NCBI GenBank assembly: GCA_013202715.1
Contig: JABMRF010000040.1
Location: 4,376-68,375 of the forward strand
Length of the DNA: 64,000 bases
Reading direction: 5' to 3'
Origin: Candidatus Kuenenbacteria bacterium
Lineage (GTDB): Bacteria > Patescibacteriota > Patescibacteriia > UBA11705 > JABHMO01
This document shows, one piece after another, positions 1 to 64,000 of this stretch; within the stretch, counting starts at the first letter, position 1, and each line of letters starts with the position of its first letter. The notes under the pieces were generated by a model, which saw only the letters and a list, made by a program, of their open reading frames with translations, was not told the DNA's origin and did no database searches. The position numbers and the translations under genes were made by a program.

Positions 1-1213
1 CCTGAGCGCTCAGCTCGGAAAACTTCTGCTCAAGCGAATTGCCCTGAACGGTCGAATCCTTGCTACCGACATTGGAAAACTCATTGTAGAGCTCTCCGAG
101 GGTTTCGACATGAATGATCCGGTACGGATCTTCATTCGGCAGTGGGTTTTTGTCAAAGTCACCGCTCTTGATCAGCACATCCGTGGTGCTCTCGATCACT
201 TCCACGAGCATTTCATTTGACACTTCATTTGGCGCAGATACGCCGAGCCACTGCAGGCAGTTGTCCGAAAGCGTCTGCCACTTCACGCCCTGAACCATTT
301 TTTCCACTTGGGCCTTGGTCAGACCGGTCTCCTTGACCAGCTCCTGGACCAATTCCACCGGGTTGTCCCGGTAGTACTTCAGTGAGCGGAAATAATTGGA
401 CAGGTACTTTTTCGTAAGCGCTTGATTTTCGTTGTACCACTTGATATTCACAACCAGGATATCAACGATATAGCGCTCAGTCTGCTCAGTTCCCAGAATT
501 TTGACGATACCTGGAGTTGAAAGCGCCCTCGAAACCTCAGGTTCCCAGAGAACTGCAACATCCACGGTGCCAGCCAAAAGCTTTTTCAGCGCATCTTCGG
601 ACCCGTCAGTTTCTACGCGAAACCTACCCGGAGCCGGAAGAAGTTCCGGTACATTGAAGTGATCCTTGGCCAACTTCAGCAAGTGATGACTTGGCGAATA
701 CGGAGTAAATCCGACCACCACGTCTTTGCCCTGGAAATCATTGAAGCTTTTGCCAACTTTTTCCAGAGCAACAATTGCATCTCCGCCCTTCGACTCATCA
801 ATGACCATGAAGATGAGGCCAGGAAAATCGTGCACAGCGGCATTGAGAACATACGAATCCACGGTCGCGACGACCATGTCGAATTCTCCGTCTGCCAGCT
901 TTTGCATTCGCACTTTGTAGTCAAGCTCTTCCACGACAGTGATCTTGCAACCAGAATTCTTCATTTTCTTTCTCTGAACATCAGAGAAGAGAATGTAATA
1001 TCCCGGCCAGGGATCCACTGCCATGACGATTTCGTCCGTTATATCTTTCGCCGCACTTGTATTTACCTTCTCCTGCTCTTCGGCAGCTTCTTCTGCCTGC
1101 GCTGCCAGCTCTTCCTGCTCAGTAGTATGATCAGAGAACAGCCTATAGGCACCAAAAGCAAGGAGCAAGACAACGACAATCGCGCCTAATGCAATCCCTT
1201 GGCGTTTGCTCAT
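1..1213 (-). CDS. membrane-anchored periplasmic substrate-binding protein, NMT1/SsuA-like (ABC-type nitrate/sulfonate/bicarbonate family); N-terminus in window, C-terminus beyond window start
   Basis: ATG at 1213 preceded by AGGAGG 7 nt upstream; manual translation MSKRQGIALGAIVVVLLLAFGAYRL (TM anchor) then ...AVDPWPGYYILF...GGDAIVALEKV... SBP-like motifs; open to position 1 (not in ORF track because there is no stop inside the window). Confidence 0.6.
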   Translation of the reverse strand, partial: MSKRQGIALGAIVVVLLLAFGAYRLFSDHTTEQEELAAQAEEAAEEQEKVNTSAAKDITDEIVMAVDPWPGYYILFSDVQRKKMKNSGCKITVVEELDYKVRMQKLADGEFDMVVATVDSYVLNAAVHDFPGLIFMVIDESKGGDAIVALEKVGKSFNDFQGKDVVVGFTPYSPSHHLLKLAKDHFNVPELLPAPGRFRVETDGSEDALKKLLAGTVDVAVLWEPEVSRALSTPGIVKILGTEQTERYIVDILVVNIKWYNENQALTKKYLSNYFRSLKYYRDNPVELVQELVKETGLTKAQVEKMVQGVKWQTLSDNCLQWLGVSAPNEVSNEMLVEVIESTTDVLIKSGDFDKNPLPNEDPYRIIHVETLGELYNEFSNVGSKDSTVQGNSLEQKFSELSAQ

Positions 1214-1281
1214 CCGTACCTCCTTTGTTTTTGAGCGGTTAAAAAAGGGGCAAGAGCAATTGTCCTGCCCCCTTGATGTAC

Positions 1282-2088
1282 CTATTCCTCGAAATCCATG
1301 ACTTGGAAATCTTCGGATTCAGCCAAAACGCCCTTCAAGGCGCTTGCGAGCTCAGCCGGGTCGCCAGCTTCACGATAAACCAGGTCTTCCCGATTCAGAG
1401 TGTGCTGACCACCAATACAGAATCCAATCGTGTAGACCACAATCGGGGTATTGTCGGCAATGAATGAGACATGGGTGGCAAGTGGACCTACATGGTCTGC
1501 AGCACCATCGGTAACGATGACCATCGTGTACTCACCATAACCAAGCTGTCTTTCAGCCTGCGCCGTCAGTTCAGCATAGGCGCCGGCAACAGCCTCAGTC
1601 AGAGGCGTACCTCCCTCCGGGGTCATGCTGTTTGCGTGGTCCAAAAACATTTGCCTGTTTCTGGTTCCCAAAGGAACCAATACTGAATACTTGTCGTTAG
1701 TGAAAACAGGGAACTTTATCAAGCCAAGATTGGCGTCATCCGGAACGTGCTTCACAAATTCCGCCAAGGCGACCTTGCCCGCATCGGACTTGGTATTTCC
1801 TCCAGAACATTTCGACTGCTCCATACTGCCGGAATTGTCCATGACCACGATGTAATTCTTGGTCAGGATGTTTTCCGCAACGTTGTCATCGGCAAGTCTG
1901 GGTGGCCAGACGAATTCCACGTCTTCCGCGGCTGACTCATCTCCACCGGCCCGCTCTACAGCGGCCTGCTTCTTCAGCTGATGCTCCTTGGCCCCGGGAA
2001 TCTTCTCCGGAACTGGATCCTTGCAACCGAGTGCGAAGAAAAAAATGAATACTGCAAAAATTGTGATGATCTTTTTCATGGTATTCAC
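1282..2088 (-). CDS. von Willebrand factor A (vWA) domain lipoprotein
   Basis: signal peptide plus lipobox FFALGC; MIDAS motif VVMDNSGSM (DxSxS); GAGGTGA RBS. Confidence 0.7.
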   Translation of the reverse strand: MNTMKKIITIFAVFIFFFALGCKDPVPEKIPGAKEHQLKKQAAVERAGGDESAAEDVEFVWPPRLADDNVAENILTKNYIVVMDNSGSMEQSKCSGGNTKSDAGKVALAEFVKHVPDDANLGLIKFPVFTNDKYSVLVPLGTRNRQMFLDHANSMTPEGGTPLTEAVAGAYAELTAQAERQLGYGEYTMVIVTDGAADHVGPLATHVSFIADNTPIVVYTIGFCIGGQHTLNREDLVYREAGDPAELASALKGVLAESEDFQVMDFEE

Positions 2089-2094
2089 CTCTCC

Positions 2095-3810
2095 CTACAG
2101 CAGTTCGAATTCAGAAGCTTCGGTTTCCACCTGAATGATCCTGAACTCGACCTTCATGTTGCTGAGCCACTCCTGCTCGCTCTTCGGAGCGCAGGGATGC
2201 GCACCGCACATGCCGCCGGCCGACTTCTCAAAGCCGTGGCCAACCACAGTGAACTGCGACTTGTCGAGCGTAATCCCCTTGGATGCTGCGTAGGCAACAA
2301 TGCTGTTGCGTACCGCATTTCCACGAGTCACACTCAGGTTTCTTGCGCCCTGCCGAATCTGCTTCAGCTTGGATGCCGGAGCACCGGCCTTCTTGGCCTT
2401 CAGGTAACCGAGCGGATCCGAGTGGCCTTCGACCACCATCACCGCGCCACCGAACGTTGACATCACATCGATTGCTTTGTCATATTCGGAAGCATACATG
2501 TTTGCCGTGAAATCGTTCTTGTTCGACTTGAAGAAAATCTTCAGCGTCGGAAAAATCTGCCCTGAAGACAGAGTTCCCTGACGCTGCTTTTGCGTTACGA
2601 CCGCAGCCAGCTTTTTCTCGTCATACTTCGGAGACTCGGCATGGTACTGCAGCTTTCCGCCGGAACGCATCACGGCATAGTCCCACTCAGCGTGCATCAG
2701 CGGGTAGGTCTTGTTCATCAGACCGAGCTCGGTAAACGCGGTCTGGATTTCGGCATTGACGTTCTGAAAGCTCCTCGCCTCGCTGGACTTGGTGAAAAAG
2801 GTTTCACTGTAAGCCAGCATGGCCGGGGTGCAGTCGAAGTACATGCCCTCAGAGTCGGCGAACGCCGCCGGATCCTCGATGATGTACTTGGCAAAAAATT
2901 TCACCGTTGCATTGTAAGTTTTCTTGTCCTTGTCCTTTCCATCGAAAACCTTGGCCATTGCTTCCTGCGCCTGAATGACGCCCTTGGCAAGCTCGAACAT
3001 CGCTGCCTTGTGAGCATTGAAATAATCGGACCGTACGACAAAGACATCGAAGATGACCTTGTCACCCGACTTGGTAGTCATCAGGATACGCGCACCCTTG
3101 CGAGTGCATTCCTGCATTTTGCACACCGTATCGGTGCCACCACCGGCCGCGCGAAGCGCGTCGGGGATGATCATGAAGGCCACATCGATCGACTTGTCCT
3201 TCTCGAATGCATCTGCCGGCGAATTTGTTCCGTACAGGTTGTCCTGCCAGACAAGAGTAACATCCTTGAATGAGAGGCCGACCGTTTTCAGAACTCGCCA
3301 CAGGAAATACAGGTGCGGACCATAGGCCTGAATGGCAATCCTCTTGCCATTCAGGTCTGCCGCGGTTTTGATACCTTCACGTACGACAATTGCGTCACCG
3401 CCCGTCGAACGGGTCAGGAGACCGGCAATCACCGGCTGAGTTCGCGGATCCTTGGCCATGATCGGCAGAGCCGCATTGACCATTCCGAGAGTTCCACGGA
3501 AGGTCGGGTTCTTGCCGGACATGTAGTCGTTCAGCATCTGCTGCGGATTGTTCTGCAGCTTGATGTTGAAACACAGGCCCAGCTTGTCGAAAATCGACCC
3601 CTTTGCGGTTCGCAGAGCATTGCCGTTACCGAAGGTAAAGGCATACTCCCCGCCCCAGGAAATCACGTGCAGGTCAATGCAACTGTTGTCAGTCACATTG
3701 CCCACCGGCGAATCCTTGAACGGCTTGAGCATCTGAGCGTTGGCAACGCCAGACCACATGAAACAAACTGCGAAAACGACTACGAGAATCTTGGCGGTGA
3801 AAGTCCTCAT
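2095..3810 (-). CDS. secreted NMT1/SsuA-like substrate-binding domain fused to C-terminal OmpA-like peptidoglycan-binding domain
   Basis: signal peptide ...GVANAQ; GGDAIVVREGI motif shared with the CDS at 1-1213; C-terminal VVEGHSDPLGYL...NLSVTRGNAVRNSIVAY resembles OmpA/MotB C-domain; AGGAGG RBS. Confidence 0.65.
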   Translation of the reverse strand: MRTFTAKILVVVFAVCFMWSGVANAQMLKPFKDSPVGNVTDNSCIDLHVISWGGEYAFTFGNGNALRTAKGSIFDKLGLCFNIKLQNNPQQMLNDYMSGKNPTFRGTLGMVNAALPIMAKDPRTQPVIAGLLTRSTGGDAIVVREGIKTAADLNGKRIAIQAYGPHLYFLWRVLKTVGLSFKDVTLVWQDNLYGTNSPADAFEKDKSIDVAFMIIPDALRAAGGGTDTVCKMQECTRKGARILMTTKSGDKVIFDVFVVRSDYFNAHKAAMFELAKGVIQAQEAMAKVFDGKDKDKKTYNATVKFFAKYIIEDPAAFADSEGMYFDCTPAMLAYSETFFTKSSEARSFQNVNAEIQTAFTELGLMNKTYPLMHAEWDYAVMRSGGKLQYHAESPKYDEKKLAAVVTQKQRQGTLSSGQIFPTLKIFFKSNKNDFTANMYASEYDKAIDVMSTFGGAVMVVEGHSDPLGYLKAKKAGAPASKLKQIRQGARNLSVTRGNAVRNSIVAYAASKGITLDKSQFTVVGHGFEKSAGGMCGAHPCAPKSEQEWLSNMKVEFRIIQVETEASEFELL

Positions 3811-4081
3811 TTTTTCCTCCTAAAGGATTGAGTTAATGGACCACCGTACTACGGAACAGGACACCGAAAAAATAACTATTAAAAAAAAGAAACAGCAAAC
3901 TTAATCTGCTCTTTTTCCTCCTTCCATATACAAATTGTCAAAAAACACAAATGAAACAATCTTAATACAAATTTAATATTTTGTCAAGTTTTTTATGTAA
4001 CTTTTTGCAAAAAAAAGCAAGCCAATTTTTCTTGACTTAATTTACTACACATAACAACACAAATACTATTTTTACGCAAGT

Positions 4082-4117
4082 AAAAAAGAACATTGAGTTC
4101 AATGTTCTTTTTTTTGA
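4082..4117. terminator. bidirectional rho-independent terminator
   Basis: A-run, 11-bp stem aagaacattga/tcaatgttctt, T8 run. Confidence 0.7.
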
Positions 4118-4119
4118 AA

Positions 4120-5532
4120 TTACCGTTGGAACGGCCGGCAAACCTTTGCTTTCGCGCCATAGAAACTCAATCTAAACCTCTGGACAACCTTTCTTCCAGT
4201 TCCGCCAAAGGCGTCAGGCATATTCCCAAGATCGACCTTCTCTCCCATCCTGTCTGCTACCATATTTTCCTGTAACCAAAGTTTGTATTGTTCTGCTCTG
4301 CTCAACTTGTCACTTTCAAACCTTTCAAATACTCCATTAATCACACCTTGGATTGCTCCACTGATACGATCATCCAGAGCAGTCATCGTTTGGCCAATCT
4401 TGCCGGGAACACGTCCCAGCATAACCATCACAATCATGATTCCCAGAACTGCCAGAAGAGGAGAAAGGACCCACAGTAAAGCGCTGAGCATCCACCAAAG
4501 CTCTCCAGCCAAGACCAGCTTGAACAGATAGTACGCACCTACCAAAAATACGACGACACTCAAAACTTCGATTGGTGCAACACGGAGATATTTATCAGCC
4601 TCACCTTCTTTTTTACCTCGTTTCCAAAGCAAAAATTCAGGAGTACTGTCCAAGCAAACACTCCACTCTTTTTCATCTCGCTCATGCATAAAACCAAGAT
4701 ACATTTCTCTGAGCACAGGTCGCGGTCGAAAACCGCAAAACGCTGTTGCAATACTGGCCAGCAAGACATAGAGCGAGTGGAATGTGCCACCAATCAAATA
4801 GACAATGATCAAGTACCCCAGCCCCACAAACGGCTTCAGGGAATAAGCGAGCATCTTCCTCTGGCGATACACGCACTCATCGCGCGGATTTCCTGGATGC
4901 AACCAGTTTGCCCAGTCCCAAAGACGACTGGCAAACTTCGTCTTTGGCCTCTGGGCAAAAAGCTCCGTTGGCACTTCAAATTCCATCACCTTGCATGCCA
5001 GTGCGCGACCATCAAAATCGGACAAATCGCCTTCCTCAAGATTTGAAAATGAAATAGAATTTGAGCTACGTGAAAAATGATCATCACGCAGGAGATTCTC
5101 CATAAAACGTTTCGAACATCTCTTTCCATCCAGCGCAACAACTGCCAACCGGTGGTAGCCGGGTGAAAATACCTGCATGAAATGAACGACTTGCTTCAGG
5201 TCATAGAGGCTTCGCCGACCCATTGTCATTGAATGATAAACATTTTCTGTTTCGTCCTTCGTTTGTTCAATGACCAAAATATGAGTCGGAGTGTTGTCCT
5301 CATCCATCAGCCACTGCTCATCAAACCCAACCTTGATAGGAACGGTGGCGCTGTCCATCTCATTGGTACCGCCATTGAGCACAACTTTCATAGCTGAAAG
5401 CGCCACCTCACGCCGCAACTCTTCTTCCTGCCTTTCACGTTCTTCCTGCGCTTCACGTTCTTCCTGCGCTTCACGCTCCACACGCTCATTTTCCAATTGC
5501 TCAGCTGATTTCTTGGTTTTTTTCTTTGACAT
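4120..5532 (-). CDS. hypothetical protein: acidic repeat-containing N-terminal domain plus C-terminal multi-TM region
   Basis: long ORF; GGAGGAG RBS before second ATG (MSKKKTKK); 18-nt tandem DNA repeat encoding REAQEE x3; several hydrophobic helices; GC higher than genome. Confidence 0.55.
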   Translation of the reverse strand: MSKKKTKKSAEQLENERVEREAQEEREAQEERERQEEELRREVALSAMKVVLNGGTNEMDSATVPIKVGFDEQWLMDEDNTPTHILVIEQTKDETENVYHSMTMGRRSLYDLKQVVHFMQVFSPGYHRLAVVALDGKRCSKRFMENLLRDDHFSRSSNSISFSNLEEGDLSDFDGRALACKVMEFEVPTELFAQRPKTKFASRLWDWANWLHPGNPRDECVYRQRKMLAYSLKPFVGLGYLIIVYLIGGTFHSLYVLLASIATAFCGFRPRPVLREMYLGFMHERDEKEWSVCLDSTPEFLLWKRGKKEGEADKYLRVAPIEVLSVVVFLVGAYYLFKLVLAGELWWMLSALLWVLSPLLAVLGIMIVMVMLGRVPGKIGQTMTALDDRISGAIQGVINGVFERFESDKLSRAEQYKLWLQENMVADRMGEKVDLGNMPDAFGGTGRKVVQRFRLSFYGAKAKVCRPFQR

Positions 5533-5750
5533 TTGCTCCTCCATGTTGAGCGAAAAAGTTTAACGAAGTCAACCCAATACTTATCTAATTGTAAGGTTCA
5601 GAACTAACATATCATGATAACAAACTTTTTTCAATTTGTCAACCTTCGAGAACCCTTCGATAAACTCAGGACAGGCCTCAGGTTGACACAAAAAATACTT
5701 ATTTTACGCAAAAAGAAAGGATTTCACTCCCCTCTTTTTATATAATTTGC

Positions 5751-7604
5751 TTATTCTAAAATAGCTTTAATCCTTCTCACACCTGCTGAGCTGGATTCTT
5801 CTTTTTTGATTCGGAACTTACCAAGCTCTCCAGTTTTTTGGGCATGCGGTCCGCCACACATTTCACAAGACACGTTTCCAATTGTGAAAACTTTTGCAAC
5901 GTGACCATACTTGTCTTCAAACAATCCAATTGCTCCTTTTTTCTTCGCATCATCAACTGCCATTTCCGCACAGCCAACTTCAAGATCATCTTTGATCCAA
6001 CCATTAACTAATTCTTCAACTTCTTTTTTTTGTTCGTCAGTCATTTTATCTAGATGTGTAAAATCAAATCGCAATCGGTCAGCGGTAATATTGCTACCCT
6101 TTTGCAGTGCATGAGGGCCAAGAACTTTTTGTAATGCGGCCTGGAGTAAGTGAGTTGCTGTGTGAAGTTTACAAGTTTCTTCCGATGCGTCAGCCAGTCC
6201 GCCTTTGAATCTTTGACCAGCGCCTTCTCGCGAAAGAGCCTGATGTTTTTCAAACTCAGCATCAAATTCTTTTTTGTCAAATTTAATTCCTTTTTCTTCT
6301 GCCAACTCTTCGGTCATTTCATATGGAAAACCATAAGTTGAAAACAAATCAAACGCTTCAGTTCCGGAAATATTATTGTCCTTGGACATTTTTTTGAACT
6401 CACGCAATCCTTTTTCCAGAGTTGTGGCAAATTTTTCTTCTTCTTTTGTTAATTGTTTCAAAATAAAATCTTTATTCTTCTTGAGTTCAGGATAAGTGTC
6501 CTGCATTATTTTAATAACAACTTCGGCAACCTTGTGAGTAAACACGCCTTCAATTCCAATTTGCTTGCCGTGCCTGATTGCTCTTCTAATTAAACGTCGC
6601 AAAATATATCCCTGGTCAACATTTGACGGTTCAATCCCCTTTTCATCACCAAGAATAAAAGTGGCAGCGCGAACGTGATCTACTATTACTCGAATTGATT
6701 TTTTTTCTTTTTCATAATTTGGATCATCTTTTTTTCCGTAAATGTCTGTATTGTCTACTCCTTCTTGACCAAGATATTTATATTTTCGGAGCATGTTAAC
6801 TTCTGCCACAATCGGTTCAATGTGCGGGCAATGATAATTATCAGGAAAGTCATTCAAAACTGAAACTGTTCTTTCCAATCCCATACCCGTATCCACGTTC
6901 CTCTGCTTCGCTTTTACATATTCATATTCTACTTTATCTGATTGGCTCTTGACTTTTGACTCTTGACTCTTGACTTTATTATATTCCATAAATACGTCGT
7001 TCCAAATCTCAACGTATTTACCACAACTGCAACTTGGCTGGCAGTCTTTGCCGCAAGCTTTTTTATCGGAAATATAAAACATTTCTGAGTCCGGTCCGCA
7101 TGGTCCTGTTTTTCCAGCCGGGCCCCACCAGTTTTCTTTTTTATTATATTTATAAATACGATCCTCGGGCATGCCAAGAGATTTCCAAGTATTGTAACTT
7201 TCTTCGTCAAAGGGAGCATCGTCGTCACCTTTAAAAACGGTCACAGCCAATCTGTCCAAAGGAATATCCAAAACATTTGTTAAAAATTCATAGCTCATTT
7301 CAATTGCTTCTTTCTTCCAGTAGTCGCCAAGTGACCAATTGCCCAGCATTTCAAAACAAGTAAAATGCCATTGATCTCCGACATCATCAATATCGCCAGT
7401 TCGAATACATTTTTGGAAATCAACCAATCGCGTTCCGGCTGGATGCTTTTCGCCCAATAAATATGGGACAAGAGGATGCATTCCGGCAGTTGTAAAAAGA
7501 CAGGTTGGATCATTTTCTGGAATCAAAGAAGCAGAAGGGATTATGGCGTGGCCCTTGTCTTTGAAAAAATTTAGGAATTTTTCACGAAGTTCGTGTGCGT
7601 GCAT
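5751..7604 (-). CDS. alaS: alanyl-tRNA synthetase (short form with catalytic and editing domains, no C-Ala domain)
   Basis: N-terminal class II AlaRS motifs (FTTAGMHPLVPY, WHFTCFEML), editing HxxxH...CGGPH; 617 aa. Confidence 0.85.
   Translation of the reverse strand: MHAHELREKFLNFFKDKGHAIIPSASLIPENDPTCLFTTAGMHPLVPYLLGEKHPAGTRLVDFQKCIRTGDIDDVGDQWHFTCFEMLGNWSLGDYWKKEAIEMSYEFLTNVLDIPLDRLAVTVFKGDDDAPFDEESYNTWKSLGMPEDRIYKYNKKENWWGPAGKTGPCGPDSEMFYISDKKACGKDCQPSCSCGKYVEIWNDVFMEYNKVKSQESKVKSQSDKVEYEYVKAKQRNVDTGMGLERTVSVLNDFPDNYHCPHIEPIVAEVNMLRKYKYLGQEGVDNTDIYGKKDDPNYEKEKKSIRVIVDHVRAATFILGDEKGIEPSNVDQGYILRRLIRRAIRHGKQIGIEGVFTHKVAEVVIKIMQDTYPELKKNKDFILKQLTKEEEKFATTLEKGLREFKKMSKDNNISGTEAFDLFSTYGFPYEMTEELAEEKGIKFDKKEFDAEFEKHQALSREGAGQRFKGGLADASEETCKLHTATHLLQAALQKVLGPHALQKGSNITADRLRFDFTHLDKMTDEQKKEVEELVNGWIKDDLEVGCAEMAVDDAKKKGAIGLFEDKYGHVAKVFTIGNVSCEMCGGPHAQKTGELGKFRIKKEESSSAGVRRIKAILE
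6946..6976. repeat. AGTCNNN heptamer tandem array inside alaS (in-frame, encodes KSQESKVKSQ-like insertion)
   Basis: ctcttgacttttgactcttgactcttgactt seen directly. Confidence 0.8.
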
Positions 7605-7611
7605 AGAGTTA

Positions 7612-7688
7612 AGTCTTGAGTCTAGAGTCTAGAGTCAATAGTCGGTAAAATAACTCTAGACTTTTGACTCTTGACTTTTGACTTGTAG
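7612..7688. repeat. two inverted arrays of AGTCNNN/TCTAGAC-type heptamers upstream of alaS
   Basis: agtcttgagtctagagtctagagtcaatagtc ... ctctagacttttgactcttgacttttgacttg. Confidence 0.8.
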
Positions 7689-7775
7689 TTTATGCTTCCA
7701 TAATAACCAAATTTAACCGAATTTGCAACCTCAATATTAACATTTATGTAAATTGAGACCAGAACCCAACAGCCA

Positions 7776-7804
7776 TTGACAAAATTCGAAAAGTATGCTA
7801 TAAT
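7776..7804 (+). promoter_or_regulatory. sigma70-type promoter TTGACA-17-tgcTATAAT
   Basis: TTGACA at 7776-7781, 17-nt spacer, extended -10 tgcTATAAT 7796-7804. Confidence 0.7.
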
Positions 7805-7858
7805 GGTAAAATTGAGAAGTTCGTTTTCGTGACACATAAATCCAAAAAGGAGAGCGCA

Positions 7859-8218
7859 ATGAGTACCTACGAAAATCGCCTGGCAAAGGCAAAAGTCGAA
7901 GCAGAACAAACGGCGAGGGAAAAGGCTAGCAAGGAAGCATCCCAACTCGCCAACGCCGCAAGGTGTGGTATCCACAGCGACATTTATGAGGATAAATACG
8001 AAGATACCTTCGAGATCGTCTACAGAGATGAGATGATGACGTTCGAAGTCAACGAGATGGACAGCGAACCCGACATTCCGGAAGACGAAGACAATCCTCA
8101 TCTTGAAGAGCCGGAATTGATGGACGACCTCCTCTATGATCTCGATCGTCTTGATGAGGAGTACGAGGAGATGGAAGCACGCATCAGCGCCGAGGACCCC
8201 ATTTTCGACACAGCCTAA
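7859..8218 (+). CDS. highly acidic hypothetical protein (120 aa)
   Basis: AGGAG RBS before ATG 7859; Asp/Glu-rich C-terminal half; GC about 50%; consensus promoter upstream and terminator downstream. Confidence 0.6.
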   Translation: MSTYENRLAKAKVEAEQTAREKASKEASQLANAARCGIHSDIYEDKYEDTFEIVYRDEMMTFEVNEMDSEPDIPEDEDNPHLEEPELMDDLLYDLDRLDEEYEEMEARISAEDPIFDTA

Positions 8219-8287
8219 AACGACGCCTCCACGAACAAGACCTCGACGCCATGTGACTCGAGAGTCAACAACACTAAACCCCAAGCC

Positions 8288-8322
8288 CCCACCATCCGAA
8301 ATCGGATGGTGGGAATTTTTTT
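8288..8322 (+). terminator. rho-independent terminator
   Basis: cccaccatccga-aat-cggatggtggg followed by aattttttt. Confidence 0.75.
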
Positions 8323-8447
8323 AAATATTTTCTATTTTTGATTTTGACTGTGGTTTTACATTTTTCATTTTGCATTATCACTTGACATATCCTCACAAAA
8401 CATCTAAACTAATTTAATACATTGTTAATCAGACAAGGAGGATAATA

Positions 8448-8822
8448 ATGCGAGATAATCAATACGACAAAGACGCTATTGAAAAAGCGGCGGAGTTTAT
8501 TCACAAAATTGCCAGAAAAGAAGCAAGAATGGGAACAAAAAGGTATCAGGGAATCTACCTGGATCTTTACTGGCCGGCCTACACTGCTGCCTGCAAAGGC
8601 GATGATGAATGGATGCAGTTTTGTGCAATACTTGAAGAGCACGGCCCAGACGCGGAGCTCCCGAAGTATGAACCGCCTATTACACAAAACGAAATTGCCT
8701 GGCAGGAACTGGTTGCCATCTTGCGCTCTGGGATAACACAAGGAATTTTTGCCGGCGTAATCGGAACGGCTTTCCTCATTGTTATTGTTAAGAAACTGAT
8801 CAGACAACTGAAAAAGAACTAA
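8448..8822 (+). CDS. hypothetical protein with C-terminal TM helix
   Basis: AGGAGG RBS (caaggaggataataATG); terminator immediately downstream. Confidence 0.55.
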   Translation: MRDNQYDKDAIEKAAEFIHKIARKEARMGTKRYQGIYLDLYWPAYTAACKGDDEWMQFCAILEEHGPDAELPKYEPPITQNEIAWQELVAILRSGITQGIFAGVIGTAFLIVIVKKLIRQLKKN

Positions 8823-8834
8823 AGAAAAATAAAG

Positions 8835-8868
8835 GAACGAATCATTGTAATTCGTTCCGTTTTTTTTA
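8835..8868. terminator. bidirectional terminator
   Basis: ggaacgaat-cattgta-attcgttcc plus T8. Confidence 0.7.
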
Positions 8869-8869
8869 T

Positions 8870-9160
8870 TTACAATTCAGCAATCAATTCATTGACCCTG
8901 CCGAGCGAATCGTAAAACTTAATGTACCTGGAAATTTCTAGCGTTGATGCAGATTGCTCAATTGCATTTTTCAATGCACCTTTTTCTTCGACAGTCAGAT
9001 CGCCAATCATCTCCTTGAAAAGGTCGACGAGAAAAACCAATTTGAGCGCGTTGTCCCTGTAGTAGGTAACGCCCTTCATGGTATCATTTTCTGCCAATGC
9101 TTCACACAAATCCTGAAATTTTTCAAAAAGTGCTTTCAGTACTGGATTCAACGTTGCCAT
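8870..9160 (-). CDS. hypothetical small protein (96 aa)
   Basis: ORF with GAGGT upstream; no recognisable domain. Confidence 0.45.
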   Translation of the reverse strand: MATLNPVLKALFEKFQDLCEALAENDTMKGVTYYRDNALKLVFLVDLFKEMIGDLTVEEKGALKNAIEQSASTLEISRYIKFYDSLGRVNELIAEL

Positions 9161-9243
9161 TTTTACCTCTCAATGTTATATGCTTCTTGCCAAGCGCAAG
9201 ATATTCATATTACTTTACAAAATAAATTGAAAGTTGTCAATAG

Positions 9244-9285
9244 AAAAACCGCGCTTGTCAAAACAAGAGCGGTTTTTTCTTTTTA
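9244..9285. terminator. bidirectional terminator downstream of mnmA
   Basis: aaaaaccgcgcttgt-caaaa-caagagcggtttttt. Confidence 0.6.
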
Positions 9286-9293
9286 AAGTATAA

Positions 9294-10400
9294 TTATTCA
9301 ATTTCACCGCCCCCTAAACATTCATCTCCATTATAAAAAACACAATACTGGCCGGAGGTAATGGCTCGCTGGGGTTTTGGAAATTTCACCAGAAATTTGT
9401 TTGAAGAACGATTGTCAGGCGAACTTCCGGAAGTTCGCCTGACAATCTGACAATTTACATTTTCAGATCGATATCGGATTCGGCATTCGCATTTAAATGG
9501 CAATGTTGGAGCCGTGCCGGAAATCCAATTAACTTTTTTAACTATTAATTCTTTGGCTAAAATATCATCTTCGTTTTTACTCACCCAGAGGGTATTATTT
9601 TTTTTATCCAATCGAGAAACATACCACGGACCATCGGCAAGGCCAATCCCCTTTCTTTGCCCAATTGTGTACATTGGTAAACCGTCATGCTGGCCAAGGA
9701 TTTTACTGTCAGGCGCGACGCCTTCTCGAATAGGCCCTTTTTCAAATTTGATATATCTTTTCAAAAATTCACCCACCTTTCCATCCGCTACAAAACAAAT
9801 TTCCTGTGATTCTTTTTTGCTGGCAGTTGACAGTCCATGTTTCTTGGCCAATTTTCGAACTTGTTCTTTTGTATAATTTCCAACTGGGAACATAACATGA
9901 GCCAGATCCTTTTGCTTGATCTGATGAAGGAAATATGACTGGTCTTTGTTTTTGTCCCGTCCCACGCGTAGGGAACGGTCGCGACCGTTCCCTACGCGAG
10001 CGAAATGCCCGGTCGCGACAAAATCAACGCCCATTGGTTTTAATTTTTTCCACAACTCACCAAATTTGATATATTGATTGCAACGCACACATGGATTTGG
10101 TGTACGACCACACTCATATTCATTAACAAAATTATCTACAATTTTTTCCTTGAACGGAGCCTTCATATCAATCACATAAAACGGAATTCCGAGCTTATTG
10201 CAAACCCGGCGGGCATCTTCTGCAGATTCCAGCGAACAGCAAATGTTTTCACGAATTTTGCCCTTGATATTCTCATTCCAGAATTTCATAAAAACACCAA
10301 TGACTTCATAGCCTTGTTCTTTTAATAATACTGCGGCAACTGACGAATCCACTCCGCCGGACATGCCGACGGCCACCTTTAATTGTTTGTTTTTATTCAT
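9294..10400 (-). CDS. mnmA: tRNA-specific 2-thiouridylase MnmA
   Basis: PP-loop VGMSGGVDSS, ...NPCVRCN..., ...KDQSYFL; TATAAT 6 nt upstream of ATG and no SD. Confidence 0.9.
   Translation of the reverse strand: MNKNKQLKVAVGMSGGVDSSVAAVLLKEQGYEVIGVFMKFWNENIKGKIRENICCSLESAEDARRVCNKLGIPFYVIDMKAPFKEKIVDNFVNEYECGRTPNPCVRCNQYIKFGELWKKLKPMGVDFVATGHFARVGNGRDRSLRVGRDKNKDQSYFLHQIKQKDLAHVMFPVGNYTKEQVRKLAKKHGLSTASKKESQEICFVADGKVGEFLKRYIKFEKGPIREGVAPDSKILGQHDGLPMYTIGQRKGIGLADGPWYVSRLDKKNNTLWVSKNEDDILAKELIVKKVNWISGTAPTLPFKCECRIRYRSENVNCQIVRRTSGSSPDNRSSNKFLVKFPKPQRAITSGQYCVFYNGDECLGGGEIE
9965..9998. repeat. 34-bp perfect GC-rich palindrome inside the mnmA coding sequence
   Basis: cgcgtagggaacggtcg|cgaccgttccctacgcg; reverse complement identical. 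Confidence 0.9.
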
Positions 10401-10450
10401 AAATTCATTATATCAAAAAAAACGCCTTTTGCGTCTTTTTTTATATCATA

Positions 10451-10816
10451 CTATCCAGCTTTCTTCAAGGTCACCATCACCTCCGGCACATATTTGTTAT
10501 CTTTGTCATCAACAACTTCAACTTTATTATTTTTCATCAGCTCATTCCACATTAGATCTGACAAAACTTGCTTGGTGTCTTTTATATCCATTTTCAAATC
10601 ATCCAAGTCGTTGAATTCAGAGGCATAATCTCCTCGAATCGCGACTTCAATTTGTTTTTTCTTAGCTTTCAAGGAATTCATTTCATCTAAAATATCCTGA
10701 TATTCTTTTGTCTGGTCATAAGCTTCCTTGACAACTACTTTGATTTCTTTTTGTTTAGCTTTTGCATCCTGGATTTCCAAGTGCAAATCTGTAATTCTTT
10801 GTGCATTGTCGGACAT
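10451..10816 (-). CDS. hypothetical coiled-coil protein (121 aa)
   Basis: charged, heptad-like composition. Confidence 0.5.
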   Translation of the reverse strand: MSDNAQRITDLHLEIQDAKAKQKEIKVVVKEAYDQTKEYQDILDEMNSLKAKKKQIEVAIRGDYASEFNDLDDLKMDIKDTKQVLSDLMWNELMKNNKVEVVDDKDNKYVPEVMVTLKKAG

Positions 10817-10923
10817 ATATAATAGGGCGAAAGAAGGCGAAAGAAGATAACCTTGCCTTCATAACTTTATTATTAAATACAAAATTAAGTATAACAAACA
10901 TTCCCTTAATTAACAATTGTGGA

Positions 10924-10951
10924 TAAATAAAAACCACCGTCAATCCGGTGG
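10924..10951 (-). terminator. rho-independent terminator
   Basis: ccaccg-tcaatc-cggtgg followed by T-run on minus strand. Confidence 0.6.
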
Positions 10952-10959
10952 AGTCTTTG

Positions 10960-11253
10960 TTATTTTTCAATTCTAGCTTCTAATACATCGAGATGACTCA
11001 ATACTTCCTGTCTCAGCGCTTGAAGAGCATGAAACAGTTGAAATATTGGAACGTCCTGATCAGCATCTTGGTCAGCACTTCGATGTAATGCAACCATAAT
11101 AGAGATTTTTTCCTTTTTAGCATAAGGAACAATCTGTGTTTTTAACCATTCGCGCAAAGCATCTAGATCATTAACAAACGGGCAAGAAAAACCAGCTGCT
11201 ATGAGTTCTCTAGCTACTACATTCAGAAATCTGTCTGAAGTCATTTTTGCCAT
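10960..11253 (-). CDS. hypothetical small protein (97 aa)
   Basis: GGGGGA RBS-like sequence upstream of ATG. Confidence 0.5.
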   Translation of the reverse strand: MAKMTSDRFLNVVARELIAAGFSCPFVNDLDALREWLKTQIVPYAKKEKISIMVALHRSADQDADQDVPIFQLFHALQALRQEVLSHLDVLEARIEK

Positions 11254-11280
11254 TTATTCCCCCTAGACAAAACATTGCAA

Positions 11281-11314
11281 CCTCAAGTGAAAAATATAAA
11301 AAAAGAACATGCAG
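11281..11314 (-). terminator. rho-independent terminator
   Basis: gaacatg-cagcta-catgttc with T-run on minus strand. Confidence 0.6.
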
Positions 11315-11350
11315 CTACATGTTCCTCACATTACCATACAACACTTTTAT

Positions 11351-12583
11351 TTACAAATATTTTTTCAGTAAATTATAAACTTCCTCATAATTCATCCGGA
11401 TCTTGGCGCCCATTACCAAAGCGATTAATTCCCTGGTGGAACCCTTTGCCTGCATGACAAGATTGTAGCCTGCCTCATCTGTCCAGCCGGTTTTGCTGCC
11501 AGTCACATAGAGATCGCGATCGAGAAGCTTTATGCTGGTATTTTTCACCCAGTAAACAACATCTTTGTTGACCGGTACAACTTTGTACCACTTTGTGGTT
11601 GTGGCCTTGAGAATATCAATATTTTTAAATGCTCTTTTGGAAATAGCGGCCATTTCAAAAGCGGTGGAAACATTATTTTCATTCAATCCGGTGGGTTCAA
11701 CAAAGTGAGTGTTTGTTAGTCCAAATCCTTTTACTTTTTCATTCATCTTCTGAACAAACTCATCCAGAGTCAATCCGCTAGCGCGAACCAAAGAGTGAGT
11801 GGTATTATTTTTCGAGCCAACCAAGGTCGCATAAAATAAATCTTTGACTGTAATCTGATCGCCTTCTTTTGCCCAAAGTGAGGCGCCACCAACATAGTCG
11901 GACTTTTGCATGGTAATGATCTTGTCCCAACCAGGATTGTGATCAAGAAAAACCAAAACTGAAACTAATTTTGTCATGCTGGCAATCGGTCGAACATCAT
12001 TCATGTTCTTTTGGAAAATGATACTGCCGGAATTTTTATCAACCACTATTGCGGACTGCGCTGTCAAAGCCTCCGGATCATTTTCCAGAACAGCCACTTT
12101 CGCGTATGGAAAAATTGTTTTCGCTCGAATTAGTTTATTTTCATAATCTATTTCAGAAGGAAGCTCTCGCCATTTTTGCTGATGATTGTCGTAAAAATAA
12201 ATTGCTTTGTCCAGCTCATTATCACTTTCATAAGCCATGGAAATCAGCTGAGCACGCTCCATAAAGCCGGGGTTTTCTTTTCTAATGTCAAAAGTATAAA
12301 AACCTGAAACTGCTCTTTTCGTTTCAGGTAAATCATCAAAATTATCATTCCTGGAAATTTTTACTAATAATTTCCCTTGGTGAAAATTTGGAAAAATCGG
12401 CACCCAAAGTTGTTTGTCAACACTTTTTACTGTAAAACCGCGCTCTAAAGTTTGCTCATCAAAATCAATTATAACAGTATCAAACGTTTTTGCGTCTGCT
12501 GCTTGATATAGTGCGAAAAATAACACAAAAATCGAAACTAAAATTAGCCAACGTTTGAGATCCATACAATTAACAATTGACAT
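11351..12583 (-). CDS. D-alanyl-D-alanine carboxypeptidase (PBP5/6 family, peptidase S11) with N-terminal extension
   Basis: SxxK (ASMTK), SxN (GSKNN), KTG (GSKTGWT) motifs. Confidence 0.8.
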   Translation of the reverse strand: MSIVNCMDLKRWLILVSIFVLFFALYQAADAKTFDTVIIDFDEQTLERGFTVKSVDKQLWVPIFPNFHQGKLLVKISRNDNFDDLPETKRAVSGFYTFDIRKENPGFMERAQLISMAYESDNELDKAIYFYDNHQQKWRELPSEIDYENKLIRAKTIFPYAKVAVLENDPEALTAQSAIVVDKNSGSIIFQKNMNDVRPIASMTKLVSVLVFLDHNPGWDKIITMQKSDYVGGASLWAKEGDQITVKDLFYATLVGSKNNTTHSLVRASGLTLDEFVQKMNEKVKGFGLTNTHFVEPTGLNENNVSTAFEMAAISKRAFKNIDILKATTTKWYKVVPVNKDVVYWVKNTSIKLLDRDLYVTGSKTGWTDEAGYNLVMQAKGSTRELIALVMGAKIRMNYEEVYNLLKKYL

Positions 12584-12624
12584 TTAACATTTGACCTTTG
12601 ACGTGTCAGGTGTCAAATGTTTTT

Positions 12625-13122
12625 TTAGAGCTTTGTAATTCCAAGCGGTGTTACCTTATAACATCCCTTGCTCTTGAATTCATCAATTCCTTTTTCTAAA
12701 TGAAAATACACTTCAAAATCATTTTCATCAAGTTTTGTAAACGTGTAATTACAGCCTGAATCATAACACGCTTTTGCGCTGGTACAGGCTACATTCATAA
12801 CATCAGGATCATTCACCTGAGCGAGTTCTGGTAAAATTTTAAGCAGTTCTGAATTCTCATTTTTACTACATAAACTTACAAATGTCAAATCACAATATGC
12901 CCGTTCATAACTGCCAGTTTCATTTTTTACTACCTGAAGGGCGTCTTTGATTGTATTCACATCAGTAAGTCTTTTTGCATCTCGGAGCTGTTTTTGTTTT
13001 GAATTCAAAGAGAGAACCAAGCCGGTCAAGATAAGCCCTATGACTCCTACGACAATTAATATTTCAACTAAAGTAAAGCCATCGCGCTTAGTACCAAAGC
13101 GGGCTCTTGTGTTTTTGAACAT
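12625..13122 (-). CDS. type IV prepilin/pseudopilin
   Basis: class III signal KRDGFTLVEILIVVGVIGLI. Confidence 0.8.
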   Translation of the reverse strand: MFKNTRARFGTKRDGFTLVEILIVVGVIGLILTGLVLSLNSKQKQLRDAKRLTDVNTIKDALQVVKNETGSYERAYCDLTFVSLCSKNENSELLKILPELAQVNDPDVMNVACTSAKACYDSGCNYTFTKLDENDFEVYFHLEKGIDEFKSKGCYKVTPLGITKL

Positions 13123-13149
13123 ACTAGATTTTGTTATTGAAAATTCTAA

Positions 13150-13608
13150 TTAATCCTTGAAAATTCCTTTTTCAGTTAAAGCATAACATCCTTCTTCCTT
13201 GAACGTACCTGCCCCCTTTTCAAGATAAAACTGAACCATATATGCATCAGCAGTTAAAGCACGAACAGCATATTCACAACCCTGAACACAACTCGTACTA
13301 CAAAGTCCTGCTGTTCCAAGAGGATCAATAACAGTTTTAATGCTGGTTAAAACTTCTTCCAGCTCACCGCCAACACAATCTTTTATCGCTTTTCCAGCAG
13401 CACAATTTGCATCAGGTTTGTATGTGCCAAGCTCCTGATTGACCATGCCCATTGCTTTTTGCACGGCAGAAATGTCATTGATACGTTTTGTGTCACGTCC
13501 TTTTTCACGAATGTTTCCCAAGGAAACAACTGCTAGAGCTGACAATAAACCAATAATGGCAATTACCACAAGTAGCTCAATTAAAGTAAACCCTTTTTGT
13601 TTTCTCAT
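13150..13608 (-). CDS. type IV prepilin
   Basis: KGFTLIELLVVIAIIGLL prepilin leader. Confidence 0.8.
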   Translation of the reverse strand: MRKQKGFTLIELLVVIAIIGLLSALAVVSLGNIREKGRDTKRINDISAVQKAMGMVNQELGTYKPDANCAAGKAIKDCVGGELEEVLTSIKTVIDPLGTAGLCSTSCVQGCEYAVRALTADAYMVQFYLEKGAGTFKEEGCYALTEKGIFKD

Positions 13609-13744
13609 AATTTTTTTAAGTTAATTTCCGCCATAGGCGGATCAGCCTATGGCTGAAATTTTTTATATTTCTAAACAGGGCTATATAGGGCTAGACAAGA
13701 GGACAAGATAGAGATTATCCCGTTGACTTGTTTAGCCATGTTTC

Positions 13745-13770
13745 GCCTTATTAATTATATCACATATTCG
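13745..13770 (-). promoter_or_regulatory. extended -10 promoter (TGtGATATAAT) overlapping the pilC stop codon, with a structured roughly 130-nt leader before the pilin gene
   Basis: minus-strand atatgTGATATAATtaa; identical TGTGATATAAT reappears at 53785. Confidence 0.4.
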
Positions 13771-14965
13771 ATGAAATTTCATACATTGGTAAAATAATTG
13801 AAATAATCATTGCGCCAACAGCTACACCAAGAATAATCATAATAAATGGTTCCAATAATGCCATTAAGTTTGCAATCAAATTATTTGCTTCGCGGGTATA
13901 GAACTCACTAACCTTTTCAAGTACCTCCTTTACTTTTCCTGTATTCTCGCCAGTTTCTAGCATTTGAGAAAGCATTTTCGGAGCATATTTACTTTTACTG
14001 AAAACTAACCCCAGTTCTCCACCGTCTTTTACAACGTTCACCGTTTCCAAAATTAAATCTTCATAAACTGTATTGCTCATCATCCCAGAGCTTATTTCCA
14101 AAGCCTCTACCATATCCACGCCACCAATAAGTAATGTTCTAAAACTTCGAGAGAATCTGATTACTGCGGTATAATTAATTAATTTTCCAAAAACCGGTAA
14201 TTTTAAGGCCACTTTGTCAATTACTCTTTTTCCCGCCGACGATTCATTAACTTTATAAACAACAAAGCCAAAAACTGCAACCACAATAATTAACACCCAC
14301 CAATATCCAATCAGAAAATCACTCGTTCCAATCAACATTCGAGTTGTAAAGGGTAGTTTCGCTCCAGTTTGAGTTAGCATTTCCGTTAATTTCGGTACCA
14401 CGAAAATCATCATCAAGACACCCACCACTACCAACCCGCAAATCACAAATACCGGATAAATCATGGCTCCTTTTATTTTTGCCCGTAAATCATAATCTTT
14501 TTCCAGCTGATCTGCCAAATATACTAAAACTTCCTGAAGGCGTCCGGAAACTTCCCCTGATTTGATTATATTAATAAAAAAGCCGTCAAAAACTTTTGGA
14601 AAATGTGCCAGAGCTTCAGAAAACTTAACCCCACCCTCCACTTCACTGGCAACTTCAGCAATGGTTTTTTTTAATTTTGGGTTATTTGTCTGCCCTACTG
14701 CGTCTTTCAATGCCTCAACTACTGGGACTTCAGCAGAAATTAAAATAGAGAGTTGGCGAGAAAAAATCACCAAGTCTTTAATCTTTACCCGGTCAAAACT
14801 AATTTCTAGAGCAGCTAGGCCGGTTTTCTTTTGTTCCAATGAAAGGACAATATATCCTTTGTCTTCAAGAATATCAACCGCCAAACTTTCACTTTCTGCC
14901 TCAACCACTCCCTCCAACATTTCATCGTTTTCGGTTGTTTTCGCGCGATAATTATATAAACTCAT
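13760..14965 (-). CDS. pilC: type IV pilus assembly platform protein PilC (GspF family)
   Basis: polytopic membrane protein with two T2SSF-like repeats. Confidence 0.85.
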   Translation of the reverse strand: MSLYNYRAKTTENDEMLEGVVEAESESLAVDILEDKGYIVLSLEQKKTGLAALEISFDRVKIKDLVIFSRQLSILISAEVPVVEALKDAVGQTNNPKLKKTIAEVASEVEGGVKFSEALAHFPKVFDGFFINIIKSGEVSGRLQEVLVYLADQLEKDYDLRAKIKGAMIYPVFVICGLVVVGVLMMIFVVPKLTEMLTQTGAKLPFTTRMLIGTSDFLIGYWWVLIIVVAVFGFVVYKVNESSAGKRVIDKVALKLPVFGKLINYTAVIRFSRSFRTLLIGGVDMVEALEISSGMMSNTVYEDLILETVNVVKDGGELGLVFSKSKYAPKMLSQMLETGENTGKVKEVLEKVSEFYTREANNLIANLMALLEPFIMIILGVAVGAMIISIILPMYEISSNM

Positions 14966-14971
14966 ATTGCT

Positions 14972-16732
14972 TTACTCTTGCTCCTCAACTTCTTTACTGA
15001 CTCTGAATATTTCTTCAAGCGAAGTAAATCCTTGTAGTGATTTGATAATTCCATCCTGTAATAGACTAATCATCCCGATTCTTTTTAGCTCTTCGAGAAC
15101 TTCAGGTTTTTTAAACCCGTTGGAAATTATAATTCTCATTTTTTCTGTAATTGGCAACACTTCGGAAATTACAATTCGTCCACTGTAGCCTGTGTTCTTA
15201 CATATTGCACAACCTTTTCCCCGATATGCTTTTAATTGACCTGTTAAATCAATTTCTTTGGGTAATTTCTTCGGATCGACTTTTTGCAATTCTCTTTTTA
15301 CCTTTTCTGCAACGTCATTTGGTAAATCGTAACTTTCTTTACACTTGGAACAAATACGACGACCCAGGCGTTGTGCAATTATTAAATTCAAGGTTGAAGC
15401 AAGGAGAAAAGGCTCCACCTTCATATCCATCAAACGTGGCACAGCACCAATTGAATCATTGGTATGCAAAGTTGAAAATAATAAATGTCCGGTGAGTGCA
15501 GCATGCACGCCCATCTCGCCAGTTTCATGATCACGAATCTCTCCGACCATAATAATATCCGGATCCTGTCTCATCAAAGCGCGAAGTCCGGCTGCAAAAG
15601 TAAACTTAACTTCAGGCCTGACCTGAGCCTGATTAATTCCAGGAATATTATATTCCACCGGGTCTTCCAGTGTGCTAATATTGATCCCTTCTTTGTTCAT
15701 GCTACTCAAAATTGAAAATAAAGTAGTAGACTTACCCGAACCTGTCGGCCCGGTAACTAAAATCATGCCGTAAGTCTGCTTCAACGCTGTGGCAATTACA
15801 TCTCTCAGCTCCTTGCTAAAGCCCAGTTGCTCAAGTGTCAAAGCTTTACTACCAGTATCTAAAATACGAATGGTGATTTTTTCTTTTCCCGCCAAAGGCA
15901 TCACTGAAATACGCAAATCATAATCTTGTTTTCCAATATGAATTTTTGATCTGCCATCCTGCGGAACCCGAGTTTCATCAATTTTTAAATTTGATAAAAC
16001 TTTAATCCTGGAAATTACTGAATCATGAATATAGGACGGTAATGTTAAAACTGTATTTAAAATGCCGTCTATTCGAAAACGAACCCGCGAACTTTTTTCA
16101 AAAGGTTCAATGTGAATATCGGAAGCCCGGCTTTCAACCCCGTGCTTGATAATCATGGAAACTATCTGAGCTACCGGCGCACTTTTGATAACCTCCTCAA
16201 TATTATCAGTAGAAATATCTTCTTCTAATTTTTTTTCTTCCTGATCTTTTTCAACCTCACCGAGAGCAGTTGCCACGTCGTCTCCAAAGGCGCCGTAACG
16301 CTTTAGTGCTTCTTGCCAGGCATATATTGAACAAAGATAATATTCAACTGAAAATCCTTTGCTGGAAGCCCAAAAATCAATTGCTTCTCGGGCATCATAA
16401 TCTTCCGGTTTAGCTATAGCAATCTTTAGTTTTTGGCCCTGTTGGTCAAAACAAATTGCACTGTGTTGCTCAGCTAAATTCAGGGGCATTATTTCCTGAA
16501 TATCCGGATTTACTTTGCGCTGCATCAAATTTTCATAAGGATAATTAAAAAACTCTGCCTCAAACTGAGCCAACTTTTCTGCATCAACAAATCCTCCTTT
16601 TATTAGGATGTCTCTTAGACTTTTCTCTTCGGAGCTCTTTAGGATATTTTTAACTTCCTCAACCTGCTTCTCTCTGAGTGCTCCCTTTTGTAACAAAAAG
16701 CCCAATAATTTTTTATGTTGTTCTTTTATCAT
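14972..16732 (-). CDS. pilB: type IV pilus assembly ATPase PilB (GspE family)
   Basis: Walker A GPTGSGKSTT, CxxC tetracysteine, GspE signature; ORF-track start at 16744 is TTG, ATG at 16732. Confidence 0.9.
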   Translation of the reverse strand: MIKEQHKKLLGFLLQKGALREKQVEEVKNILKSSEEKSLRDILIKGGFVDAEKLAQFEAEFFNYPYENLMQRKVNPDIQEIMPLNLAEQHSAICFDQQGQKLKIAIAKPEDYDAREAIDFWASSKGFSVEYYLCSIYAWQEALKRYGAFGDDVATALGEVEKDQEEKKLEEDISTDNIEEVIKSAPVAQIVSMIIKHGVESRASDIHIEPFEKSSRVRFRIDGILNTVLTLPSYIHDSVISRIKVLSNLKIDETRVPQDGRSKIHIGKQDYDLRISVMPLAGKEKITIRILDTGSKALTLEQLGFSKELRDVIATALKQTYGMILVTGPTGSGKSTTLFSILSSMNKEGINISTLEDPVEYNIPGINQAQVRPEVKFTFAAGLRALMRQDPDIIMVGEIRDHETGEMGVHAALTGHLLFSTLHTNDSIGAVPRLMDMKVEPFLLASTLNLIIAQRLGRRICSKCKESYDLPNDVAEKVKRELQKVDPKKLPKEIDLTGQLKAYRGKGCAICKNTGYSGRIVISEVLPITEKMRIIISNGFKKPEVLEELKRIGMISLLQDGIIKSLQGFTSLEEIFRVSKEVEEQE

Positions 16733-16767
16733 TGAATTATACAATTCATGGAAGAGATCGATAAGAC

Positions 16768-17091
16768 CTATTCCACTTCTTCAATATTTTCAAATGGATT
16801 TTCTTTAAATTCCTGTCCTTCTTCATTTATTACTAATGGCCAATCACCCACTTTTTCCAAGCCAAGAAACTGCTCATCTTCCAAAAGCGCTTGTTTTACT
16901 TTTTCAAACTCACTATTACTATCTGAATCAGAATCTAAATTTAGTAACTGAATAGGCCCCTCGTTATCAATATTTTCTTGAGGCTTGAAGTAAATTAAAT
17001 CAACTGCCATTAAAGCAGCTATAATTATGACAATTAATATTACAATAATAATTGAATTTCTAATTTGGTTACTCTTCATCTGATTCTTCAT
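16768..17091 (-). CDS. small membrane protein, pilus-operon associated
   Basis: N-terminal TM segment, acidic C-terminal half. Confidence 0.45.
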   Translation of the reverse strand: MKNQMKSNQIRNSIIIVILIVIIIAALMAVDLIYFKPQENIDNEGPIQLLNLDSDSDSNSEFEKVKQALLEDEQFLGLEKVGDWPLVINEEGQEFKENPFENIEEVE

Positions 17092-17755
17092 AAATATTCT
17101 CCCCCCAATAATAGGTATTCATGGTTAAATTGTATGAACCAGCCAACGGCTCATAAATTAGAGCCTTTACATCAAGTAAGCGCAAATTTTTCTCGACATC
17201 AATAAGGAAGTTCTTCAAAGTATAATAATCACCGCCCGTAAGACTCAATGTCAACGCCAATTTTTTAAGAGTCGGTTTTTGGGATTTTATATTTTCTCCG
17301 TCAAGTTCCTGTGATTCAGCAATATCAACCGTATCTAAAGATAAATTATTTTTGTAAGCAAGAGCATCCAGCTGAACAAAGATGCTGGAAAGTTCTTTTT
17401 CAGACGGCAAGACCATAAGCATTTTCTGTACTGATTCTTCGATACCTTCATAATTCACTTTGGCCGATTTTAATTCACTTAATTCATTTTCTTTTTCAGC
17501 CAAGACCTGTTGTTTTTGCTGAACAATCAATTTCATTTCATTAATATTAACGTCATAAACATTGTAAACACAATATGCAAAGGCTAATATTAAAATGACT
17601 AGGCTAAGAATAAAAATCATCTGGAAGTATTGAATAAAACTTTCTGCAAATCCTAAAAATCTGTTTTTCTTGACTTTATTTCCTGAATTCAAAACGTGAT
17701 CAGATTTTTCAAGTCCAACCATTTTCCCTGTTTTTATTTTTTTGTGCTCTTTCAT
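17069..17755 (-). CDS. PilO-like pilus assembly protein
   Basis: short cytoplasmic N-terminus, one TM, coiled-coil, C-terminal domain; sits between the PilN-like gene and pilB. Confidence 0.55.
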   Translation of the reverse strand: MKEHKKIKTGKMVGLEKSDHVLNSGNKVKKNRFLGFAESFIQYFQMIFILSLVILILAFAYCVYNVYDVNINEMKLIVQQKQQVLAEKENELSELKSAKVNYEGIEESVQKMLMVLPSEKELSSIFVQLDALAYKNNLSLDTVDIAESQELDGENIKSQKPTLKKLALTLSLTGGDYYTLKNFLIDVEKNLRLLDVKALIYEPLAGSYNLTMNTYYWGENIYEESDEE

Positions 17756-17758
17756 AAC

Positions 17759-18946
17759 TTATTCCTTGCTTTTTAATAACGCGACTGGTACTAATTGTAA
17801 ATTAATATCAAAACTGACCATTGTATCTAGGGCAACTGGCTCCTCCGGCTCCTCAATTCCAAGTTCAAGATCAAATTCTGACTCAAATACTTCCGGGGCA
17901 GCCTTGCTTGCTGCGTTCAAATCAACCAATTCTACAAAATCTGCTTCCTGAAAAACTGCCAACTGCCTGGCTACGTCCGTATAATTTTTTGCTTTTGCTG
18001 ACAAAACAATTTTCCCGGTATCCTCTGCGGTAATGCCGGTATAATATACATTTTCAACTGTGTTATGTTCCAGTTCAGTTAGAAATTCAGTCCAGTAAAT
18101 ATGATTTTTTAGTAAAATTTGTAAAACCTTGGCGCGTTCTTTTAGTTTTTGCACCTGCAGTTTCCCTGTGCCGTATAAATTTATTTCCGCTTGAGTCTGA
18201 CTAATCAACCCGTCTAAGTCATTGTATTCTTTGACTAAATCTTTTTTATAAAATTTGATCCCAAAGTATGCGCCTGAGAACAAAAGGACAAAAACTAAAA
18301 CAAGAATTAAAATATATTTGACGCGCAACCAAAACTGGCCAAGCACAACCTCCTGATAATCTTCTGAAATTAAATTAACTTCTGCTGGCGGTTTTTTAAA
18401 ACGTAAAACGGCCAGTCCTTTTTTGAAATAATCAGCTAATGGTTTTGATTTCCGCGCCCGCTCTACTTTGTCTGATGTTTCCTGAATGATTTTTTTGCCT
18501 GTTCCGTTTAGCTCACGTTCATCTTGTGGAAACCTCATTTTCAACCCTTTGTTTGATTTTTTTTCCGGAGGCGGTGGCGGTAGTGGCGTTTCAACCTTTG
18601 GAGGTGGTGACAGGGCCGGCATTTTAATCTTTGGAGGCGCTGGCGGAACCGGCCTTTCCCCTCGACTTCGCTCGGGATCTGCGACTACTTTGGGGGGTGG
18701 TGGGGGTGGAGTAGGCTTTTCTTTTTGCTTCAATCGAAAAATCCCACGCTTTTTCTTTGGCGCCAGTTCTTGACCTTCCAGCTTTATCCATTCTTCAGTC
18801 TCCTGCTTAACTTCCGCCTTTTGCACTTCGTCTTTTTTCTCTGGCAAATGCATTTTAAAATCAGGTAAACCCATTCCCTCCTTTGTTTTTTGTTTTTCTT
18901 CTTCCTCTTTGTCTCTTTGAGACTTGGGAAGTAAACTTATTGGCAT
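17759..18946 (-). CDS. PilN-like protein with Pro-rich N-terminal extension
   Basis: PPPPPPK/PPPPPE low-complexity stretch then TM helix and coiled-coil. Confidence 0.5.
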   Translation of the reverse strand: MPISLLPKSQRDKEEEEKQKTKEGMGLPDFKMHLPEKKDEVQKAEVKQETEEWIKLEGQELAPKKKRGIFRLKQKEKPTPPPPPPKVVADPERSRGERPVPPAPPKIKMPALSPPPKVETPLPPPPPEKKSNKGLKMRFPQDERELNGTGKKIIQETSDKVERARKSKPLADYFKKGLAVLRFKKPPAEVNLISEDYQEVVLGQFWLRVKYILILVLVFVLLFSGAYFGIKFYKKDLVKEYNDLDGLISQTQAEINLYGTGKLQVQKLKERAKVLQILLKNHIYWTEFLTELEHNTVENVYYTGITAEDTGKIVLSAKAKNYTDVARQLAVFQEADFVELVDLNAASKAAPEVFESEFDLELGIEEPEEPVALDTMVSFDINLQLVPVALLKSKE

Positions 18947-18952
18947 AAACTA

Positions 18953-18990
18953 CCGCAGATTATGCGGATCTAACGCGGATTTGGCGGACT
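18953..18990. repeat. ATCCGCG-family repeat cluster (copy a), contains GCGGATCTAACGC
   Basis: ccgcagattatgcggatctaacgcggatttggcggact. Confidence 0.8.
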
Positions 18991-19377
18991 TTACTGCAAC
19001 GTCCAGCTTTTTTCATGGACCCTGCGTACAATCTCAAGGTTCTTTGCGCCAAAATTCACAATAAATCCTAACTTATATTCTGATGTTGTTAAATATTGAT
19101 ATAATTTCTTTATAAATACTTCAGGGATAAACAATACTGATTTAAATTCAACAATAATTTTTCCGAATGGTACAAAATCTGGCTTATAATAACCTACAAC
19201 TTTTCCCTCCATCATTAAATGAAGTGTTTTTTCTCGTTCGTATAATATACTTTCCCTTTTCAATAATTCTTCAAACGCATTCCCATAAACTTTTTCTTTA
19301 TGACCTGGCCCAAGTGTATTGTAAATTTCCATCCATAAACCGCGGAGTATATATGATGATTCATCTTCATAAATCAA
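18991..19377 (-). CDS. GxxExxY-family protein (PD-(D/E)xK-like)
   Basis: ...TLGPGHKEKVYGNAFEELL... EREKTL... GYYKPDFV... LGFIVNFG pattern typical of the family; TTG start. Confidence 0.65.
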   Translation of the reverse strand: MIYEDESSYILRGLWMEIYNTLGPGHKEKVYGNAFEELLKRESILYEREKTLHLMMEGKVVGYYKPDFVPFGKIIVEFKSVLFIPEVFIKKLYQYLTTSEYKLGFIVNFGAKNLEIVRRVHEKSWTLQ

Positions 19378-19431
19378 TGGCTATCCATCTTTCGTTATTA
19401 TTCCCATATACACGTCACTTTTAATTCCGTT

Positions 19432-19492
19432 TTATCCGCCGTTCGGCCACGAGCTCACGGCCGAGTGGCGTTAGATCCGCTTTATCCGCGCC
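19432..19492. repeat. ATCCGCG-family repeat cluster (copy b), contains GCGTTAGATCCGC, inverted relative to copy a
   Basis: tttatccgccgttcgg...ggcgttagatccgctttatccgcgcc. Confidence 0.8.
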
Positions 19493-19493
19493 A

Positions 19494-20612
19494 CTATTCT
19501 ATGTCTCGCATTGCTAACCCAATGGAAGTAGCAAGACGAGGGCCTATAGACTCCAAGATTGGTTCCAAATCCTGTGGATAAATAATTCTGGCCCATGGAT
19601 TACCGATAAATGATCGTATTCCTAATTTATCTGTAAAATATTCCGATAAATTAAACAAACTTGCTGTCCCACCGGACAAGACAATTCTTTCTATTTTTTT
19701 ACCTTTATTATCAGGTTGTTCTAGATAAAAATTCTTTGTGTATTCAATTTCATCAATAATTGATTGGATTGGTCGCTCTATAATTTCCGGTAAAGTTTTT
19801 CCCTCTCCTAATGCTTCCGGATTGCTGGCCAAATCCCTTTTGAACTGTTCAGCCTGTTCAATAGAAATATTCAGAGTCTTAGAAATTTCATTGGTAATGG
19901 AAAGTCCGCCGACTCCGAGACTTCGGTTCAACAGAGGAATTGCATTTTCAACCACAGAAATATCTGTTCCCACAGCGCCAATGTCAACCAAAACCACAAC
20001 TGATTTATCTTTTCCAACCATCGATCGAGCCAAGGCAAATGATTCTGTTTCTAAACTGATTAAATCCAAACCTGCTTTCTTGAAAATTTGAATATATTTT
20101 TGCACAACTTCCTTTGCCGCTCCGGTCAACAAAACCTGTAGGTTTTTGATTTTGGCACCATCTCCTTTTGCTCCTTTGTCCTCTTTTAAAATATCTTCAT
20201 TGCCAATAACTTTCCAGTCCAAAATCATTTCTTCCAGTGGAAGCGGTAAGACTTTTTTTGCTTCCCATTCAACTGCAGCTGTCACTTTCTTTGGTGAAGC
20301 CAAATCCTTTTTGCTGATTTCAGACAAAGAAATAATTGAACTAAAAACTGCCGGCGCCGGGAGTGCGGTAATGGCTCTCTTTGTGATAACTTTTGATCGT
20401 TCCAAAACTTTCTTAATCATTTCCGCAGTTTTCTCCGGCTGATCAATCAATTTGGATCCCTCTCCAGACAAAGAACGCTCCAAATAACCATATGTTACCA
20501 ACTGCGCACGTCCATTGTTGTTAGTTAATTCAACCAACTTAATACTACTCCCACCGATGTCTACGCCAAGATAATTTGTATCTGCTGTTCCTTTTTTTGA
20601 AAATAAGCCCAT
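19494..20612 (-). CDS. pilM: type IV pilus assembly protein PilM (actin-like ATPase fold)
   Basis: YLGVDIGGSSIKLVEL..., actin/Hsp70 fold motifs; ORF-track start 20651 is TTG within a low-complexity CAAAG repeat. Confidence 0.85.
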   Translation of the reverse strand: MGLFSKKGTADTNYLGVDIGGSSIKLVELTNNNGRAQLVTYGYLERSLSGEGSKLIDQPEKTAEMIKKVLERSKVITKRAITALPAPAVFSSIISLSEISKKDLASPKKVTAAVEWEAKKVLPLPLEEMILDWKVIGNEDILKEDKGAKGDGAKIKNLQVLLTGAAKEVVQKYIQIFKKAGLDLISLETESFALARSMVGKDKSVVVLVDIGAVGTDISVVENAIPLLNRSLGVGGLSITNEISKTLNISIEQAEQFKRDLASNPEALGEGKTLPEIIERPIQSIIDEIEYTKNFYLEQPDNKGKKIERIVLSGGTASLFNLSEYFTDKLGIRSFIGNPWARIIYPQDLEPILESIGPRLATSIGLAMRDIE

Positions 20613-20722
20613 ATTTTTAGAAAAATTCAAAGCCCAAAATCCAAAATTCAAAGGAAATCTAAAGCTCCAAATTTAAATATAAAATATACCTTGGAATCTT
20701 AAATTTTTATTTTCGAATTTCC

Positions 20723-20756
20723 TTTGTGCTTTGTGCTTTGTATTTTGTATTTTATT
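20723..20756. repeat. TTTGTGC/TTTGTAT heptamer tandem array
   Basis: ctttgtgctttgtgctttgtattttgtatttt. Confidence 0.8.
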
Positions 20757-20804
20757 CAATGATATTATATCACTTTTTACGTAAATATAAAAACATTTAT
20801 CCAC

Positions 20805-22358
20805 TTATTCCCAACTTGGTAAAGCTTTTGCTAAATCAGCGAATCCAGGTGGCGGATTTACGATGACTCGACCATCGTAAATAACTTGTTCAGAAGGAGC
20901 CAAAGTTTCCAAATCTGAAACTTGTCGTTCAAATCTAAATTTTCTGGCAATCATTAGTCCATTAACCTGCAACGTTTTATCAAATTTATTATTAACAATT
21001 GTTTTTGTGCCGGTGTAAATTGTATTTTCAGCGTAAAAATTCCCATCCAGTCGATCAACATCCGGACTGATGTAAATATTTCCACCGGTGCCATCATCAT
21101 TCTTCAAAACGATCCAGCCGATCGACGGCAACTGTTTTGCTTTTTTAACTGAACTTGTTAAATATTGATGATAACCATTTAAATATAGATCGCCCCGAAC
21201 AACAATCGTTCCAGAAGCATTTTCATGATTGGTGTAACCGGTACGATATTTTTTGTGATTTATTTTAAAATCTGTATTTGAATAATATACTTTGCCGTCT
21301 AAAATTGAATACAAGGAAGAACTAAATCCTTGATTGACACTTTCAACTTTTCCATACTGGCCGGCCAACAAACCCTTGATATCTAATGTTCCGATATTAC
21401 TGCGATAATCATTTTCCTGACTCGGTAATGTTAACACGCCGATGTCATCGCTAACCCAACCCAAGCCTTCACACTCGCCTGCCACTTCACATTCTGAAGA
21501 AAAGTGAACAATAGAGCCGTTACTTTGCAACATGAAAGTAGCGTTATATTGTCCTTCTGGTGCCACATTTTGATAAAGAGAACCAATCCCCCTTTGGGCG
21601 TAAATATCTCCGCCAACAGTTTGCACGTAAGGCGCATTTACTTTAACTATATTTTGTTCAGGATGAAAGCCCAGCCAACCAAACCCAGTGTCGTCTCCAT
21701 TTCCATTCCAACTCCAGCCAACTAAAGAATTATTTTTGTAATCGATCCCAACTCCGTGTTTATAACACTTACTACAAGCGTAACATGTCCCGTTACTGCA
21801 ACTCGAACAGTCCTCGCAAATTTCTTTACTGCCTTCATATTGATTTGAATTAAAGCACAAGCCGCATCGATCTCGATTTTCATCTTTTAATCTGGCGCAA
21901 TTTCTACAAGAATATTTTTTCCCGGAAGAACTAACTTCGTTTCCGGTTAATTTACTCCAGCCGTCCATTCCAAGTACAGTCCAGTTTGTCCAGCCAAAAA
22001 GTATTCCATGTTCAGAAATTCTAACTTCAGGCGTAAATCCGTCAGGTGCGTTTCCAACACTGGAACAAGATTCACCAAAACAAACCCAGCCACCGTATTC
22101 TGACCAAGACCAGCCATCCATCTTTCTGGTTTCATTATTATAATCAACACCGTAATCACTTTGGATACATTTGTTGTTAATGCCGTCGTTGTAACAATTC
22201 AAAGACAACCAGCCGATATTTTCTGACCAGGCCCAGCCGGTAATTTTGTGATTCTTGCTTGCGTTAACGTTGGAGTCGTAAGAAATCAAAAAAACAAAAA
22301 AACAAGAAACCAATAACAAAAAAATTGTGGTTACTTTTTTGTTCATAACTGGGTTCAT
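20805..22358 (-). CDS. large Cys-rich secreted protein with repeated GWxWSExxGW motifs; putative pilus-associated adhesin
   Basis: N-terminal hydrophobic segment; GWAWSENIGWLSLNC, GWSWSEYGGWVCF, GWSWNGNGDDTGFGWLGF; many Cys pairs; directly upstream of pilM. Confidence 0.55.
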   Translation of the reverse strand: MNPVMNKKVTTIFLLLVSCFFVFLISYDSNVNASKNHKITGWAWSENIGWLSLNCYNDGINNKCIQSDYGVDYNNETRKMDGWSWSEYGGWVCFGESCSSVGNAPDGFTPEVRISEHGILFGWTNWTVLGMDGWSKLTGNEVSSSGKKYSCRNCARLKDENRDRCGLCFNSNQYEGSKEICEDCSSCSNGTCYACSKCYKHGVGIDYKNNSLVGWSWNGNGDDTGFGWLGFHPEQNIVKVNAPYVQTVGGDIYAQRGIGSLYQNVAPEGQYNATFMLQSNGSIVHFSSECEVAGECEGLGWVSDDIGVLTLPSQENDYRSNIGTLDIKGLLAGQYGKVESVNQGFSSSLYSILDGKVYYSNTDFKINHKKYRTGYTNHENASGTIVVRGDLYLNGYHQYLTSSVKKAKQLPSIGWIVLKNDDGTGGNIYISPDVDRLDGNFYAENTIYTGTKTIVNNKFDKTLQVNGLMIARKFRFERQVSDLETLAPSEQVIYDGRVIVNPPPGFADLAKALPSWE

Positions 22359-22488
22359 TATACCATGCAGACGCAAAACCGCAAAATTAAAAAAAGCGCA
22401 AAACTTGAAGTTTTTACGCTTTTGCAAATTATTTTGCGTTTTTACGACTTTTGCGTTTTTGCGTTTACAATTCTGACGATTAACTTCG
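22359..22488. repeat. array of CGCAAAA/TTTTGCG repeats overlapping the promoter of the 22358 gene
   Basis: cgcaaaaccgcaaaatt...gcgtttttgcgtttac; TATAAT 10 nt before ATG. Confidence 0.6.
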
Positions 22489-22764
22489 CTAAAACTTATC
22501 GGTCGGATCGTAATCTTCGATTTTCGTACCACTACCTTGAACTAACGCCTCTTTTCCCAGAGATATAGACAAAACGCCAATAATGACAACAACCAACGCT
22601 ACAATATTACTGATCAAATATGAAAATTCAGATATGCCCAAGACATTATGAAAAGAATCTTCCCAAATCGCCCAACTGAGCAAAATCATCACAAAAGTAT
22701 TTACTGTCCATAAAAAACAAATTCCCCATATTGCCACTATTAACCCAAGTAAAACTTTTTTCAT
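22489..22764 (-). CDS. small membrane protein (91 aa)
   Basis: three hydrophobic helices. Confidence 0.45.
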   Translation of the reverse strand: MKKVLLGLIVAIWGICFLWTVNTFVMILLSWAIWEDSFHNVLGISEFSYLISNIVALVVVIIGVLSISLGKEALVQGSGTKIEDYDPTDKF

Positions 22765-22794
22765 TTTATCCTCCCTGCCGGAACTTCCAAAAAC

Positions 22795-23019
22795 TCACCC
22801 CCGACATCTCCACCCTCCATTCGGCTCAAACATGCCCATCTTATACATAACTTTCAAAGAAAAGGAAATAATTAATGCCCCAACGACGAACGCTTGCCCG
22901 TGAGAAAAAACTCCGAACAAGGGATAATCGACAAAAAAGGGAACAACTATAAAGATAAGTCCACTGAGGAAAAAAAGCATCAACAAGGAAAACTCTATCA
23001 TTATAATCAGAAACCACAT
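22795..23019 (-). CDS. small membrane protein (74 aa)
   Basis: hydrophobic throughout. Confidence 0.4.
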   Translation of the reverse strand: MWFLIIMIEFSLLMLFFLSGLIFIVVPFFVDYPLFGVFSHGQAFVVGALIISFSLKVMYKMGMFEPNGGWRCRG

Positions 23020-23030
23020 GGTATCCCCTC

Positions 23031-23213
23031 TTATTGAAAATCCTTCGGCACTTCAGGAATTGGCCATAAATTCAACCGGGCGCCAAGAATAACTGAAACT
23101 GCGAAAACTGCCAAACCTAAAAACATTGTTCCGCCTTCGCCCAAATAGCCAAACAGCGGCGCAACCATCATCACTATTCCAGTCAAAGCACCCAATACAG
23201 CCAGAAGTTGCAA
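23031..23213 (-). CDS. small membrane protein (60 aa)
   Basis: GGAGG RBS; TTGACA...TATAAT promoter upstream. Confidence 0.45.
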   Translation of the reverse strand: MQLLAVLGALTGIVMMVAPLFGYLGEGGTMFLGLAVFAVSVILGARLNLWPIPEVPKDFQ

Positions 23214-23324
23214 AAATTTTATGATTAATCAAATCACCTTTTCCATGTTGGCCTCCATTTGTAAAAGAACTGAATATATGATCTTATTATAATTTAAATG
23301 GATTGTCAAGTATTCTTAATCAAC

Positions 23325-23358
23325 CGTGAAGGCGACACGTCGACGTGTCGCCTTCACG
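23325..23358. repeat. 34-bp perfect GC-rich palindrome 2 nt downstream of the rnhA stop
   Basis: cgtgaaggcgacacgtc|gacgtgtcgccttcacg; SalI-like GTCGAC at centre. Confidence 0.9.
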
Positions 23359-23359
23359 A

Positions 23360-23770
23360 TTAATTCCCACTCCTTTTCTCATCAAGCGCCTCATTGACCA
23401 TCGCATCCGCCTCGGTATTATCTTCACGATAAATATGCTTGTATTCAATCTTTTTGAAATGACCTTGCAGATTGTGAATTTTTAAAAACTGTTGAGCTAA
23501 ATCCTGATTTTTAACCTTGTACTCGCCTTTGAGCTGTTTCACAACCAGCTCGCTATCTAATTTGAATTCCAATTCCGTTCCGCCAAGTTCTTTTGCTTTT
23601 TCCATCGCAAAAACAACGGCCTGATATTCAGCCTGATTATTTGTAGTTTCGCCAATGCATTTTCCTTCACTGAACAAAACTTCTTCTTTTTCATTTTTAA
23701 TGACAATGCCGATTGCAGCGGGTCCCGGATTTCCTCTCGCTCCCCCGTCGCAGTTTATTGCTAATTTCAT
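23360..23770 (-). CDS. rnhA: ribonuclease HI
   Basis: DGGARGNPGPAA, NNQAEY, REDNTEAD catalytic motifs. Confidence 0.85.
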   Translation of the reverse strand: MKLAINCDGGARGNPGPAAIGIVIKNEKEEVLFSEGKCIGETTNNQAEYQAVVFAMEKAKELGGTELEFKLDSELVVKQLKGEYKVKNQDLAQQFLKIHNLQGHFKKIEYKHIYREDNTEADAMVNEALDEKRSGN

Positions 23771-23782
23771 ATTGTGTTTATT

Positions 23783-23829
23783 ACTTTTAACTTTTACATT
23801 TTACATTTTACCTTTTACCTTTTACCTTC
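23783..23829. repeat. GGTAAAA-family heptamer tandem array (7 units) spanning the recJ stop and rnhA start
   Basis: cttttaacttttacattttacattttaccttttaccttttacc. Confidence 0.85.
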
Positions 23830-25544
23830 ATATCCACAGCCTTGAATTCAAACTCCCGATTTCCGTTCCATTCGTTGATTCCAAGTTCGCACACCACGTC
23901 TATTGTATCACCAACCCTTAACTTTTCCAACCATTCTTTCGCTTTTCCAAACCAAAGCATTTTATACAATTGTGGACCATCTTGTTTGAAATTAATTCGC
24001 AAATGAGTTTTGTCTTTTCCGATCGCATCCATGGCGACAACTTGTAAATTATTGATAATAAAGAGCGGCTTAGGATTTCTTTCACCAAATGGAGAAAATT
24101 TTTCAAGCTGGGCCAAAAAATCGAAATCAATTTGACTTGTCTTTACCTCAGCGTCAACTTCCAAGACAGGTTGCAAATCAAGATCAGCAAGTTCTTTTTC
24201 AGCATGCAAGGTAAAATCATTTTCAAATTGCTCGCGAACTTCTACTTCATTCAAAGTAAATCCACATGCGCCAGGATGGCCACCGAACCGAGCGAGATGA
24301 TCGCTGACTGTGCGCAGCCCTTCAGTAATATTAAATTCATCAATTGAACGACCGGAGCCAGTTACGTTTCCATTGCAAAGCGTCATCGCCACAGCCGGCC
24401 GATAATACTTGTCCGCCAGTCTTCCGGCGATAAGGCCGACAATTCCCGGTAACCAATTTTCATTATAAACAAAGATAATCTTTTTCTTTTCTATTTCCTC
24501 GAGCTGAGCAGTCGCCTCTTCCAGGGCGCCAATAATCACCTGCTGGCGAGCCTGATTATTTTCCTGCAATTCCTGAGCAATTCTCTCTGACTCCAGGGCG
24601 TCATCAGAAACTAATAATTCATAAGCCACACTGGCATGATTCATTCTCCCTGCGGCGTTGAGCCGAGGTGCAAGTTGAAAACCGATTGTAAAAGAATTGA
24701 TCCCCTTTGAACCAATTGATTCCAATAACTTTTGTAAACCGACCCAGCGCGTTTTCTCGAGAACTTTCAATCCCCACTTTACCAGGACTCTATTTTCGCC
24801 GATAATTGGTGAAACATCCGCAACAGTTCCAATGGCCACAATATCAAGCAACCATTTTTGAAAACCTGCCACCCCGCCGAACGTCATGAATTCATTTTCA
24901 TATTTACTAAGTTTCTCCGTATCACTCAAAATTGCTTGAACCAGCTTATATGCCACTCCAGCTCCAGCTAATTCCTGGAATGGGTATCCGCTGCCCCCCA
25001 CTTTTGGATCTAAAGTTGCAAAAGGTTTAGGTAAAACTTCCGGTGGTTCATGGTGATCTGTAACGATAACGTCAACACCCTTTTCGGTTAAATAAGCAAT
25101 TTCGTCCACATTTGTGATACCACAGTCAACTGTGATTAACAGTTTAGCTTTTTGAGCAATAAATGTGTTCAAGTTGTTCATGTTCAATCCATAGCCGTCC
25201 GTTTCTCTGTGCGGGATAAAGACCTGAGCATCAGCTCCAAGTAACTTCAAAGTACGAAATACGATAGCGGAACTGGTAACTCCGTCTGCATCATAGTCGC
25301 CGTGAATCAAAATCTTTTCTTTTTTTTCAATCGCCTGCCATACCCGCTCAACTGCCTTCTTCATATCTCTGAATAAAAAAGGATCATGGATCTTTTCGTA
25401 TCCAGGATCAAAAAAATCATCAATCTCTGATTGACTTTCTAAGCCTCTATTGTATAATAGTTGTGTAACAATTGGATGCTGGCCCTCAAATTTGTTTTTG
25501 AACTCGTCCGGTGGGGCATCCTTTACTTTCCAATTTTTAATCAT
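23808..25544 (-). CDS. recJ: single-stranded-DNA-specific exonuclease RecJ
   Basis: DHH motifs (HGDYDADGVTS, DHHEPPE), DHHA1 region; TAAAAT 6 nt before ATG. Confidence 0.85.
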   Translation of the reverse strand: MIKNWKVKDAPPDEFKNKFEGQHPIVTQLLYNRGLESQSEIDDFFDPGYEKIHDPFLFRDMKKAVERVWQAIEKKEKILIHGDYDADGVTSSAIVFRTLKLLGADAQVFIPHRETDGYGLNMNNLNTFIAQKAKLLITVDCGITNVDEIAYLTEKGVDVIVTDHHEPPEVLPKPFATLDPKVGGSGYPFQELAGAGVAYKLVQAILSDTEKLSKYENEFMTFGGVAGFQKWLLDIVAIGTVADVSPIIGENRVLVKWGLKVLEKTRWVGLQKLLESIGSKGINSFTIGFQLAPRLNAAGRMNHASVAYELLVSDDALESERIAQELQENNQARQQVIIGALEEATAQLEEIEKKKIIFVYNENWLPGIVGLIAGRLADKYYRPAVAMTLCNGNVTGSGRSIDEFNITEGLRTVSDHLARFGGHPGACGFTLNEVEVREQFENDFTLHAEKELADLDLQPVLEVDAEVKTSQIDFDFLAQLEKFSPFGERNPKPLFIINNLQVVAMDAIGKDKTHLRINFKQDGPQLYKMLWFGKAKEWLEKLRVGDTIDVVCELGINEWNGNREFEFKAVDMKVKGKR

Positions 25545-25680
25545 ACATATATTTTACAACAAATATGAGAAAAGCACAAAGAATAACCTGGGGAATTATC
25601 GTTATAATTATGATTCTTTCAATGGTAATGTGGACAATGGGATCATTTTTTTACTTTTAATAGTTACCATTATCTCAAAC

Positions 25681-25710
25681 AAAAAAAGCTGTGTTCAAGG
25701 ACACAGCTTT
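25681..25710 (-). terminator. rho-independent terminator
   Basis: aaagctgtgt-tcaagg-acacagcttt with flanking A/T runs. Confidence 0.65.
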
Positions 25711-25719
25711 ACGTATTGT

Positions 25720-26397
25720 TTAGATTACATCCCAGCTAACGCCGGTAATCTTCAAGCCAACTTCTTTCAGCCCGGGATTAATCTTTTCCTGAAGAAGCTC
25801 CAGAAAAGCCTGTTTTTGCTCAGGCCGCTCGGGATTATGAAAATGAGCCAGTTCTTTTGAATAGGAATCATTGAAATCGTACAAGTAATATGAGATCCTT
25901 TTTTGCAATACCTCTTTTGACTCATCTTTTGTTATTGCGACTGGCAATTGCCGTTTATCCTGATGCTCTTCTTTATAGCATTGAGCAACATATGCCACAG
26001 CCAGTTCTGGGTCAATTATTTCAAAACCAACTGTATAGTTCAGCACACGAACCTTGGGATTGTCAGTGATCGGCCGAACCATTGATTCAACTTCTGCCGC
26101 TACGAGGTAGTTTACGCAATCCTGTCCGGTACAAAATACAAAATATTCACTTGTATCAACAACTTTACCATTTTCAATTTGCGCTACCCGATCTTCATCT
26201 GGTTTATTTGATAAAAACCGTGTATATTCCATGAATAAAGGTGAAAAAACCACCAGCGCTGTAATCGCGAAAGATAGCACAGTCGAAATTCTTAAAAAGC
26301 CTTCCAAGCGCTGATTTTTTACTGGTTTAACTTTTAGCATTACAAACGTCAAGACAACACAAACAACACACGCGCAAATCCATAGAAGTCCACCCAT
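25720..26397 (-). CDS. membrane-anchored hypothetical protein
   Basis: N-terminal TM helices; GGAGGTGA RBS. Confidence 0.5.
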   Translation of the reverse strand: MGGLLWICACVVCVVLTFVMLKVKPVKNQRLEGFLRISTVLSFAITALVVFSPLFMEYTRFLSNKPDEDRVAQIENGKVVDTSEYFVFCTGQDCVNYLVAAEVESMVRPITDNPKVRVLNYTVGFEIIDPELAVAYVAQCYKEEHQDKRQLPVAITKDESKEVLQKRISYYLYDFNDSYSKELAHFHNPERPEQKQAFLELLQEKINPGLKEVGLKITGVSWDVI

Positions 26398-26680
26398 GTC
26401 ATCACCTCCATTTAATTAAAGAACTACCCTTTTGGGATATACTCAACTTTAACAATTTGAAATTGTTTTGTCAAGACCTCGAGCCTGCCTACCGCAAGCA
26501 GGTGTAGTCGAAAGGTCAATAGCTTGACAATTCCGTTCAATAAATATAACATTAAATCTAATCCCCGGAACGTTTCCGGGTTGTCCAAAGCATATGTTTT
26601 GGATAAAGGTGCTGAGTGGCCTGTGCCAACCAAAGGCCAAGGTTCATTACAAGCCTTTCGAGGCAAAAAGGAGGTGTCAT

Positions 26681-27976
26681 ATGACGCCGGAAGAAAGACC
26701 AAGGATTGAAGTAGCAGGAAAAGGACCAGGGAAATGGGAAATTCTCATTGAGGCTTCTCAACACCCTAACCAGGCCTTTCCTTTTCAAAGGAAGGGATTG
26801 GCCAACGCATTTGTTGAAGCCAAGATCCACGGCGCACATTGGATCTCTGACACGACACAGTTTACTGTTTGCCCAGAATTAGAGAGTGATGTTGTGATTC
26901 TTTGGGGACAATTTGTAGATCGAATCAAAATTCTTGACATTCTTGAGCTTGACCAAACCATGCTTGAAATCTATCCCAATTGGCATGGCGCATTTTGGGG
27001 CAGTTATGACTATAGACTACGCCGCGGGGTTTTGGAGCCAATATTCAAGCCAATTGAACTGAGCTCAACGATGAACCCAAGGCTTGCCAAGGCTCTACCT
27101 CTGCACTTTATTCAGGCACAAGAAGCGGTACCGTCTCGCCTGGCCAAGTACTGGGAGCCAACCGGTCCCACACTGGAACAAAAACTGGAAATTCTCAAAC
27201 GCTTTATCGAGGATCAAAATATTAGCCAAAGCACAAAACGTGTCTTAGCCTGGCTAATTGATAGATCAGACAAACTGCAAAAAGATGTTGTTCTGCATTT
27301 TGAAGATGACATGCTTGAACTTGGCAAAACAGTTACCCGGGAGACACATAGACTGAACAGCTCCTCACATGATTTTGACTTACATGGATTTCTCAAAGAA
27401 CTTGTGCTTGATTGCCACTTTGGTGATGGCGGATATAAAAACAGAATATCTGTTTTTCTTACGCCTGGATTCTGTTCACTTGGTGATTGCAAAAGCAAGC
27501 CGATCATTCTGCGCTCAGAAACTGATCTGGTCAAAAGAGAAATCACTACGACCAGCATGACCCATGAAGAAAAAATTCAGACGCTAAGACGCTTTATTAT
27601 TGAAATGGAAGATGTTAGTGATTTTTGCAAAAAGGCTTTGCTGTATTTGATTAAAAGATCAGATGGATTAAAAAATGATACTTGCCTTGTAATGACCGGT
27701 CAGAATGAAGATATCGGCAGACAGATCGCAGTAGCTGTAGAAGAGATGAACTCCTCAAGCGGCAGAATAAGAGTTGATCTATTTCTCAAAAAAATGGGTA
27801 TGAACAATTGGTTAGCTTGCCGGCAACAAGACTTTGGCACTGCAAATAGATATGCCTATTTCATCTTCTGCTCTCAAGGCCATTACTATCCTGAAGAAAA
27901 AAACTTGCATGACCAAATTGTGTATATAAGCAAAGAAGACCTTGAACCAATTTATGATATGGAATTAACAGTTTAA
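26681..27976 (+). CDS. hypothetical protein with two internal ~55-aa repeats
   Basis: AGGAGG RBS before ATG 26681 (ORF-track start 26594 is an in-frame upstream extension); repeats EQKLEILKRFIEDQ.../HEEKIQTLRRFIIEME...; GC about 45%. Confidence 0.55.
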   Translation: MTPEERPRIEVAGKGPGKWEILIEASQHPNQAFPFQRKGLANAFVEAKIHGAHWISDTTQFTVCPELESDVVILWGQFVDRIKILDILELDQTMLEIYPNWHGAFWGSYDYRLRRGVLEPIFKPIELSSTMNPRLAKALPLHFIQAQEAVPSRLAKYWEPTGPTLEQKLEILKRFIEDQNISQSTKRVLAWLIDRSDKLQKDVVLHFEDDMLELGKTVTRETHRLNSSSHDFDLHGFLKELVLDCHFGDGGYKNRISVFLTPGFCSLGDCKSKPIILRSETDLVKREITTTSMTHEEKIQTLRRFIIEMEDVSDFCKKALLYLIKRSDGLKNDTCLVMTGQNEDIGRQIAVAVEEMNSSSGRIRVDLFLKKMGMNNWLACRQQDFGTANRYAYFIFCSQGHYYPEEKNLHDQIVYISKEDLEPIYDMELTV

Positions 27977-27984
27977 AACCAAAA

Positions 27985-28020
27985 CCCCGCGCTCAACTGA
28001 GCCGGGTTTTTTTATTTTAT
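27985..28020. terminator. bidirectional terminator
   Basis: cccgcgctc-aact-gagccggg plus T7. Confidence 0.65.
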
Positions 28021-28095
28021 TAATTTTCTACCTGACTTCAAGTCAGTTCAACTGCAAAGGGCGGTGAGCCCACTGGAAGTGGGGCAGAATTTTTT

Positions 28096-29925
28096 TTAAC
28101 GCTTCATAACCGCCAAAAACGCCTCAGGCGGAATATTTACTTTTCCTTTGCCCAGAGCCATCATCTTCTTCTTACCCTTCTTCTGCTTGGTTAAGAGCTT
28201 CTGACGACGAGAGTAGTCACCACCATAGAGCTTCGCTGTTACATCCTTTCGAAGAGCGCTGATTCGCTCACCCGCAATAATCTTACCGCCGAGAGCGGCC
28301 TGGAGTTTGATTACAAACTGCTGACGAGGAATAGTTTCCTTCAGACTTTTTACTATTTGTTTACCTATTTTAAATGATGAATCTTTGTACACAATGGTAC
28401 CAAAGGCTTCAACTATTTCTTCGCCAACCAAAACATCCATTTTGACAAGTTCAGCAGTTTTGTATTTATCAAAGTCATAGTTCATTGAGCCATATCCTGA
28501 AGTTACAGTTTTTAATTTATCGTAAAAATCCACGATGAGCATTGCCAATGGAATTCGATAGTGAAGGATCACGCGAGTTTCGTCAATAAATTCAGTTGTT
28601 AAATATTCACCACGAGAATCCTGAACTAGAGTCATCACATTGCCCATAAAATCCTTTGGGCAAACAATATCAACAGTCATCAATGGCTCTTCCATATGAG
28701 CAATAACGGTCGGATCTGGAAATTCATTCGGGTTTTTGATTAAATATTCTGTATCTGAAACAATTTGTTCAACTTTTATATTTGGTGGAAAACTTTTCGG
28801 ACTTCTCAAAACAACTTTGTAAGCAACGCTCGGTACAGTTACAACTAGATCTAAGCCAAACTCACGTCTGAGCCTTTCCTGAAAAATTTCCAGATGAAGC
28901 ATTCCCAGAAATCCGCAACGAAAACCAAGCCCGAGAACTGGAGAGCTTTCTGGTTCAAATGCTAGAGCTGCGTCATTCAACTTTAATTTACTAATGCCTT
29001 CACGTAGCTCGGTATATTCATTTCCTTCCTGACAAAAAATACCGGCATACACCATTGGCTTTACTTCCTTGTAATCTGCCAGAACCTCAAAATTACCTCT
29101 GTCTTCAATGCGTGAAATAGTATCACCGACTCGACATTTTTCAATTTCTTTTAGTCCTGTCACGATATAGCCAATTTCTCCGGTGCCGACTGTATCGCGC
29201 GAAACTAGATTTGGCTTCAATACTCCGCAATCCAATACTTCACCAAGAGCGCCGGATCCGGCCATAAAAATCTTATCTCCCTTTTTCACAACTCCGTCAA
29301 CAACGCGGACATACGCAACCACTCCCTTGTATTCATCAAAAAATGAATCAAAGGTCAATGCCCGAAGCGCGCTGTCTTCCACTCCCGTTGGAGCAGGAAC
29401 ACATTCGATAACTTTATCAAGGATAGGTTCAATGCCCATGCCTGTTTTCGCACTACAAGTCAGGATATCTTCCTTTTTGCAACCAATCAAATTGATAATT
29501 TCCTGGGACACTTTTTCAACGTTCGCAGCCGGAAGATCAATTTTATTTATCACAGGAATTATTTCCAAATCCTGTTCAATTGCCAGGTATAAGTTTGCCA
29601 AAGTCTGGGCCTGCACTCCCTGTGCTGCGTCAACGAGCAGGATTGCGCCTTCAACTGCGGCCAAAGACCTCGAAACTTCATAATTAAAGTCAACATGACC
29701 GGGCGTATCAATTAGATTCAAAACATGATCATTGTATTCCATCTGCGCAGGCTGAAGTTTGATCGTAATCCCCCGCTCGCGTTCCAAATCCATGGTATCG
29801 AGAAGCTGTTCTTTCATGTCTCTTTTTTCAACAGTTCCAGTAAATTCCAAAAACCGATCAGCCAGGGTACTTTTCCCGTGATCTATATGTGCGATAATGC
29901 AAAAATTTCTGATTTTGTTCATCAT
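28096..29925 (-). CDS. lepA: elongation factor 4 (LepA)
   Basis: IIAHIDHGKSTLADR G-domain, LepA C-terminal domain; start re-assigned to MMNKIRNF after a TATTAT box. Confidence 0.9.
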   Translation of the reverse strand: MMNKIRNFCIIAHIDHGKSTLADRFLEFTGTVEKRDMKEQLLDTMDLERERGITIKLQPAQMEYNDHVLNLIDTPGHVDFNYEVSRSLAAVEGAILLVDAAQGVQAQTLANLYLAIEQDLEIIPVINKIDLPAANVEKVSQEIINLIGCKKEDILTCSAKTGMGIEPILDKVIECVPAPTGVEDSALRALTFDSFFDEYKGVVAYVRVVDGVVKKGDKIFMAGSGALGEVLDCGVLKPNLVSRDTVGTGEIGYIVTGLKEIEKCRVGDTISRIEDRGNFEVLADYKEVKPMVYAGIFCQEGNEYTELREGISKLKLNDAALAFEPESSPVLGLGFRCGFLGMLHLEIFQERLRREFGLDLVVTVPSVAYKVVLRSPKSFPPNIKVEQIVSDTEYLIKNPNEFPDPTVIAHMEEPLMTVDIVCPKDFMGNVMTLVQDSRGEYLTTEFIDETRVILHYRIPLAMLIVDFYDKLKTVTSGYGSMNYDFDKYKTAELVKMDVLVGEEIVEAFGTIVYKDSSFKIGKQIVKSLKETIPRQQFVIKLQAALGGKIIAGERISALRKDVTAKLYGGDYSRRQKLLTKQKKGKKKMMALGKGKVNIPPEAFLAVMKR

Positions 29926-29966
29926 AGTAATGGTATAATAGACCATTTTCAATAAAAAATCAAGGA

Positions 29967-29992
29967 CAAAAAAAGACGCTCGCTGAGCGTCT
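29967..29992 (-). terminator. rho-independent terminator
   Basis: agacgct-cgctg-agcgtct with T-run on minus strand. Confidence 0.65.
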
Positions 29993-30003
29993 ATTGTTTT
30001 TCA

Positions 30004-30795
30004 CTATTCTTCACTCCCATCTTCAACGGGCTCTTTCAGCTCATCTGGTAAGCATTCTGCGATTGCGCAGGGGGTGCCCCTTTCCTCAGCTCCTGCTTCC
30101 ATTTCATCAAGGCCCTGGCGAACTCGATCAACATGCTCCAGGGCCTGTTCAGCTACCTCTGGCGGAGCCTCTACTCCGTCCAAATGAGGAGGTGGGCCTT
30201 CATGCGGAATCTCATTCTGAAGTGCCCCCACACTATGAAGTAAACCACCTACTGAAACACAACCACCAGCCTCTTTTGCTGCTAATTCCAGCATACGCTC
30301 AGCAGTCATCATGGGTTCTACTTGAGAACCTTGATAACTTTGTACTAAAGCTAAATCTCTCTTCGTACGTAAGGCAAGATTTTCGTGATATTCGAGGCCC
30401 AACTGAGATTTTTCCTCTGGACCAACAAAACATATTTCTGCATAAACATACGTTTTTGAATGAACCGATCTCGGTTCAGTAGAATCAACCAGTGTCAGAA
30501 CGAAATCAGTGGCTGTGGCCCGCAAGTAGTTAAACATTGTGCTGTCAAACTCACACAACAACACATCGGACAAAGCAGCTTGTGCCGCAAAGCACTCTTC
30601 CATGCTCCCATACTGCTCGCTATACCAACGCATTGGCATGCACTTTGCAAGTGGCACACCAGCTGCGTTAATAATTACAACATACCGATTTGAGAGGATA
30701 ACACCCTTAAGGTTTTGAAAAAAATCGCTTTGCTTGAGAAACAGTCTTTGATCTGTTTCTCTAGCCGACGCTGTCCTAATTTTTTGTTCTGTCAT
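30004..30795 (-). CDS. hypothetical protein (GC-rich, about 50%)
   Basis: AGGAGG RBS before ATG 30795; no recognisable motif. Confidence 0.5.
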   Translation of the reverse strand: MTEQKIRTASARETDQRLFLKQSDFFQNLKGVILSNRYVVIINAAGVPLAKCMPMRWYSEQYGSMEECFAAQAALSDVLLCEFDSTMFNYLRATATDFVLTLVDSTEPRSVHSKTYVYAEICFVGPEEKSQLGLEYHENLALRTKRDLALVQSYQGSQVEPMMTAERMLELAAKEAGGCVSVGGLLHSVGALQNEIPHEGPPPHLDGVEAPPEVAEQALEHVDRVRQGLDEMEAGAEERGTPCAIAECLPDELKEPVEDGSEE

Positions 30796-30954
30796 CACTT
30801 CCTCCTTGGCAGATGAACACAAAATTTGTTCAAATGAGAATAAACAAACGAAACTGAACACGTACATTGTTCAATGAATACCATATTTCAACTTATCATA
30901 TAAAATTGAATATATCAACAATATAGAAGATATTAACTAAATGCACACTAAGCA

Positions 30955-30983
30955 TTGACAGGCTTATTACACCATGCTATATT
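30955..30983 (+). promoter_or_regulatory. sigma70-type promoter TTGACA-17-tgcTATATT
   Basis: TTGACA 30955-30960, extended -10 at 30975-30983. Confidence 0.65.
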
Positions 30984-31093
30984 GAACAGTTATCCGCTAA
31001 TTTAACAATCCTTTTTCTCTCTATTGAATAACAAAAACAAAGCCCTTCTTCGCTCTGTACTTACTCAGAGCTTCGAAGGACAAGGAGGAAAGC

Positions 31094-31492
31094 ATGCTGA
31101 AGTACTGTCTTGGTGGAATTGGATTTTTGTTCTTTGTTCTCATCGTTTCAGCAAAAGCCCAGGTTTTTCTGGAACAACTGATTGACCTGCCCAACGTTCT
31201 CGAATTCGGAATTTGTGCAATCCCTCTCGTCGCAATTCTCGTTTCCATGATCCATGATGTGGTCAATAGAACCAAGGGCTTTAAGAACGCTTCCCTGTCA
31301 ACTCTTGCGGGAATCGGTGTACTGTTCTTTTTCATGATGGTTGCAAATAACGGAGCAAACTTCATGGATATTCTGGCCAAGCTCTCACCTTTTGAACAAG
31401 GGACAATCGTTGCTATTCCGATTCTTGCCCTTGTCGCATCCACTGTCGTGGATATTGCATTGCCAAGAAAAACAAAAAAGGCCTCAAGCTAG
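31094..31492 (+). CDS. small multi-TM membrane protein (132 aa)
   Basis: AGGAGG RBS, promoter, terminator; four hydrophobic helices. Confidence 0.6.
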   Translation: MLKYCLGGIGFLFFVLIVSAKAQVFLEQLIDLPNVLEFGICAIPLVAILVSMIHDVVNRTKGFKNASLSTLAGIGVLFFFMMVANNGANFMDILAKLSPFEQGTIVAIPILALVASTVVDIALPRKTKKASS

Positions 31493-31502
31493 TCTCAACA
31501 AA

Positions 31503-31535
31503 AACCCCAGCCCTCTTCGGCCGGGGTTTTTCAAT
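31503..31535. terminator. bidirectional terminator
   Basis: ccccagccc-tcttc-ggccgggg plus T5. Confidence 0.65.
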
Positions 31536-31551
31536 TAAAAAATCATGATAA

Positions 31552-33183
31552 CTATAATGAATCACGAATCCCCTCTTTTTCAATTTTGACTTTCTTGAAC
31601 ATCTTTCGCTTCAAGCTGGCCATAAAGCTAAGTAACTCTTCAGTCTTCAATAAATAGCCAACCAAGACGAAAACAGCGATTCCGACAATTCCTGCGACAA
31701 ATCCTTGCGTCAAAACCCCCCAGAACCTCTGCATGTCAACTGATAACCCAATCCAAGTCTTGATATATTGCGCCGCGACTCCCATTAACAAAGACGCAAA
31801 AGAAATTTTTGCCAGAGCGATTAGAATTCCATTGTGTCCGATATCTTTTACTTTTATTTTTAACCAAACAACAAGTAGTATAAAGTTTATAATTGAGCTA
31901 ATTGAAAATCCGAGAGCGAGTCCGAGTACACCAATTTTTTGCACAAGAAACCAAGTTAAAAATATATTAACAACCAGACTCACAAACGCCGCGTAAAAAG
32001 GCAACTTTGTATTGTGCCGAGCATAAAAAGTGCGCGCCAATAGTGGCAATAACGCTTGGGCGAATAAACTCATTGCAAACAAGCCAAGTGAATTCGCAGT
32101 TAACTCCGTAGCATTCCAGTCAAACTGTCCCGCACCGAGAATTACACGTACAATCTGCGCTCGCAGAATAATTAGTAAAATTGAAAACGGAATAACAAAA
32201 AATAAAATTTGCTTGAATGTGCGATGAAAGGTTTTCCTGAACTGCACCTCGTCTTTATTTGCAAAAGCCTTGGATAGCACAGGAAAAGCGGCCAGCGCAA
32301 AAGAAACACCAAAGAGTCCAATTGCAAAACTTTGTAAATTATTAGCCAAATTAAATACCGTCAAACTTCCAGCGGCCAAAGTCGAAGCAAAGATCGTAAT
32401 TACAATTAAGTTTAACTGAGTACTGGCTAAACCAAGAATTCTCGGCCCCATCATTTTTACAATTTTGACAAAGTTCGAATCCTTAAAATTCAAAAGTAGG
32501 CGATAACCAAAGCCCAGCCGAAAAACTGTTGGAATCTGAATCAGCAAATGCAGACCAGCGCCAAGTATGACACCAAATGCCAGTCCGTAAATATTATATC
32601 TTTCAGTTAGAAACAAAGCGCCAAAAATTATTCCCAGATTATACATTACCGGAGCCAAAGCAAAAACAAAAAATCTTTTGTACGATTGCAAGACTCCGCC
32701 AAAAACTCCACTAAGACCAAGAAGTATCGGACTAAAAAACATTAATCGAGTCAAATTTATTGTCAGCTGAAGTTTATCACCACTAAATCCGGGCGTAATT
32801 AACGGTACAAGCCAAGGACTCAAAACTGCCAATATCAAACAGGCACCAAACAAAAACAGGGCAATAATATTCAAGATATTGTTAACCAAATTCCAAGCCT
32901 GCTCATTTGCTTTGTAAAGTGGGCTTTCTTCATTTTTTATTAATCCAATGAAGACAGGAATAAAGCCTGCGGATAAAGCGCCGAGGACAATCAGATTATA
33001 AACTAAATCAGGAACACGAAAGGCAGCATAATAAATATCAAGCTCGTTTCCAGCTCCAAACTGACCGGCCAAAATTCGGTCACGTACGATTCCCAAAACT
33101 CGAGAAAGCAAACCCGCCGCGGCGATGACCACTGCGGCTGAAGTTATTGAATTGAATTTGGTAGCAAGAAGTTTTTTGAACAT
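31552..33183 (-). CDS. murJ: lipid II flippase MurJ
   Basis: LSRVLGIVRDRILAGQFGAG, MviN/MurJ multi-TM pattern; start set at MFKKLL. Confidence 0.85.
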   Translation of the reverse strand: MFKKLLATKFNSITSAAVVIAAAGLLSRVLGIVRDRILAGQFGAGNELDIYYAAFRVPDLVYNLIVLGALSAGFIPVFIGLIKNEESPLYKANEQAWNLVNNILNIIALFLFGACLILAVLSPWLVPLITPGFSGDKLQLTINLTRLMFFSPILLGLSGVFGGVLQSYKRFFVFALAPVMYNLGIIFGALFLTERYNIYGLAFGVILGAGLHLLIQIPTVFRLGFGYRLLLNFKDSNFVKIVKMMGPRILGLASTQLNLIVITIFASTLAAGSLTVFNLANNLQSFAIGLFGVSFALAAFPVLSKAFANKDEVQFRKTFHRTFKQILFFVIPFSILLIILRAQIVRVILGAGQFDWNATELTANSLGLFAMSLFAQALLPLLARTFYARHNTKLPFYAAFVSLVVNIFLTWFLVQKIGVLGLALGFSISSIINFILLVVWLKIKVKDIGHNGILIALAKISFASLLMGVAAQYIKTWIGLSVDMQRFWGVLTQGFVAGIVGIAVFVLVGYLLKTEELLSFMASLKRKMFKKVKIEKEGIRDSL

Positions 33184-33193
33184 GAAGTAAGTT

Positions 33194-33270
33194 CCCCCCA
33201 GTGGGGGTGTAAGGATACGCGCAGGCGCGTTGAAATTAAGGGTGATTGCGCCCCCACTCAAGTGGGGGGA
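33194..33270. repeat. GC-rich hairpins with CCCCCACT/AGTGGGGG stems
   Basis: ccccccagtggggg ... cgcgcaggcgcg ... cccccactcaagtgggggg. Confidence 0.6.
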
Positions 33271-33285
33271 ATGGAAGGATTGGGC

Positions 33286-35367
33286 TCAAACTAGGATTCG
33301 CACATCCACTACACTTAATCCCTTTTCATCTACAAACGCGGGATTAATATCCATTTCCTGAATTTCTGGGAAATCTACAGCTAACTGGGAAAGTTTTAAA
33401 ATTGTATTTACAATTGAATCTGTATTCGAAGCTTTTTCTCCGCGAACTCCGGTCAACAGCTTATATGATTTTATTTCTTTTACCATCATCTCAGCCTGCT
33501 GCTTACTGAGGGGAGCTAAACGGAATGCCACATCCTTCAAAACTTCGACGTAAACGCCTCCCAAACCGAACATGAAAAGCGGACCGAACTGCGGATCTCT
33601 TTTCAGACCGAGAATTATTTCTTTTCCGCCCTTGGCCATTGGTTGAAGCAAGACTCCGTCAATCTTGGCGTTTTTCTTATATTTTTTACAGTTCTTAAGT
33701 ATTTCATTGAAAGCTACCATCACCTGCTTTTTGTCCTGAAGTTTGATCTTTACTCCGCCCGCATCTGACTTGTGAATGATATCTTTTGAAATCACTTTCA
33801 TGGCAATCGGATAGCCGAGCTTGCCTGCAAGCTGACCCGCCTGAGCTGATGACTTTGCCAGGCCTGAACTGACAACAGGAATATTGTAAGCTTTCAAGAT
33901 ATTTTCACAGTCCAGAAAATCAACCGATTCGCCAGCGGAATTCTTGCTTAACAATTTTTTGATCTGCTCTTTTTTTGCTCCGCTGACTTTAATTTTTGGA
34001 AAACTATCTTTTGCTGTCTTGTTTTTGTGATATAAATAAAATTTTTCTAATGACTTGACCGCGATTTCCGGATACAAGTAGTGCGGAATGTTATTTTGTT
34101 CTAAAATTTCAATCCCGGATTTAACTTTTTTCCCGCCAATAAAACTGGCCACTACAGGTTTTTTCATTTTCTTGGCATAATTAACGACCATCTGTGCAGT
34201 CTTATCAATTTCAGTTACAGTTTGCGGAGTTAAAATTGTGATGAGAGCGCCGACATTTTTGTCTTTCAATACTGCATTCATGGCTACTTCATATCTGTCA
34301 GCGCGCGCATCGCCAATCACGTCCACCGGATTGTGAATATTGGCAGTAGCTGGAAGATTTTTTTTCAAAATTAAAGAAGTACCGCTTTGGAATTTTGCCA
34401 GCTCTAACGCTGACTGGGCAATCGCGTCCGTTGTAAGAACTCCAGGTCCGCCGGCATTGGCCACAACCGCAACCTGATTATTTTTCATTTCATAATCACT
34501 TGAAAAAAGTTTTATTAGATTAAACAGCTCAGCCAACCCCTCGGCTCGCAGAGTGTTTGTCTGCGTAAAAGCTGCTTCAACCGCTTCATTTGCGCCGGCA
34601 AGAGATCCGGTGTGAGAGGCAATTGCCGCCTGGCCAGCTTCAGTTTGACCAGATTTAATTATGATCAGCGGTTTTTTGGCTGATAACTTTTTGGCCAACT
34701 TCAAAAACTTTTGACCGTCGGCAAATCCTTCCAAATAAGCGAGAACTACTTTTGTCTTTTTATCGTTAATAAAAAACTGAATCAGATCATTTTCATTAAT
34801 ACCACTTTTGTTTCCAAGACTGATAAACCGAGAAAAGCCAAAATTCTTTAGGTTTGCCCAATCGAGCATTGCGGTACAAATTGCGCCTGACTGGGACATG
34901 AAAGCCACAGTGCCCGGCATAATCATCCCTTCTGCAAATGAAGCATTCAAACTGATCGTTGAATCCAAAAGCCCAAGGCAGTTCGGACCCAAGACATTAA
35001 TCTTGTATTTTTCAGCAACTGCAATTAATTCATCTTCCATCTGTTTTCCTTGTTTACCAACTTCTTTGAATCCTGCGGTAATAATAATTGCATTTTGGAT
35101 CCCCTTTTCCCCGCACTCAACCAAAACCGGTTTTACAAAAGGCGCGGGAATAACAAAAACAGCCAAATCAACTTTGCCTGGGATGTTTTTCACAGATGGA
35201 TAGGCTTTCAAGCCCTGAATCTTTTTACTTTTTAGATTAACTGGATAAATTTTCCCTTTAAATTTGAAATCAATAATGTTTTTCAAAATCGTGTATCCCA
35301 ATTTTTCTTTTTCGGGCGACGCACCAATAACTGCAATTGACTTGGGACTAAAAAAAGAATCTAACAT
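33286..35367 (-). CDS. acetyl-CoA synthetase, ADP-forming (fused alpha/beta)
   Basis: CoA-binding N-terminus (SIAVIGAS), succinyl-CoA synthetase-like flavodoxin domain, C-terminal ATP-grasp. Confidence 0.8.
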   Translation of the reverse strand: MLDSFFSPKSIAVIGASPEKEKLGYTILKNIIDFKFKGKIYPVNLKSKKIQGLKAYPSVKNIPGKVDLAVFVIPAPFVKPVLVECGEKGIQNAIIITAGFKEVGKQGKQMEDELIAVAEKYKINVLGPNCLGLLDSTISLNASFAEGMIMPGTVAFMSQSGAICTAMLDWANLKNFGFSRFISLGNKSGINENDLIQFFINDKKTKVVLAYLEGFADGQKFLKLAKKLSAKKPLIIIKSGQTEAGQAAIASHTGSLAGANEAVEAAFTQTNTLRAEGLAELFNLIKLFSSDYEMKNNQVAVVANAGGPGVLTTDAIAQSALELAKFQSGTSLILKKNLPATANIHNPVDVIGDARADRYEVAMNAVLKDKNVGALITILTPQTVTEIDKTAQMVVNYAKKMKKPVVASFIGGKKVKSGIEILEQNNIPHYLYPEIAVKSLEKFYLYHKNKTAKDSFPKIKVSGAKKEQIKKLLSKNSAGESVDFLDCENILKAYNIPVVSSGLAKSSAQAGQLAGKLGYPIAMKVISKDIIHKSDAGGVKIKLQDKKQVMVAFNEILKNCKKYKKNAKIDGVLLQPMAKGGKEIILGLKRDPQFGPLFMFGLGGVYVEVLKDVAFRLAPLSKQQAEMMVKEIKSYKLLTGVRGEKASNTDSIVNTILKLSQLAVDFPEIQEMDINPAFVDEKGLSVVDVRILV

Positions 35368-35404
35368 ACTGGTGAGTAGAGATTAGTTATTAGAGATTAG
35401 TATT

Positions 35405-35968
35405 TTAAACAATGACTTCGCCTTCACCTCCACTTGAAATTCCGGAAGCGTTCGCCTCATCGGTATCAATAACAATAGCAAAATCATAATCCTCTTTTAC
35501 CCTTACTTCAACTTCATCAAAAATTAAAGCTCTTGGTCCTTCAATTTTAACTTTAATCTTCTGAGCATTATTTAGATTCAATTCTGAAGCTCGATCCGGA
35601 TCAACTTTTAGGTGACGCATTGGAACAATAAGCCCTTCTTCAAGTTCTAACTCGCCTTTTGGTCCGACAACCTTGACCGGGCCGGAGCGAATAACTTTTC
35701 CGGACAATCTAAGCGGTGCATTCAAGCCAAGTCGATAGGCATCACTTTTTGAAACTTCGATTTGGGTGTGAATCTTGCACGGCCCGACAACTCTGACATT
35801 TTCCAGGGTTGTCTTTGATCCGACCAATTTAACAACATCCGAGCTGGTATATTCACCTGACGATAAATCTTTTTGTTTTTTCAGATCATAACCCTCCCCA
35901 AACAAGACCTCCAAATCATGTTGAGTAAAATGCGCATGTCGAGCTGATACTTCAATTTTTACATTCAT
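35405..35968 (-). CDS. PduL-type phosphate acetyl/propanoyl-transferase
   Basis: SARHAHFTQHDLEVLFG and PMRHLKVDP duplicated PduL motifs. Confidence 0.7.
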   Translation of the reverse strand: MNVKIEVSARHAHFTQHDLEVLFGEGYDLKKQKDLSSGEYTSSDVVKLVGSKTTLENVRVVGPCKIHTQIEVSKSDAYRLGLNAPLRLSGKVIRSGPVKVVGPKGELELEEGLIVPMRHLKVDPDRASELNLNNAQKIKVKIEGPRALIFDEVEVRVKEDYDFAIVIDTDEANASGISSGGEGEVIV

Positions 35969-35975
35969 ATACTTA

Positions 35976-36068
35976 TAAATTAGAAATTAGAAACTTGAAA
36001 CTAGGGTTAAGACTGGATTTTACATCCATTATTCCTACCCTAATTTCCAATTTCCAGTTTCCAGTTTC
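35976..36068. repeat. inverted pair of heptamer arrays (AAATTAG/AAACTTG vs GGAAATT/GGAAACT) in a divergent promoter region
   Basis: aaattagaaattagaaacttgaaactag ... ctaatttccaatttccagtttccagtttc. Confidence 0.75.
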
Positions 36069-36144
36069 TTCTTTCATTTACATTTTATCATATTTTACAG
36101 AAAAATGAAAACCCAACTGTTAAAACTGGTTGATAACTATAATA

Positions 36145-36173
36145 TTGACAAAACAAAGGCAACTTGATATATT
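36145..36173 (+). promoter_or_regulatory. sigma70-type promoter TTGACA-17-TATATT
   Basis: TTGACA 36145-36150, TATATT 36168-36173. Confidence 0.6.
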
Positions 36174-36214
36174 AGAATGAAACATTGTTCATTTAACTAA
36201 ATTTGGAGATAAAA

Positions 36215-36868
36215 ATGCTTAAAAACAAGGTACCGCCAAGAAAAGAGTTTTTTGCAGAAGTAAGAAGGCAAATTTCCGATGAAAGATGTATTACCGCAAT
36301 TGAAGTGGCTTATAATATAGCCAAAGAAGCGCATCGCCAACAAAGAAGAGAAGATGGTGAACGCTATTTTGATCATGTGAAAGCAGTTGCTTGGATTTTA
36401 CTCACAGAAACCAACATTACTGATCAGCTACGTTTAACTATCATGCTCTGCGCAGCTCTTCTTCACGATATCATTGAAGACACTTTTGTCGCTAAAAGAA
36501 AACACCTCAAGTTTATGTTTGATCAGCTTTCACCTGATATCACTTCCGTTGCGTGGGAAGTTACAAAGGTAAGAACAAGTGACAAAAATAAAAAGTTTAA
36601 AAAGCTCCTGGCCAGTAATCGTGCCGCGACAAAACTGGTCAAGCTTGGAGACAGGTTACACAACCAAAGAACATTACTCGCCTGCTCACGGAAAAAAATA
36701 CGGAGAAAGAATCGTGAAACCAGAGAAATAATTATCTCTTGGGCGCAAAGTAATTTGCACTTGGTTGATGAAACCAGTCGACAGGAAATTCTTTCCTTGG
36801 CTGAAAAAGTTGAGTTACAGACTACCGAAAATGAACAGTGGCTACTAATGCCCCGCAAAAAAAAATAA
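36215..36868 (+). CDS. HD-domain (p)ppGpp-hydrolase-like protein (RelA/SpoT N-terminal HD fold, small alarmone hydrolase-like)
   Basis: REDGERYFDHVKAVAWIL ... LLHDIIEDT; ATG 36215 after GGAG (track start 36203 is TTG). Confidence 0.65.
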   Translation: MLKNKVPPRKEFFAEVRRQISDERCITAIEVAYNIAKEAHRQQRREDGERYFDHVKAVAWILLTETNITDQLRLTIMLCAALLHDIIEDTFVAKRKHLKFMFDQLSPDITSVAWEVTKVRTSDKNKKFKKLLASNRAATKLVKLGDRLHNQRTLLACSRKKIRRKNRETREIIISWAQSNLHLVDETSRQEILSLAEKVELQTTENEQWLLMPRKKK

Positions 36869-36872
36869 CAGC

Positions 36873-36903
36873 CCTTGCAACCAAGGAGCTGTTTTTTGTT
36901 CGG
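36873..36903 (+). terminator. rho-independent terminator
   Basis: acagcccttg-caac-caaggagctgt plus T6. Confidence 0.65.
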
Positions 36904-36999
36904 AACTAGACGTAAAAAATCAATAAATCAACAAACCAATAAAACAAATTCGGGGATTCTTATCTTTATGATTTCTTTTTTTCTTGTTTTTTTGTTTTC

Positions 37000-37977
37000 T
37001 TACAACTTAATCTTCAACAGTCCGTTCTGAGCGCCAATTCGATACAAAACATGGGCGCTGTTTCTAATTGCCAGCTTTAACGCTTTATCAAAATCATTTT
37101 TTTTAACCAAGCCGGCAACTAATCCTGAAGAAAATGAATCCCCTGCGCCAACCGTGTCAACAATTCTTCTTTTTTCGCCAACCGCGCGGTGATAATAATA
37201 TTTTTCATTGTCATCAATTGCCACAACGCCATTTGAACCCTGAGTAATAACAACTTTTTGCGAGCCAAAATTTTTTAACTCAGTAAGTAAATATTTTGAA
37301 TCATTTAGATCTTTTTTGGTAGTTCTTGGGCGAGCTTTTTTCACAAGCTCAATTGCTTCGTCTTTATTCAAAATCAAGACTTCAATTGATGGTAAAAAAT
37401 GTAATACTTTTTTGAATTCTTGAAGTTGAAGTGAGCCCGGATTCCAAGCGATTTTAACATTGCGTCTTTTTTGTCTGGCAATTTTGTCAAATTCCAAAGC
37501 CCAGCTCTTGCTGGTCAGAGAAGAAACATAAAACCACTTTGTTCGGAAATTTCTCAGATTATGAACTTCCAGATTATTACTGGCGCCTTTGTAAGTAAAA
37601 ATTGTGTGCTCTTTGTCTTTCAGCGCGGTCATGACAATTGAGAAACCGGTTCTCTCTGTTTTGTCGACTCTGATCAATGATGTATTGATCTTTTGATTTT
37701 TCAAGTAAGTAAAAATCTCTTTGCCCACCTGGTCACGGCCAACATTTACCATTGGCGAAACATCCAGTCCGAAGTTTTTCAATCCGACCGCAGTATTCAA
37801 AGCCCCGCCACCATAATTAACAAACACTTCACTAATTGGCAGTTTTGCACCGTATTCAACCGCCATTAATTTCTGACGGGTGATATCTTTTTCATTTTTT
37901 ATAATTGAAATCTCATCACTGTAAAACATTATATCTTTTAATGCGCTACCAACAGTGACTACATCGAATAGTTTCAT
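37000..37977 (-). CDS. pfkB-family carbohydrate kinase (ribokinase-like)
   Basis: N-terminal VTVGSALKD, C-terminal DTVGAGDSFSSGLVAGL signature. Confidence 0.8.
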   Translation of the reverse strand: MKLFDVVTVGSALKDIMFYSDEISIIKNEKDITRQKLMAVEYGAKLPISEVFVNYGGGALNTAVGLKNFGLDVSPMVNVGRDQVGKEIFTYLKNQKINTSLIRVDKTERTGFSIVMTALKDKEHTIFTYKGASNNLEVHNLRNFRTKWFYVSSLTSKSWALEFDKIARQKRRNVKIAWNPGSLQLQEFKKVLHFLPSIEVLILNKDEAIELVKKARPRTTKKDLNDSKYLLTELKNFGSQKVVITQGSNGVVAIDDNEKYYYHRAVGEKRRIVDTVGAGDSFSSGLVAGLVKKNDFDKALKLAIRNSAHVLYRIGAQNGLLKIKL

Positions 37978-38049
37978 ATTTTTGTTTGTATTTTTCTTAA
38001 ATTTATTATACCATAAAAGAACAACGATTAGCAAAATAATTATCACCAT

Positions 38050-38637
38050 ATGGCCAATCTCGAGGAAGTACAACCAATTGCACAGGAAAATATTCCGGAA
38101 ACAGCAGAAAAAAAGTCACCGCCTGAAACGAAAAAAGCAGAACAGCCAAACTCATTAGAAAAGATTAATGAAAACTATGGAGCAGTTCTTGATCACCGTG
38201 AGGCTCAATATGACAAAGACATTGAAGCAAAACCGGAAATGGGCGCAATGCGTTCAAATTTAGAAATGCACAACAAAATTGTCCTTGGGTACGCTGGCGA
38301 ATTGGTAGAAGCCATGAATTTGCCTGATGAACAGCGGGTGGCGGCTATTATTGCGACAATTGAACATGATTCCGGTAAATTGGCTTCTGGACTGCTGGAT
38401 CATCATGAACAAGGAACTGAATATGCTGGCCAAATGCTTGACGGACTTGAAGGACAAGAGTTTGAAGGAGTAACAATAACACCGGAAATAAAACAAAAAG
38501 TAATGGAAGCAATTGAGCGCCACATGAATCATCCCTTCTTAGTAATGCTAAACAAAGGCGAGAGATTTCCAGAACCAAAAGATGATGTTGACCGGGTTGT
38601 TTTTGACGCTGACATGATGGCCAATGCTGGATTTTAA
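38050..38637 (+). CDS. HD-domain phosphohydrolase-like protein, ends at an in-frame TAA
   Basis: H..HD..H..D pattern (EMHNK, IEHDSGK, DHHEQG, FDADMM). Confidence 0.5.
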   Translation: MANLEEVQPIAQENIPETAEKKSPPETKKAEQPNSLEKINENYGAVLDHREAQYDKDIEAKPEMGAMRSNLEMHNKIVLGYAGELVEAMNLPDEQRVAAIIATIEHDSGKLASGLLDHHEQGTEYAGQMLDGLEGQEFEGVTITPEIKQKVMEAIERHMNHPFLVMLNKGERFPEPKDDVDRVVFDADMMANAGF

Positions 38638-38670
38638 AATGTTGCTTTTCGTCTAACCAGTGAACAGTTT

Positions 38671-39027
38671 TTGACTCAGGACGCGGCCGCAGCTGCCGAA
38701 AAAGGAATTTCAGTTTTACAGGAATCTTTTGAAAATGTAATGCAGGGTGTTGTTTCATTGCCTGGCACAGTTTTGTCTGAGCAGGCGCAGGAGATTACCG
38801 GTGGCATTGTTAATGATGTCGTAGAGATTAAAAAATATTTTGAAGAGCAACAAGTCTTCACTCAAATTCAAAAACAATTTTCTGATCCAGAAGGAAATTT
38901 CAACATGATGACTATTAATGAACATGGCGGGTTTTCGTTAATCAAAAAACTCATTAACGAGGAAATTATAAAAGCCGGTGCAAAATTAAACCTGACGCCC
39001 GCAAGAGTAGCTAATTTCCAGATATAA
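38671..39027 (+). CDS. ORF in the same frame as 38050-38637, separated only by TAA 38635-38637; no ATG start (possible continuation or pseudogene remnant)
   Basis: frame continuity seen directly; TTG is the only start candidate. Confidence 0.3.
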   Translation: MTQDAAAAAEKGISVLQESFENVMQGVVSLPGTVLSEQAQEITGGIVNDVVEIKKYFEEQQVFTQIQKQFSDPEGNFNMMTINEHGGFSLIKKLINEEIIKAGAKLNLTPARVANFQI

Positions 39028-39085
39028 CCGAAAAATACAGGCTCAAAATTTAATTTGATACCGCCAAAGGCGGTAATAAAAAAAA

Positions 39086-39112
39086 AGCCCGGCTTGTGCA
39101 CAGGGCTATTTT
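39086..39112 (-). terminator. rho-independent terminator
   Basis: agccc...tgtgcaca...gggct followed by T9 on minus strand. Confidence 0.6.
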
Positions 39113-39115
39113 GTA

Positions 39116-39352
39116 CTACTGAATTTCAGTAATCGGTAAACTCTGGTAAACAGGATGATCTTCCCCTTCCTGAAATACGACCAAAATCTGGCCGACTTTT
39201 GGCTCAGTTCCTTTTGAATCAAGATGGAAAGTGCTGTCTGCCGTCTGATCTGTAAAAAAATGAGTGAACTTTCCACGGACAACACTCTGACCATCAACCA
39301 GAACTGAATCTTCCTGCAAATCAATTGCGTTTTTCTCTGTTTTGAGAATCAT
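39116..39352 (-). CDS. hypothetical protein (78 aa)
   Basis: GGGAGG RBS before ATG 39352; TTGACA-17-TAATAT promoter upstream. Confidence 0.5.
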   Translation of the reverse strand: MILKTEKNAIDLQEDSVLVDGQSVVRGKFTHFFTDQTADSTFHLDSKGTEPKVGQILVVFQEGEDHPVYQSLPITEIQ

Positions 39353-39465
39353 ATTTACCTCCCTTAATTTATGATTTATTATATTATCAAGCATTCAATA
39401 ATCTGTCAAGGGGCTGTATTCGGCGACAGCCCTTTCATGTCCATTATACTGGAAAAACAAAAAAG

Positions 39466-39490
39466 GAACAACGTTGTTGTTCCTTAAATT
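39466..39490 (-). terminator. strong rho-independent terminator
   Basis: ggaacaac-loop-gttgttcc plus ttttttgttttt on minus strand. Confidence 0.75.
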
Positions 39491-39722
39491 CTGCATTTTC
39501 ACCGAACTATTGCCGTCAACCTTTTCAAAAGCCGCAAATCGTCATCAGTCAATTCGCTGATCGGCTTTCTTACATCAATCACTGTTTTCCCTTTTCCAAC
39601 ATTCAAGATGACTTTCATGACTCAAACCAACTTTTCAAGAAGGCACTCGGCCAACCAGGAAAGTCCATGACGCAAACCCGCAGAAACAAAATACACACCC
39701 GTACCAACGACTACCACCTCAA

Positions 39723-39926
39723 TCATTTTTCCTCCCCGTTATTGTCCCTTTCTTCTCCCATATTGCAATTACAGACATGGCCGGAAACCTGGTTCATATC
39801 GAGGTTGACACGACGTCTATTTATTACAATCAAAACACCAAGAAACAGGAAAAGAACACTTAAGGTTATCAATCCCCACGTCTCAAAACTGAAATGAGCC
39901 TGTCCACAATGCGCTAATAGGTCCAT
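39723..39926 (-). CDS. small membrane protein (67 aa) with CNCN motif
   Basis: AGGAGG RBS; one TM helix; stop overlaps the downstream ATG (ATGA). Confidence 0.55.
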   Translation of the reverse strand: MDLLAHCGQAHFSFETWGLITLSVLFLFLGVLIVINRRRVNLDMNQVSGHVCNCNMGEERDNNGEEK

Positions 39927-39942
39927 TTTTACCTCCTGGCAA

Positions 39943-40317
39943 TTATGCCAAACGTTTTACTTTCTTTATAGTTATCAAAAGAGCTCCCTTACAAGGTTCA
40001 TCTATATTTTCAGGTAATTGTTTAACTTTATCATACCACTCACCTGATGTAAAGTATTCAGCAATACCAATAAACTCAAAACCACAACAATTTTCTTCCC
40101 AATCCTTATTCCAAACAGCCAAAGCAACCTGCTTGTTTTTCTGAATATTTTCAATTGTTGTATTCATGTAATTATTGGTAACTAAAATCTTATCCTCTGC
40201 TACAACTTTAACAAAAGCTGCCGCAACTACGTGCGGAGAACCATTAACATTAACACTTGCCAGGGCTAAAGCATTATTTTCAATTACTTGTTTTTGTTTA
40301 GAATCAAATTTAAGCAT
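39943..40317 (-). CDS. pyridoxamine 5'-phosphate oxidase-like FMN-binding family protein
   Basis: split-barrel-like composition (NGSPHVVAAAF..., LAVWNKDWEE); family assignment tentative. Confidence 0.5.
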   Translation of the reverse strand: MLKFDSKQKQVIENNALALASVNVNGSPHVVAAAFVKVVAEDKILVTNNYMNTTIENIQKNKQVALAVWNKDWEENCCGFEFIGIAEYFTSGEWYDKVKQLPENIDEPCKGALLITIKKVKRLA

Positions 40318-40323
40318 ATTTTA

Positions 40324-40944
40324 TCAAGATTTCAAACTTTCATAATGTTTTTTTCGTTCCTGTTCTGTGATAATTTTCATGAATTTTTCGTTCTCAATAT
40401 CTTCTCCCCATTTTTTTATATTGTTTTTAATGTATTTGCGGATTGATTGCAATTCATGTTCGTTGCGGATAATGCGATCGTAAAAATTTCTTTTCCAACG
40501 ATAATATCCAAATTTATCATGATTCACACACCATTTACGGACGCCAATTTTATAACCACGCACAATTGAACCCAATGATTTGGGGATTATATGCTGATAT
40601 TTGTTCTTAAAAACTCCCGAATGTAAGGGTTCAAAATCTTGAACCCTTACATTCGGATCCTGTTTATTATCAGAACAAATACGAATAATCCCATGCACAT
40701 GATTTGGCATCACCACATATTCCCACAATTGTGCATTTGGATAATGTTTTGGGATTTCTAACCAACATTTATTGGTAACGTTCCCAATCTCCGACAACCT
40801 CATTTCCCCATCAACAATTTTCCCAAAATCATGGTGCCCACGTTCCTTGGCGCAAATTGTTACAAAATAAAACCCCGACTGTGCATAATCAAATCCTGGC
40901 AATCGGATTGATTGACGATTATGGATATCGGGATTATAAATCAT
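40324..40944 (-). CDS. REP-associated tyrosine transposase (RAYT / IS200-like Y1 HUH transposase)
   Basis: HUH motif VVMPNHVHGII, catalytic region SIVRGYK, C-terminal WKRNFYDRII...IRKYI; start set at MIYNPDIH. Confidence 0.8.
   Translation of the reverse strand: MIYNPDIHNRQSIRLPGFDYAQSGFYFVTICAKERGHHDFGKIVDGEMRLSEIGNVTNKCWLEIPKHYPNAQLWEYVVMPNHVHGIIRICSDNKQDPNVRVQDFEPLHSGVFKNKYQHIIPKSLGSIVRGYKIGVRKWCVNHDKFGYYRWKRNFYDRIIRNEHELQSIRKYIKNNIKKWGEDIENEKFMKIITEQERKKHYESLKS
40617..40656. repeat. REP-like 18-4-18 perfect palindrome embedded in-frame in the RAYT gene
   Basis: ccgaatgtaagggttcaa-aatc-ttgaacccttacattcgg; encodes DPNVRVQDFEPLHSG. Confidence 0.85.
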
Positions 40945-40970
40945 AATAAATTCCGTAATGCAGCGCAGAT

Positions 40971-41010
40971 ATTTGTGTAAGGGTTCAAGATTTTGAACCC
41001 TTACACAAAT
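40971..41010. repeat. REP-like 18-4-18 perfect palindrome between the glyQS stop and the RAYT start
   Basis: atttgtgtaagggttcaa-gatt-ttgaacccttacacaaat; core GTAAGGGTTCAA shared with the internal copy. Confidence 0.85.
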
Positions 41011-41026
41011 ATCTGCATCCCTGTTT

Positions 41027-42412
41027 CTACACGAACTTCTTCTCAAACCATTTTTCCAAATCCTTGATCTTAACCCGCTCCTGTTTCATCGTATCGCGAT
41101 CGCGAACTGTAACTGAATCATCTTTTTCAATAGTTTCAAAGTCAACGGTTACGCAATACGGAGTTCCGATCTCATCCTGCCGACGATAACGCTTACCTAC
41201 ATTTCCATTGTCATCAAATTCACAAACCCACTTGGTTTTCAAATTATCAAATATTTTCTTGGCAATTTTGACAAGCTCAGGTTTATTTTTCAAAAGTGGG
41301 AAAACGGCAATTTTTACCGGTGCTAATTCTTTCTTTAACTTCAGAACAACCCGCTCATCATCGCCAACCTTCTCTTCGGTGTAAGCATCACACAAAACGA
41401 CAAATAAGGTTCGGGTCAATCCTGCTGAAGTTTCCACAACCCACGGAGTAAATTTTTTATTTGTTTTTGGATCGTTATAATTAAGTTCGCAACCGGAATG
41501 TTTTGTATGCTGGGTCAAATCATAATCCGAACGGTTGTGAATACCTTCCACTTCTTTGAATCCAAACGGGAATTCATACTCAATATCCCAAGCTTCCTTG
41601 GCATAAAACACTAGGTTTTCATGTTCATGCCAACGAAGTTTTTTCTCAGTAATCCCGAGGTCGTTAACATAAAACTCCCAACGTTCTTTTTTCCAACGCT
41701 TATATTCTTTTGTCGCATCTTTTTCTTCCACAAAATACTGCATTTCCATCTGTTCAAACTCACGAGTTCGAAAAATAAATTGACGAGCGGTGATTTCATT
41801 TCGAAAAGCTTTTCCAACCTGAGCAATTCCAAAAGGAACTTTAACGCGTGAAGAGTCCATTACATTTTTGAAATTAACATAGATTCCCTGACAAGTCTCA
41901 CCACGCAAGTAAGTTGGCTCTTCGTCCCATTTACCTGTAAAGTTCCCTAAGTTCGACTTAACCAAAAGGTTGAAGCTCTTCGCGTCCGTAAAATCTTTTG
42001 ATCCACAACTCGGGCACTTGATCTTGTCTTTATTTTTCTTGAAAATTTTATTAATCTCATCTTCAGTCATGTTTTCGTCTGCAAAAACATCAATCTCTTC
42101 GAGTAGATGATCCACTCGAGAACGGGTGTGACACTTTTTGCATTCAGAGAGTGGATCGGAAAATCCACTGACATGGCCACTGGCTTCCCAGACTTTTGGC
42201 GACATGAAAATTGCTGAATCTAGGCCAACAATATTTTCCCGATCCTGAACCATATTTTTCCACCAGACACCCTGAATATTGTTTTTCAATTCCACGCCGT
42301 ATGGGCCGTAATCATAAACTGCAGCAAACCCGCCGTATATTTCACTGGATGGATAAACAAATCCCCGCCTTTTGCAAAGGCTGATAATTTTCTCTAAATT
42401 TTTTTCACTCAT
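41027..42412 (-). CDS. glyQS: glycyl-tRNA synthetase (alpha2 dimeric type)
   Basis: class II motifs, GlyRS insertion domains, anticodon-binding C-terminus. Confidence 0.9.
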   Translation of the reverse strand: MSEKNLEKIISLCKRRGFVYPSSEIYGGFAAVYDYGPYGVELKNNIQGVWWKNMVQDRENIVGLDSAIFMSPKVWEASGHVSGFSDPLSECKKCHTRSRVDHLLEEIDVFADENMTEDEINKIFKKNKDKIKCPSCGSKDFTDAKSFNLLVKSNLGNFTGKWDEEPTYLRGETCQGIYVNFKNVMDSSRVKVPFGIAQVGKAFRNEITARQFIFRTREFEQMEMQYFVEEKDATKEYKRWKKERWEFYVNDLGITEKKLRWHEHENLVFYAKEAWDIEYEFPFGFKEVEGIHNRSDYDLTQHTKHSGCELNYNDPKTNKKFTPWVVETSAGLTRTLFVVLCDAYTEEKVGDDERVVLKLKKELAPVKIAVFPLLKNKPELVKIAKKIFDNLKTKWVCEFDDNGNVGKRYRRQDEIGTPYCVTVDFETIEKDDSVTVRDRDTMKQERVKIKDLEKWFEKKFV

Positions 42413-42420
42413 ATAATTTT

Positions 42421-42518
42421 CCGCGGATTTAACGGATCAAATGCGGATAATGCGGAATTTACTAACTCGTTTCCCTTTATATCCGACAAATCCACGTTAA
42501 ATCCGCAGTATCCACGTA
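42421..42518. repeat. ATCCGCG/ATCCACG-family repeat cluster (copy c), units on both strands
   Basis: ccgcggatttaacggatcaaatgcggataatgcggaattt ... atccgacaaatccacgttaaatccgcagtatccacgt. Confidence 0.8.
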
Positions 42519-42571
42519 TTATTAAACTGTCATAATTTATTTTTATCTACCTTGCTAACCTGAAAACCATT

Positions 42572-43504
42572 TTACATATAATCTGCATCAAGTTTCTCCA
42601 AATCACCAATACTTCTCTCTGAAAATCCCTTTACCCTGCTTTTGCCATCGCCACTATAATACCAAATACTACCACTTTTTAGTTGATGCTTTGCAAGACT
42701 ATCCACAATACTACCATCTTCTCTGGCTGAATCATCATACTCCTCTTCAAGTGTTCTTAGCAAAGTTCCATCCTCTCTGTACGTAAACTTCGTAATTTTA
42801 TCAACGGTCCCATCAGGACGATATAATTTTTCTACAGCCGGACTTCCCTGACCATCAAACTTAACCATCTTTTCTTCCCCATCATCACCAAACTCTGACC
42901 TAGAAATCACTACTTCTTGACCATCTACAACTTCCAAAGCCTCTGAACTCACAACCTTACCAGATTCATCATAAGCAATTACAGATTTCCTAAATGGTTT
43001 ATCATATTTTGTTTTTCCAACTAATTTCCATAACCCAGAAGTCATACTCTGTTCGCTCCGTTTGTGATCAGCCCCAACAACTCGACCAGCTTCATCCCGA
43101 ATAATATCAATTACATAATCCTTACTACGTATTTCATGTTGATCAGCACCTGCATTCTGATACTCAAAATGAGTCTTTTCCAAATCAAAAACCAAACTCT
43201 CCTTTCCAGCTTTTTTTACAGTTTCAGATTTTCTCATCTGCATTGGATCCGGTCTTTCCCTAACCAATTGTCTCATTACAATTTCTTCATTTCTTTCAGC
43301 TAATTGTTCAGGAGATATCACAATTTTTTCCTCGTCCATTGCCTGCAATTCAGTAACAGCAGCTTCAAGTGCCACCGATGTTTCTTTGTCTATCTGTGCT
43401 TTTGTCTCTGCACCTTTGGCTAAATCATCTTCAGTTAATGGTACAGTTTTAATTCCCTCTCTCTTTCCTTTATTAATCTTTTCCAAAGTAAGTTTTTCAT
43501 TCAT
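42572..43504 (-). CDS. hypothetical protein with degenerate YD/YwqK-like repeats in the C-terminal half
   Basis: repeating Y(D/R)xDG(T/K) units (VIAYDESGKVV, LYRPDGTVDKI, TYREDGTLL, WYYSGDGKS). Confidence 0.5.
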   Translation of the reverse strand: MNEKLTLEKINKGKREGIKTVPLTEDDLAKGAETKAQIDKETSVALEAAVTELQAMDEEKIVISPEQLAERNEEIVMRQLVRERPDPMQMRKSETVKKAGKESLVFDLEKTHFEYQNAGADQHEIRSKDYVIDIIRDEAGRVVGADHKRSEQSMTSGLWKLVGKTKYDKPFRKSVIAYDESGKVVSSEALEVVDGQEVVISRSEFGDDGEEKMVKFDGQGSPAVEKLYRPDGTVDKITKFTYREDGTLLRTLEEEYDDSAREDGSIVDSLAKHQLKSGSIWYYSGDGKSRVKGFSERSIGDLEKLDADYM

Positions 43505-43528
43505 ACTTTTATTTTAATTTAAAATGAT

Positions 43529-44086
43529 TTATACTGACATTATTTCCTTTTCCTTACTCTCTGCAATCGATTGCAAGTCTTTGTTCAATTCGCCAACCTT
43601 TTCATCCAAATCTTTCACATATTTATACTTGTCATCCTCAGTAATGTCACTGCTTTTTTCTGCACTTACAATTTCTTCCTTAGTCTTCTCTCGAATTGAT
43701 CGAACTGAAATTTTAGCTGCTTCCAGCTTTTCATTCATAGTTTTCACCAAATCCTTCCGATTTTCTTCAGTCATTTGAGGCACACTTAGACGAACCAAAG
43801 TACTTTCGACCGAGATCGATAATCCTAAATCTGCATAAGTAAGAGCCTTTTCAATTTCTTTGAGCAAATTTTTGTCCCACGGATCAACTGTCATGGATCG
43901 GGCCTCAGGTACAGCAATACTACCCAGCTGAACAATCGGGGTTTTGATTCCATACGCATCAACCAGGACATTTTCAATCATGGCCGGATTGGCTCGACCG
44001 GCTCGAATAGTAGCTAGTTCTTTTTTAAAATGCTCAAGTGTTTTATTAAATTCCTCCTCGTGTTTTTCAATGAATTCATTGCTCAT
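43529..44086 (-). CDS. frr: ribosome recycling factor
   Basis: RRF family sequence throughout; TATTAT 6 nt before ATG. Confidence 0.9.
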   Translation of the reverse strand: MSNEFIEKHEEEFNKTLEHFKKELATIRAGRANPAMIENVLVDAYGIKTPIVQLGSIAVPEARSMTVDPWDKNLLKEIEKALTYADLGLSISVESTLVRLSVPQMTEENRKDLVKTMNEKLEAAKISVRSIREKTKEEIVSAEKSSDITEDDKYKYVKDLDEKVGELNKDLQSIAESKEKEIMSV

Positions 44087-44098
44087 ATTAATATAATA

Positions 44099-44176
44099 CG
44101 TGATCAACGTGATTTACTACTGATCTACATGAGATATCCATCAGTAGATCATGTAGAAAATCAGTAGATCATGTAT
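44099..44176. repeat. ~80-bp palindromic repeat element (family shared with 59181-59267)
   Basis: acgtgatcaacgtgatttactactgatctacatga...atcagtagatcatgtagaaaatcagtagatcatgta. Confidence 0.8.
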
Positions 44177-44199
44177 TCCTTTATATTCTTTTTAAAAAC

Positions 44200-45264
44200 C
44201 TACTGTGTAATTGTTTTCACACCAACGAAAATATTATTTCCTTTTTCAGGATGAACTGCAATTTCTCCTGCAATCCTCGCTGTTGGCATTTTCTTGACAA
44301 CCCAATTTTCGCCACCGTCCAGGGTTTTGTAAATCGCTTTATCGGTACTGTAATAAACATGGCTAGCGCTACTCGGATCAATGTCCAGAGAATAAATCCG
44401 CTCTTCGCTTGGCTGAGTTAATAATTTAACTTCTGACCAAGTTGTTCCACCGTCTAAACTTTTTAGCATGCCAAATTTATTCGCATATAAAACTAAATTC
44501 TTCTGACTCTTGGAAACGACAAAGTCAAAATAAATTTTAGAACTACTAAAATCCTTCATCTGCTTATTCAGATCCTCCCATTTATCACCTTTATCTACTG
44601 TTTTATAAAGTCCTCCGTTCATAATTCCTGCGTAAAGAACCCTACTGTCATTAGGGTCAACGATAATTTTAACTACGCGATTGGGAAATTTATTTGACAA
44701 CTTCCAGCTCACTCCATAATCTGAACTCTTTAACAAAGACCCATCTGATAAACCGGCGTAAACAATATTTGAATCAAACCAATCATGACCAAGCGAGCTG
44801 ACATAAACTCCAGCTTTATCGGCCATGAAGACGCGTTCCCAATTTCTGGTGCAGTCTTCACTTCTGTACACCTTACTGCCAACTGCAGCATACGACGTAC
44901 ATTTATCTTTGGAATCAATAACTAAATCGCGAATAAATCCCTCTGGTAAATTTTTCGACTTTGTCCAACCATTTCCACCAGTATATGAATAATACAAACC
45001 ATTTGCTTTTGTTCCTAAATAAATCGCGCTTGAATCACTTGGATCAAAACGTATAAAATAGGCGTTAACATCACCGATTGTACCCGGAGTATCACTTGGA
45101 GTCATTAATTTTGAACGATGGCTCCAATTTTCAAATCGGTCATCAGTAAAAAATACGCCGCCAAGATTTGTGGTTGTTGTTGTTTTCTTATTTAAAGTGA
45201 TACAACCCGTAGCTCCGAAAAGAAGTACGAGCAAAACCAGGACAACTGAAAATTTTCTCAACAT
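44200..45264 (-). CDS. BNR/Asp-box repeat beta-propeller lipoprotein (Ycf48-like fold)
   Basis: lipobox LFGATGC; SxDxGxTW motifs (SSDYGVSW, TVDKGDKW, SLDGGTTW, TLDGGENW). Confidence 0.7.
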   Translation of the reverse strand: MLRKFSVVLVLLVLLFGATGCITLNKKTTTTTNLGGVFFTDDRFENWSHRSKLMTPSDTPGTIGDVNAYFIRFDPSDSSAIYLGTKANGLYYSYTGGNGWTKSKNLPEGFIRDLVIDSKDKCTSYAAVGSKVYRSEDCTRNWERVFMADKAGVYVSSLGHDWFDSNIVYAGLSDGSLLKSSDYGVSWKLSNKFPNRVVKIIVDPNDSRVLYAGIMNGGLYKTVDKGDKWEDLNKQMKDFSSSKIYFDFVVSKSQKNLVLYANKFGMLKSLDGGTTWSEVKLLTQPSEERIYSLDIDPSSASHVYYSTDKAIYKTLDGGENWVVKKMPTARIAGEIAVHPEKGNNIFVGVKTITQ

Positions 45265-45292
45265 AAGATTTTTTTTATTTTTAATAAATTAT

Positions 45293-46345
45293 TTATAAAT
45301 TTAAGATGAGATTTTCTAATACTAATCTCGGGTTAATATTTTTTCGGAGAAGATCTTTGGTTTCTTCGATTCGCACAGCGAAATTTTTTAATCTTGTCTG
45401 AGAATAATCAGCCGCCGCTCTTTCCAATTTATTTTCAAGATAAGCATTAGCGATTAATTCATTTTTATAACTTGAAATCATGAGCACATCACGCGTCAAA
45501 GAGCTTAAATAATCCAACTTTTTCAACAAAACATCTTTTGATTTATTTTTATTAACAAAACCCTCAATAAATTTAAATTTTTCAACCGTTGACTGCGTAA
45601 AAACATTAAATAGTTCTAAATTGTCATTTTTATACTCCAAAAATCTGTTACTATCATTAAAAAATTTCATTGCCACCGTGGGTCTACCGCTGGCCACATT
45701 TGACAATTCCTTGGCGTAACTCCGATTTGCGCCCTTTCCAATCAGGTATTCATAAATATCCTTTTTTGTAACTGCTAAAAACTTGAAAGCCTGGCTACGT
45801 GACAAAATAGTTGGCAATAGCAACTCTTTGCTTGGGCTGATTAAAATTATAATTGTGCGCGGAGACGGCTCCTCGAGTGTTTTGAGTAAACAGTTGCTGG
45901 CTTCTTGATTTAATTTCTGCGCTTCAGGAATGATAACGATTTTATAGGAATTGAGAAATGCTCTTTTGCTTATTTTTTCAAGCAAATCACGAATCTGGGC
46001 AACGCTGATTAAACTCTTTTTTTTGCCCGTCTTTTCATCCACTTCCCTCTCCACTATGTAAAAATCCGCATAGATATTTTTTTCAAACTGATGACACGAA
46101 CTACATTCACCACAAGGAGCAATTAGATTGCTCTCCACTGTGCTCGCGGTCGGGCTGGAATAAGTCTGATATTTTTCACACAAAATCGTATTCGCAAAAG
46201 TTTTCGCAGTCAATGTTTTCCCGACTTTTTCAGGACCATAAAAAATATAAGCATGTGCTAATTTGTCATTAACAATACTGGTCTGCAAAAACTGTTTAAT
46301 TTTATGATGTCCAATAATTGGCCAGTTGAATTGGAGGCCGTTCAT
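45293..46345 (-). CDS. holB: DNA polymerase III delta' subunit
   Basis: HAYIFYGPEKVGKT, CGECSSC zinc module, LLKTLEEP, SRSQ sensor. Confidence 0.8.
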   Translation of the reverse strand: MNGLQFNWPIIGHHKIKQFLQTSIVNDKLAHAYIFYGPEKVGKTLTAKTFANTILCEKYQTYSSPTASTVESNLIAPCGECSSCHQFEKNIYADFYIVEREVDEKTGKKKSLISVAQIRDLLEKISKRAFLNSYKIVIIPEAQKLNQEASNCLLKTLEEPSPRTIIILISPSKELLLPTILSRSQAFKFLAVTKKDIYEYLIGKGANRSYAKELSNVASGRPTVAMKFFNDSNRFLEYKNDNLELFNVFTQSTVEKFKFIEGFVNKNKSKDVLLKKLDYLSSLTRDVLMISSYKNELIANAYLENKLERAAADYSQTRLKNFAVRIEETKDLLRKNINPRLVLENLILNL

Positions 46346-46388
46346 ATGGTTATTATAGCAAATATTAATTTTTCAGTAAAATAGGAAA

Positions 46389-46432
46389 GTAATTGGGTAA
46401 TTGGGTAATTGGGTAATTGGGTAATTGGTAGT
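46389..46432. repeat. GGGTAATT octamer tandem array (5 units)
   Basis: gtaattgggtaattgggtaattgggtaattgggtaattgg. Confidence 0.9.
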
Positions 46433-46444
46433 AATTACAATCAA

Positions 46445-47566
46445 TTACAGCGAAGCCAAATTACTAATAATTTCCAGAGTTTCTATTGCGCACTTTTCCC
46501 AAGAAAAGTTTTTCACATGTGAAAATCCTTTAATTTTCAATGATTCTTGAACCTCTGGGTTTAACAAAACCTGTTCTATTCGGGATACGATCTCATCCAC
46601 ATTTTCAGGATTAAACATTAGCGCGGCTTCACCTGCAACCTCTGGAAGACTTGTTGTCTTTGAACAAATGACAGGACAGCCTGTTGCCATTGCTTCTAAA
46701 ACTGGGATCCCAAATCCTTCGAATAAACTTGGAAAAATAAACAAATCTGCTCCGTTCAACCAAATTGGCAGCTCTTTGTCTTCGACCCAACCAGGAAAAA
46801 CAACTTGGTTCTGTAAATTATACTTATTTATATTTTCTTCAACTTTTTCGAACCCGAATCCTTTTTTCCCGATCAAAACCAGTTTATGTTTATCATCTGG
46901 ATTTTTTTGTTTAAATTTGCCAAAAGCTTCAACCAAGCGGGCTGTATTCTTCTTTTCCTCCAGCCGACCAATGAATAACATATAAGGCTGGTCAATCTTT
47001 TTTTCTAAATTTTCAATTGGTTTGTACTGTTTGTTGTTGAATCCATTCAAGATCACTTTTACTTTATCCTCTGCAATTTTATAAAACTGACAAATATCTT
47101 CTTTTGAATAGTTTGAAACTGTAATTATTTGATCAGCATGTTTTTTTATAAATCGAATTGTAAAGCGGTGGTAAAGTTTATCAGCCCAATGATAAAGTTT
47201 CGGGAAATGCTCAAAACCAATATCGTGGACTGTGACCACAACTTTTTTTGGATTTAATAATGGAATCGTATGCGCTGGAACAAACAGGACGTCCGGAATT
47301 CTTTTTCCAAACTTCATTTCCCAGCTTAGTCTTCCCAAAGTCCAAAATCGCGGTAACCACCATTTTAAAACCCGCTCTTCAAAATTATCAGGGCAATTTG
47401 CCAGATTGCCTTGCAGGGGTTTATCTGTATATAAAAAATAGTGGTTCTCCTTATCAATTTTTTTTAATTCTTCAATCAAATGATAAGAATACCACTCCAC
47501 ACCGGTCTTTTTTGGTTTGTTTGCGCGGGATGCGTCTATTCCAATTAACATATTACTTAGTCGCAA
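46445..47566 (-). CDS. family 1 (GT4) glycosyltransferase
   Basis: C-terminal GT1 motif FPSLFEGFGIPVLEAMATGCPVICS. Confidence 0.8.
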   Translation of the reverse strand: MRLSNMLIGIDASRANKPKKTGVEWYSYHLIEELKKIDKENHYFLYTDKPLQGNLANCPDNFEERVLKWWLPRFWTLGRLSWEMKFGKRIPDVLFVPAHTIPLLNPKKVVVTVHDIGFEHFPKLYHWADKLYHRFTIRFIKKHADQIITVSNYSKEDICQFYKIAEDKVKVILNGFNNKQYKPIENLEKKIDQPYMLFIGRLEEKKNTARLVEAFGKFKQKNPDDKHKLVLIGKKGFGFEKVEENINKYNLQNQVVFPGWVEDKELPIWLNGADLFIFPSLFEGFGIPVLEAMATGCPVICSKTTSLPEVAGEAALMFNPENVDEIVSRIEQVLLNPEVQESLKIKGFSHVKNFSWEKCAIETLEIISNLASL

Positions 47567-48560
47567 GTACTGACCGTTTATACATTTCCAAATTATCTAA
47601 AGCAATACCCGTTCCCTTGGCAACACACAAAAGGGCATCATCAGCTACGTAAACTGGGACACCGACTGCTCGGGAAATCAACTGATCAATATCGCGCAGC
47701 AAGCTGCTTCCTCCGGACATGATGATTCCCTTGTCAATCACATCGGCAGACAACTCCGGCGGGGTTTGTTGCAAAACTTCCTTCACAGCATCGACAATTC
47801 CCTGCAAGTCTTTTTGCAGAGCTTCGGTCGCGTCATTTGAACTGATACTGATCGTTTTCGGCAAACCGGTAATCATATCTCGACCACGAATATCAATTAT
47901 GGCTGGCCCCTCCGAGTACATGGCTGCACCAATTTCAATTTTAATATCTTCAGATGTTCGCTCTCCGATTGCCAAATTGTATTTACGACGAATATATTCT
48001 GAAATTGAATTATCAAATTTATTTCCGCCGATTCGCACTGAAGATGAGGCCACAATTCCACCCAAAGAAATAACCGCAATTTCTGAAGTTCCGCCACCAA
48101 TATCAATAATCATATGTCCGGAAGCACTTCCAATCGGAATATTCGCCCCGATTGCAGCGGCAATCGGCTCTTTGATAATATATGCGGCTCTGGCTCCGGC
48201 AGCAATAGTCGCATCAATAACTGATCTTCTTTCTACAGACGTAATGCCGGCCGGTACAGCAACCATAACCTCCGGTCGGAACAGTTTAATTCCGCCGAGC
48301 GCCTTATTAATAAAATAACGAAGCATCGCTTCAGTTGTTTTATAATCAGCAATCACGCCGTCTTTTAGCGGTCTGCTGGCAACAATCGTATCCGGAGTTC
48401 GGCCGATCATTTCCTTTGCTTCATCGCCAACTGCTAAGATCTTTTTGTCGGTCATCGAAATAGCAACAACAGAGGGCTCGTTGATCACGATCCCCCTTTT
48501 TGGCAGATGAACTAAGGTGTAAGTTGTGCCAAGATCAATTCCAATCTTTCGGATAAACAT
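47553..48560 (-). CDS. mreB: rod shape-determining protein MreB
   Basis: IGIDLGTTYT ... actin-fold ATPase motifs; 335 aa. Confidence 0.9.
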   Translation of the reverse strand: MFIRKIGIDLGTTYTLVHLPKRGIVINEPSVVAISMTDKKILAVGDEAKEMIGRTPDTIVASRPLKDGVIADYKTTEAMLRYFINKALGGIKLFRPEVMVAVPAGITSVERRSVIDATIAAGARAAYIIKEPIAAAIGANIPIGSASGHMIIDIGGGTSEIAVISLGGIVASSSVRIGGNKFDNSISEYIRRKYNLAIGERTSEDIKIEIGAAMYSEGPAIIDIRGRDMITGLPKTISISSNDATEALQKDLQGIVDAVKEVLQQTPPELSADVIDKGIIMSGGSSLLRDIDQLISRAVGVPVYVADDALLCVAKGTGIALDNLEMYKRSVLATK

Positions 48561-48581
48561 AATTTAATAACAAGTGACTAA

Positions 48582-49103
48582 TTACACTCCTCCTTTTTTC
48601 TGATCTTCTTTATATTCTTGCAATCGGTCAGCTTTTATTTTTGATGATTGCTCCAGAAAATATTTATTTACACCTGGAATCATTTTTAACCAGGATTTAA
48701 TCATATCAACGACTTTGTTCATCTTAACCTTAGCAGAATTTAATAAACTTTCAATACCCCTGGCTGTTTCCTCGCCTTTTTGTTTAAATTCAGTCTGCCG
48801 ATTTTCTGGTAATTCTTTATATAAATCTTCAAGTCCCTCTGATAAGATCGTCTCAATTTGAACCAAATCTTCACTTTTTGGTTCAGCTTCTGGAGCAGTT
48901 GGAACTGCTTGGTCCTCGGTTACTTGAACTGGGGCTACCGCCTGTACTTGTTCTGCCTGTTCGTCGGCAACCGCTTTTTCCGGTGCGTTTTCAACTTGTG
49001 GCTGTTCTTCTACCTTTATTTCTTTTTCAACATCAACCGGAACAACTTCTGGTTGTGGTAAATTAGCTTCCGGACTTGTAGCTTTTGTTTGTTTTGACTG
49101 CAT
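48582..49103 (-). CDS. hypothetical acidic/Pro-Glu-Gln-rich protein
   Basis: low-complexity N-terminal half; TACAAT 7 nt before ATG; sits directly downstream of mreB. Confidence 0.5.
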   Translation of the reverse strand: MQSKQTKATSPEANLPQPEVVPVDVEKEIKVEEQPQVENAPEKAVADEQAEQVQAVAPVQVTEDQAVPTAPEAEPKSEDLVQIETILSEGLEDLYKELPENRQTEFKQKGEETARGIESLLNSAKVKMNKVVDMIKSWLKMIPGVNKYFLEQSSKIKADRLQEYKEDQKKGGV

Positions 49104-49253
49104 ATTTGTTATTGTATCTTACTTTTAAAATCCAAAATAAGCAAATTACTTATACACTTATATTATACACTATTTATTAGTAAGTTGTAAGCTAAAAGGG
49201 AAAAGTTAAAAGCAACAAAAAAAACCCCTAATTTTACGGGAATAGACTCACCA

Positions 49254-49282
49254 TTGACTTTTCGCAGAAAGTATGCTATAAT
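49254..49282 (+). promoter_or_regulatory. consensus promoter TTGACT-17-tgcTATAAT
   Basis: TTGACT 49254-49259, TATAAT 49277-49282 with TGn. Confidence 0.7.
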
Positions 49283-49308
49283 ACTATGAACATTAAATGG
49301 AGGAAACC

Positions 49309-49572
49309 ATGGTAGATGCAATTGCAAGCCTTTGCATTTCACTCGGACTGATGCTGCTCCTGCTCCACGCAATCTGTTACATGGCCGGAGCAAAAAAGTT
49401 CGTGCCGAACATGATCAAAGGCTTCTTTCGGAGCCTCGGAGACATGGCCAGCTCGACCGTCCGAGGAGGATTTGGCGTTCTTGGAGCAATTCTGAGAGAA
49501 GGCCTTTTCGCCATTGGTCGCGGCTGCAGATGGGTCGTCGTTTCTCTCTGGAACAAGGCTCTCGGGCGATGA
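49309..49572 (+). CDS. small hydrophobic protein (88 aa), GC-rich
   Basis: GGAGG RBS before ATG 49309; hydrophobic N-terminal segment; terminator downstream. Confidence 0.55.
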   Translation: MVDAIASLCISLGLMLLLLHAICYMAGAKKFVPNMIKGFFRSLGDMASSTVRGGFGVLGAILREGLFAIGRGCRWVVVSLWNKALGR

Positions 49573-49591
49573 ACAAAAACATTCCAACTGG

Positions 49592-49625
49592 CACCGCTAT
49601 CTTATATAGCGGTGTCTTCTCTTTA
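49592..49625 (+). terminator. rho-independent terminator
   Basis: caccgctat-ctt-atagcggtg then U-rich tail. Confidence 0.6.
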
Positions 49626-49674
49626 CCCCGCGTCTTTAGACCGGGCTCGCGACAAAGAGTCCTGTCCTCCCTGT

Positions 49675-50628
49675 CTAAATCCCCTGCAAAACCTTTTTGA
49701 TATCCTGAACGGTCTCAACTCGAACCAACTTTTGTCTCAACTTTGTAGCTTGAGGAAAGCCACGAAAATACCAACACAAATGTTTTCGCATTTCTACAAT
49801 TCCGTGTTCCCCTTTTGTCTGAAAATTATATTCAGCGTGCTCGAGCACGATTTTTTTTATCTTTTTCAAATCAGGATGAGAATATTTTCCTTTTTTTATA
49901 TAATCTTTTGTTTGCTGGAAGATCCACGGCCGGCCGTAAATTGCTCTCGCAATTCCAATTCCATCCACACCGGTCAATTCCAACATCTTTCCTGCATCTT
50001 CTGGTTCACTGATTCCTCCATTGCCGATCACTACGCCTTTGAACTTTTCCTTCGCGGCCTTCATCATTTCATAATCAATTTCTCCACTGAACGCCTGCTC
50101 ATAAGTTCGGCCGTGAAGCATCAAGCATGATACCGGTAGATCTTTTATTTTATCAAGAAAATCAAGAACTGTAACTTTGGCTTTTCCTTTTCCAATTGAA
50201 ACTCGAGTTTTAACTGAGACCGGAAGTTTTGTTGATTCGCAAACTGCCTGAACTAATTCGTGGCACAAGTCCAGATTTTTCAAAAGGGTAATTCCTCCTT
50301 CGTGCGCCACAACTTTCTTCGCCGGACAGCCGAAGTTGAGGTCAATCCCGTCATAGCCAGCCTGCTCAACAATTTTTACGGCTTTTGAAATTAATTCTGG
50401 ACGCTTTCCAAATAATTGAAGAACTACGGGTTTTTCTTTTTTATTAAACTCAATCATCTTCAAAGTTTTTTTTGAATCATAGTGCAATGCGTCAATGGAA
50501 ATCATTTCCGTGTAAACAACATCTGCGCCATTTTTTCGACAAATTGTGCGATAGGCTGAATCGGTCAGACCAGCCATGGGCGCAAGCGCCAAAAATGGTG
50601 GTTTTAGTTGTTTCCAAAAATTTTTCAT
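49675..50628 (-). CDS. dus: tRNA-dihydrouridine synthase
   Basis: LAPMAGLTDSAYR..., TIM-barrel Dus motifs. Confidence 0.85.
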   Translation of the reverse strand: MKNFWKQLKPPFLALAPMAGLTDSAYRTICRKNGADVVYTEMISIDALHYDSKKTLKMIEFNKKEKPVVLQLFGKRPELISKAVKIVEQAGYDGIDLNFGCPAKKVVAHEGGITLLKNLDLCHELVQAVCESTKLPVSVKTRVSIGKGKAKVTVLDFLDKIKDLPVSCLMLHGRTYEQAFSGEIDYEMMKAAKEKFKGVVIGNGGISEPEDAGKMLELTGVDGIGIARAIYGRPWIFQQTKDYIKKGKYSHPDLKKIKKIVLEHAEYNFQTKGEHGIVEMRKHLCWYFRGFPQATKLRQKLVRVETVQDIKKVLQGI

Positions 50629-50651
50629 AGTCTTTATTCAAAAAACCAGCT

Positions 50652-50690
50652 CCGTTTCGAGTAACATCGAGAAGCGGAGCTTTTTTATTT
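50652..50690 (-). terminator. rho-independent terminator
   Basis: agctccg...cggagct with T-run on minus strand. Confidence 0.6.
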
Positions 50691-50706
50691 TACAAGATTG
50701 TTAAAC

Positions 50707-51036
50707 TTATTGCGCTAATTGTTGCAAAACTGTCGTTTCACTTTCATCAACTAACTTATTTCTTTGTAAAATTGATAAAAGTTTTAATTTGTATGCTTTG
50801 TCTCTTTCCTTTTCTCCACGAAAAACAGATACAATTTCAGAATGATGAACTGCTAACTTTCTATCAATATAATCTTTTATTTCATGACGTTCTTTAGCAA
50901 ACTTCAAATCTATTCTTTCCTCAAAGCTGTCAAATTTACCATCCAGCTTTGTATCGATAATATTTTCTATTGCCGGTAATAAAACAGTATCTGTAAATTC
51001 ACCAAGGTCATTTTTTGTTAAACCATTATTTTCCAT
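50707..51036 (-). CDS. hypothetical protein (109 aa)
   Basis: ORF with TATAAT close upstream; no SD. Confidence 0.45.
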   Translation of the reverse strand: MENNGLTKNDLGEFTDTVLLPAIENIIDTKLDGKFDSFEERIDLKFAKERHEIKDYIDRKLAVHHSEIVSVFRGEKERDKAYKLKLLSILQRNKLVDESETTVLQQLAQ

Positions 51037-51069
51037 ATATTCTAATTATAAATTATATAAACACAATTA

Positions 51070-52449
51070 TCAATCTTTTTTCCTCAATCGACTTGTATCC
51101 GCCGTATCTTCCAGAAGCCAGCCCGCTTTTTCAATTTCCTTTCTCAATTCGTCTGACTTTTCCCAGTTTTTATTCACTCGCGCTTTGTCTCTCTCGGCGA
51201 CAAGTTTTTTAATTTCTTCTGGAACTTCAACTTCATCTTCATCTACATTTCCCAGGCCAAGACCAAAGACTTTATCAAATTCAAGGAGCGTAGCTCGTTT
51301 ATCAAAATCATTTATATTAGACTTAAATACATCCCACATCACAACCAACGCTTGTGGCATCGACAAGTCATTGTTAATTGCGGTTTTGAATTTTTCTATA
51401 AACGCCTCATCCGGAGTTCCGTTTTGTTGGCCTAGATCCAAGAACTTTCCTTTTAATTTTTCCCAGGAATTTTTTGCGCCTTGAAGAGCTTCCCAAGTGA
51501 AATTTAATTTACTGCGGTAATGAGATGATAAATTAAAAAACCTGTAGACGATCGGATCAAATCCTTTTTTTTCCAATTCTTCAACTGTGATGAAGCCACC
51601 TTCTGATTTGGCCATCTTGCCACTGTTCATTAACAAAAATTCATTGTGCGCCCAAAAACGAACAAACTGCTTTCCAGTTGCCGCTTCGCTCTGCGCAATC
51701 TCATTTGTATGATGAACTGGGACATGATCAATTCCGCCGGTGTGAATATCAATTGTTTCACCAAGATATTTCATACTCATAGCCGAACACTCTAGATGCC
51801 AACCAGGAAAACCAATCCCCCATGGCGATTCCCATTCCATCTGGCGTTTCTGATCTTTTGGTGAAAATTTCCAGAGCGCAAAATCTGATGGATTTTTCTT
51901 TTCCGGATTTTTTTCAACTCGCGCGCCCTCTTCCTGTCCTTCGAGATTGAGCTTTGCCAGCTTGCCGTAATCCTTCGTCTTGCTGGTATCAAAATATATT
52001 CCATCTGAGGTTTGATAAGTGAATCCTTTTTTTTCTAAAACTTTTATTAAATCAAGCTGTTCTTTGATATGATCGGTTGCCTTGCACCAAATTTTCGGTT
52101 CGATAATATTTAACTTTTTCAAATCACTTTTAAATGCCTCAGTATAATGGTCTGCAATTTCAGCTGCACTTTTTGATTCCAGTCGGGCGCTTTTTTCAAT
52201 TTTGTCTTCACCTTCATCACTATCACTTGTCAGATGTCCAACATCCGTAATATTCATGATATGCAAGACATTAAAACCATCAAAGCGTAAAGTTCTTTTC
52301 AAAATGTCATTAAAAATATAGGCCCGATAATTACCAATATGAGCATAATCATACACTGTCGGCCCGCAAGTATAAAAACTAACCTCATCTGGGTTTTGAG
52401 GTTTAAACTCTTCTATTTTGCGAGACATTGTATTGAATAGCCTTAACAT
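51070..52449 (-). CDS. cysS: cysteinyl-tRNA synthetase
   Basis: [13 protein letters not shown] (HIGH region), Zn-binding Cys, KMSKS-like GKMAKSEG. Confidence 0.9.
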
Positions 52450-52470
52450 ATCTATTTTTTCTTTTTTTAC

Positions 52471-52503
52471 CCTTAAATACTTTTAACTTTTACATTTTAC
52501 CTT
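52471..52503. repeat. GGTAAAA-family heptamer array immediately upstream of cysS
   Basis: cttttaacttttacattttaccttttaacttt. Confidence 0.8.
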
Positions 52504-52579
52504 TTAACTTTATTTTTCGCAAGCCCCACCTTTCAACTCCGCTACGCTTCGCTCAAGACGTTACTTTTTCCTTTTATTT

Positions 52580-53725
52580 TTATCTTTTACAGGTTCCGCC
52601 AAACCAACCTAAATCAACAAAAATTTTGATCTGTCCTTGCCTTGAATCAAGAGCCTCCAACGCCTTGCCAACCACTGTGCCCGAATCAACAGCTTTCATT
52701 CCAAATCCGGGGACTGATGAAGCAGTTATAAAATCGCCGGCCTCAATCGATCCGTTTTCATTGTTCACATTTACCGGCACAATCCCGCTTAGCGCTACTG
52801 GCGCACTGTCAACTTCTGTATTTTGATTCAAAGTCATTGACGGATTGGAAGAAATAATTCCGATTACAGTTTTATGTCTGCTACTTGCTTTTATTAATTT
52901 TAAATCAGAATCAGTTGCCACAATATCACCAGCTTCAACTCGCCCGCTTTTCGCCATTTCTTCGGCCAAATCACCATCACAACCGGTACAGTCCTGATTC
53001 ACAATGAGTTTATCAGTAGTTAACGTATCGTAAACTCTGACCGGACCGTAAAATTTTCCAGCGAAATATTTTCCACCGGCTCGAATTCCTGTTCCGTCCA
53101 GACCAAGTTCAGCATACCCTTCAACATTTCCTTTTTTGTTATATGCGCCCACCGCAATCGGATTTGTTCCTGATTCGAAAAAATTTAATTTTGTTTCTGA
53201 ATAAAGTATGTTTGATTTTTTTAATTTTGAATACAAACCAACTTTTTCCGCCTCAACCACCAAACCGTATGAATCTCCGAACATTGTAGCGGCGGCGGCT
53301 TTTCCGATAACATTAATTCCCACTCCGTAAAAATTATCATTTCTAAAATAGCCCGGATAAGAATTAATTCCGTCAATTTGCGAGTTGATGCCCTTGAATG
53401 ATGACTTGTTTCCTTCGATAAAAATCGCATCTGTATTATCATTTAAATTTACTTCCACGTTTGTTTTACTGTTCAAAGTTTTAATCGCCCCAGTCGTACC
53501 ACTTCCAACTGCTAACCCGTAACCGACTCCCGGATCAATATCTAGAATACCTAAACCGCCTTGCTTGACCTGATTATTAACGCTAACATTAATCGGCGCT
53601 TCAACATTTCCTGCTGGCGGAGAGGCAGACGGTTCGGTCCAAGCAAAAACCTGATTGATCATCAAGACACAACCAAATAAGCTAACTAAAATTACAAAAT
53701 TCAAAAACATTATTTTGTGTTTCAT
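52580..53725 (-). CDS. secreted hypothetical protein with WTEPSASPPAGNV N-terminal motif
   Basis: signal peptide; Gly/Asn-rich beta-type composition. Confidence 0.55.
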   Translation of the reverse strand: MKHKIMFLNFVILVSLFGCVLMINQVFAWTEPSASPPAGNVEAPINVSVNNQVKQGGLGILDIDPGVGYGLAVGSGTTGAIKTLNSKTNVEVNLNDNTDAIFIEGNKSSFKGINSQIDGINSYPGYFRNDNFYGVGINVIGKAAAATMFGDSYGLVVEAEKVGLYSKLKKSNILYSETKLNFFESGTNPIAVGAYNKKGNVEGYAELGLDGTGIRAGGKYFAGKFYGPVRVYDTLTTDKLIVNQDCTGCDGDLAEEMAKSGRVEAGDIVATDSDLKLIKASSRHKTVIGIISSNPSMTLNQNTEVDSAPVALSGIVPVNVNNENGSIEAGDFITASSVPGFGMKAVDSGTVVGKALEALDSRQGQIKIFVDLGWFGGTCKR

Positions 53726-53804
53726 ATCGTTTTTTATTAATTTTTGTCTAATTAAATTATAACATTATTTAACATCAATGACAATTTGTGATATAATTAT
53801 TTTG

Positions 53805-54317
53805 ATGAAAAGCGCACCTACAATTATTGTTGTCATTATTTTAATGCTCCTAATCGGGATGATTGGTTTTGTAATTGGTTTATATGTTGGCAAAGGAAAT
53901 TCGTTTGAATCTAAACTAAAACAAGAAAAAGCAGAGGTTATTCAAAATCTGAATAAAAACATTGAATCAATCCCGGGCGTTTCCGTTCTCGAGCAACCTG
54001 AAGATTATCTCATCGGTTCAATTAAAAAAATTGAAAAAAATGTTCTAACAATTTCTTCTGCTCCGGCAACCGTTGAAGATTTGCTCGAGGGAGAGGAAAA
54101 AATATATGAAATCAAAATTTCCTCACAAACAAAAATCTTTTATCAGGAAATTGGAGAAGACCCAGTTTTAACTGAGGATGAACCAGGCCAACTTGTAACG
54201 GAGCATCTGCTAACTATTCAAGACTTGCAGGTTAATGAACAAGTCTCCATCTTCATTAATATTAAAACCAAAAATCAACCGTTGGTTGAAGCGCTGGAAA
54301 TTAAAGTAAATAGGTAA
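53805..54317 (+). CDS. membrane-anchored hypothetical protein
   Basis: TGTGATATAAT extended -10 ends 7 nt before ATG 53805; N-terminal TM helix. Confidence 0.5.
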   Translation: MKSAPTIIVVIILMLLIGMIGFVIGLYVGKGNSFESKLKQEKAEVIQNLNKNIESIPGVSVLEQPEDYLIGSIKKIEKNVLTISSAPATVEDLLEGEEKIYEIKISSQTKIFYQEIGEDPVLTEDEPGQLVTEHLLTIQDLQVNEQVSIFINIKTKNQPLVEALEIKVNR

Positions 54318-54341
54318 AATGTAAAAAGTAAAAGTATAAAA
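54305..54341. repeat. GGTAAAA-family heptamer array at the 3' end of the 53805 gene
   Basis: agtaaataggtaaaatgtaaaaagtaaaagtataaaaaa. Confidence 0.8.
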
Positions 54342-54369
54342 AAGACAGCCTTTAATCGGCTGTTTTTTT
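54337..54369. terminator. bidirectional terminator
   Basis: gacagcc-tttaatc-ggctgt plus T7, A-run upstream. Confidence 0.7.
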
Positions 54370-54409
54370 ATCCGCGTCAATCCGCGTTAGATCCGCGTTT
54401 ATCCGCGTT
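54368..54409. repeat. ATCCGCG-family tandem repeats (copy d): four units at 10-11 bp period between convergent genes
   Basis: ttatccgcgtcaatccgcgttagatccgcgtttatccgcgtt. Confidence 0.9.
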
Positions 54410-55504
54410 CTATTCAAAATCCTCTAAAAGTTTCCTCTGCTTCCGACTAAGTTTTTTCGGCACCGCCACTTCAATAACAACATACATATCGCCTCGAGTG
54501 GAACCGTGAAGCTGCGGCATGCCTTTTCCTTTCAACCTAAACTTGGTCCCGGGCTGAGTTCCTGCTGGAATTTTCAAACTAACTTCAGATTCAAGAGTTC
54601 CCACATCAATCTCGCCACCGAGCGCAGCCTCAACAAATGAAATATTATTCTGCATGTAAATATCTTTTCCATGACGCTGAAAAACTTTATCAGATCTAAT
54701 CCGGACACGCACATAAAGATCTCCAGCTTCGCCTCCAAATGGAGCAGCATTTCCTTTTCCGGTCAGGCGAAGGGTAGAGCCATCTTCGATTCCAGCTGGA
54801 ATTTCAATATTAATTTTTTCTTTTTTCTTGGTAACTCCCTGGCCTGAACATTTGGAACACGGGGTTTCTGCTTTTTTTCCACTACCGTGACAATCTGTGC
54901 AAGTTGAACTGCTTTGAAATGCGCCGAGCATCGTTTGCTGAACTCGAGTGACACGTCCCTGACCATTGCAGGTCGAGCAAGCATTGATAGGAGTTCCAGG
55001 TTCCGCCATATTACCGTGACAATGTTCACATTTTACAGTTTTATACAATTCAACTTCTTTTTTGATTCCATTAATAACATCTTTTAATCCAATTTCAAAA
55101 TCAACCTGAATATCTTCGCCACCGCCTCGGCTTCGCCCATTTCTTCCACCGCCAAAACCAAACATGTCGCCAAATATATCGCCAAGGTCAAGTCCGCCGA
55201 AGTCAAACTTTGCTCCGTTTGCACCGCCACCTCCGCCTCTAGCTTGGCTCATAAAATCGCTCCAGTTCATCCCCCCACCAAATCCACCCATTTGGTCAAA
55301 TGAAGATCCAAACTGGTCATACTGTTTTCGTTTTTCCGGCTTGCCAAGGACCTGGTAGGCCTCATTAATTTCTTTAAACTTAGCTTCATCACCAGTTTCT
55401 TTGTCAGGATGGTACTTATGAGCCAGTTTACGAAAAGCACGCTTGATCTCGTCTTGATCAGCGCCTTTTTCTACGTTTAATATTTTATAATAATCTTTAG
55501 ACAT
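54410..55504 (-). CDS. dnaJ: chaperone DnaJ
   Basis: J-domain HPD (KYHPDK), G/F-rich region, four CxxCxGxG zinc-finger repeats. Confidence 0.9.
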   Translation of the reverse strand: MSKDYYKILNVEKGADQDEIKRAFRKLAHKYHPDKETGDEAKFKEINEAYQVLGKPEKRKQYDQFGSSFDQMGGFGGGMNWSDFMSQARGGGGGANGAKFDFGGLDLGDIFGDMFGFGGGRNGRSRGGGEDIQVDFEIGLKDVINGIKKEVELYKTVKCEHCHGNMAEPGTPINACSTCNGQGRVTRVQQTMLGAFQSSSTCTDCHGSGKKAETPCSKCSGQGVTKKKEKINIEIPAGIEDGSTLRLTGKGNAAPFGGEAGDLYVRVRIRSDKVFQRHGKDIYMQNNISFVEAALGGEIDVGTLESEVSLKIPAGTQPGTKFRLKGKGMPQLHGSTRGDMYVVIEVAVPKKLSRKQRKLLEDFE

Positions 55505-55557
55505 AAGGGAAATAAGGCGGAATAAGGCGAAAGAGGATAACTCTCGACTTCCTGTTA

Positions 55558-55983
55558 CTACGATTTAAAATTATTGTATTCTTTTAATTGAGCGACAACT
55601 TCACTGTCTGTTATATGAAAATCAGAACGATCATCTTCATCTACTTGAGGAGCTGTCGGAACTTCAAAATTATATTCCTCAACTTTTATTGTTTTGATCT
55701 TTTTTTGTCTGGCGAGATATCGTAATTCTTTGTCAGATGAGACAAGAACATAATATGAAGGATTATCGCACGTTTTGATTATTTCAGCAATACGCTCGTC
55801 CGCATCACCCGCGAATTCGACCTGAACAAATTCTGTGTTCAAGTCTTCCTCAGAGTAGCCATCAAAGATGATTTTTGCACTCTTTTTACAGTAAACAAAA
55901 AATGTGTTCAGAGCAGAAAGCAATTGTTCTCTAGTCTCAAATTCAGTTGCATATAGTAGGTTGTAGCCGTCGATGAGGTACAT
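55558..55983 (-). CDS. YacP/NYN-domain ribonuclease-like protein
   Basis: MYLIDGYNLLY N-terminus typical of YacP (Rae1) family. Confidence 0.65.
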   Translation of the reverse strand: MYLIDGYNLLYATEFETREQLLSALNTFFVYCKKSAKIIFDGYSEEDLNTEFVQVEFAGDADERIAEIIKTCDNPSYYVLVSSDKELRYLARQKKIKTIKVEEYNFEVPTAPQVDEDDRSDFHITDSEVVAQLKEYNNFKS

Positions 55984-56079
55984 AAATGAATACTGATGAT
56001 ACTGATATACTGATTAAGAGAAATTTGATTTAGGATAACAATAAATTACGTAAAATTAGCAAAAACCGTTACCAACCTA

Positions 56080-56108
56080 TTGACTTTTATTTAAATATAT
56101 GCTATAAT
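56080..56108 (+). promoter_or_regulatory. consensus promoter TTGACT-17-tgcTATAAT
   Basis: TTGACT 56080-56085, TATAAT 56103-56108 with TGn. Confidence 0.7.
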
Positions 56109-56153
56109 ACAACAATCGAACAAAAATGAGATGAACCTTAATAATCTACTTTC

Positions 56154-56217
56154 GGCAGCTATGCCAGGGACGTATGTGCCCATAATAGCAAAGGACAAAA
56201 CATGAATCTGATCAACA
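56154..56217 (+). repeat. duplicated 5' block, copy 1 (leader plus first codons MNLINK)
   Basis: ggcagctatgccagggacgtatgtgcccataatagcaaaggac...ATGaatctgatca identical to 56539-56602. Confidence 0.9.
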
Positions 56218-56456
56218 AGGCCTGGAACGTGACCGTGACCTACAACACCAAGCTGGCAATCAGCTGGGGCGTTTTCGCCCTGTTCCTCATCTGTGCCTCG
56301 ATCTGCATCCCGCCTGCGATCGCTCTGATCGAGGAGGGAGTGTATCACTCGAGGAGCTTCGTCACCGAAACGGTATTCGCCTACACCGCCACGGCGGGGT
56401 TGGTCAGCACCTTCGCCGATTGGCGCTACAAGCTCATCTTCTTCAATCGCAGCTAG
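56202..56456 (+). CDS. small 2-TM membrane protein (84 aa), GC-rich
   Basis: ATG 56202 after AAGGA; two hydrophobic helices; GC about 58%. Confidence 0.55.
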   Translation: MNLINKAWNVTVTYNTKLAISWGVFALFLICASICIPPAIALIEEGVYHSRSFVTETVFAYTATAGLVSTFADWRYKLIFFNRS

Positions 56457-56538
56457 GGACATCATCACGCTCGTGATCAGATGATTCCCCCGTCCATTCC
56501 TGCCATTCGGAAAAGACTCAAATCACAATTTAATCTGG

Positions 56539-56602
56539 GGCAGCTATGCCAGGGACGTATGTGCCCATAATAGCAAAGGACCAAAAATGAATCTGATCAG
56601 CA
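56539..56602 (+). repeat. duplicated 5' block, copy 2 (leader plus first codons MNLISK)
   Basis: 43-nt perfect identity to copy 1 plus identical first 13 coding nt. Confidence 0.9.
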
Positions 56603-57156
56603 AAGTCTGGGACAGGACCTTCAAGATGGCAGTCGTGTTTTGCTTGGTGTTGTTCGCGATCGCGATCACCGGCTGCGATTTCGGAGGAGACGATACTCCG
56701 GAAGAAACCACCATGGAAGCGACACAGTCGCAAGGAGAAGTGCTCGAGGAAACGGTAGTCTCGGAAACAGAGCTCTATGTGTCCGTCATGGGATGCTTCC
56801 CGGTGCCCCAGTCGGACTTCGAGAACGGCATCAAGCCGGACTGGACCGGTACGATTTCCTACATCACACCCAATCCCGAAATGACGAGTACAAAAGTCAT
56901 CACGATCACCGACATTCCGGTAACCCTGGGAGGATGCTTCGTCACCCTCTACGTGCCACTGAAGGACATCGAACTCGGGTTCTGGATCAACACCTCCGAG
57001 GGGTGGGAGAACTCCCAAAGCCCCTATCTTGCAGAGGTCCGATTCCTCACGACCACTTACGGTCAAGAGGGCAATCAGATCGAAACTCGAAAGGTCAATA
57101 TCGGAGAAGAAGAATCTGCCGGCTTCCCTATCTGGGATGCCAACACCTACCAGTAA
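56587..57156 (+). CDS. lipoprotein (189 aa), GC-rich
   Basis: signal peptide plus lipobox AITGC; terminator downstream. Confidence 0.6.
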   Translation: MNLISKVWDRTFKMAVVFCLVLFAIAITGCDFGGDDTPEETTMEATQSQGEVLEETVVSETELYVSVMGCFPVPQSDFENGIKPDWTGTISYITPNPEMTSTKVITITDIPVTLGGCFVTLYVPLKDIELGFWINTSEGWENSQSPYLAEVRFLTTTYGQEGNQIETRKVNIGEEESAGFPIWDANTYQ

Positions 57157-57185
57157 GCCCACACTTGGGCATACTTCAGACATCA

Positions 57186-57225
57186 AAGGGCTCAACCTTA
57201 TCTCAGGTTGGGCTCTTTTTCTTTT
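57186..57225. terminator. bidirectional terminator (for the 56587 gene and dnaK)
   Basis: gggctcaacct-tatctc-aggttgggct then ctttttcttttt. Confidence 0.6.
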
Positions 57226-57229
57226 TAAA

Positions 57230-59161
57230 TTATTTCTTTTCTTCGAAGTCAGCATCCTGCGTATTCGAATCATCATCAGCTTTTTTTTCTTCAGTTTCAT
57301 TACTATCGCCTTTATCTCCTGTTTCCCCTGCTTCTCCTGTCTTCCCTTGTTCCGCCGCCTGTGCCTTGTACATTTCTTCCCCAGCCTTCATCGCAATCTT
57401 ATTAATCTCTTCCAATTTCGCTTTGATCGCTTCTGTATCTTCTCCGTCTTTAATTTTTTTAAGCTCTTCGACTTTTTCAGTTAGATCTTTTTTGATATCT
57501 TCTGAAATTTTATCACCGGACTCTTTCATCATTTTTTCTGTTGTATAACAAACTGAATCAGCCTGATTTTTAATTTCAATCGCGTCTTTCTTTTTCTTGT
57601 CTTCATCAGCATGTTCCTCAGCATCCTTTTTCATTTTTTCAATTTCTTCTTTACTTAAACCGGACGAAGCGGTAATTGTAATTGCCTGTTCTTTATTGGT
57701 AGCTTTATCTTTGGCTTTAACGTTCATAATACCGTTGGCATCAATATCAAAACTAACCTCAACTTGCGGTACGCCGCGTGGCGCTGGTGGAATTCCGTCA
57801 AGAATAAAACGACCCAAGGTTTTGTTTCCCTCAGACATCTCACGCTCACCCTGAAGCACGTGAATTTCAACTGTGTTCTGATTATCAGCTGCAGTTGAAA
57901 AGACTTGTGACTTTGAAGCTGGGATAGTCGTATTTTTTTCAATAAGTTTTGTCATCACACCACCCAGAGTTTCAATTCCGACTGAAAGTGGAGTTACGTC
58001 AAGTAATAGAACGTCTTTAACATCACCCTGTAAAACACCGGCTTGAACTGCGGCGCCGGAAGCAACAACTTCGTCAGGATTAACGCCAACGTGCGGTTTT
58101 TTTCCGAAGAATTCTTCCACTTTTTTTAATACCAATGGCATACGGGTCATTCCCCCAACCATGATAATTTCCTCAATATCTTCAACTTTGAATCCAGCAT
58201 CAGCTAAAGCTTTTTTACATGGTTCAAGTGTTTTATCAACTAAAGGAGTAACTAATTCTTCAAGTTTTGCCCGAGTCATTTTTTTAACTAAATGAACAGG
58301 ATTACCTGAAGGATCCTGAGCAACAAACGGTTGATTAATTTCAGTTTCCTGCGCAGTTGATAATTCAATCTTTGCTTTTTCCGCAGCTTCTTTAACTCGC
58401 TGTAAAGCCATTTGATCTCCACTTAAGTCGACACCGGTTTCAGTTTTAAATTCTTTAATTATCCAGTCGATGATTACTTTATCAAAATCATCACCACCAA
58501 GATGGGTATCGCCATTAGTGGATTTAACTTCAACGGTATCTTCGCCAACATCTAAAATTGAAATATCAAAAGTACCGCCACCCAAATCATAAACTGCGAT
58601 CTGTTCCCCTTTTTTCTTATCAAATCCGTAAGCTAGGGCCGCAGCAGTTGGTTCATTAATAATTCGACGAACTTTTAGTCCGGCAATTTCACCGGCATCT
58701 TTTGTGGCTTGTCTTTGTGCATCGTTAAAATAGGCTGGCACAGTAATTACAACTTCATCAATTTTCTCACCAATTTTTTCTTCCGCATCTGCTTTCATTT
58801 TTTGAAGTAGCATTGCTGAAATCTCTTGCGGAGTATATTCTTTATCCGCCATTTTGACTTTGACGCCATCACCTGATTCAACCAATTCATAAGGTAATGT
58901 TTCTTTGTCTTTTTGAACTTCGTCATCTGAATAACTGAGCCCAATCAATCTTTTGATTGAAAAAACTGTGTCTTTTGGATTAGTTACTGCTTGCCGCTTT
59001 GCAGGCAATCCTACCAATCGCTCACCGGTCTTGCCAATCGCAATTACTGACGGAGTTGTTCGGCTCCCCTCTTTATTTTCTAAAATTTTTGGCTTCCCTC
59101 CCTCAACAATTGCCATGCAACTGTTTGTTGTTCCTAAATCAATCCCGAGTATCTTTGACAT
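57230..59161 (-). CDS. dnaK: chaperone DnaK (Hsp70)
   Basis: [19 protein letters not shown], full Hsp70 architecture. Confidence 0.95.
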
Positions 59162-59180
59162 ATTTACTATTTGTTAATAA

Positions 59181-59267
59181 TACATGATCCACTGATCTTC
59201 TACATGATCTACTGATAAACACTTAATAAATCATGTGGATCAGTAGCAAATCACGTAGATCAAGTAT
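59181..59267. repeat. ~85-bp palindromic repeat element (same family as 44099-44176, inverse orientation)
   Basis: tacatgatccactgatcttctacatgatctactgat...atcatgtggatcagtagcaaatcacgtagatcaagta. Confidence 0.8.
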
Positions 59268-59289
59268 TAAAACGTAATTCTTATAAATG

Positions 59290-59436
59290 TTATTTATTTG
59301 TATTAATTTCTTTGTCATTATTTTCCTCATCAACACTGTCTAATCGTCCGACACTAGAGGCAATTCCCTTTAATGTACCGGCCAGCCAAATAGATATGAT
59401 AAGTAGTATCTTTCTAATAATTTTAGGTAATTTCAT
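59290..59436 (-). CDS. possible small secreted/hydrophobic peptide (48 aa) translationally coupled to grpE
   Basis: ATG 1 nt after grpE TAA; MKLPKIIRKILLIISIWLAGTLKG... signal-like; below the ORF-track size cutoff. Confidence 0.3.
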   Translation of the reverse strand: MKLPKIIRKILLIISIWLAGTLKGIASSVGRLDSVDEENNDKEINTNK

Positions 59437-59437
59437 A

Positions 59438-59989
59438 TTATTCTTCTTTACCAACAATTACTTTTGCAACTTGAACACATTTATTGTTCAAAGTATATCC
59501 AGCTCGCACCTCTTGAACAATTATATTGTTCGCCTTTACTTCTTTTTTTGAAGGGGGCTCCATAGTTCTGCCAGAGGCAGACTGTGGAGTCCTTGTAGGG
59601 ATCTTTGAATCTTCCACCGCTTCATGTAAATTTGAGTCAAACTTCTCCCCTACTGTTTTCACGGCCTCAACACCATTTTGACTTAAAAAATCCTCAAGCT
59701 GCTTCTTGATATACCCGAAACCAACCACCCACGGACTATCTTTTTCGTCTTCAGGGATCTGATTAAAGGCAGCTTTGAAATTATCCAAAACCGGTAAAAT
59801 CTCCATGATCAAGTTCGCATTTGCATACTTAACGTAATCATTTCTCTTGCCATCAAATTCTTTTACCAGGTTCTGATAATCAGCTTGTGCCCTTTTCCAA
59901 CCGTTAAGGTATTCTTCACATTTTTGTTTGAGGTCTTCTTCTTTACTTTTACCTTTTACCTTTGACCTTTTAACTTTTTTTTCTGCCAT
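59438..59989 (-). CDS. grpE: nucleotide exchange factor GrpE
   Basis: GrpE coiled-coil and C-terminal beta domain (DYQNLVKEFDGKR..., GVEAV...GEKFDSNLHEAV). Confidence 0.85.
   Translation of the reverse strand: MAEKKVKRSKVKGKSKEEDLKQKCEEYLNGWKRAQADYQNLVKEFDGKRNDYVKYANANLIMEILPVLDNFKAAFNQIPEDEKDSPWVVGFGYIKKQLEDFLSQNGVEAVKTVGEKFDSNLHEAVEDSKIPTRTPQSASGRTMEPPSKKEVKANNIIVQEVRAGYTLNNKCVQVAKVIVGKEE
59942..59982. repeat. GGTAAAA-family heptamer array inside the grpE 5' coding region (encodes KVKRSKVKGKSK)
   Basis: tttacttttaccttttacctttgaccttttaac. Confidence 0.8.
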
Positions 59990-59995
59990 ATATTT

Positions 59996-60688
59996 TTATG
60001 TTAACAATTTAACAGATTCCCTCACCAGCGCATAATTCTTCTGATAGTTCATGCGCATTGGTCCGATCAGCGCGATTATTCCTTTATATTTTCCCAATTG
60101 ATATTTAAACACAACTAAACTACAATCACAGCCAATCGGATTTTTTGAACCGATAAATACCTCCGGCTCATCAAAATCTTTTTCATCAAGCTCAAAAACT
60201 TTCGTATCCAGTCGATCAATCACTGATGACAGATTAACAACCAAATCAGAATTCTGGAATTCCGGTTGTGAAAATATATTCGATAATCCAGTGTAATAGT
60301 TATCACACTCGGCAAATGTAACCATCACTCCCTGCTTTGAAAGCGCGGCAATTTTCTTGGCAAAGTTTTTGATTTTTACTCGGTCTTCAGTTTCCTGTTT
60401 TTTTATTTCTTCGAGCAAGTTTTTTTCCATTGCATTTAATTCTTTTTCTTTGTCCAAATAATTTTCCACATAAAACTGGTAAGCTTTCTCCGTCGGAACT
60501 CTACCCGCTGAAGTGTGGGGTTGAAAAATGTAACCTTCGTTTTCGAGTGCTACCAATTCGTTCCGAATAGTGGCCGGACTGATTTTCTCTTTCATTTTTC
60601 CCACCAAAAAGCTGGAAGCAAGTGGTTTTGCATCCTTTATAAAGGCGTCGATGATTCTTTTTAGAAGTTGTTTTTGCCTCTCGTTCAT
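59996..60688 (-). CDS. hrcA: heat-inducible transcription repressor HrcA (short form)
   Basis: N-terminal wHTH (QLLKRIIDAFIKDAKPLASSFL), HrcA C-domain; operon hrcA-grpE-dnaK. Confidence 0.8.
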   Translation of the reverse strand: MNERQKQLLKRIIDAFIKDAKPLASSFLVGKMKEKISPATIRNELVALENEGYIFQPHTSAGRVPTEKAYQFYVENYLDKEKELNAMEKNLLEEIKKQETEDRVKIKNFAKKIAALSKQGVMVTFAECDNYYTGLSNIFSQPEFQNSDLVVNLSSVIDRLDTKVFELDEKDFDEPEVFIGSKNPIGCDCSLVVFKYQLGKYKGIIALIGPMRMNYQKNYALVRESVKLLT

Positions 60689-60693
60689 ATGAA

Positions 60694-60740
60694 ATCATTT
60701 TAACACACCTCTTAGCACTCGTCAAGAGGGACTGCCAGTT
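60694..60740 (-). promoter_or_regulatory. hrcA promoter (TTGACG-17-TAAAAT, 8 nt before ATG) overlapping a partial CIRCE-like inverted repeat
   Basis: TTAGCACTC-N9-GACTGCCAG on plus strand (left half perfect CIRCE, right half 6/9). Confidence 0.5.
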
Positions 60741-60763
60741 GTTTTTTAGAATAAAAAAAGACG

Positions 60764-60792
60764 CGATTTCGTAGTTACGAAATCGCGTTGTG
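60764..60792 (-). terminator. rho-independent terminator
   Basis: 13-bp stem acgcgatttcgta/tacgaaatcgcgt then T-run on minus strand. Confidence 0.75.
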
Positions 60793-60801
60793 TTGTTTTC
60801 T

Positions 60802-61200
60802 CTAAAACAATCTAGGAAACTGAGCGTCTGTGCAGTCCAGACCTTCATCAATGAGTCCATCGCAGTCATTGTCGTAAAGGTCACCACAAATCTCAACCCC
60901 ACCATTTGACTCTGTCTTGCAGGAATACTCTCCACATCCCGGAATGGAATCATAAGTGAGCGGATCGCCGTCCAAATCAACCAGCCAAGACGGACACTCC
61001 CCCTCCGCCACCTCAGCACCGGGAACTTCTGCTTGAGCGCCCTGTTCCTTCTTGAGTGCTTCAACAGTTTTTTCCAGCACTTCAATTCGCGCCAGCATAG
61101 CCTCGTCTGCTTCCGTCCTTTTTTGAATACCATACCCCAAACACGCAAACCCGAAAGCTACAGCCACACACAGAAACGTAACTCTTCTATTTAGACTCAT
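60802..61200 (-). CDS. secreted Cys/Asp-rich protein with putative metal-binding repeat
   Basis: signal peptide; DLDGDPLTYDSIPGCGEY...CGDLYDNDCDGLIDEGLDC; GC about 52%. Confidence 0.55.
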   Translation of the reverse strand: MSLNRRVTFLCVAVAFGFACLGYGIQKRTEADEAMLARIEVLEKTVEALKKEQGAQAEVPGAEVAEGECPSWLVDLDGDPLTYDSIPGCGEYSCKTESNGGVEICGDLYDNDCDGLIDEGLDCTDAQFPRLF

Positions 61201-61242
61201 GTGCTCCTCCTTTTCAGTTTAAGTTATACTATTCCACTTTAC

Positions 61243-62223
61243 TCACTGTTCATTCATACTCATCATCTGTTCACGCCAAACAATCTTGGCGGACTTGGGA
61301 ACAAAGTGAAGTGTACCACTCGGGCAAACCACACCAGTTCCGGAGACCGGGATTGTATAACGAACCAAATATTCATCGTCAGTTTCACCGATCAACTCCA
61401 GCTCCCCTCGTCTATCTTGCATACACCGACGAGAGTATTCAAAGCTGATGTTGCCGTTGAAAATCTTTTCCGGATTCACAACGGTCACGTATTGCCAATG
61501 AAACGAATCCGCTACCGGCCCAGGGATTCCCCAACTCTGATATCGTTCCATCAAACTGGCGACCAATTGCTTTCGCTCTTTTTCCTGTTCTTCTTCCAGG
61601 AGGAAGCGAGCAATGTCGTCCGCTGCCATAAACGTACGAGTTCCCGTAGGGCAATCATCGCTGTAAGCCTCTTCGGGCGCTGTGTACTCCACGTAGTAAG
61701 TACCCTCATAGGAAAGTCGAACTCTCAACTCTCCATGACGATTGAAGCCGCACCTGTCCCGAAACACGAATTCGCGATTGCAATTACTCAGAATCTCCAG
61801 GTTGGCTATCACAGTTCTCTCCCAATGAGTCAAACGAATTGGGGCGCTGGGCTCGATTTCGTCGATGATTTTGTCCAGATCAGCAATCAGTTCAATCTCA
61901 ACGTCTGATCGCATCCTCGATTGAGCAACCTGCTCTTTAGAAGGTTGCTCGACAACTTCCGGCTGAACTGCCTGATCATTATAAACAATGTTATTTATCT
62001 GGTGAACAAGCTGGTTCATTCCATAAACATACAGAACCAAACTGGCTTCTGCTACAAACTTGAACTCCTGGTCATACTCACCTTGCTCACAAACGGACTC
62101 AGTTTCTCCTGCTACAAAATCTTGACTCTGAGCATTCTCATAGCCAAAAAGTCCATAGCTCAGAAGGCACACAGCAACGCAAATCAAGACAATCCCGCTC
62201 GCAATTTGAAGTGCTTTCTTCAT
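61243..62223 (-). CDS. secreted hypothetical protein with internal duplication
   Basis: GGAGG RBS; signal peptide; two related segments (R.RCG..R.GEL...Y.V.YT.P...CPTGT). Confidence 0.55.
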   Translation of the reverse strand: MKKALQIASGIVLICVAVCLLSYGLFGYENAQSQDFVAGETESVCEQGEYDQEFKFVAEASLVLYVYGMNQLVHQINNIVYNDQAVQPEVVEQPSKEQVAQSRMRSDVEIELIADLDKIIDEIEPSAPIRLTHWERTVIANLEILSNCNREFVFRDRCGFNRHGELRVRLSYEGTYYVEYTAPEEAYSDDCPTGTRTFMAADDIARFLLEEEQEKERKQLVASLMERYQSWGIPGPVADSFHWQYVTVVNPEKIFNGNISFEYSRRCMQDRRGELELIGETDDEYLVRYTIPVSGTGVVCPSGTLHFVPKSAKIVWREQMMSMNEQ

Positions 62224-62415
62224 GATAATCCTCCGTAAGAGTTTATTGTCAATTTACACTATAACAGAAGATTATAGCACTCATTTATAAAAAAGTCAAG
62301 TTTCAAAGGAGAAAATGACAACAAATTATTTAAATTTACATAAAAAAGAAGCTCATCACCTCGTTTTTATTTACTTACCCTAGATTGAATTGATGATTTT
62401 TATATTTAACAAAAA

Positions 62416-62446
62416 GGCTCTAGGTTGAAAACCTAGAGCCTACCGC
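62416..62446 (-). terminator. rho-independent terminator
   Basis: ggctctagg-ttgaaaa-cctagagcc followed by T-run on minus strand. Confidence 0.7.
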
Positions 62447-62460
62447 TTGATAAGCGGAGT

Positions 62461-62751
62461 CTATGAAAAAATGGCCATTCCAGCACCTGCTGAAGCAAAA
62501 AGAAGAATAGCCCAGTAGAGAACTGACAAGAACCACACACCCACACTGGGAAATCCCTTCCTACTTAAAGGCAGAAGAAAACTTGCCGCACAACCGATAA
62601 GAATGCTCCCAGTTAAGAGCTCATTGAGATTGTGAGGACCAACAATACCTCCAGGGTGAAAAGTGGCCCAAACAGCAACAAGAAAAGCAGACAAAGCTAC
62701 AAGCAAATCTCTCCACGAATGCTCTTCCCAAAACTTTTTCAAAGTACTCAT
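62461..62751 (-). CDS. membrane protein (96 aa, 3 TM)
   Basis: hydrophobic helices; terminator downstream. Confidence 0.5.
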   Translation of the reverse strand: MSTLKKFWEEHSWRDLLVALSAFLVAVWATFHPGGIVGPHNLNELLTGSILIGCAASFLLPLSRKGFPSVGVWFLSVLYWAILLFASAGAGMAIFS

Positions 62752-62855
62752 TGAAACCCCTTTTTGGTTTATTATCTCAAATTACACCATAACTGAGAAG
62801 TATAGCACAATTTTAATAACCCGTCAATACCCAATAGCTAATTTTACACAAAAAA

Positions 62856-62880
62856 TGAGCAAAATTGCTCATTTTTGACT
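62856..62880. terminator. bidirectional terminator
   Basis: atgagc-aaaatt-gctcat with flanking A and T runs. Confidence 0.6.
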
Positions 62881-62927
62881 TATGCGGTCCTGTTAAATGG
62901 GGTTTACCAAATGATGGGACAGAGTCC

Positions 62928-64000
62928 CTACTTCACGGGGCCGTCCTTTATTTTCCCTTTATCATCATAAATCAATTTAGTTGTAATTGTGCCCAAAGAC
63001 TTTACAATCGTTTGGCCGGTAACATTATCAGTTCCAGTTATTTTCAGATCTGTTAATAATGGCGGATATGTTCCGATTTGGCCGGCAGTTGGAATTATGC
63101 CCACCTCGAATGCAAACCCGATGTTAGCCGGATCAACTGGGACTTTGGAAATCTGCCAAGTTAAAGTTTTTGTTCCTGCATCATATTTAATCGGATCGCC
63201 GACCGGCACGTTGCTCTTATCATTCCACGAGACGTTGAACGGAAGTTTACCAGAGACCGTTACATTTTCTACATCATTGATGTCGTTAATCATTTTCGCA
63301 AATATCCAATACTTATTTTCTTTGGCAACGCGCGGTGGCAATGGTCCACGCCCGAGCTGATCACCAGTCTTTGCATAATACATTGAATAAGCCTGAACTG
63401 ACAGATTGCTATTCAATTTTAGAAACTGATCATGCCCCACTACCTGAACTTTCTGCTCGTCCAGCTTGTAAGAGTAATTCAATTGAGTACCAAGCCCGAG
63501 CGCGTTAGAGCCAGGAACATATTCTCTGGTTTTGACTTTGAATTTAATTTCTCCAGACTCGCCCGGTTGCAATAATGCCAGACGTGCAATTTCCTTGAAA
63601 TCCCAAATCAACTTCTGGTTTTCCAGTCGGCCATTTTCCTTTTCAATAACCCCAGTATTCCAATAATCTGAGCTAAGATCCAACTCCATTTGAATATTTT
63701 CAATTGTATACTTGCCCTTGTTTTGATAACTAAGAGTCATTGGCACATAGTCGCCAGGAGTAACCGCTTCACCATCTATTTCAAGATCATAGTCAACGAT
63801 AAATTTTGACTCAACGATCTGACCCTTTTTTAGCCAATGAGTTTGAGTTAGCTGCTCCCCGTCTCTGGTCCAAAAAACATCAAAGCTAAAATCTTGATTG
63901 CCCTCTCCGGCATCAATTCGAAGCGGGATTACAAAGTCGGCACTATCGCCCGGCCCGAAATTAAACGACTCCAAGCCATCGTGCATACCGTGATAAACTT
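62928..64000 (-). CDS. large secreted beta-rich hypothetical protein; N-terminus likely beyond the window end
   Basis: open in frame to position 64000; no stop upstream of the listed Met. Confidence 0.55.
   Translation of the reverse strand, partial: VYHGMHDGLESFNFGPGDSADFVIPLRIDAGEGNQDFSFDVFWTRDGEQLTQTHWLKKGQIVESKFIVDYDLEIDGEAVTPGDYVPMTLSYQNKGKYTIENIQMELDLSSDYWNTGVIEKENGRLENQKLIWDFKEIARLALLQPGESGEIKFKVKTREYVPGSNALGLGTQLNYSYKLDEQKVQVVGHDQFLKLNSNLSVQAYSMYYAKTGDQLGRGPLPPRVAKENKYWIFAKMINDINDVENVTVSGKLPFNVSWNDKSNVPVGDPIKYDAGTKTLTWQISKVPVDPANIGFAFEVGIIPTAGQIGTYPPLLTDLKITGTDNVTGQTIVKSLGTITTKLIYDDKGKIKDGPVK

What the first reader, a model, noticed from the sequence alone, without database searches (positions are those of the whole stretch)
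1..5550. GC-rich island encoding paired NMT1-like substrate-binding proteins around a vWA lipoprotein, one SBP fused to an OmpA-like domain
The first 5.5 kb is about 50% GC versus about 37% elsewhere. It encodes, on one strand, an SBP-like domain fused to a C-terminal OmpA/MotB peptidoglycan-binding domain (2095-3810). Next is a vWA/MIDAS lipoprotein (1282-2088). Next is a TM-anchored SBP paralog (1-1213); both SBP paralogs share GGDAIV. Behind its own terminator comes a membrane protein with REAQEE tandem repeats (4120-5532). An SBP tethered to the cell wall next to a MIDAS-containing lipoprotein is not a standard ABC-importer layout. It could be a surface sensing or adhesion complex, or part of an acquired system whose remaining genes lie beyond the window start.
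Basis: partly seen in the sequence, partly recalled or inferred. Interest (0 to 1): 0.5.

Follow-up and report, generated by a model that had tools for sequence, protein, structure and literature searches.

The report
Mobile wall-tethered binding-protein transporter cassette
The three genes are the constant core of a widespread, horizontally mobile and apparently undescribed gene cassette that joins an ABC nutrient importer to two cell-wall-anchored binding proteins, a metal-dependent adhesion-type protein and a TelA "toxic anion resistance" protein; it also occurs on megaplasmids and giant phages.

Summary
Window 1-5550 is a GC-rich foreign island: GC3 is 0.48-0.69 against 0.35±0.03 for the other window genes, in a Candidatus Kuenenbacteria (CPR) genome.

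An identical 11.6-kb contig extends the window 3.9 kb to the left. It shows that both SBP paralogs carry C-terminal OmpA-like domains, and that they are followed by a two-TM coiled-coil protein (X), TelA and a third, free SBP of family TIGR03427 ("putative urea ABC SBP").

The order SBP-OmpA1, vWA, SBP-OmpA2, X, TelA, SBP3, permease, ATPase recurs:
- 376 stretches in a one-genome-per-species collection (Gammaproteobacteria, Desulfobacterota including cable bacteria, Burkholderiales, several CPR lineages);
- Vibrio megaplasmids;
- jumbo phages (phage G in reduced form, a 595-kb uncultured phage, a 359-kb IMG/VR contig).

But vWA follows SBP-OmpA1 in every locus examined, so this is not an ordinary transporter layout.

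The REAQEE membrane protein is an unrelated neighbour. I found no description of the cassette in the literature.

The mechanism is inferred only: wall-tethered capture or sensing of a small, possibly guanidinium-like, cation, coupled to import and to a TelA membrane module.

The parts
2095..3810 (-). SBP-OmpA1, 571 aa: signal peptide, NMT1/SsuA-type periplasmic binding fold (about residues 40-390), OmpA-like peptidoglycan-binding domain (about 420-560), then a conserved but disordered C-terminal tail E-x-E-x-x-x-F-x-P-L.
   Evidence: A protein 100% identical (P0001) is named 'ABC transporter substrate-binding protein [Candidatus Kuenenbacteria bacterium]'.
1282..2088 (-). vWA/MIDAS lipoprotein, 268 aa. 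The public gene call starts at 2079 and gives 265 aa.
   Evidence: It is always the gene after SBP-OmpA1.
1..1213 (-). First 404 codons of SBP-OmpA2. The complete protein is 531 aa (L001 6469-8064): N-terminal TM anchor, SBP domain whose best NCBIfam match is TIGR03427, and an OmpA domain that lies outside the window.
3811..4082 (-). AT-rich intergenic region in front of the cassette. It holds a sigma-70-like site TTGACA-17-TAAGAT (3987-3959) and a GGAGG ribosome-binding site (3820-3816).
   Evidence: No Rfam match, so no riboswitch detected.
4083..4115 (-). Terminator-like hairpin directly after the upstream gene: A-run, stem GAACATT/AATGTTC, T-run.
   Evidence: Read from the sequence. Not reported by the consensus scan, which requires at least 3 G-C pairs. 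By my reading the stem has 2.
4120..5544 (-). Neighbour gene, not part of the cassette: 474-aa membrane protein of an unnamed metagenomic family, with REAQEE repeats from the DNA repeat at 5422-5475. It lies inside the GC-rich stretch (GC3 0.48).

Best explanation
**Shown**
- The window's three genes are the constant front end of a conserved, roughly 9-kb, horizontally mobile cassette. Its gene order is SBP-OmpA1 (secreted), vWA/MIDAS protein (lipoprotein or secreted), SBP-OmpA2 (anchored by one TM helix), X (TM hairpin plus coiled coil), TelA, SBP3 (free; TIGR03427 family), NitT/TauT-type permease, ATPase.
- In this Kuenenbacteria genome the cassette is a foreign insert.

**Inferred mechanism**
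- The two SBP paralogs are fixed to peptidoglycan by their OmpA-like domains. One of them is also fixed to the cytoplasmic membrane.
- The vWA protein bridges them through its metal-ion site. A candidate contact is the invariant acidic C-terminal tail of SBP-OmpA1.
- This wall-bound assembly captures or senses a small cationic nitrogen compound, of the guanidinium/urea type. It passes ligand or signal to the free SBP3 and the ABC importer.
- On the cytoplasmic face, X recruits TelA, by analogy with XpaC-TelA pairs. That module would protect the membrane or regulate the system.

Ligand identity, complex formation and the role of TelA are all unproven.
For: **Extension and identity**
- L001 is 100% identical to window 1-7681 and adds 3936 nt to the left.
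- Gene content of the extension.

**Synteny**
- 84 loci tabulated, from 376 tblastn-confirmed stretches in one-genome-per-species contigs.
- Counts where enough flank is available: SBP-OmpA2 71/74, X 63/70, TelA 52/65, permease or ATPase 40/51.
- The cultured isolate Desulfogranum japonicum carries the full set.

**SBP3 and ligand site**
- SBP3 reaches the NCBIfam TIGR03427 cut-off: 336.8 against 333.9 here, and 510.9 in Pleionea.
- SBP-OmpA2's best family match is also TIGR03427.
- The profiles of SBP3 and SBP-OmpA1 align with 97% probability.
- GimA is a NitT/TauT SBP that binds guanidine with a KD of 97 nM, through W59, W62, F205, D135 and D233 (PMC12704784). SBP3 has W-x-x-W, GND, TWNP and IxD at the same offsets, within one residue.
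- Four loci have the ABC genes but no free SBP3, which is compatible with the tethered SBPs serving the permease.

**Individual parts**
- MIDAS motifs are conserved.
- The OmpA D...R motif is invariant.
- The SBP-OmpA1 tail is disordered yet invariant.
- xpaC-telA pairs in Firmicutes act in envelope stress and phospholipid architecture (PMC6811118, PMC12791056).

**Horizontal transfer**
- GC3 excess.
- The cassette is richer in GC than its flanks by 0.027-0.114 in the CPR loci. In most, though not all, non-CPR loci the difference is small.
- In Falkowbacteria it sits between scpA and scpB.
- CPR copies fall in two separate clades of an NJ tree.
- It is also on Vibrio plasmids and jumbo phages.
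Against: - No ligand, complex or phenotype has been measured.
- The permease and ATPase were not seen in Kuenenbacteria itself, because the sequence left of L001 was unobtainable. A hairpin plus T-run follows SBP3.
- 11 of 51 well-covered loci show no ABC genes nearby, and two have only the trio.
- No guanidine riboswitch or any other Rfam element lies upstream, either here or in 12 relatives.
- No urea- or guanidine-catabolic genes recur in the flanks.
- SBP-OmpA1 lacks the third aromatic residue of the putative site.
- The mapping onto GimA is by offset only, not by alignment.
- X has no detectable similarity to XpaC.
- The TelA model is poor, with pLDDT 61.
Confidence: 0.5

Rival explanations
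1. An envelope-protection or conflict system of the Ter/TelA kind. The wall-tethered SBP domains are sensors, and vWA plus X-TelA remodel or fortify the envelope against toxic compounds or superinfecting phages. The ABC transporter is only a frequent passenger.
For: - TelA is present in 52/65 loci.
- TelA and vWA proteins are read as sub-membrane barrier components, and are noted in jumbo phages, in PMC7824862.
- The cassette occurs on jumbo phages and megaplasmids.
- Loci exist with the trio only, or without ABC genes.
- A classical AAA ATPase, whose nearest PADLOC model is IetA, is adjacent in about a quarter of loci.
- The TelA mutant phenotypes in Firmicutes concern cell-envelope antibiotics (PMC12791056).
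Against: - There are no PADLOC hits for the core proteins.
- No TerB/C/D-like family recurs in the flanks.
- The vWA here is extracytoplasmic, unlike TerY/TerF.
- The ABC genes are in the same operon in about 80% of loci, and SBP3 is a curated transporter-SBP family member.
- SBP-OmpA1 is strongly conserved across phyla, with 48 invariant positions at about 43% identity. That is unusual for fast-evolving conflict genes.
- Four loci keep the whole cassette but lack TelA.
Confidence: 0.25
2. A surface sensing or adhesion complex. The vWA lipoprotein would act as an adhesin, like CglB, and the SBP-OmpA proteins would anchor it.
For: - vWA lipoproteins can be adhesins (PMC9946355, found).
- In monoderm CPR hosts the proteins would lie at the cell surface.
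Against: - Most carriers are diderms, where signal-peptide and peptidoglycan-binding proteins are periplasmic.
- My lipobox pattern matched only 36 of 80 vWA homologues.
- Tight operon linkage to an ABC importer and to cytoplasmic TelA is not expected of an adhesin.
Confidence: 0.07
3. An ordinary multi-SBP ABC transporter operon whose vWA and TelA neighbours are coincidental.
For: - ABC operons with several SBP genes are common.
- Public annotation calls the proteins simply 'ABC transporter substrate-binding protein'.
Against: - The same gene order is found from Gammaproteobacteria to CPR, plasmids and phages.
- Both extra SBPs always carry OmpA-like domains.
- vWA is never missing.
Confidence: 0.03

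Closest known systems
NitT/TauT-family ABC importers (TauABC, SsuABC, NrtABCD/CmpABCD) and the guanidine importer GimABC
   Same: - The SBP fold: Foldseek's best hits are TauA, SsuA and Thi5.
- A TauC/SsuC-like permease and an ATPase.
- A free SBP of family TIGR03427.
- A putative aromatic and aspartate ligand site at GimA-like offsets (PMC12704784).
   Different: - Two additional SBP paralogs are covalently fused to peptidoglycan-binding domains.
- A periplasmic vWA protein, a TM coiled-coil protein and TelA are built into the operon.
- There is no guanidine riboswitch and no linked catabolic genes.
xpaC-telA (yaaN) gene pairs of Firmicutes
   Same: - A TelA-family protein (PF05816, 163 bits).
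- It is encoded directly after a small membrane protein with an N-terminal TM hairpin and a helical C-terminal part.
- Those pairs respond to envelope stress (PMC6811118, PMC12791056).
   Different: - X matches no Pfam family: none of the 47 members scanned hit the XpaC family.
- The pair is embedded in a transporter/vWA cassette, mostly in diderm bacteria.
OmpA-like peptidoglycan anchors (Pal, YiaD, YfiB, MotB, Omp38 C-domain)
   Same: - The conserved GH(S/T)D...N..LS..RA..V signature.
- Pfam OmpA for SBP-OmpA2.
- A profile hit to 3td3.
   Different: - The N-terminal partner is a complete solute-binding fold, not a porin barrel, lipid anchor or stator plug.
- SBP-OmpA1 has an insert of about 16 residues and a conserved Cys pair inside the OmpA domain.
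Ter/TelA-vWA stress and conflict systems (TerY/TerF vWA, TerZABCDEF, TelA)
   Same: TelA and a MIDAS-type vWA protein occur together, in mobile contexts that include jumbo phages.
   Different: - There are no TerB, TerC or TerD partners.
- The vWA protein is exported.
- The weak TerY model hit (E = 0.0015) is domain-level only.
Phage-borne nutrient-uptake genes such as cyanophage PstS (from my own knowledge)
   Same: A solute-binding or ABC module is carried by large phages.
   Different: - Here a whole multi-gene envelope cassette is carried, not a single SBP.
- Any benefit to the phage is untested.

Membership tests
NitT/TauT-family ABC importer | Substrate-binding protein with an NMT1/SsuA/TauA-type class II periplasmic binding fold | tested here: met
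   Pfam NMT1. NCBIfam SsuA_fam/TIGR03427. AF2 plus Foldseek TauA 2e-11.
NitT/TauT-family ABC importer | Cognate permease (BPD_transp_1, TauC/SsuC/NtrB-like) and ABC ATPase in the same operon | tested here: inconclusive
   Present in relatives: 40/51 loci. In the Kuenenbacteria contig itself the sequence beyond SBP3 could not be obtained. No copy exists elsewhere in the window.
TIGR03427 (putative urea ABC transporter SBP; urea/guanidine-carboxylase-associated) | Score at or above NCBI's curated cut-off of 333.9 bits | tested here: met
   SBP3 of L001 scores 336.8 bits, which is marginal. Pleionea SBP3 scores 510.9 bits. The pSEA1 copy is named accordingly. The two OmpA-fused paralogs score only 25-52 bits, so they are not members.
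TIGR03427 (putative urea ABC transporter SBP; urea/guanidine-carboxylase-associated) | Genomic linkage to urea/guanidine carboxylase or guanidine hydrolase genes, or to a guanidine riboswitch | tested here: not met
   No such family recurs in the 10-kb flanks of 81 loci. No Rfam hit in the window or in 12 loci.
OmpA-like peptidoglycan-binding domain (PF00691) | Pfam match above the gathering score, and conserved Asp/Arg of the peptidoglycan-binding signature | tested here: met
   SBP-OmpA2: 52.5 bits against 27.2. SBP-OmpA1: no Pfam hit for this copy, but PF00691 is precomputed for many homologues, the profile hits 3td3, and D465 and R496 are invariant.
OmpA-like peptidoglycan-binding domain (PF00691) | Actual binding to peptidoglycan | not testable with these tools
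   Needs a peptidoglycan pull-down or a structure with a bound peptidoglycan fragment.
vWA/MIDAS domain | Pfam VWA match and an intact DxSxS...T...D metal-ion-dependent adhesion site | tested here: met
   VWA_2 at 40.7 bits against 27. DNSGS, GGTPL and VTDG are at least 95% conserved in 80 homologues.
TelA family (PF05816) | Pfam match above the gathering score | tested here: met
   163.3 bits against 30 for L001 8994-10262. This gene lies outside the window.
XpaC-TelA pair | The membrane partner belongs to the XpaC family | tested here: not met
   None of 47 X homologues hits any specific Pfam family; only coiled-coil noise appears. The resemblance is one of architecture.
Ter stress-response operon | TerB, TerC or TerD genes linked to TelA/vWA | tested here: not met
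   Besides the cassette, only one flank family recurs in more than 10 of 81 loci: an AAA ATPase cluster, in 22 loci.
Catalogued anti-phage defence systems (PADLOC-DB 2.0) | Core proteins match models of a known system | tested here: not met
   No hits for SBP-OmpA1, X, TelA or SBP3. There are only domain-level hits: TerY 0.0015, ZorB/MotB 3e-6, and IetA for the accessory AAA.

The most novel reading that the evidence does not exclude
The cassette is a previously unrecognised class of envelope machine. A peptidoglycan-anchored receptor complex, made of two tethered SBP paralogs bridged by a periplasmic MIDAS protein, is coupled both to an ABC importer and to a cytoplasmic-face TelA module. It moves as a unit between bacteria, CPR organisms, megaplasmids and jumbo phages. 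The phages would use it to re-wire host uptake or to shut the envelope to competitors. If so, it would give TelA its first defined molecular context.
Probability: 0.3. Interest if true: 0.75.

Novelty: new variant of a known kind. Interest (0 to 1): 0.6.

Why it matters
- **TelA.** It has lacked a mechanism for decades. Here it is locked into a conserved operon with identifiable extracytoplasmic partners and a transporter.
- **Experimental access.** Cultured carriers exist: Desulfogranum japonicum DSM 18378, Hahella, Zooshikella, Thalassolituus, Pleionea, and Vibrio with pSEA1-type plasmids. There is also a cultured phage, Bacillus phage G.
- **Unusual design.** Covalent tethering of solute-binding folds to peptidoglycan, in duplicate and always with a periplasmic MIDAS protein, is not part of textbook ABC import.
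- **Spread.** It has entered minimal-genome CPR bacteria as GC-rich islands, and it sits on giant phages. That points to a self-contained, transferable function at the cell envelope.

Tried and rejected
1. **Fetching the 84-kb source contig to see the genes left of the window.**
   - Two exact-pattern scans of JGI metagenome contigs found nothing.
   - Protein look-ups returned only the 11.6-kb Logan contig and two short JGI contigs.
2. **Riboswitch or other RNA upstream.** None in the window or in 12 relatives.
3. **Known defence system.** PADLOC was negative.
4. **X as an XpaC homologue.** There was no Pfam support.
5. **TelA fold.**
   - The AF2 model from 11 sequences is poor (pLDDT 61).
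   - The Foldseek hits to ClyA-family toxins (AhlC and others) have E >= 4e-3 and TM <= 0.37, so I treat them as a lead only.
6. **Foldseek of SBP-OmpA1 against viral structures.** Nothing useful. The AFDB library was unavailable.
7. **The REAQEE protein as part of the system.**
   - Rejected, because it has no homologue in 83 other loci.
   - It has 353 unnamed relatives elsewhere and no close relative in viral contigs.
8. **The window as a mis-binned huge phage.** Rejected. It encodes DnaK/DnaJ/GrpE/HrcA, LepA, MurJ, RecJ, type IV pilus genes, a DNA polymerase III subunit and several aminoacyl-tRNA synthetases.
9. **Literature.** Six full-text searches were run in all. Those that combined cassette components (TelA, vWA, OmpA, SBP; phage G) found no description of the cassette. 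The Ter-systems paper (PMC4104200) is not held.
10. **The AAA ATPase neighbour cluster.** It turned out to mix two different AAA kinds, so I do not count it as a core component.

Full report

Yes.
- GC is 0.49-0.53 in bins 1-4000 and 0.45 in 4001-5000, against mostly 0.34-0.44 elsewhere.
  - 2095-3810(-), 571 aa;
  - 1282-2088(-), 268 aa;
  - an ORF running off the left end from 1213(-), 404 codons;
  - 4120-5544(-), 474 aa.
- Family matches:
  - Pfam gives NMT1 for both SBP-like proteins, and VWA_2/VWA for the middle one.
  - NCBIfam gives SsuA/TauA/TIGR03427-type matches.
- Both SBP-like proteins contain GGDAIV.
- The REAQEE repeat corresponds to an 18-nt x 3 DNA repeat at 5422-5475.
- An A-run/hairpin/T-run at 4083-4115 follows the stop codon of the 474-aa gene.
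- Further on there is a promoter-like TTGACA-17-TAAGAT site (3987-3959) and a GGAGG in front of the 571-aa gene.

**2. Where the window comes from**

- The 571-aa protein is 100% identical to a protein named 'ABC transporter substrate-binding protein [Candidatus Kuenenbacteria bacterium]'.
- The rest of the window encodes ordinary cellular genes:
  - AlaRS, MnmA, DnaK/DnaJ/GrpE/HrcA, LepA, MurJ and RecJ;
  - PilB/C/M, DNA pol III delta', CysRS and a D-Ala-D-Ala carboxypeptidase.
- It is therefore a bacterial (CPR) chromosome, not a phage.

**3. Extension beyond the window**

- A Logan contig (L001, 11,617 nt) is identical to window 1-7681 and continues 3,936 nt to the left.
- It completes the truncated gene as a 531-aa protein with three parts:
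  - an N-terminal TM helix;
  - an SBP domain;
  - a clear C-terminal OmpA domain (Pfam OmpA, 6.6e-14).
- Three further genes follow:
  - **X**, 291 aa: a basic N-terminus, a TM hairpin and a coiled-coil C-terminal half, with no Pfam family;
  - **TelA**, 422 aa: PF05816, 1.1e-47;
  - **SBP3**, 401 aa: a lipoprotein-like free SBP that just passes NCBI's cut-off for TIGR03427 'putative urea ABC transporter substrate-binding protein' (336.8 against 333.9 bits).
- The GC-rich composition continues to the end of L001.
- The longer (84-kb) public contig could not be fetched.

**4. The cassette in other genomes**

- SBP-OmpA1 has hundreds of full-length relatives of about 570 aa at 41-53% identity.
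- A scan of one genome per species gave 376 confirmed stretches. They come from:
  - Gammaproteobacteria: Hahella, Zooshikella, Thalassolituus, Pleionea, Arenicella, Methylococcaceae and others;
  - Desulfobacterota, including the cable bacteria Electronema and Electrothrix, Desulfogranum and Syntrophobacteraceae;
  - Burkholderiales;
  - several CPR lineages: Falkowbacteria, Sungbacteria, Parcubacteria and Saccharibacteria.
- I annotated the 84 fetched loci with phmmer.
  - Every locus has vWA directly after SBP-OmpA1.
  - The dominant orders are SBP-OmpA1, vWA, SBP-OmpA2, X, TelA, SBP3, permease, ATPase (14 loci) and permease, ATPase, SBP-OmpA1, vWA, SBP-OmpA2, X, TelA, SBP3 (10 loci).
- Where enough flank exists, the counts are:

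| Component | Loci with it / loci assessable |
|---|---|
| SBP-OmpA2 | 71/74 |
| X | 63/70 |
| TelA | 52/65 |
| ABC genes (permease or ATPase) | 40/51 |
| SBP3 | 36/51 |

- Variants:
  - four loci lack TelA;
  - four have the ABC genes but no free SBP3;
  - two have only the trio.
- The permease is TauC/SsuC/NtrB-like and the ATPase is typical.
- Precomputed gene calls in Pleionea, Falkowbacteria and the isolate Desulfogranum japonicum agree.
- The 474-aa REAQEE protein has no homologue in any other locus. It belongs to an unnamed family of 353 cluster representatives, so it is a neighbour and not a component.
- A classical-clade AAA ATPase is adjacent in 22 of 81 loci. That cluster mixes a proteobacterial form of about 490 aa with an ARC/Mpa-like CPR form, so I treat it as accessory.

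**5. Horizontal origin**

- GC3 of the cassette genes is 0.48-0.69, against 0.353 +/- 0.033 for 21 other window genes.
- In the CPR loci the cassette exceeds its flanks by 0.027-0.114 GC. In most, though not all, non-CPR loci the difference is small.
- In Falkowbacteria the cassette sits between scpA and scpB. These two genes are normally adjacent (my knowledge).
- In an NJ tree of SBP-OmpA1 the CPR copies form two separate groups (no support values):
  - Kuenen/Falkow;
  - a Saccharibacteria/Sung/Parcu group nested among Desulfobacterota-type sequences.
- tblastn also finds the cassette on mobile elements:
  - six Vibrio plasmids of 240-320 kb; pSEA1 carries ATPase, SBP-OmpA1, vWA, 'phosphate ABC transporter substrate-binding/OmpA family protein', a hypothetical protein, 'toxic anion resistance protein', 'putative urea ABC transporter SBP' and permease;
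  - Bacillus phage G, with a reduced version: gp243 permease, gp245 ATPase and gp249 and gp250, each NMT1 + OmpA;
  - the 595-kb uncultured phage LR756511.1, with SBP-OmpA1, vWA, SBP-OmpA2, X, an unknown 277-aa ORF, SBP3, permease and ATPase;
  - three IMG/VR contigs, one of 359 kb with a near-complete set.

**6. Anatomy of the parts**

*SBP-OmpA1*
- The AF2 model from 111 sequences is confident: pLDDT 91.6 and pTM 0.89. It is a compact two-domain protein.
- The best solved folds for the N-domain are TauA, SsuA and Thi5.
- 48 positions are invariant across 111 sequences. They include W52, R105-G-T107, S135, G138-D139, Q161, G164-P-H166, D217, D255, R260 and D262.
- In the OmpA domain, D465, R496 and a Cys pair (C535, C540) are also invariant.
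- The last eight residues are predicted to be disordered, yet E562, E564 and F568 are invariant and P570 and L571 are at least 90% conserved. That pattern suggests a docking motif.

*vWA*
- The MIDAS motifs are at least 95% conserved.
- A lipobox is present in this copy. My lipobox pattern matched only 36 of 80 homologues, partly because ORF starts are uncertain.

*SBP-OmpA2*
- It has a single TM anchor and conserved W-x-G-Y, DESKGGDA, LWEP and IVD motifs, plus a canonical OmpA signature.

*SBP3 and the possible ligand*
- SBP3 has conserved SHYTGWEPW, GDxSNGND, TWNP and GEIIDxMVV motifs.
- Published work shows that the NitT/TauT SBP GimA binds guanidine at 97 nM through W59, W62, F205, D135 and D233 (PMC12704784).
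- In SBP3 the equivalent offsets, within one residue, fall on W, W, W, D and D.
- SBP-OmpA2 keeps the same pattern by motif.
- SBP-OmpA1 aligns to SBP3 at 97% probability. It keeps both Asp but not the third aromatic residue.
- This suggests a small cationic ligand. It rests on offsets, not on an alignment with GimA, so it is an inference.

*X and TelA*
- X is predicted to have both ends in the cytoplasm, from its basic N-terminus and its TM hairpin.
- TelA has no TM segment.
- The TelA model is all-helical with very long helices, but it is poor. The weak similarity to ClyA-family toxins is not significant.

**7. How it most likely works**

The cassette, its domain content, its mobility and its operonic link to an ABC importer are shown. 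The following is inferred.
- The two SBP paralogs are immobilised in the wall. One of them is also tied to the membrane.
- The MIDAS protein bridges them.
- The assembly captures or senses a small cation and feeds SBP3 and the permease. It may serve the permease directly where SBP3 is absent.
- X holds TelA at the inner face of the membrane, as XpaC is thought to do in Firmicutes, where the pair affects phospholipid architecture and resistance to envelope-active antibiotics (PMC6811118, PMC12791056).

I give this reading about 0.5.

The main rival, at about 0.25, is a Ter-like envelope-protection or superinfection-exclusion system in which the SBP domains are sensors.
- It is encouraged by the phage and plasmid carriage, and by the published reading of TelA/vWA in jumbo phages (PMC7824862).
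- It is weakened by three things:
  - the missing Ter partners;
  - the exported vWA;
  - the negative PADLOC result.

A surface-adhesin reading and an 'ordinary operon' reading fit the data poorly.

**8. Comparison with what is known, and novelty**

- Each domain family is known.
- Public annotation already names SBP/OmpA fusion proteins.
- I found no curated family for SBP-OmpA1, X or the cassette in Pfam, NCBIfam or PADLOC.
- No paper among the full-text searches describes the combination. The jumbo-phage survey does not mention OmpA or ABC transporters at all.
- The literature search covers only open-access text, and the key Ter-systems paper was not available.
- I therefore rate it a new variant of a known kind: an ABC importer elaborated into an envelope-tethered, TelA-linked mobile cassette.
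- Interest is 0.6.

Noticed in passing
L089 (Bacillus phage G, JN638751.1 171533-178618); L090 (LR756511.1, locus 9905-18467); L093 (IMG/VR 359-kb contig, locus 8888-18874): Jumbo or huge phages carry the cassette. Phage G has a reduced form: ABC permease, ATPase and two NMT1+OmpA fusion proteins. The 595-kb phage and the 359-kb viral contig have near-complete forms with vWA, X, SBP3, permease and ATPase.
   Followed up: partly
L088 (Vibrio sp. 04Ya108 plasmid pSEA1, NZ_LC081338.1 179653-188428) and five other Vibrio plasmids: The complete cassette sits on 240-320-kb Vibrio plasmids. Its proteins are annotated there as unrelated transporter, OmpA, VWA and 'toxic anion resistance' proteins.
   Followed up: partly
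window 4120-5544 (-): The REAQEE membrane protein belongs to an unnamed family of 353 cluster representatives. Members share a conserved N-terminal domain of about 230 aa, a TM block and a C-terminal KAKVCKPF motif. The repeat is specific to this copy. GC3 is 0.48, so it may have arrived with the island.
   Followed up: partly
L012 8359-9837; L087 8342-9841; L015 12556-14199 and similar loci: A classical-clade AAA ATPase lies next to the cassette in about a quarter of loci. In three CPR genomes it lies inside it, between vWA and SBP-OmpA2. Two different AAA types are involved.
   Followed up: partly
L003 8890-19099: In a Falkowbacteria genome the cassette sits between scpA and scpB. It lacks TelA there.
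   Followed up: no
window 56000-57000 and 61000-62000: Two further local GC peaks (0.49 and 0.48). The ORFs there (56530-57300, 61243-62223) have no Pfam match and there is no Rfam hit. The first translation looks non-genic.
   Followed up: partly
window 5751-7604 (-): A short-form alanyl-tRNA synthetase (617 aa; NF002436, 842 bits) lies directly at the island's right border.
   Followed up: no
L046 (contig assigned to a Bathyarchaeota MAG), L048 (Crocinitomicaceae) and L053 ('Enterobacteriaceae' MAG): Cassette copies occur in bins of unexpected taxonomy. Their SBP-OmpA1 sequences cluster with gamma- or betaproteobacterial copies. This suggests either mis-binning or further transfers.
   Followed up: no

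Follow-up and report, generated by a model that had tools for sequence, protein, structure and literature searches.

Probable moron-like accessory-gene cassettes behind near-consensus promoters in a Candidatus Kuenenbacteria chromosome

Introduction

Members of the CPR, known as uncultured episymbionts, have tiny genomes in which a large share of the genes has no known function. Bacterial orphan genes are usually more AT-rich than the genome that carries them, and ORFan genes and horizontally acquired islets are lineage-restricted, compositionally atypical and located at permissive intergenic sites. Primary-sigma (sigma-70/sigma-A) promoters with an extended -10 region combine a -35 box TTGACA/T, a 17-bp spacer and TATGnTATAAT, and the Gram-positive '-16 TRTG' motif is said to have been described from Bacillus subtilis promoters by Voskuil and Chambliss in 1998. 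Phage morons, such as gene 15 of HK97, are independent transcription units with a promoter and a terminator of their own; they appear as additional DNA separating genes that are neighbours in relatives, differ in composition from their surroundings, reside in phages or prophages and often encode a small membrane or exclusion protein (PMC3594210). Putative mobile promoters are similar promoters before unrelated genes in one genome, whose upstream stretches of 50-100 nt share at least 80% identity (Matus-Garcia et al., 2012; PMC3488235). DNA mimics of the Ocr/ArdA type are small proteins with an extreme acidic excess that bind and inhibit DNA-binding enzymes; they are carried by phages, plasmids or conjugative elements and expressed early on entry. 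Ocr has 116 aa, with 34 acidic and 6 basic residues (PMC3439906). DNA mimics are so divergent in sequence that absent homology is expected (PMC3902945).

Here we analyse a window of 64,000 nt (64 kb) of the Candidatus Kuenenbacteria (CPR/Patescibacteria) chromosome. We consider it probable that this window holds a set of autonomous, moron-like accessory-gene cassettes. Each would open with a near-perfect housekeeping-sigma promoter (TTGAC, 17 bp, TRTGnTATAAT), followed by a Shine-Dalgarno (SD) sequence and then by a short GC-enriched ORF or a pair of them, and close with an intrinsic terminator. The cassettes appear to sit at the borders of conserved housekeeping operons, with three of them oriented against the flanking genes.

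Results

The pattern TTGACW-N17-TATAAT has four exact matches in the window, where 0.04 were expected and none of 100 shuffles reached four. Those at 7776-7804 (+), 49254-49282 (+) and 56080-56108 (+), referred to as sites 1 to 3, lie where the initial annotation had placed them and have the TGn it described before the -10 box; a fourth match at 62299-62271 (-), site 4, had been overlooked. The spacer is 17 bp and TGn is present at all four, and the hexamers agree with the consensus at all 12 positions at site 1 and at 11 of 12 at sites 2-4. The extended -10/-16 region reads TATGc at sites 1-3, in keeping with the TRTG motif, and AGTGc (GTGc) at site 4. The string (a)tgcTATAATa, which had been thought common to the first three sites, does not hold for site 1, which reads TATAATg. 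ATGCTATAAT occurs exactly three times in the window (0.14 expected). About 20 further promoter-like sites in the window share the form TTGAC..TGnTAnAAT, and many ordinary genes are preceded by a like architecture matching at 10-11 of the 12 positions; among them is hrcA, whose promoter with its CIRCE half-site is conserved in the related genome L043. Read from the sequence, the general promoter consensus of this genome would be TTGAC-17-(TRTG)nTATAAT, with the four exact sites as its best matches. A literature search for mapped promoters or transcription starts in CPR/Saccharibacteria returned nothing relevant.

The promoter similarity had been proposed to reflect a shared origin of the loci. 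In that event one module would have been copied to several genes, by promoter propagation or as a mobile promoter, which we regard as very unlikely. The string aaagtatgcTATAAT is indeed common to sites 1 and 2, and the site 4 promoter and leader align with those of a second promoter at 62827 over 51 nt at 73% identity (76% in the leader part). Yet the 100-nt promoter windows are 33-54% identical (44-45% for sites 1-3), and, unlike in mobile promoters, the likeness is confined to a 29-nt consensus core, in which the shared letters are consensus positions (the -35 box, the TRTG -16 motif and the -10 box). Identity in the flanks is at background, with 0.29 upstream and 0.31 downstream versus 0.28 and 0.30 for control promoter pairs; a search for repeats, direct or inverted, flanking sites 1-3 came up empty, and even the best pair, 62299/62827, falls short of the identity of putative mobile promoters. 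With the flanks at background and some 20 other sites in the same form, common descent appears largely refuted for sites 1-3: their near-identity is better explained by each being an almost perfect copy of the general consensus of the lineage than by mutual descent. The 62299/62827 pair, whose promoters and leaders are paralogous, is one exception.

Each exact site is followed by an SD sequence, one or two ORFs with a GC3 of 0.48-0.86 and a predicted intrinsic terminator, and the ORFs start 5-9 nt past the SD and fill the predicted transcript. At site 1, the promoter (TTGACA-17-TATAAT; 7776..7804, +) precedes the SD AGGAG (7848..7852), located 6 nt before the ATG of a gene for an acidic 119-aa orphan protein (7859..8218; GC 0.50, GC3 0.60), and a predicted terminator with an 11-bp stem, including 8 GC pairs, and a T-run (8288..8322). 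A neighbouring, separate unit (8382..8858, +) has a promoter TTGACA-17-TAAACT (8382-8410), the SD AAGGAGGA, a CDS (8448-8822) for a 124-aa orphan with a C-terminal TM helix, and a bidirectional terminator (8834-8858). At site 2, the promoter (TTGACT-17-TATAAT; 49254..49282, +) is followed by the SD GGAGGA (49299-49304), a CDS for a basic small membrane protein of 87 aa (49309..49572; GC 0.54, GC3 0.58) and a predicted terminator (49590..49616). Site 3 (TTGACT-17-TATAAT; 56080..56108, +) precedes two genes on the plus strand, encoding a protein of 84 aa in which two hydrophobic segments were picked out by eye (56202..56456; GC3 0.86) and a 189-aa orphan, a putative lipoprotein with a lipobox AITG|C, likewise recognised by eye (56587..57156; GC3 0.70); a predicted terminator hairpin (57185..57218) separates the lipoprotein gene from the 3' end of dnaK, which converges on it. 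An 81-nt direct repeat, covering the leader and first 11 codons (56154..56234, with a second copy, 90% identical, at 56539-56619), marks a local duplication linking these two ORFs.

On the minus strand, site 4 (TTGACT-17-TATAAT; 62271..62299) precedes a unit at 60761..62223 (GC 0.47-0.49) with genes for a 326-aa protein with an N-terminal membrane anchor (62223-61243) and a 132-aa protein with an N-terminal anchor, a Cys-rich region and a weak MopE-like motif (61200-60802), and a terminator hairpin at 60788-60761. Adjacent to it on the same strand, a unit at 62415..62847 comprises the second promoter, TTGACG-17-TATACT (62827-62799), a CDS for a hydrophobic 96-aa protein (62751-62461) and its own terminator (62441-62415). 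A fifth cassette, built along the same lines (30955..31531, +), has a promoter TTGACA-17-TATATT (cATGCTATATT), the SD AAGGAGGA, a CDS (31094-31492; GC3 0.47) for a 132-aa protein with about four hydrophobic segments, by eye, and a terminator at ~31505-31531.

GC3 of the cassette ORFs lies between 0.45 and 0.86, varying from one cassette to the next, versus 0.28-0.40 in core genes, and the three plus-strand loci reach a GC content of 0.50-0.58 with GC3 of 0.58-0.86. The expectation of one small, high-GC, plus-strand gene per promoter is thus borne out for GC-richness, and fails at site 3 with its two ORFs; that the genome is otherwise minus-strand is mostly true, with other plus-strand genes present and GC-rich genes also on the minus strand. 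One could suppose that the ORFs are native to the genome and expressed at very high levels, and that their GC3 stems from translational selection for C-ending codons and not from foreign origin. The plus-strand cassettes do prefer NNC over NNT (0.59-0.85 versus 0.26 in core genes), they carry the best promoters and strong SD sequences, and the 87-aa gene at site 2 is positionally conserved in the clade. This supposition strikes us as quite improbable: classic highly expressed genes are free of such a bias (GC3 of dnaK is 0.28), the minus-strand cassettes are enriched in G3 and not in C3, NNG is also raised over NNA, the first and second codon positions and the amino-acid composition are shifted too, and the orthologue of the 87-aa gene in L041 is AT-rich despite its 12/12 promoter. 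The third-position C/G skew of the cassettes tracks the local strand skew, which gives a hint of long residence.

A promoter, a GC-rich body and a terminator form a layout typical of non-coding RNA genes in AT-rich genomes. The cassettes have this layout, and their ORFs would be incidental if the GC-rich segments were structured RNAs. We find this scarcely credible, as the ORFs begin 5-9 nt after an SD, GC is asymmetric over the codon positions (GC1 0.61, GC2 0.30 and GC3 0.60 in the acidic gene) and the products bear hydrophobic-helix and lipobox features. Shuffled sequences fold as well as the leaders (z 0.5-0.8), and no Rfam family matches at its gathering threshold; at E up to 1, Rfam gives just two chance matches to miRNA families, far below the gathering score, on a hairpin upstream of alaS. 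A non-coding RNA identity was dropped on account of the Rfam result and of leader structure at shuffle level.

The cassette proteins looked up among 90%-identity clusters are singletons or members of two-member clusters; none of the cassette proteins reaches a curated Pfam or NCBIfam cut-off, and PHROGs and PADLOC yielded no convincing match. The acidic protein recovers only itself, both among 5.8 billion clustered proteins and when 1.84 billion representative proteins are scanned in full with HMMER. The 189-aa lipoprotein likewise recovers only itself, and its single-sequence AF2 model is unreliable (pLDDT 46.8) and too poor for a fold assignment. When the proteins of the cassettes near dnaJ were compared by tblastn with the dnaJ-region loci, and the accessory proteins with each other by BLASTP, hidden homology was confined to the family of the 87-aa protein, the N-termini of C1 and C2 and paralogue pairs within relatives. 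Homology searches found no donor homologues that would document a foreign origin.

The family of the 87-aa protein has positional orthologues in L041 (6438-6683, -) and L043 (16234-16506, -), where the genes have a consensus promoter, AAGGAGG and a terminator and lie at the dus-p173 junction. The downstream GC is 0.37 in L041, 0.53 in the window and 0.66 in L043, in genomes of ~0.37-0.40 GC, a spread across orthologues that a simple one-off horizontal transfer would not explain. Given these positional orthologues in two related genomes, the gene family is not a recent arrival.

The product of 7859-8218 is strongly acidic, as first noticed, with 38 D/E versus 11 K/R in 119 aa, a pI of 4.05 and a net charge of -27. 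The acidity is concentrated in residues 41-119 (33 D/E versus 4 K/R), whereas acidity is missing from about the first 40 residues, a point of difference from Ocr and ArdA. Its composition had suggested a DNA-mimic or anti-restriction function, by which the protein, strongly expressed, would inhibit restriction enzymes or some other DNA-binding protein. In length and charge it comes very close to Ocr, it is encoded by a standalone gene with a predicted strong promoter, and missing homology is to be expected of a DNA mimic (PMC3902945). Acidity alone also fits immunity proteins, antitoxins, chaperone-like proteins and disordered tails. The protein matches no family, Ocr and ArdA included, at the curated cut-offs of Pfam, PHROGs, PADLOC and NCBIfam, nor any PDB sequence, and searches of phage, plasmid and viral collections brought up no relatives. 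The gene lies between alaS and mnmA, a chromosomal housekeeping context, and not in a mobile element or leading region or near a restriction-modification system. The single-sequence AF2 model has an N-terminal helix, a beta-hairpin and an acidic C-terminal half; at a pLDDT of 65.7 and a pTM of 0.21 it is too poor to judge the proposed structural comparison with Ocr and ArdA, whose folds present carboxylates in a DNA-like array, and Foldseek against the PDB gave a best E of 5.8, with neither protein among the matches. DNA mimicry or an anti-restriction role is neither supported nor refuted, composition being the only evidence for it, and we think it improbable. Our best guess from the composition is a cytoplasmic, partly disordered protein that would bind to a basic partner, which may itself bind nucleic acids, and block it.

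The question whether the promoters form a regulon turns on a 10-mer, GTAAAATTAG, which occurs exactly three times in the 64 kb (0.32 expected; none of 100 shuffles reached three). All three copies lie shortly upstream of the -35 box of an accessory promoter: inverted at 49228..49237 (-), 17-26 nt upstream of site 2, at 56050..56059 (+), starting 30 nt before site 3, and at 62847-62838 in the unit next to site 4. Three of 20 promoter-upstream regions contain it, versus 0.007 expected from local dinucleotide-preserving shuffles, and by k-mer enumeration the element is present at five of eight accessory promoters versus one of 18 controls. The sequence AAAWTTAG is also found 15-26 nt upstream of analogous promoters in L041, L042 and L043. 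It is possible, if rather doubtful, that several cassettes form a true regulon in which a transcription factor binds a near-palindromic (G/C)TAAAWTTAG(C) upstream of the -35 box. The motif was picked after inspection of the data, the distance and orientation of the element vary, and the A/T-rich 10-mer could serve as an UP-like element instead of a factor site. At sites 1 and 4 the 10-mer is present in one-mismatch copies only, and such copies are not enriched in the window (17 found versus 16 expected). The regulon proposed earlier gains some ground from the exact 10-mers at sites 2 and 3 and the counterparts in three relatives. Co-regulation of the cassettes has limited support from these sequences; the exact 10-mer at three accessory promoters would suggest that a specific control is superimposed on the constitutive consensus, an element that typical primary-sigma promoters do not share.

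The cassettes occupy the mnmA-alaS, dnaK-yacP-dnaJ and dus-mreB operon junctions and a position upstream of hrcA. The string from the homologue of the gene at 62928 through hrcA, grpE, dnaK, yacP and dnaJ to cysS, dus, p173 and mreB is syntenic in L041-L043 and L046, where tblastn detected no homologues of the cassettes. The gap between the 62928 homologue and hrcA is 144 bp in L042 versus ~2.2 kb in the window, and the dnaK-yacP and dus-p173 junctions of relatives hold different or diverged fillers. The mnmA-alaS gap of many CPR relatives measures 90-800 bp, and the gap genes examined there are unrelated and on the same strand; at the alaS locus the best AlaRS identity among species-representative genomes is 63%, with no close relative, so that the evidence on whether sister lineages have the acidic gene comes only from negative homology searches. 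That the loci are accessory is upheld by the acidic protein and the lipoprotein, both without homologues, by the one- or two-member clusters and by cassettes that break gene pairs or strings which relatives keep side by side or in conserved order. Four independent samples show an identical cassette context, and contigs from other samples are 99.8-100% identical and thus offer no variation for an analysis of selection. A mobile-element identity was rejected given the lack of flanking repeats at sites 1-3, of convincing PHROG or PADLOC matches and of phage, plasmid or viral relatives, and the unchanged context across the four samples.

Discussion

The cassettes resemble phage morons in several respects: every unit has its own predicted promoter and terminator, its composition differs from that of its surroundings (GC3 0.48-0.86 versus 0.28-0.40), and at mnmA-alaS and between the 62928 homologue and hrcA (the latter in comparison with L042) it inserts additional DNA where relatives have neighbouring genes. 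Unlike morons, they lie between chromosomal housekeeping genes (alaS, mnmA, dnaK, dnaJ, dus and hrcA) and not in a phage or prophage, and the family of the 87-aa protein keeps its position across genomes instead of occurring sporadically. Like ORFans and acquired islets, the cassettes are lineage-restricted, atypical in composition and placed at permissive intergenic sites, but they are markedly richer in GC than usual orphans and carry better-than-average host-type expression signals.

In the autonomous-cassette reading that we favour, RNA polymerase with the primary sigma factor would start ~7 nt past the -10 box, make a short mono- or bicistronic mRNA and end at the hairpin before reaching the convergent operon. 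Most products are predicted, from composition and from hydrophobic and lipobox motifs recognised by eye, to be small membrane-anchored or lipoprotein-type envelope proteins, which in an episymbiotic CPR cell would most plausibly take part in interactions at the surface or with the host, or else serve exclusion. The presence of strong consensus promoters on lineage-specific accessory genes is well known, and in kind this is an unsurprising, fairly ordinary case. What it adds is a promoter model, TTGAC-17-TRTGnTATAAT, that is clear and consistent in itself and serves a lineage without mapped starts, and a short list of orphan genes, mostly for predicted envelope proteins and with the strongest expression signals, as candidates for the study of host interaction.

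A bolder proposal, which we put forward as a long shot, is that Kuenenbacteria-like CPR bacteria maintain a dedicated, co-regulated set of cassettes at hot-spots fixed between housekeeping operons. Each cassette would pair a perfect promoter and a shared near-palindromic (G/C)TAAAWTTAG operator with a terminator and an orphan ORF of shifted GC content. From lineage to lineage the genes inside would be exchanged or turn over, and the slot with its regulatory signals would stay, supplying fast-evolving surface or host-interaction proteins and a cytoplasmic acidic inhibitor, possibly a DNA mimic. The occurrence of different or diverged GC-shifted cassettes at the same junctions in relatives may inform how streamlined genomes take up genes. 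The dnaK-yacP junction of L042 has a 12/12 promoter and an antisense gene for an anchored 236-aa orphan, with a GC content of 0.48 versus 0.38 for the locus.

Promoters and their cassettes

The window has a GC content of 40% and lies on a contig of 84,377 bp; its core genes are a typical CPR housekeeping set, about four fifths of its genes are on the minus strand and GC skew on the plus strand is steadily negative. The identities of alaS, mnmA, dus, the yacP-like NYN gene next to dnaJ and the hrcA-grpE-dnaK-dnaJ string come from Pfam or synteny, and the names mreB, cysS and those of the type IV pilus genes rest on translations only. Four exact matches to TTGACW-N17-TATAAT occur in the window versus 0.04 expected, a count that no shuffle reached: 7776-7804 (site 1), 49254-49282 (site 2) and 56080-56108 (site 3) on the plus strand, as the initial annotation had it, and 62299-62271 (site 4) on the minus strand, which it had overlooked. 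A TGn precedes the -10 at all four sites, and ATGCTATAAT is found three times (0.14 expected). Each predicted promoter is followed by a Shine-Dalgarno sequence 5-9 nt 5' of the ATG (AGGAG, GGAGGA, AAGGA and GGAGGA at sites 1-4), and each unit ends in a hairpin and T-run terminator (8288-8313, 49590-49616 and 57185-57218 on the plus strand and 60788-60761 on the minus strand, for sites 1-4), a build that we call a cassette. The promoters do precede GC-rich ORFs, but site 3 has two genes rather than the proposed one, and the supposedly shared string tgcTATAATa reads TATAATg at site 1. With three amendments, the original observation is correct and slightly larger than stated. At 30955-31531 (+) there is a fifth cassette, built in the same way, with cATGCTATATT, the Shine-Dalgarno sequence AAGGAGGA, a terminator and a gene for a hydrophobic protein of 132 aa.

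Why the promoters resemble each other

The window contains some 20 promoter-like sites that agree with TTGACA-16/18-TATAAT at 10-11 of 12 positions; almost all have TGn, and many stand before ordinary genes. Among them is the promoter of hrcA (TTGACGAGTGCTAA...), overlapping a CIRCE half-site and conserved in L043, a locus from a related genome; judged by sequence, it provides a positive control showing that housekeeping genes of the clade use the predicted promoter type. The overlap with a CIRCE-like element is seen at 60725-60697 in the window, at 3414-3442 in L043 and at 1815 in the related locus L042; the L043 element, TTAGCACTC-N9-GAGTGCTAA, spans the -35, and in the window only the right half is intact. 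The shared string tatgcTATAAT we take to be a -16 TRTG motif plus extended -10, as in Gram-positive primary-sigma promoters. When five cassette (accessory) promoters are set in register over 100 nt, pairwise identity is 33-54%; the upstream 50 nt (0.29) and downstream 21 nt (0.31) are no more alike than in control promoter pairs (0.28 and 0.30), and only the 29-nt core is raised (0.62-0.83). This similarity is far under the 50-100 nt at 80% or more used as the criterion for propagated "mobile" promoters (PMC3488235) and, with flanks at background, common descent is therefore unsupported for sites 1-3. The near-identity of the promoters, initially taken as a sign of shared origin, probably comes from the genome's own consensus instead. 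An exception is the pair formed by site 4 and its upstream neighbour (62827-62799), in which an alignment of 51 nt has 73% identity, including 76% over the first 21 predicted transcribed bases; this pair looks like a local duplication.

Aligning the promoter regions brought to notice the 10-mer GTAAAATTAG, of which the window holds three exact copies versus 0.32 expected (0 of 100 shuffles reached three), each just 5' of an accessory promoter's -35: at 56050-56059 (+) before site 3, at 49237-49228 (inverted) before site 2 and at 62847-62838 (-) before the 62827 promoter. Counted over the 60 nt upstream of 20 promoters, the three occurrences compare with 0.007 expected from dinucleotide-preserving shuffles, an enrichment inflated because the motif was picked after the data were seen. 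Analogous promoters in three related genomes carry CAAAATTAGC, CTAAATTTAGC or CTAAATTTAGT 15-26 nt upstream of the -35, and k-mer enumeration finds the element in 5/8 accessory promoters versus 1/18 controls. The copies at sites 1 and 4 are not exact but have one mismatch, and such copies are not enriched. There is thus moderate evidence that the 10-mer is a real cis-element (a factor site or UP-like element) at some accessory promoters, to which the promoter of the acidic gene at site 1 does not belong; the suggested regulon finds limited support, for some promoters.

GC content and the origin of the cassettes

The ORFs behind sites 1-4 have a GC content of 0.47-0.58 and, confirming the GC-richness initially noted, a GC3 of 0.48-0.86 versus 0.28-0.40 in 13 core genes. 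Among all GC-rich ORFs GC3 spreads widely, from 0.45 to 0.86, and NNC/NNT and NNG/NNA ratios are about double those of core genes. Translational selection is an unlikely source of the high GC3, because that of dnaK is 0.28. The pattern fits cassettes whose DNA took shape in GC-richer genomes and came in on separate occasions, which argues against one shared origin. Simple transfer would be complicated by two observations. The downstream GC of the family of B87, the 87-aa product of site 2 (49309-49572), ranges from 0.37 (related locus L041) through 0.53 (window) to 0.66 (L043), in genomes of 0.37-0.40 GC, and third-position skew tracks the local strand in every cassette (C3 > G3 on the plus strand, G3 > C3 on the minus strand), suggesting residence long enough to gain a replication-strand bias. 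Xenologous replacement from GC-richer CPR relatives is a candidate account that would reconcile these observations; this promoter type does occur in loci of 0.46-0.50 GC (L010, L044 and L050).

Four relatives (L041, L042, L043 and L046; DnaJ identity 56-68%) were found by a DnaJ metagenome scan, and all retain the order 62928-homologue/hrcA/grpE/dnaK/yacP-like/dnaJ ... cysS/dus/p173/mreB, p173 being the gene between dus and mreB. By tblastn, none of the four has a detectable homologue of a cassette protein, and L042 has 144 bp upstream of hrcA versus about 2.2 kb of cassettes in the window. The cassette slots are reused in relatives. The dnaK-yacP junction of L042 holds a 12/12 promoter (TTGACAAATTCAACTTTCTATGATATAAT) before an antisense, N-terminally anchored 236-aa orphan (GC 0.48 versus 0.38 for the locus), and at the dus-p173 junction L043 and L041 each have a small ORF, again antisense, that comes with AAGGAGG, a terminator and a consensus promoter. 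B87 and both of these ORFs have in common the motif H-x6-G-x-K-(K/Q)-x-(I/V)-P-(N/K)-(L/M)-x-K, followed later by RG, and match pairwise by BLASTP (E 8e-5, 2e-4 and 2e-3) on one and the same segment, so that we regard B87 as a putative fast-evolving, positionally conserved family of the clade and not a recent import. Acquisition, as the initial annotation proposed, is plausible for most cassettes and wrong or too simple for B87.

In many CPR relatives mnmA lies on the same strand 90-800 bp upstream of alaS, and in the gaps examined the intervening genes are unrelated, same-strand and mostly encode small coiled-coil proteins. The spacing in the window is 1.7 kb and holds the acidic gene, a 124-aa gene (8448-8822) and a 96-aa gene, the first two antisense to the flanking mnmA and alaS. 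The context of the cassettes is identical in contigs of four independent samples (99.8-100% identity), and there is therefore no sign of present-day mobility. An assembly chimera was rejected because the same junctions recur in independent samples, and a prophage for lack of convincing phage family matches and of phage relatives.

The term moron denotes an independent unit that brings its own promoter and terminator, has a GC content unlike its surroundings and is extra relative to related genomes (PMC3594210). The phage moron is the closest known concept to the cassettes, which share three of its four defining features (promoter/terminator, GC, extra DNA) but not residence in a phage genome, so that they would work like morons without being morons.

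The dus-p173 junction of L043 (14500-16550) also holds a 2-kb island of 48-53% GC, in which two orphan ORFs of 153 and 146 aa are paralogues at 48% identity; directly 3' of the L043 B87-like gene is a long poly-C run, possibly an assembly artefact. The dnaK-yacP junction of L043, the place of the site 3 cassette, has a 121-aa ORF (7524-7889) that is GIY-YIG nuclease-like by eye. L044 and L045 have other GC-rich orphan genes behind 12/12 promoters just past dnaJ.

The acidic protein and other products

The product of 7859-8218 is strongly acidic, as first described (38 Asp/Glu versus 11 Lys/Arg, pI 4.05, net charge -27); its first 40 residues, for which helix is predicted, are slightly basic, and the C-terminal two thirds (residues 41-119) hold 33 acidic and 4 basic residues. 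Under locus tags HQ571_04295 onward, it and its neighbours are recorded in a MAG of a Candidatus Kuenenbacteria bacterium, all as hypothetical proteins. A search of 5.8 billion clusters matched only the protein itself, and a full HMMER scan of 1.84 billion representatives only itself and one low-complexity coiled-coil protein. Its most likely role is that of an acidic protein that binds or inhibits a basic partner in the cytoplasm. DNA mimicry, the anti-restriction role initially suggested, would be one instance of this and is improbable: length and charge are strikingly close to those of Ocr (116 aa, 34 acidic and 6 basic residues; PMC3439906), but nothing else points there, with no family membership found, no relatives in viral contigs, phage genomes or plasmids, and housekeeping genes on either side. 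The proposed structural comparison with Ocr/ArdA-type mimics gave an unreliable single-sequence AlphaFold model (pLDDT 65.7, pTM 0.21; helix 3-35, hairpin 50-63, helices 87-112), for which Foldseek against the PDB returned only noise (best E 5.8).

Of ten GC-rich proteins looked up, eight fall in one- or two-member clusters at 90% identity; no record has the exact sequences of the other two, which come from the GC-rich block at the left end and belong to no cassette. The 189-aa protein of site 3 matched only itself. The curated cut-offs of Pfam and NCBIfam were not reached by any cassette protein, and PHROGs, PADLOC and PDB sequences gave no convincing match. The sole family hints are weak: the 124-aa protein matches DUF7940 over its C-terminal helix, and the 132-aa protein of site 4 has a MopE-like Cys motif. 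By eye, B87 and the 84-aa protein of site 3 have hydrophobic helices, the 189-aa protein a lipobox (AITG|C), and the 326- and 132-aa proteins of site 4 and the 96-aa protein of the 62827 unit N-terminal anchors, making the majority of cassette products putative envelope proteins. The two site 3 ORFs have in common an 81-nt repeat, 90% identical and spanning the leader and first 11 codons, which marks a local duplication. Non-coding RNA was rejected: the window gave no match at Rfam gathering thresholds, shuffled sequences fold just as well as the leaders, and codon positions are clearly asymmetric; a rescan of two cassette regions at E up to 1 gave only two chance miRNA-family matches, far under gathering score and both on the hairpin upstream of alaS.

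The left end (1-5544) is a larger GC-rich block (GC 0.45-0.53) encoding a putative VWA-domain lipoprotein (1282-2088), a 571-aa secreted protein (2095-3810; GC3 0.69; weak NMT1/substrate-binding-like match) named ABC transporter substrate-binding protein by NCBI, and a 474-aa orphan (4120-5544), upstream of which, at 5642-5614, is a TTGACA-17-TATCAT promoter with TGn.

Within alaS, about five tandem copies of a heptamer (GACTYTT/TTGACTC; 6942-6975) encode a 13-aa insertion, VKSQESKVKSQSD, absent from seven related AlaRS proteins, and the heptamer recurs shortly before the start codon in two more arrays, arranged as an inverted pair (7604-7684). Many short-period (7-10 nt) tandem repeats are found close to, or right at, the 5' end of a housekeeping gene on the minus strand (23784-23828, 52479-52511, 59942-59978, 46389-46428, 54370-54409, 55503-55532, 55990-56014 and others). 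Several read in gene sense as heptamers of the form (GNNAAAA)n; (GGTAAAA)n, for instance, occurs within the N-terminus of grpE and ahead of the gene at 23360-23770. A perfect (GTAATTGG)x5 array lies just upstream of the promoter-like site at 46380. Phase-variable or 5'-UTR elements are possibilities for these repeats.

Follow-up and report, generated by a model that had tools for sequence, protein, structure and literature searches.

Inverted arrays of a CG(A/G)AT motif around GxxExxY nuclease genes as probable arms of a small palindromic selfish element

Background

What is the role of a short repeat whose clusters stand, in opposite orientation, on both sides of a small gene? The question is raised by a stretch of 64,000 nucleotides from the genome of Candidatus Kuenenbacteria, a CPR bacterium; this whole 64-kb stretch is called the window below. 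A first-pass annotation, made from the letters of the window alone, described clusters of ATCCGCG-type units around a GxxExxY gene. It suggested either a small mobile unit or arrays of sites for a regulator, a nucleoid protein or DnaA.

GxxExxY proteins (PDDEXK_3) are a large and very common protein family. Their function was listed as unknown in a 2012 survey of the PD-(D/E)XK superfamily, which also reported repeated transfers between bacterial divisions and archaea, and clades in which these are mixed (PMC3424549).

Our present results favor, with a probability of about 0.7, the view that the ATCCGCG/GCGGAT clusters form the arms of small palindromic selfish elements, a family whose full copies carry the GxxExxY nuclease gene. 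On the best reading, the closest known kind is a REP/RAYT-like or MITE-like selfish element, here with an associated PD-(D/E)XK nuclease.

Results and discussion

Five arms in the window

The window contains five arms, each composed of about four tandem GCGGAT-type units with 9-11 bp spacing. They are grouped as an inverted pair around the GxxExxY gene (18953-19492, between pilM and pilN), an inverted pair without a gene and one solo arm. Only 64 kb of the source genome were seen, so the copies counted are those of the window and not a genome total. The individual features are as follows.

18953-18990, + strand units: downstream arm of the full copy (3' of the gene on its own strand), with four units spaced 9, 11 and 9 bp: GCAGAT at 18955, GCGGAT at 18964 and 18975, GCGGAC at 18984
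18991-19377, - strand: GxxExxY (PDDEXK_3) ORF, 128 aa, TTG start
19421-19492, + strand units: upstream arm of the full copy (5' side on the gene's strand), ATTCCG at 19424 and ATCCGC at 19434, 19475 and 19484, interrupted by a hairpin insertion
19439-19469: GC-rich hairpin of 31 nt with core GGCCACGAGCTCACGGCC, within the upstream arm
42419-42518: gene-less palindromic copy, two inverted arms separated by 23 bp (spacer 42458-42480)
42421-42457: its left arm, four GCGGAT-type units spaced 9, 11 and 9 bp
42481-42516: its right arm, four ATCCRC-type units
54345-54363, - strand: terminator-like hairpin with a T run, 3' of the solo arm on the dnaJ strand
54368-54409: solo arm with four ATCCGCG units in tandem, at spacings of 10, 11 and 10 bp
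55993-56014: possible degenerate solo array, ACTGAT three times at a spacing of 8-10, family membership uncertain

The hexamer ATCCGC is found 37 times in the window against 21.3 +/- 4.7 expected, a number reached in 0 of 100 shuffles. The 13-mer GCGTTAGATCCGC has exact matches at three sites only, 18964-18976 (-), 19468-19480 (+) and 54384-54396 (+). Two more copies with 2 mismatches lie at 42423 and 42494, giving 5 matches in the window where 0.66 are expected. The 17-mer ATCCGCGTTAGATCCGC is identical in the arms at 18964-18980 and 54380-54396, and a scan of the window confines four-unit chains to the named intergenic sites.

All coordinates of the first-pass annotation were borne out on rechecking, including those of the 13-mer and its reverse complement that bracket the gene. 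Its count of three more intergenic sites with repeats was too high: two further sites were found, and the third, the ACTGAT array 10 nt upstream of the NYN_YacP gene start, is doubtful. The helical periodicity that it ascribed to the units at dnaJ is not a property of the family, since a spacing of 9 bp dominates in the wider family. An Rfam scan of the window gave no match at the gathering threshold, neither to an intron nor to any other RNA family, and a tRNA/tmRNA scan of the window gave no gene.

Regular unit spacing, 10-11 bp at dnaJ, would also be expected if the arrays were sites of a host cis-regulatory or chromosome-organising protein (operators, nucleoid-protein arrays or clusters of DnaA boxes) and the GxxExxY gene were merely adjacent. 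Some units indeed match TTATCCACA at 7-8 of 9 positions. The window as a whole, however, contains 22 matches to TTATCCACA with at most 1 mismatch versus 18.1 expected, which is the level of chance, and only one of them lies in an array. The family-wide period of 9 bp does not fit either, nor does gene orientation: nearly all long ORFs across the window are on the minus strand, with no strand switch of the replication-origin kind. The DnaA reading was rejected also on the core shared across phyla, which is CG(A/G)AT and not TCCACA.

The full copy and its nuclease gene

In the full copy, the distance from the downstream arm is 1 nt to the stop codon of GxxExxY and 7 nt to the start of the pilN-like gene (18946), and the upstream arm ends 1 nt short of the pilM stop codon (19494-19496). 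The two arms are 87% complementary across 23 nt. According to the window ORF list and profile searches, no ORF other than PDDEXK_3 fits between them. The 31-nt hairpin in the upstream arm has no counterpart in the closest relative (L227), and no second copy of it was found in the window or in any fetched locus.

The ORF matches Pfam PF13366 (PDDEXK_3) with 85.2 bits (cut-off 22) and TIGR04256 (GxxExxY) with 89.6 bits (cut-off 35). It retains the G25xxE28xxY31 motif and the catalytic triad D67, E77 and K79, six residues that are invariant or nearly so across 30 homologs. The AF2 model (pLDDT 92.3) has topology ααβββββαββ, that is two helices, five strands, one helix and two strands, and on this model a PD-(D/E)XK fold is predicted with confidence. 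Foldseek matches are generic PD-(D/E)XK nucleases only (Cas4, lambda exonuclease, Hjc). The top PDB match by sequence is the junction-resolving endonuclease I of phage T7, weak (E = 0.029) and located around the PD...ExK motif.

The copy is probably decaying, to judge from its reading frame. The ancestral ATG stands at 19405-19407, and an in-frame TAG at 19381-19383 now interrupts the ORF (MGIITKDG*PLIYEDE). An intact full-length ORF is thus not present: the ancestral N-terminus MGIITKDG(K/Q)PL is severed and a TTG or an internal ATG is left as start. Because this N-terminus is lost, the window copy may be inactive. Public gene calls begin at Met16, and the 128-aa ORF thus has no exact database match. 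In-frame stops, a mark of decay, are seen in locus L004 as well.

Copies without the gene

The gene-less copy lies between the stop of a hypothetical gene (42572) and the start of a class II aminoacyl-tRNA synthetase gene (42412). The hexamer TTTACT is common to its spacer and to the 3' end of the GxxExxY gene beside the arm. This hints at a deletion derivative, though such a match is too short to count.

The solo arm directly follows the dnaJ stop codon (54410-54412). Its placement between this stop (54410) and a terminator (hairpin 54363-54345), as first annotated, was confirmed; the terminator-like hairpin is context and stands outside the repeat family. If the dnaJ frame is read beyond its stop through the solo arm, the usual arm peptide NADKRGSNAD is obtained.

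Copies in the window are all intergenic, and each of the three sites is situated just 3' of a stop codon in co-directional operons. This position, together with predicted RNA folding, brings to mind a role in the transcript, modelled on REP hairpins or on rRNA intervening sequences cut by RNase III: the inverted arrays would pair, and the long stem would stabilise, process or terminate mRNA, a function that, and not DNA mobility, would account for their retention. The arms of the whole element do pair in the predicted fold (z = -3.8), and shuffled versions of the gene-less copy fold less well than the copy itself (z = -3.2). At dnaJ, however, the solo arm lacks anything to pair with, and while unit cores are conserved, the spacers between units are often not complementary. 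Neither would such a role explain why the block is found at different loci in relatives, and if the stem were cut, or ended transcription, its presence in frame in secA, lepA, recG, ileS and ligA, where copies are found (see below), would be lethal. An RNA-level role is accordingly improbable in our judgement.

Gene and arms move as one block

Close relatives of the window protein are encoded elsewhere. P0002 (88% identity) and P0003 (81%) lie between a small gene and a permease gene, and P0004 (75%) between a MamF-like gene and the pyruvate kinase gene. In a four-way DNA alignment of these copies and that of the window, homology sets in at the first GCGGAT unit and ceases at the last ATCYG unit; the sequences on either side are unrelated. 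The alignment demonstrates that, at the level of sequence, the gene and both arms are one block moving between three unrelated genomic contexts. More distant CPR relatives (65% and 59% identity) are found at other loci again, with both arms present.

The pilM-pilN site itself was compared in related genomes, as the first-pass annotation had proposed. Its spacer is 547 bp in the window versus 24 bp (L224), 94 bp (L220) and 174 bp (L222), and none of these three spacers contains a GxxExxY gene; PilM of the relative with the 24-bp spacer is 78% identical. Arrays are likewise absent from the orthologous intergenic sites of relatives, so that these comparisons establish the sites as empty there. 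No target-site duplication could be defined: TAT/AATTAT is ambiguous, and filled and empty LepA sites are too diverged in DNA. No recognised transposase (DDE, HUH/Y1, serine or tyrosine recombinase) is present in the element, its sole ORF being PDDEXK_3. The criteria for a mobile element met here are bounding inverted termini, presence/absence polymorphism and several contexts. The idea of a small mobile unit with terminal-inverted-repeat-like arms is supported by the homology boundaries, by the empty site and by the generality of the arrangement described below.

Copies in frame within housekeeping genes

In other CPR bacteria, stop-free ORFs span arm, GxxExxY gene and arm within secA, lepA and recG. 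Pfam finds PDDEXK_3 nested in the host proteins SecA, LepA and RecG, and finds no Hint/intein domain in these fusions. Gene-less arms occur in frame within IleRS, MiaA, LigA, LepA and a Mur-type ligase, and the frame in which they are read is the same in every case. LepA proteins of Moranbacteria (60-99% identity) display empty, gene-less, remnant and gene-bearing states at one loop of the G domain. As far as intact reading frames can tell, these cases show that essential genes of other CPR bacteria tolerate full as well as gene-less copies in frame.

Arms in frame in essential genes of relatives, and missing from orthologous intergenic sites, do not agree with operators or nucleoid-protein arrays; the arrays travel with the gene and occur within coding regions. 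We regard host protein sites as a very remote explanation.

GxxExxY loci across phyla

Whether other GxxExxY genes are flanked alike, a check proposed at the outset, was answered with 75 GTDB loci from many phyla and 490 shifted windows as controls. The criterion was a 5-mer repeated at least three times upstream with its reverse complement at least three times downstream. Such inverted flanking arrays (at least 3+3) are found at 31% of loci vs 0.2% of controls, and at the relaxed threshold of at least 2+2 at 76% vs 12%. Chains of at least three exact units are present in 46/150 arms and in 1/286 control windows. The contrast of 31% with 0.2% has to be taken with the caveat that controls are mostly coding, whereas gene flanks are frequently intergenic, and exact units at 3+3 or more are present in only about one third of loci.

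The repeated 5-mer is nearly always CGAAT, ACGAA, CGGAT or GCGGA, which gives the core CG(A/G)AT, and 9 bp is the dominant spacing. This core accompanies GxxExxY genes from Patescibacteria to Bacteroidota and Chloroflexota. By this survey the same architecture is shown to surround GxxExxY genes across phyla. At locus L155 the inverted repeat is perfect over about 36 nt. Around some GxxExxY homologs on viral contigs no arms were seen.

The same loci bear on the relation between gene and arms. The arms might be a palindromic repeat that is mobile by itself or generated independently, with a host or other enzyme moving it. The gene would then be a mere passenger, or a homing gene aimed at palindrome centres, and would have no share in the spread of the arms. 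Palindromes without the gene and solo arms are common, also in tandem runs (at least 7 in L206), and in L206 and L153 the GxxExxY gene has a left arm on one side and a complete palindrome on the other, as though it had landed in an array. Moreover, the protein does not covary with the A/G of the core (51.3% identity with the same core, 50.9% with a different core, p = 0.35). Precedent exists in CGTC-type REPs, dispersed palindromes without a dedicated transposase (PMC3733652). Such independence is nevertheless difficult to reconcile with a core common to GxxExxY arms of distant phyla, for which recognition by the gene product is the readiest explanation. Two paralogs on one Bacteroidales contig, furthermore, have separate arm types, GCAGAT and ACGAAT. 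No other cargo gene was met between arm pairs in the fetched loci, where only a second GxxExxY gene and false pairs within coding regions were found. A passenger gene remains possible but unlikely.

A wider reading can be offered only tentatively, at somewhat less than even odds: GxxExxY proteins may be the dedicated nucleases of an unrecognised pan-bacterial class of mobile elements, with ends made of CG(A/G)AT arrays and open reading through both arms. Such an element would be able to live in frame in essential genes, like an intein without splicing. If true, the high copy number of the GxxExxY family and its patchy distribution would be accounted for, as would part of the protein insertions of CPR bacteria that have so far lacked an explanation.

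Proposed mechanism

Under the preferred reading, a selfish element with its own nuclease gene, each arm would be made up of 3-5 tandem units that share the core CG(A/G)AT and follow one another at 9-11 bp. Two arms would face each other in inverted orientation, full copies holding the GxxExxY PD-(D/E)XK nuclease gene between them and "empty" copies consisting of two arms alone or one arm. The window would then contain three copies: a degenerating full one (pilM/pilN), a gene-less palindrome and a solo arm after dnaJ. The nuclease is inferred to bind CG(A/G)AT units, with several protomers per arm, in the absence of binding data, and to make DNA breaks that enable spread, in the absence of cleavage data. 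Two routes of spread can be envisaged. The gene may be copied into gene-less palindromes with the arms serving as homology, a form of homing, or the arm-gene-arm block may move whole. Gene-less copies would be non-autonomous derivatives or targets, comparable to REPINs in relation to RAYTs and to MITEs in relation to insertion sequences. The role of the nuclease in mobility is inferred, not shown, there being no biochemical or genetic evidence that it binds or cuts arms; another enzyme could move the arms, with the gene as a passenger.

Likeness to known systems

The element resembles REP/REPIN sequences and their RAYTs in being made of dispersed short palindromes, with an associated gene flanked by inverted repeat copies and with gene-less inverted doublets or singlets mostly just 3' of genes; clusters occur, and some copies lie within coding genes (PMC3733652). 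REPs are defined as 20-40-bp imperfect palindromes with a GTAG or CGTC tag (PMC3733652), whereas an arm here consists of 3-5 tandem CG(A/G)AT units and not of one such tagged hairpin. The protein is a PD-(D/E)XK nuclease of about 125 aa and not an HUH/Y1 tyrosine transposase (IS200/IS605-like), and, unlike in REP/RAYT systems, gene-bearing copies occur whole and in frame within essential genes.

Rickettsia palindromic elements (RPEs) are palindromes of about 80-150 bp, in frame in unrelated housekeeping genes and translated into additional peptide segments, for which no transposase is known (PMC10969869). Comparable in-frame palindromes are present in relatives (IleRS, MiaA, LigA, LepA, Mur-type ligase), but not among the window copies. 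RPEs are gene-free and restricted to Rickettsia; here a gene-bearing form exists, in many phyla.

Like insertion sequences and their MITE derivatives, the element has inverted ends, exists in autonomous and non-autonomous versions, is polymorphic for presence or absence and is found in multiple contexts. It differs in lacking a DDE, HUH, serine or tyrosine recombinase and a demonstrable target-site duplication; its termini are tandem sub-repeats and its "autonomous" unit is only about 0.5 kb long.

Homing endonuclease genes, free-standing or borne by inteins or introns, are likewise small nuclease genes that occur as optional insertions in conserved genes and are gained, decay and are lost in a cycle, and homing endonucleases with PD-(D/E)XK fold exist (I-Ssp6803I). 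Repeat-array arms are not a feature of known ones, however. The present element has no intron or Hint domain, its insert is apparently kept in the host protein, and it uses many insertion sites and not one cognate site.

T7 endonuclease I, the best though weak PDB match, is also a small PD-(D/E)XK protein. Junction-resolving nucleases act on cruciforms, a form into which palindromic arms could extrude. The similarity is marginal, however, fold matches are generic, and there is no evidence of structure-specific cleavage.

Implications

No prior description of arms around GxxExxY/PDDEXK_3/PF13366 genes was found in the searchable literature, whose coverage is incomplete, and earlier work cannot be excluded. 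The fixed association with inverted arrays of one cross-phylum motif offers a concrete, testable DNA partner for the GxxExxY protein. It provides a first testable clue to the role of the family and a rationale for its behaving as selfish DNA. Should the nuclease be the driver of mobility, the family would represent a type of mobile element built on a stand-alone minimal PD-(D/E)XK enzyme.

Through in-frame copies in secA, lepA, recG, ileS and ligA, the element reshapes essential proteins of CPR bacteria. These copies matter for annotation, as the source record of the LepA fusion P0200 calls it "GxxExxY protein", and also for phylogenetic marker alignments and for understanding the odd insertions in CPR proteins.

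Pattern searches in metagenomes and viral contigs

A metagenome scan with a specific 22-base exact pattern returned 8 loci, none of them from the source organism. The generic pattern of three GCGGAT units separated by 3-5 nt was dropped as a family detector, being unspecific: in viral contigs, the matches listed are mostly coding tandem repeats of Gly/Tyr type. A few non-coding arrays with this three-unit pattern, among the matches listed, are found in the phage-like contigs L060, L096 and L126.

Repeat arrays in the window

The window has a G+C content of 40%, and nearly all of its long ORFs lie on the minus strand. Names of its nearest public proteins indicate a Candidatus Kuenenbacteria (CPR/Patescibacteria) genome. 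The hexamer ATCCGC occurs 37 times against 21 expected, a number reached in none of 100 shuffles, and the excess is gathered in a few intergenic clusters. The 13-mer GCGTTAGATCCGC is present in three exact copies and two copies with two mismatches (0.66 expected). Four-unit chains are found only at 18955-18989, 42423-42457, 42481-42515 and 54370-54406. On this evidence, the ATCCGCG-type clusters reported in the first-pass annotation are confirmed.

A single array, or arm, is composed of about four units with hexamer core GCGGAT or its one-base variant, spaced by 9, 11 and 9 bp (10, 11 and 10 bp at dnaJ). Arms end only 1-8 nt from stop or start codons of neighbouring genes. The arm pair around the GxxExxY gene and the other arrays are as follows:

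18991-19377, minus strand: GxxExxY gene; its two arms face each other 491 nt apart and are 87% complementary over 23 nt
19424-19489: split array, from the chain scan of the window
19439-19469: 31-nt GC-rich hairpin inside the upstream arm, with core GGCCACGAGCTCACGGCC containing a SacI-type palindrome
42419-42518: gene-less palindrome of two facing arms with 23 bp between them
54368-54409: solo arm, with the dnaJ stop codon on one side and a terminator-like hairpin on the other

Read in the dnaJ frame beyond the TAG stop (54380-54412), the solo arm would encode NADKRGSNAD. This is the arm peptide also found where other copies lie in frame; it is as though the arm had inserted at the extreme 3' end of dnaJ in the usual frame. 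Three ACTGAT units, 8-10 bp apart, are located at 55993-56014, 10 nt upstream of the NYN_YacP gene start; they may be a solo arm that has degenerated, or an array that arose by chance.

The GxxExxY gene between pilM and pilN

The product of the ORF between the arms is a genuine member of the GxxExxY/PDDEXK_3 family (Pfam 85 bits, TIGR04256 90 bits). It is neighboured by pilM (stop 19494) and a pilN-like gene (start 18946), beyond which PilO and the remainder of a type IV pilus cluster follow. N-termini of homologs read MxIITK(D/S)GxPLLYE. This leader is still present in the window copy (19381-19407, MGIITKDG*PL) but is broken by an in-frame TAG (19381-19383); judged from the sequence, the ancestral start is lost. 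In a 75% identical relative (L004, ~470-500) a conserved tryptophan is replaced by TAG. The two nonsense codons look like independent gene decay while the arms persist. According to DNA alignment, the hairpin inside the upstream arm was inserted in the window copy alone and is missing in its closest relative; neither the rest of the window nor any of the fetched loci contains a second copy.

Boundaries and empty sites of the element

Five related proteins from other CPR assemblies are encoded in unrelated neighbourhoods. P0002 (88% identity to the window protein) and P0003 (81%) are flanked by a small gene and an amino-acid permease, P0004 (75%) by a MamF-like gene and pyruvate kinase; P0005 (65%) adjoins a metallo-beta-lactamase-fold gene, and P0010 (59%) is located inside a pilus/secretion cluster on a 645-kb contig. 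All five have GCGGAT-type units upstream and ATCCGC-type units downstream, and in some of them the annotated protein has a C-terminal tail (...SALDPR, NPR...) translated from the downstream arm. In a DNA alignment with three relatives (L227, L228 and L004), homology to the window element covers both arms up to their outermost units and everything between them, and beyond these limits the sequences are unrelated. These homology limits and the varied loci bear out the suggestion that the arms are terminal inverted repeats of a small mobile unit.

Empty-site alleles, which the first-pass annotation had proposed to look for, were sought by tracing PilM proteins 78-80% identical to that of the window to their contigs. 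The pilM-pilN gap is 24 bp in L224, 94 bp in L220, 174 bp in L222/L223 and 547 bp in the window, where all except ~12 nt is the element. No GxxExxY gene lies between pilM and pilN in L220, L222/L223 or L224. The arms thus delimit an insertion unit, which is also found in gene-less form, occurs at different loci in relatives and is missing from orthologous sites. Two other readings, in which the arrays serve as operators or as DnaA boxes, fail on these orthologous spacers and on DnaA-box match counts in the window.

In-frame copies inside essential genes

Long stop-free ORFs that include the arm-GxxExxY-arm block occur in three Patescibacteria genomes, and Pfam recognizes PDDEXK_3 nested in each host:

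SecA, 917 aa: insert between scaffold domain and C-terminal zinc finger
LepA, 788 aa: insert in a G-domain loop
RecG, 840 aa: insert between helicase motifs II and III

Eight loci were retrieved when JGI metagenomes were scanned for a 22-base arm pattern. At seven of them the arm lies within a long ORF that has no stop over 199 or more codons; five of these ORFs can be recognised as housekeeping genes, namely IleRS, MiaA (two different elements), LigA, LepA and Mur-type ligase, and six of the seven share one reading frame through the arm, ...INAD...NPR(K/E)SALDPR(K/E)S.... A single loop was compared in Moranbacteria LepA proteins (60-99% identical):

P0204, 596 aa: empty loop
P0200 and at least 8 others, 743-901 aa: arms and gene
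P0211: gene-less arms
P0201: left-arm remnant
Some Moranbacteria LepA: other palindromic inserts

A GCAGAC-type palindrome is present in the gene DNA of P0211 and absent from that of P0204, and a second LepA site is likewise polymorphic. No target-site duplication could be read from filled and empty LepA DNA, as the sequences have diverged. The element is tolerated in frame within essential genes. Paired arms may also have a role at the RNA level, possibly alongside mobility, but such a role leaves mobility itself, solo arms and in-frame copies unexplained.

Nested copies cause essential genes to be mis-annotated; the 783-aa LepA with insert (P0200) is publicly annotated as 'GxxExxY protein'. 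Two 99% identical LepA proteins, P0203 and P0204, differ by a 14-aa insert, KPHPNPLLENEREK, in the G-domain loop (alignment A2, columns ~88-140), which looks like a very recent insertion or deletion. In a CPR isoleucyl-tRNA synthetase of 1159 aa (L213, 1646-5122, minus strand), which also has an in-frame arm palindrome, the catalytic domain encloses a whole histidine-phosphatase domain (His_Phos_1, residues 494-670).

Occurrence across phyla

Flanking of other GxxExxY genes, a further check suggested at the outset, was examined at 80 loci from GTDB species representatives (Patescibacteria, Bacteroidota, Chloroflexota, Nitrospirota, Ignavibacteria, Gammaproteobacteria and others), 75 of them with sufficient flank. 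Three or more copies of a 5-mer in the 70 bp upstream, matched by three or more of its reverse complement downstream, were present at 31% of the loci and in 0.2% of 490 shifted control geometries; at a threshold of at least two, the values were 76% and 12%. Shifted controls consist mainly of coding DNA. The repeated 5-mer is nearly always CGAAT, ACGAA, CGGAT or GCGGA, and polarity is fixed, CG(A/G)AT reading towards the gene on either side. The logo derived from 217 units is (T)(W)(A)C-A-CG-R-AT-(T), with a modal spacing of 9 bp (108/148) followed by 10 bp. At least three chained exact units are found in 46/150 arms and 1/286 control windows. Some loci have perfect inverted repeats (~36 nt in L155), and gene-less palindromes of the same type are often close by, at least seven in tandem in a Prevotella contig. 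One Bacteroidales contig bears two diverged GxxExxY paralogs, one with GCAGAT and the other with ACGAAT arms. Even with mainly coding controls, it holds that intergenic DNA does not generally share one core motif between phyla.

The GxxExxY protein and the proposed mechanism

E28, Y31, D67, E77 and K79 are invariant in the alignment of homologs. The AlphaFold model is confident (pLDDT 92.3), and its structural matches are generic PD-(D/E)XK nucleases only, for example Cas4 SSO0001, lambda exonuclease and Hjc. The best profile match among PDB sequences, T7 endonuclease I, is marginal (E = 0.029, around PD...ExK). The function of the family was given as unknown in a 2012 superfamily survey (PMC3424549). 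The protein is expected to be a nuclease; we have no data on what is cut.

We propose, with a probability of roughly 0.7, that the arms form the ends of a selfish insertion unit with which GxxExxY is associated; the small mobile unit favoured in the first-pass annotation thus holds. That the nuclease itself drives mobility is inferred, and we suggest it only tentatively. It would recognise CG(A/G)AT units and supply DNA breaks for spread. Either the gene would home into gene-less palindromes, using arms as homology, or the whole arm-gene-arm block would move; the two routes cannot be separated here. It is not excluded that another enzyme moves the arms and that the gene is a mere passenger or homes into palindromes. 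The only covariation test run, comparing protein similarity with the CGAAT/CGGAT core, was negative.

Relationship to known elements

The element belongs to the kind composed of a dispersed palindrome plus an associated nuclease/transposase gene. Closest in logic is REP/RAYT, where a dispersed palindrome likewise flanks a gene in inverted orientation, forms doublets without a gene and is in some cases intragenic (PMC3733652). Palindromic elements of Rickettsia are also close, in-frame insertion being common to both (PMC10969869). In contrast to both systems, the protein is a minimal PD-(D/E)XK nuclease and not a Y1 transposase, the arms are tandem short units with a cross-phylum core, and whole gene-bearing copies reside in frame in host proteins. 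The element does not qualify as REP/RAYT or as an intein, nor as IS/MITE, since it has no known transposase; a target-site duplication could not be made out. No prior description of these arms was found in the searchable literature, whose coverage is incomplete. Through the element, a very large protein family without a known function is linked to one particular DNA motif.

Other palindromic families, other arrays and arm subtypes

The L222/L223 spacer (4105-4278) is filled by a different, AAATTCAAA-type palindrome, whose units form a second repeat family unrelated to the arms. The same family is found in frame in the LepA loop (P0209, P0273, P0293, P0298), with peptides such as KIQNSK and ISNDQISK. 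Since its units occur in both the pilM-pilN spacer and the LepA loop, CPR genomes seem to host several in-frame palindromic element families.

Tandem arrays of ACGCGGAT type are present in a viral contig with 62% G+C (L060; 2936-2960, 8242-8266 and 9020-9044), directly upstream of ribosome-binding sites of three different genes, and in a phage-like contig (L126, ~2630-2700, minus strand); an inverted ATCCGTG/ACGCGGAT pair surrounds a T run in L096 (~9465-9545). No GxxExxY gene was seen beside these arrays. In L216 (5410-5515 and 1008-1072), a single CPR miaA gene contains two different in-frame palindromic elements, of GCGGAT and GCAGAC type, and the contig also carries a 7-unit intergenic array of GTCCG type, so several arm subtypes occur in one genome.
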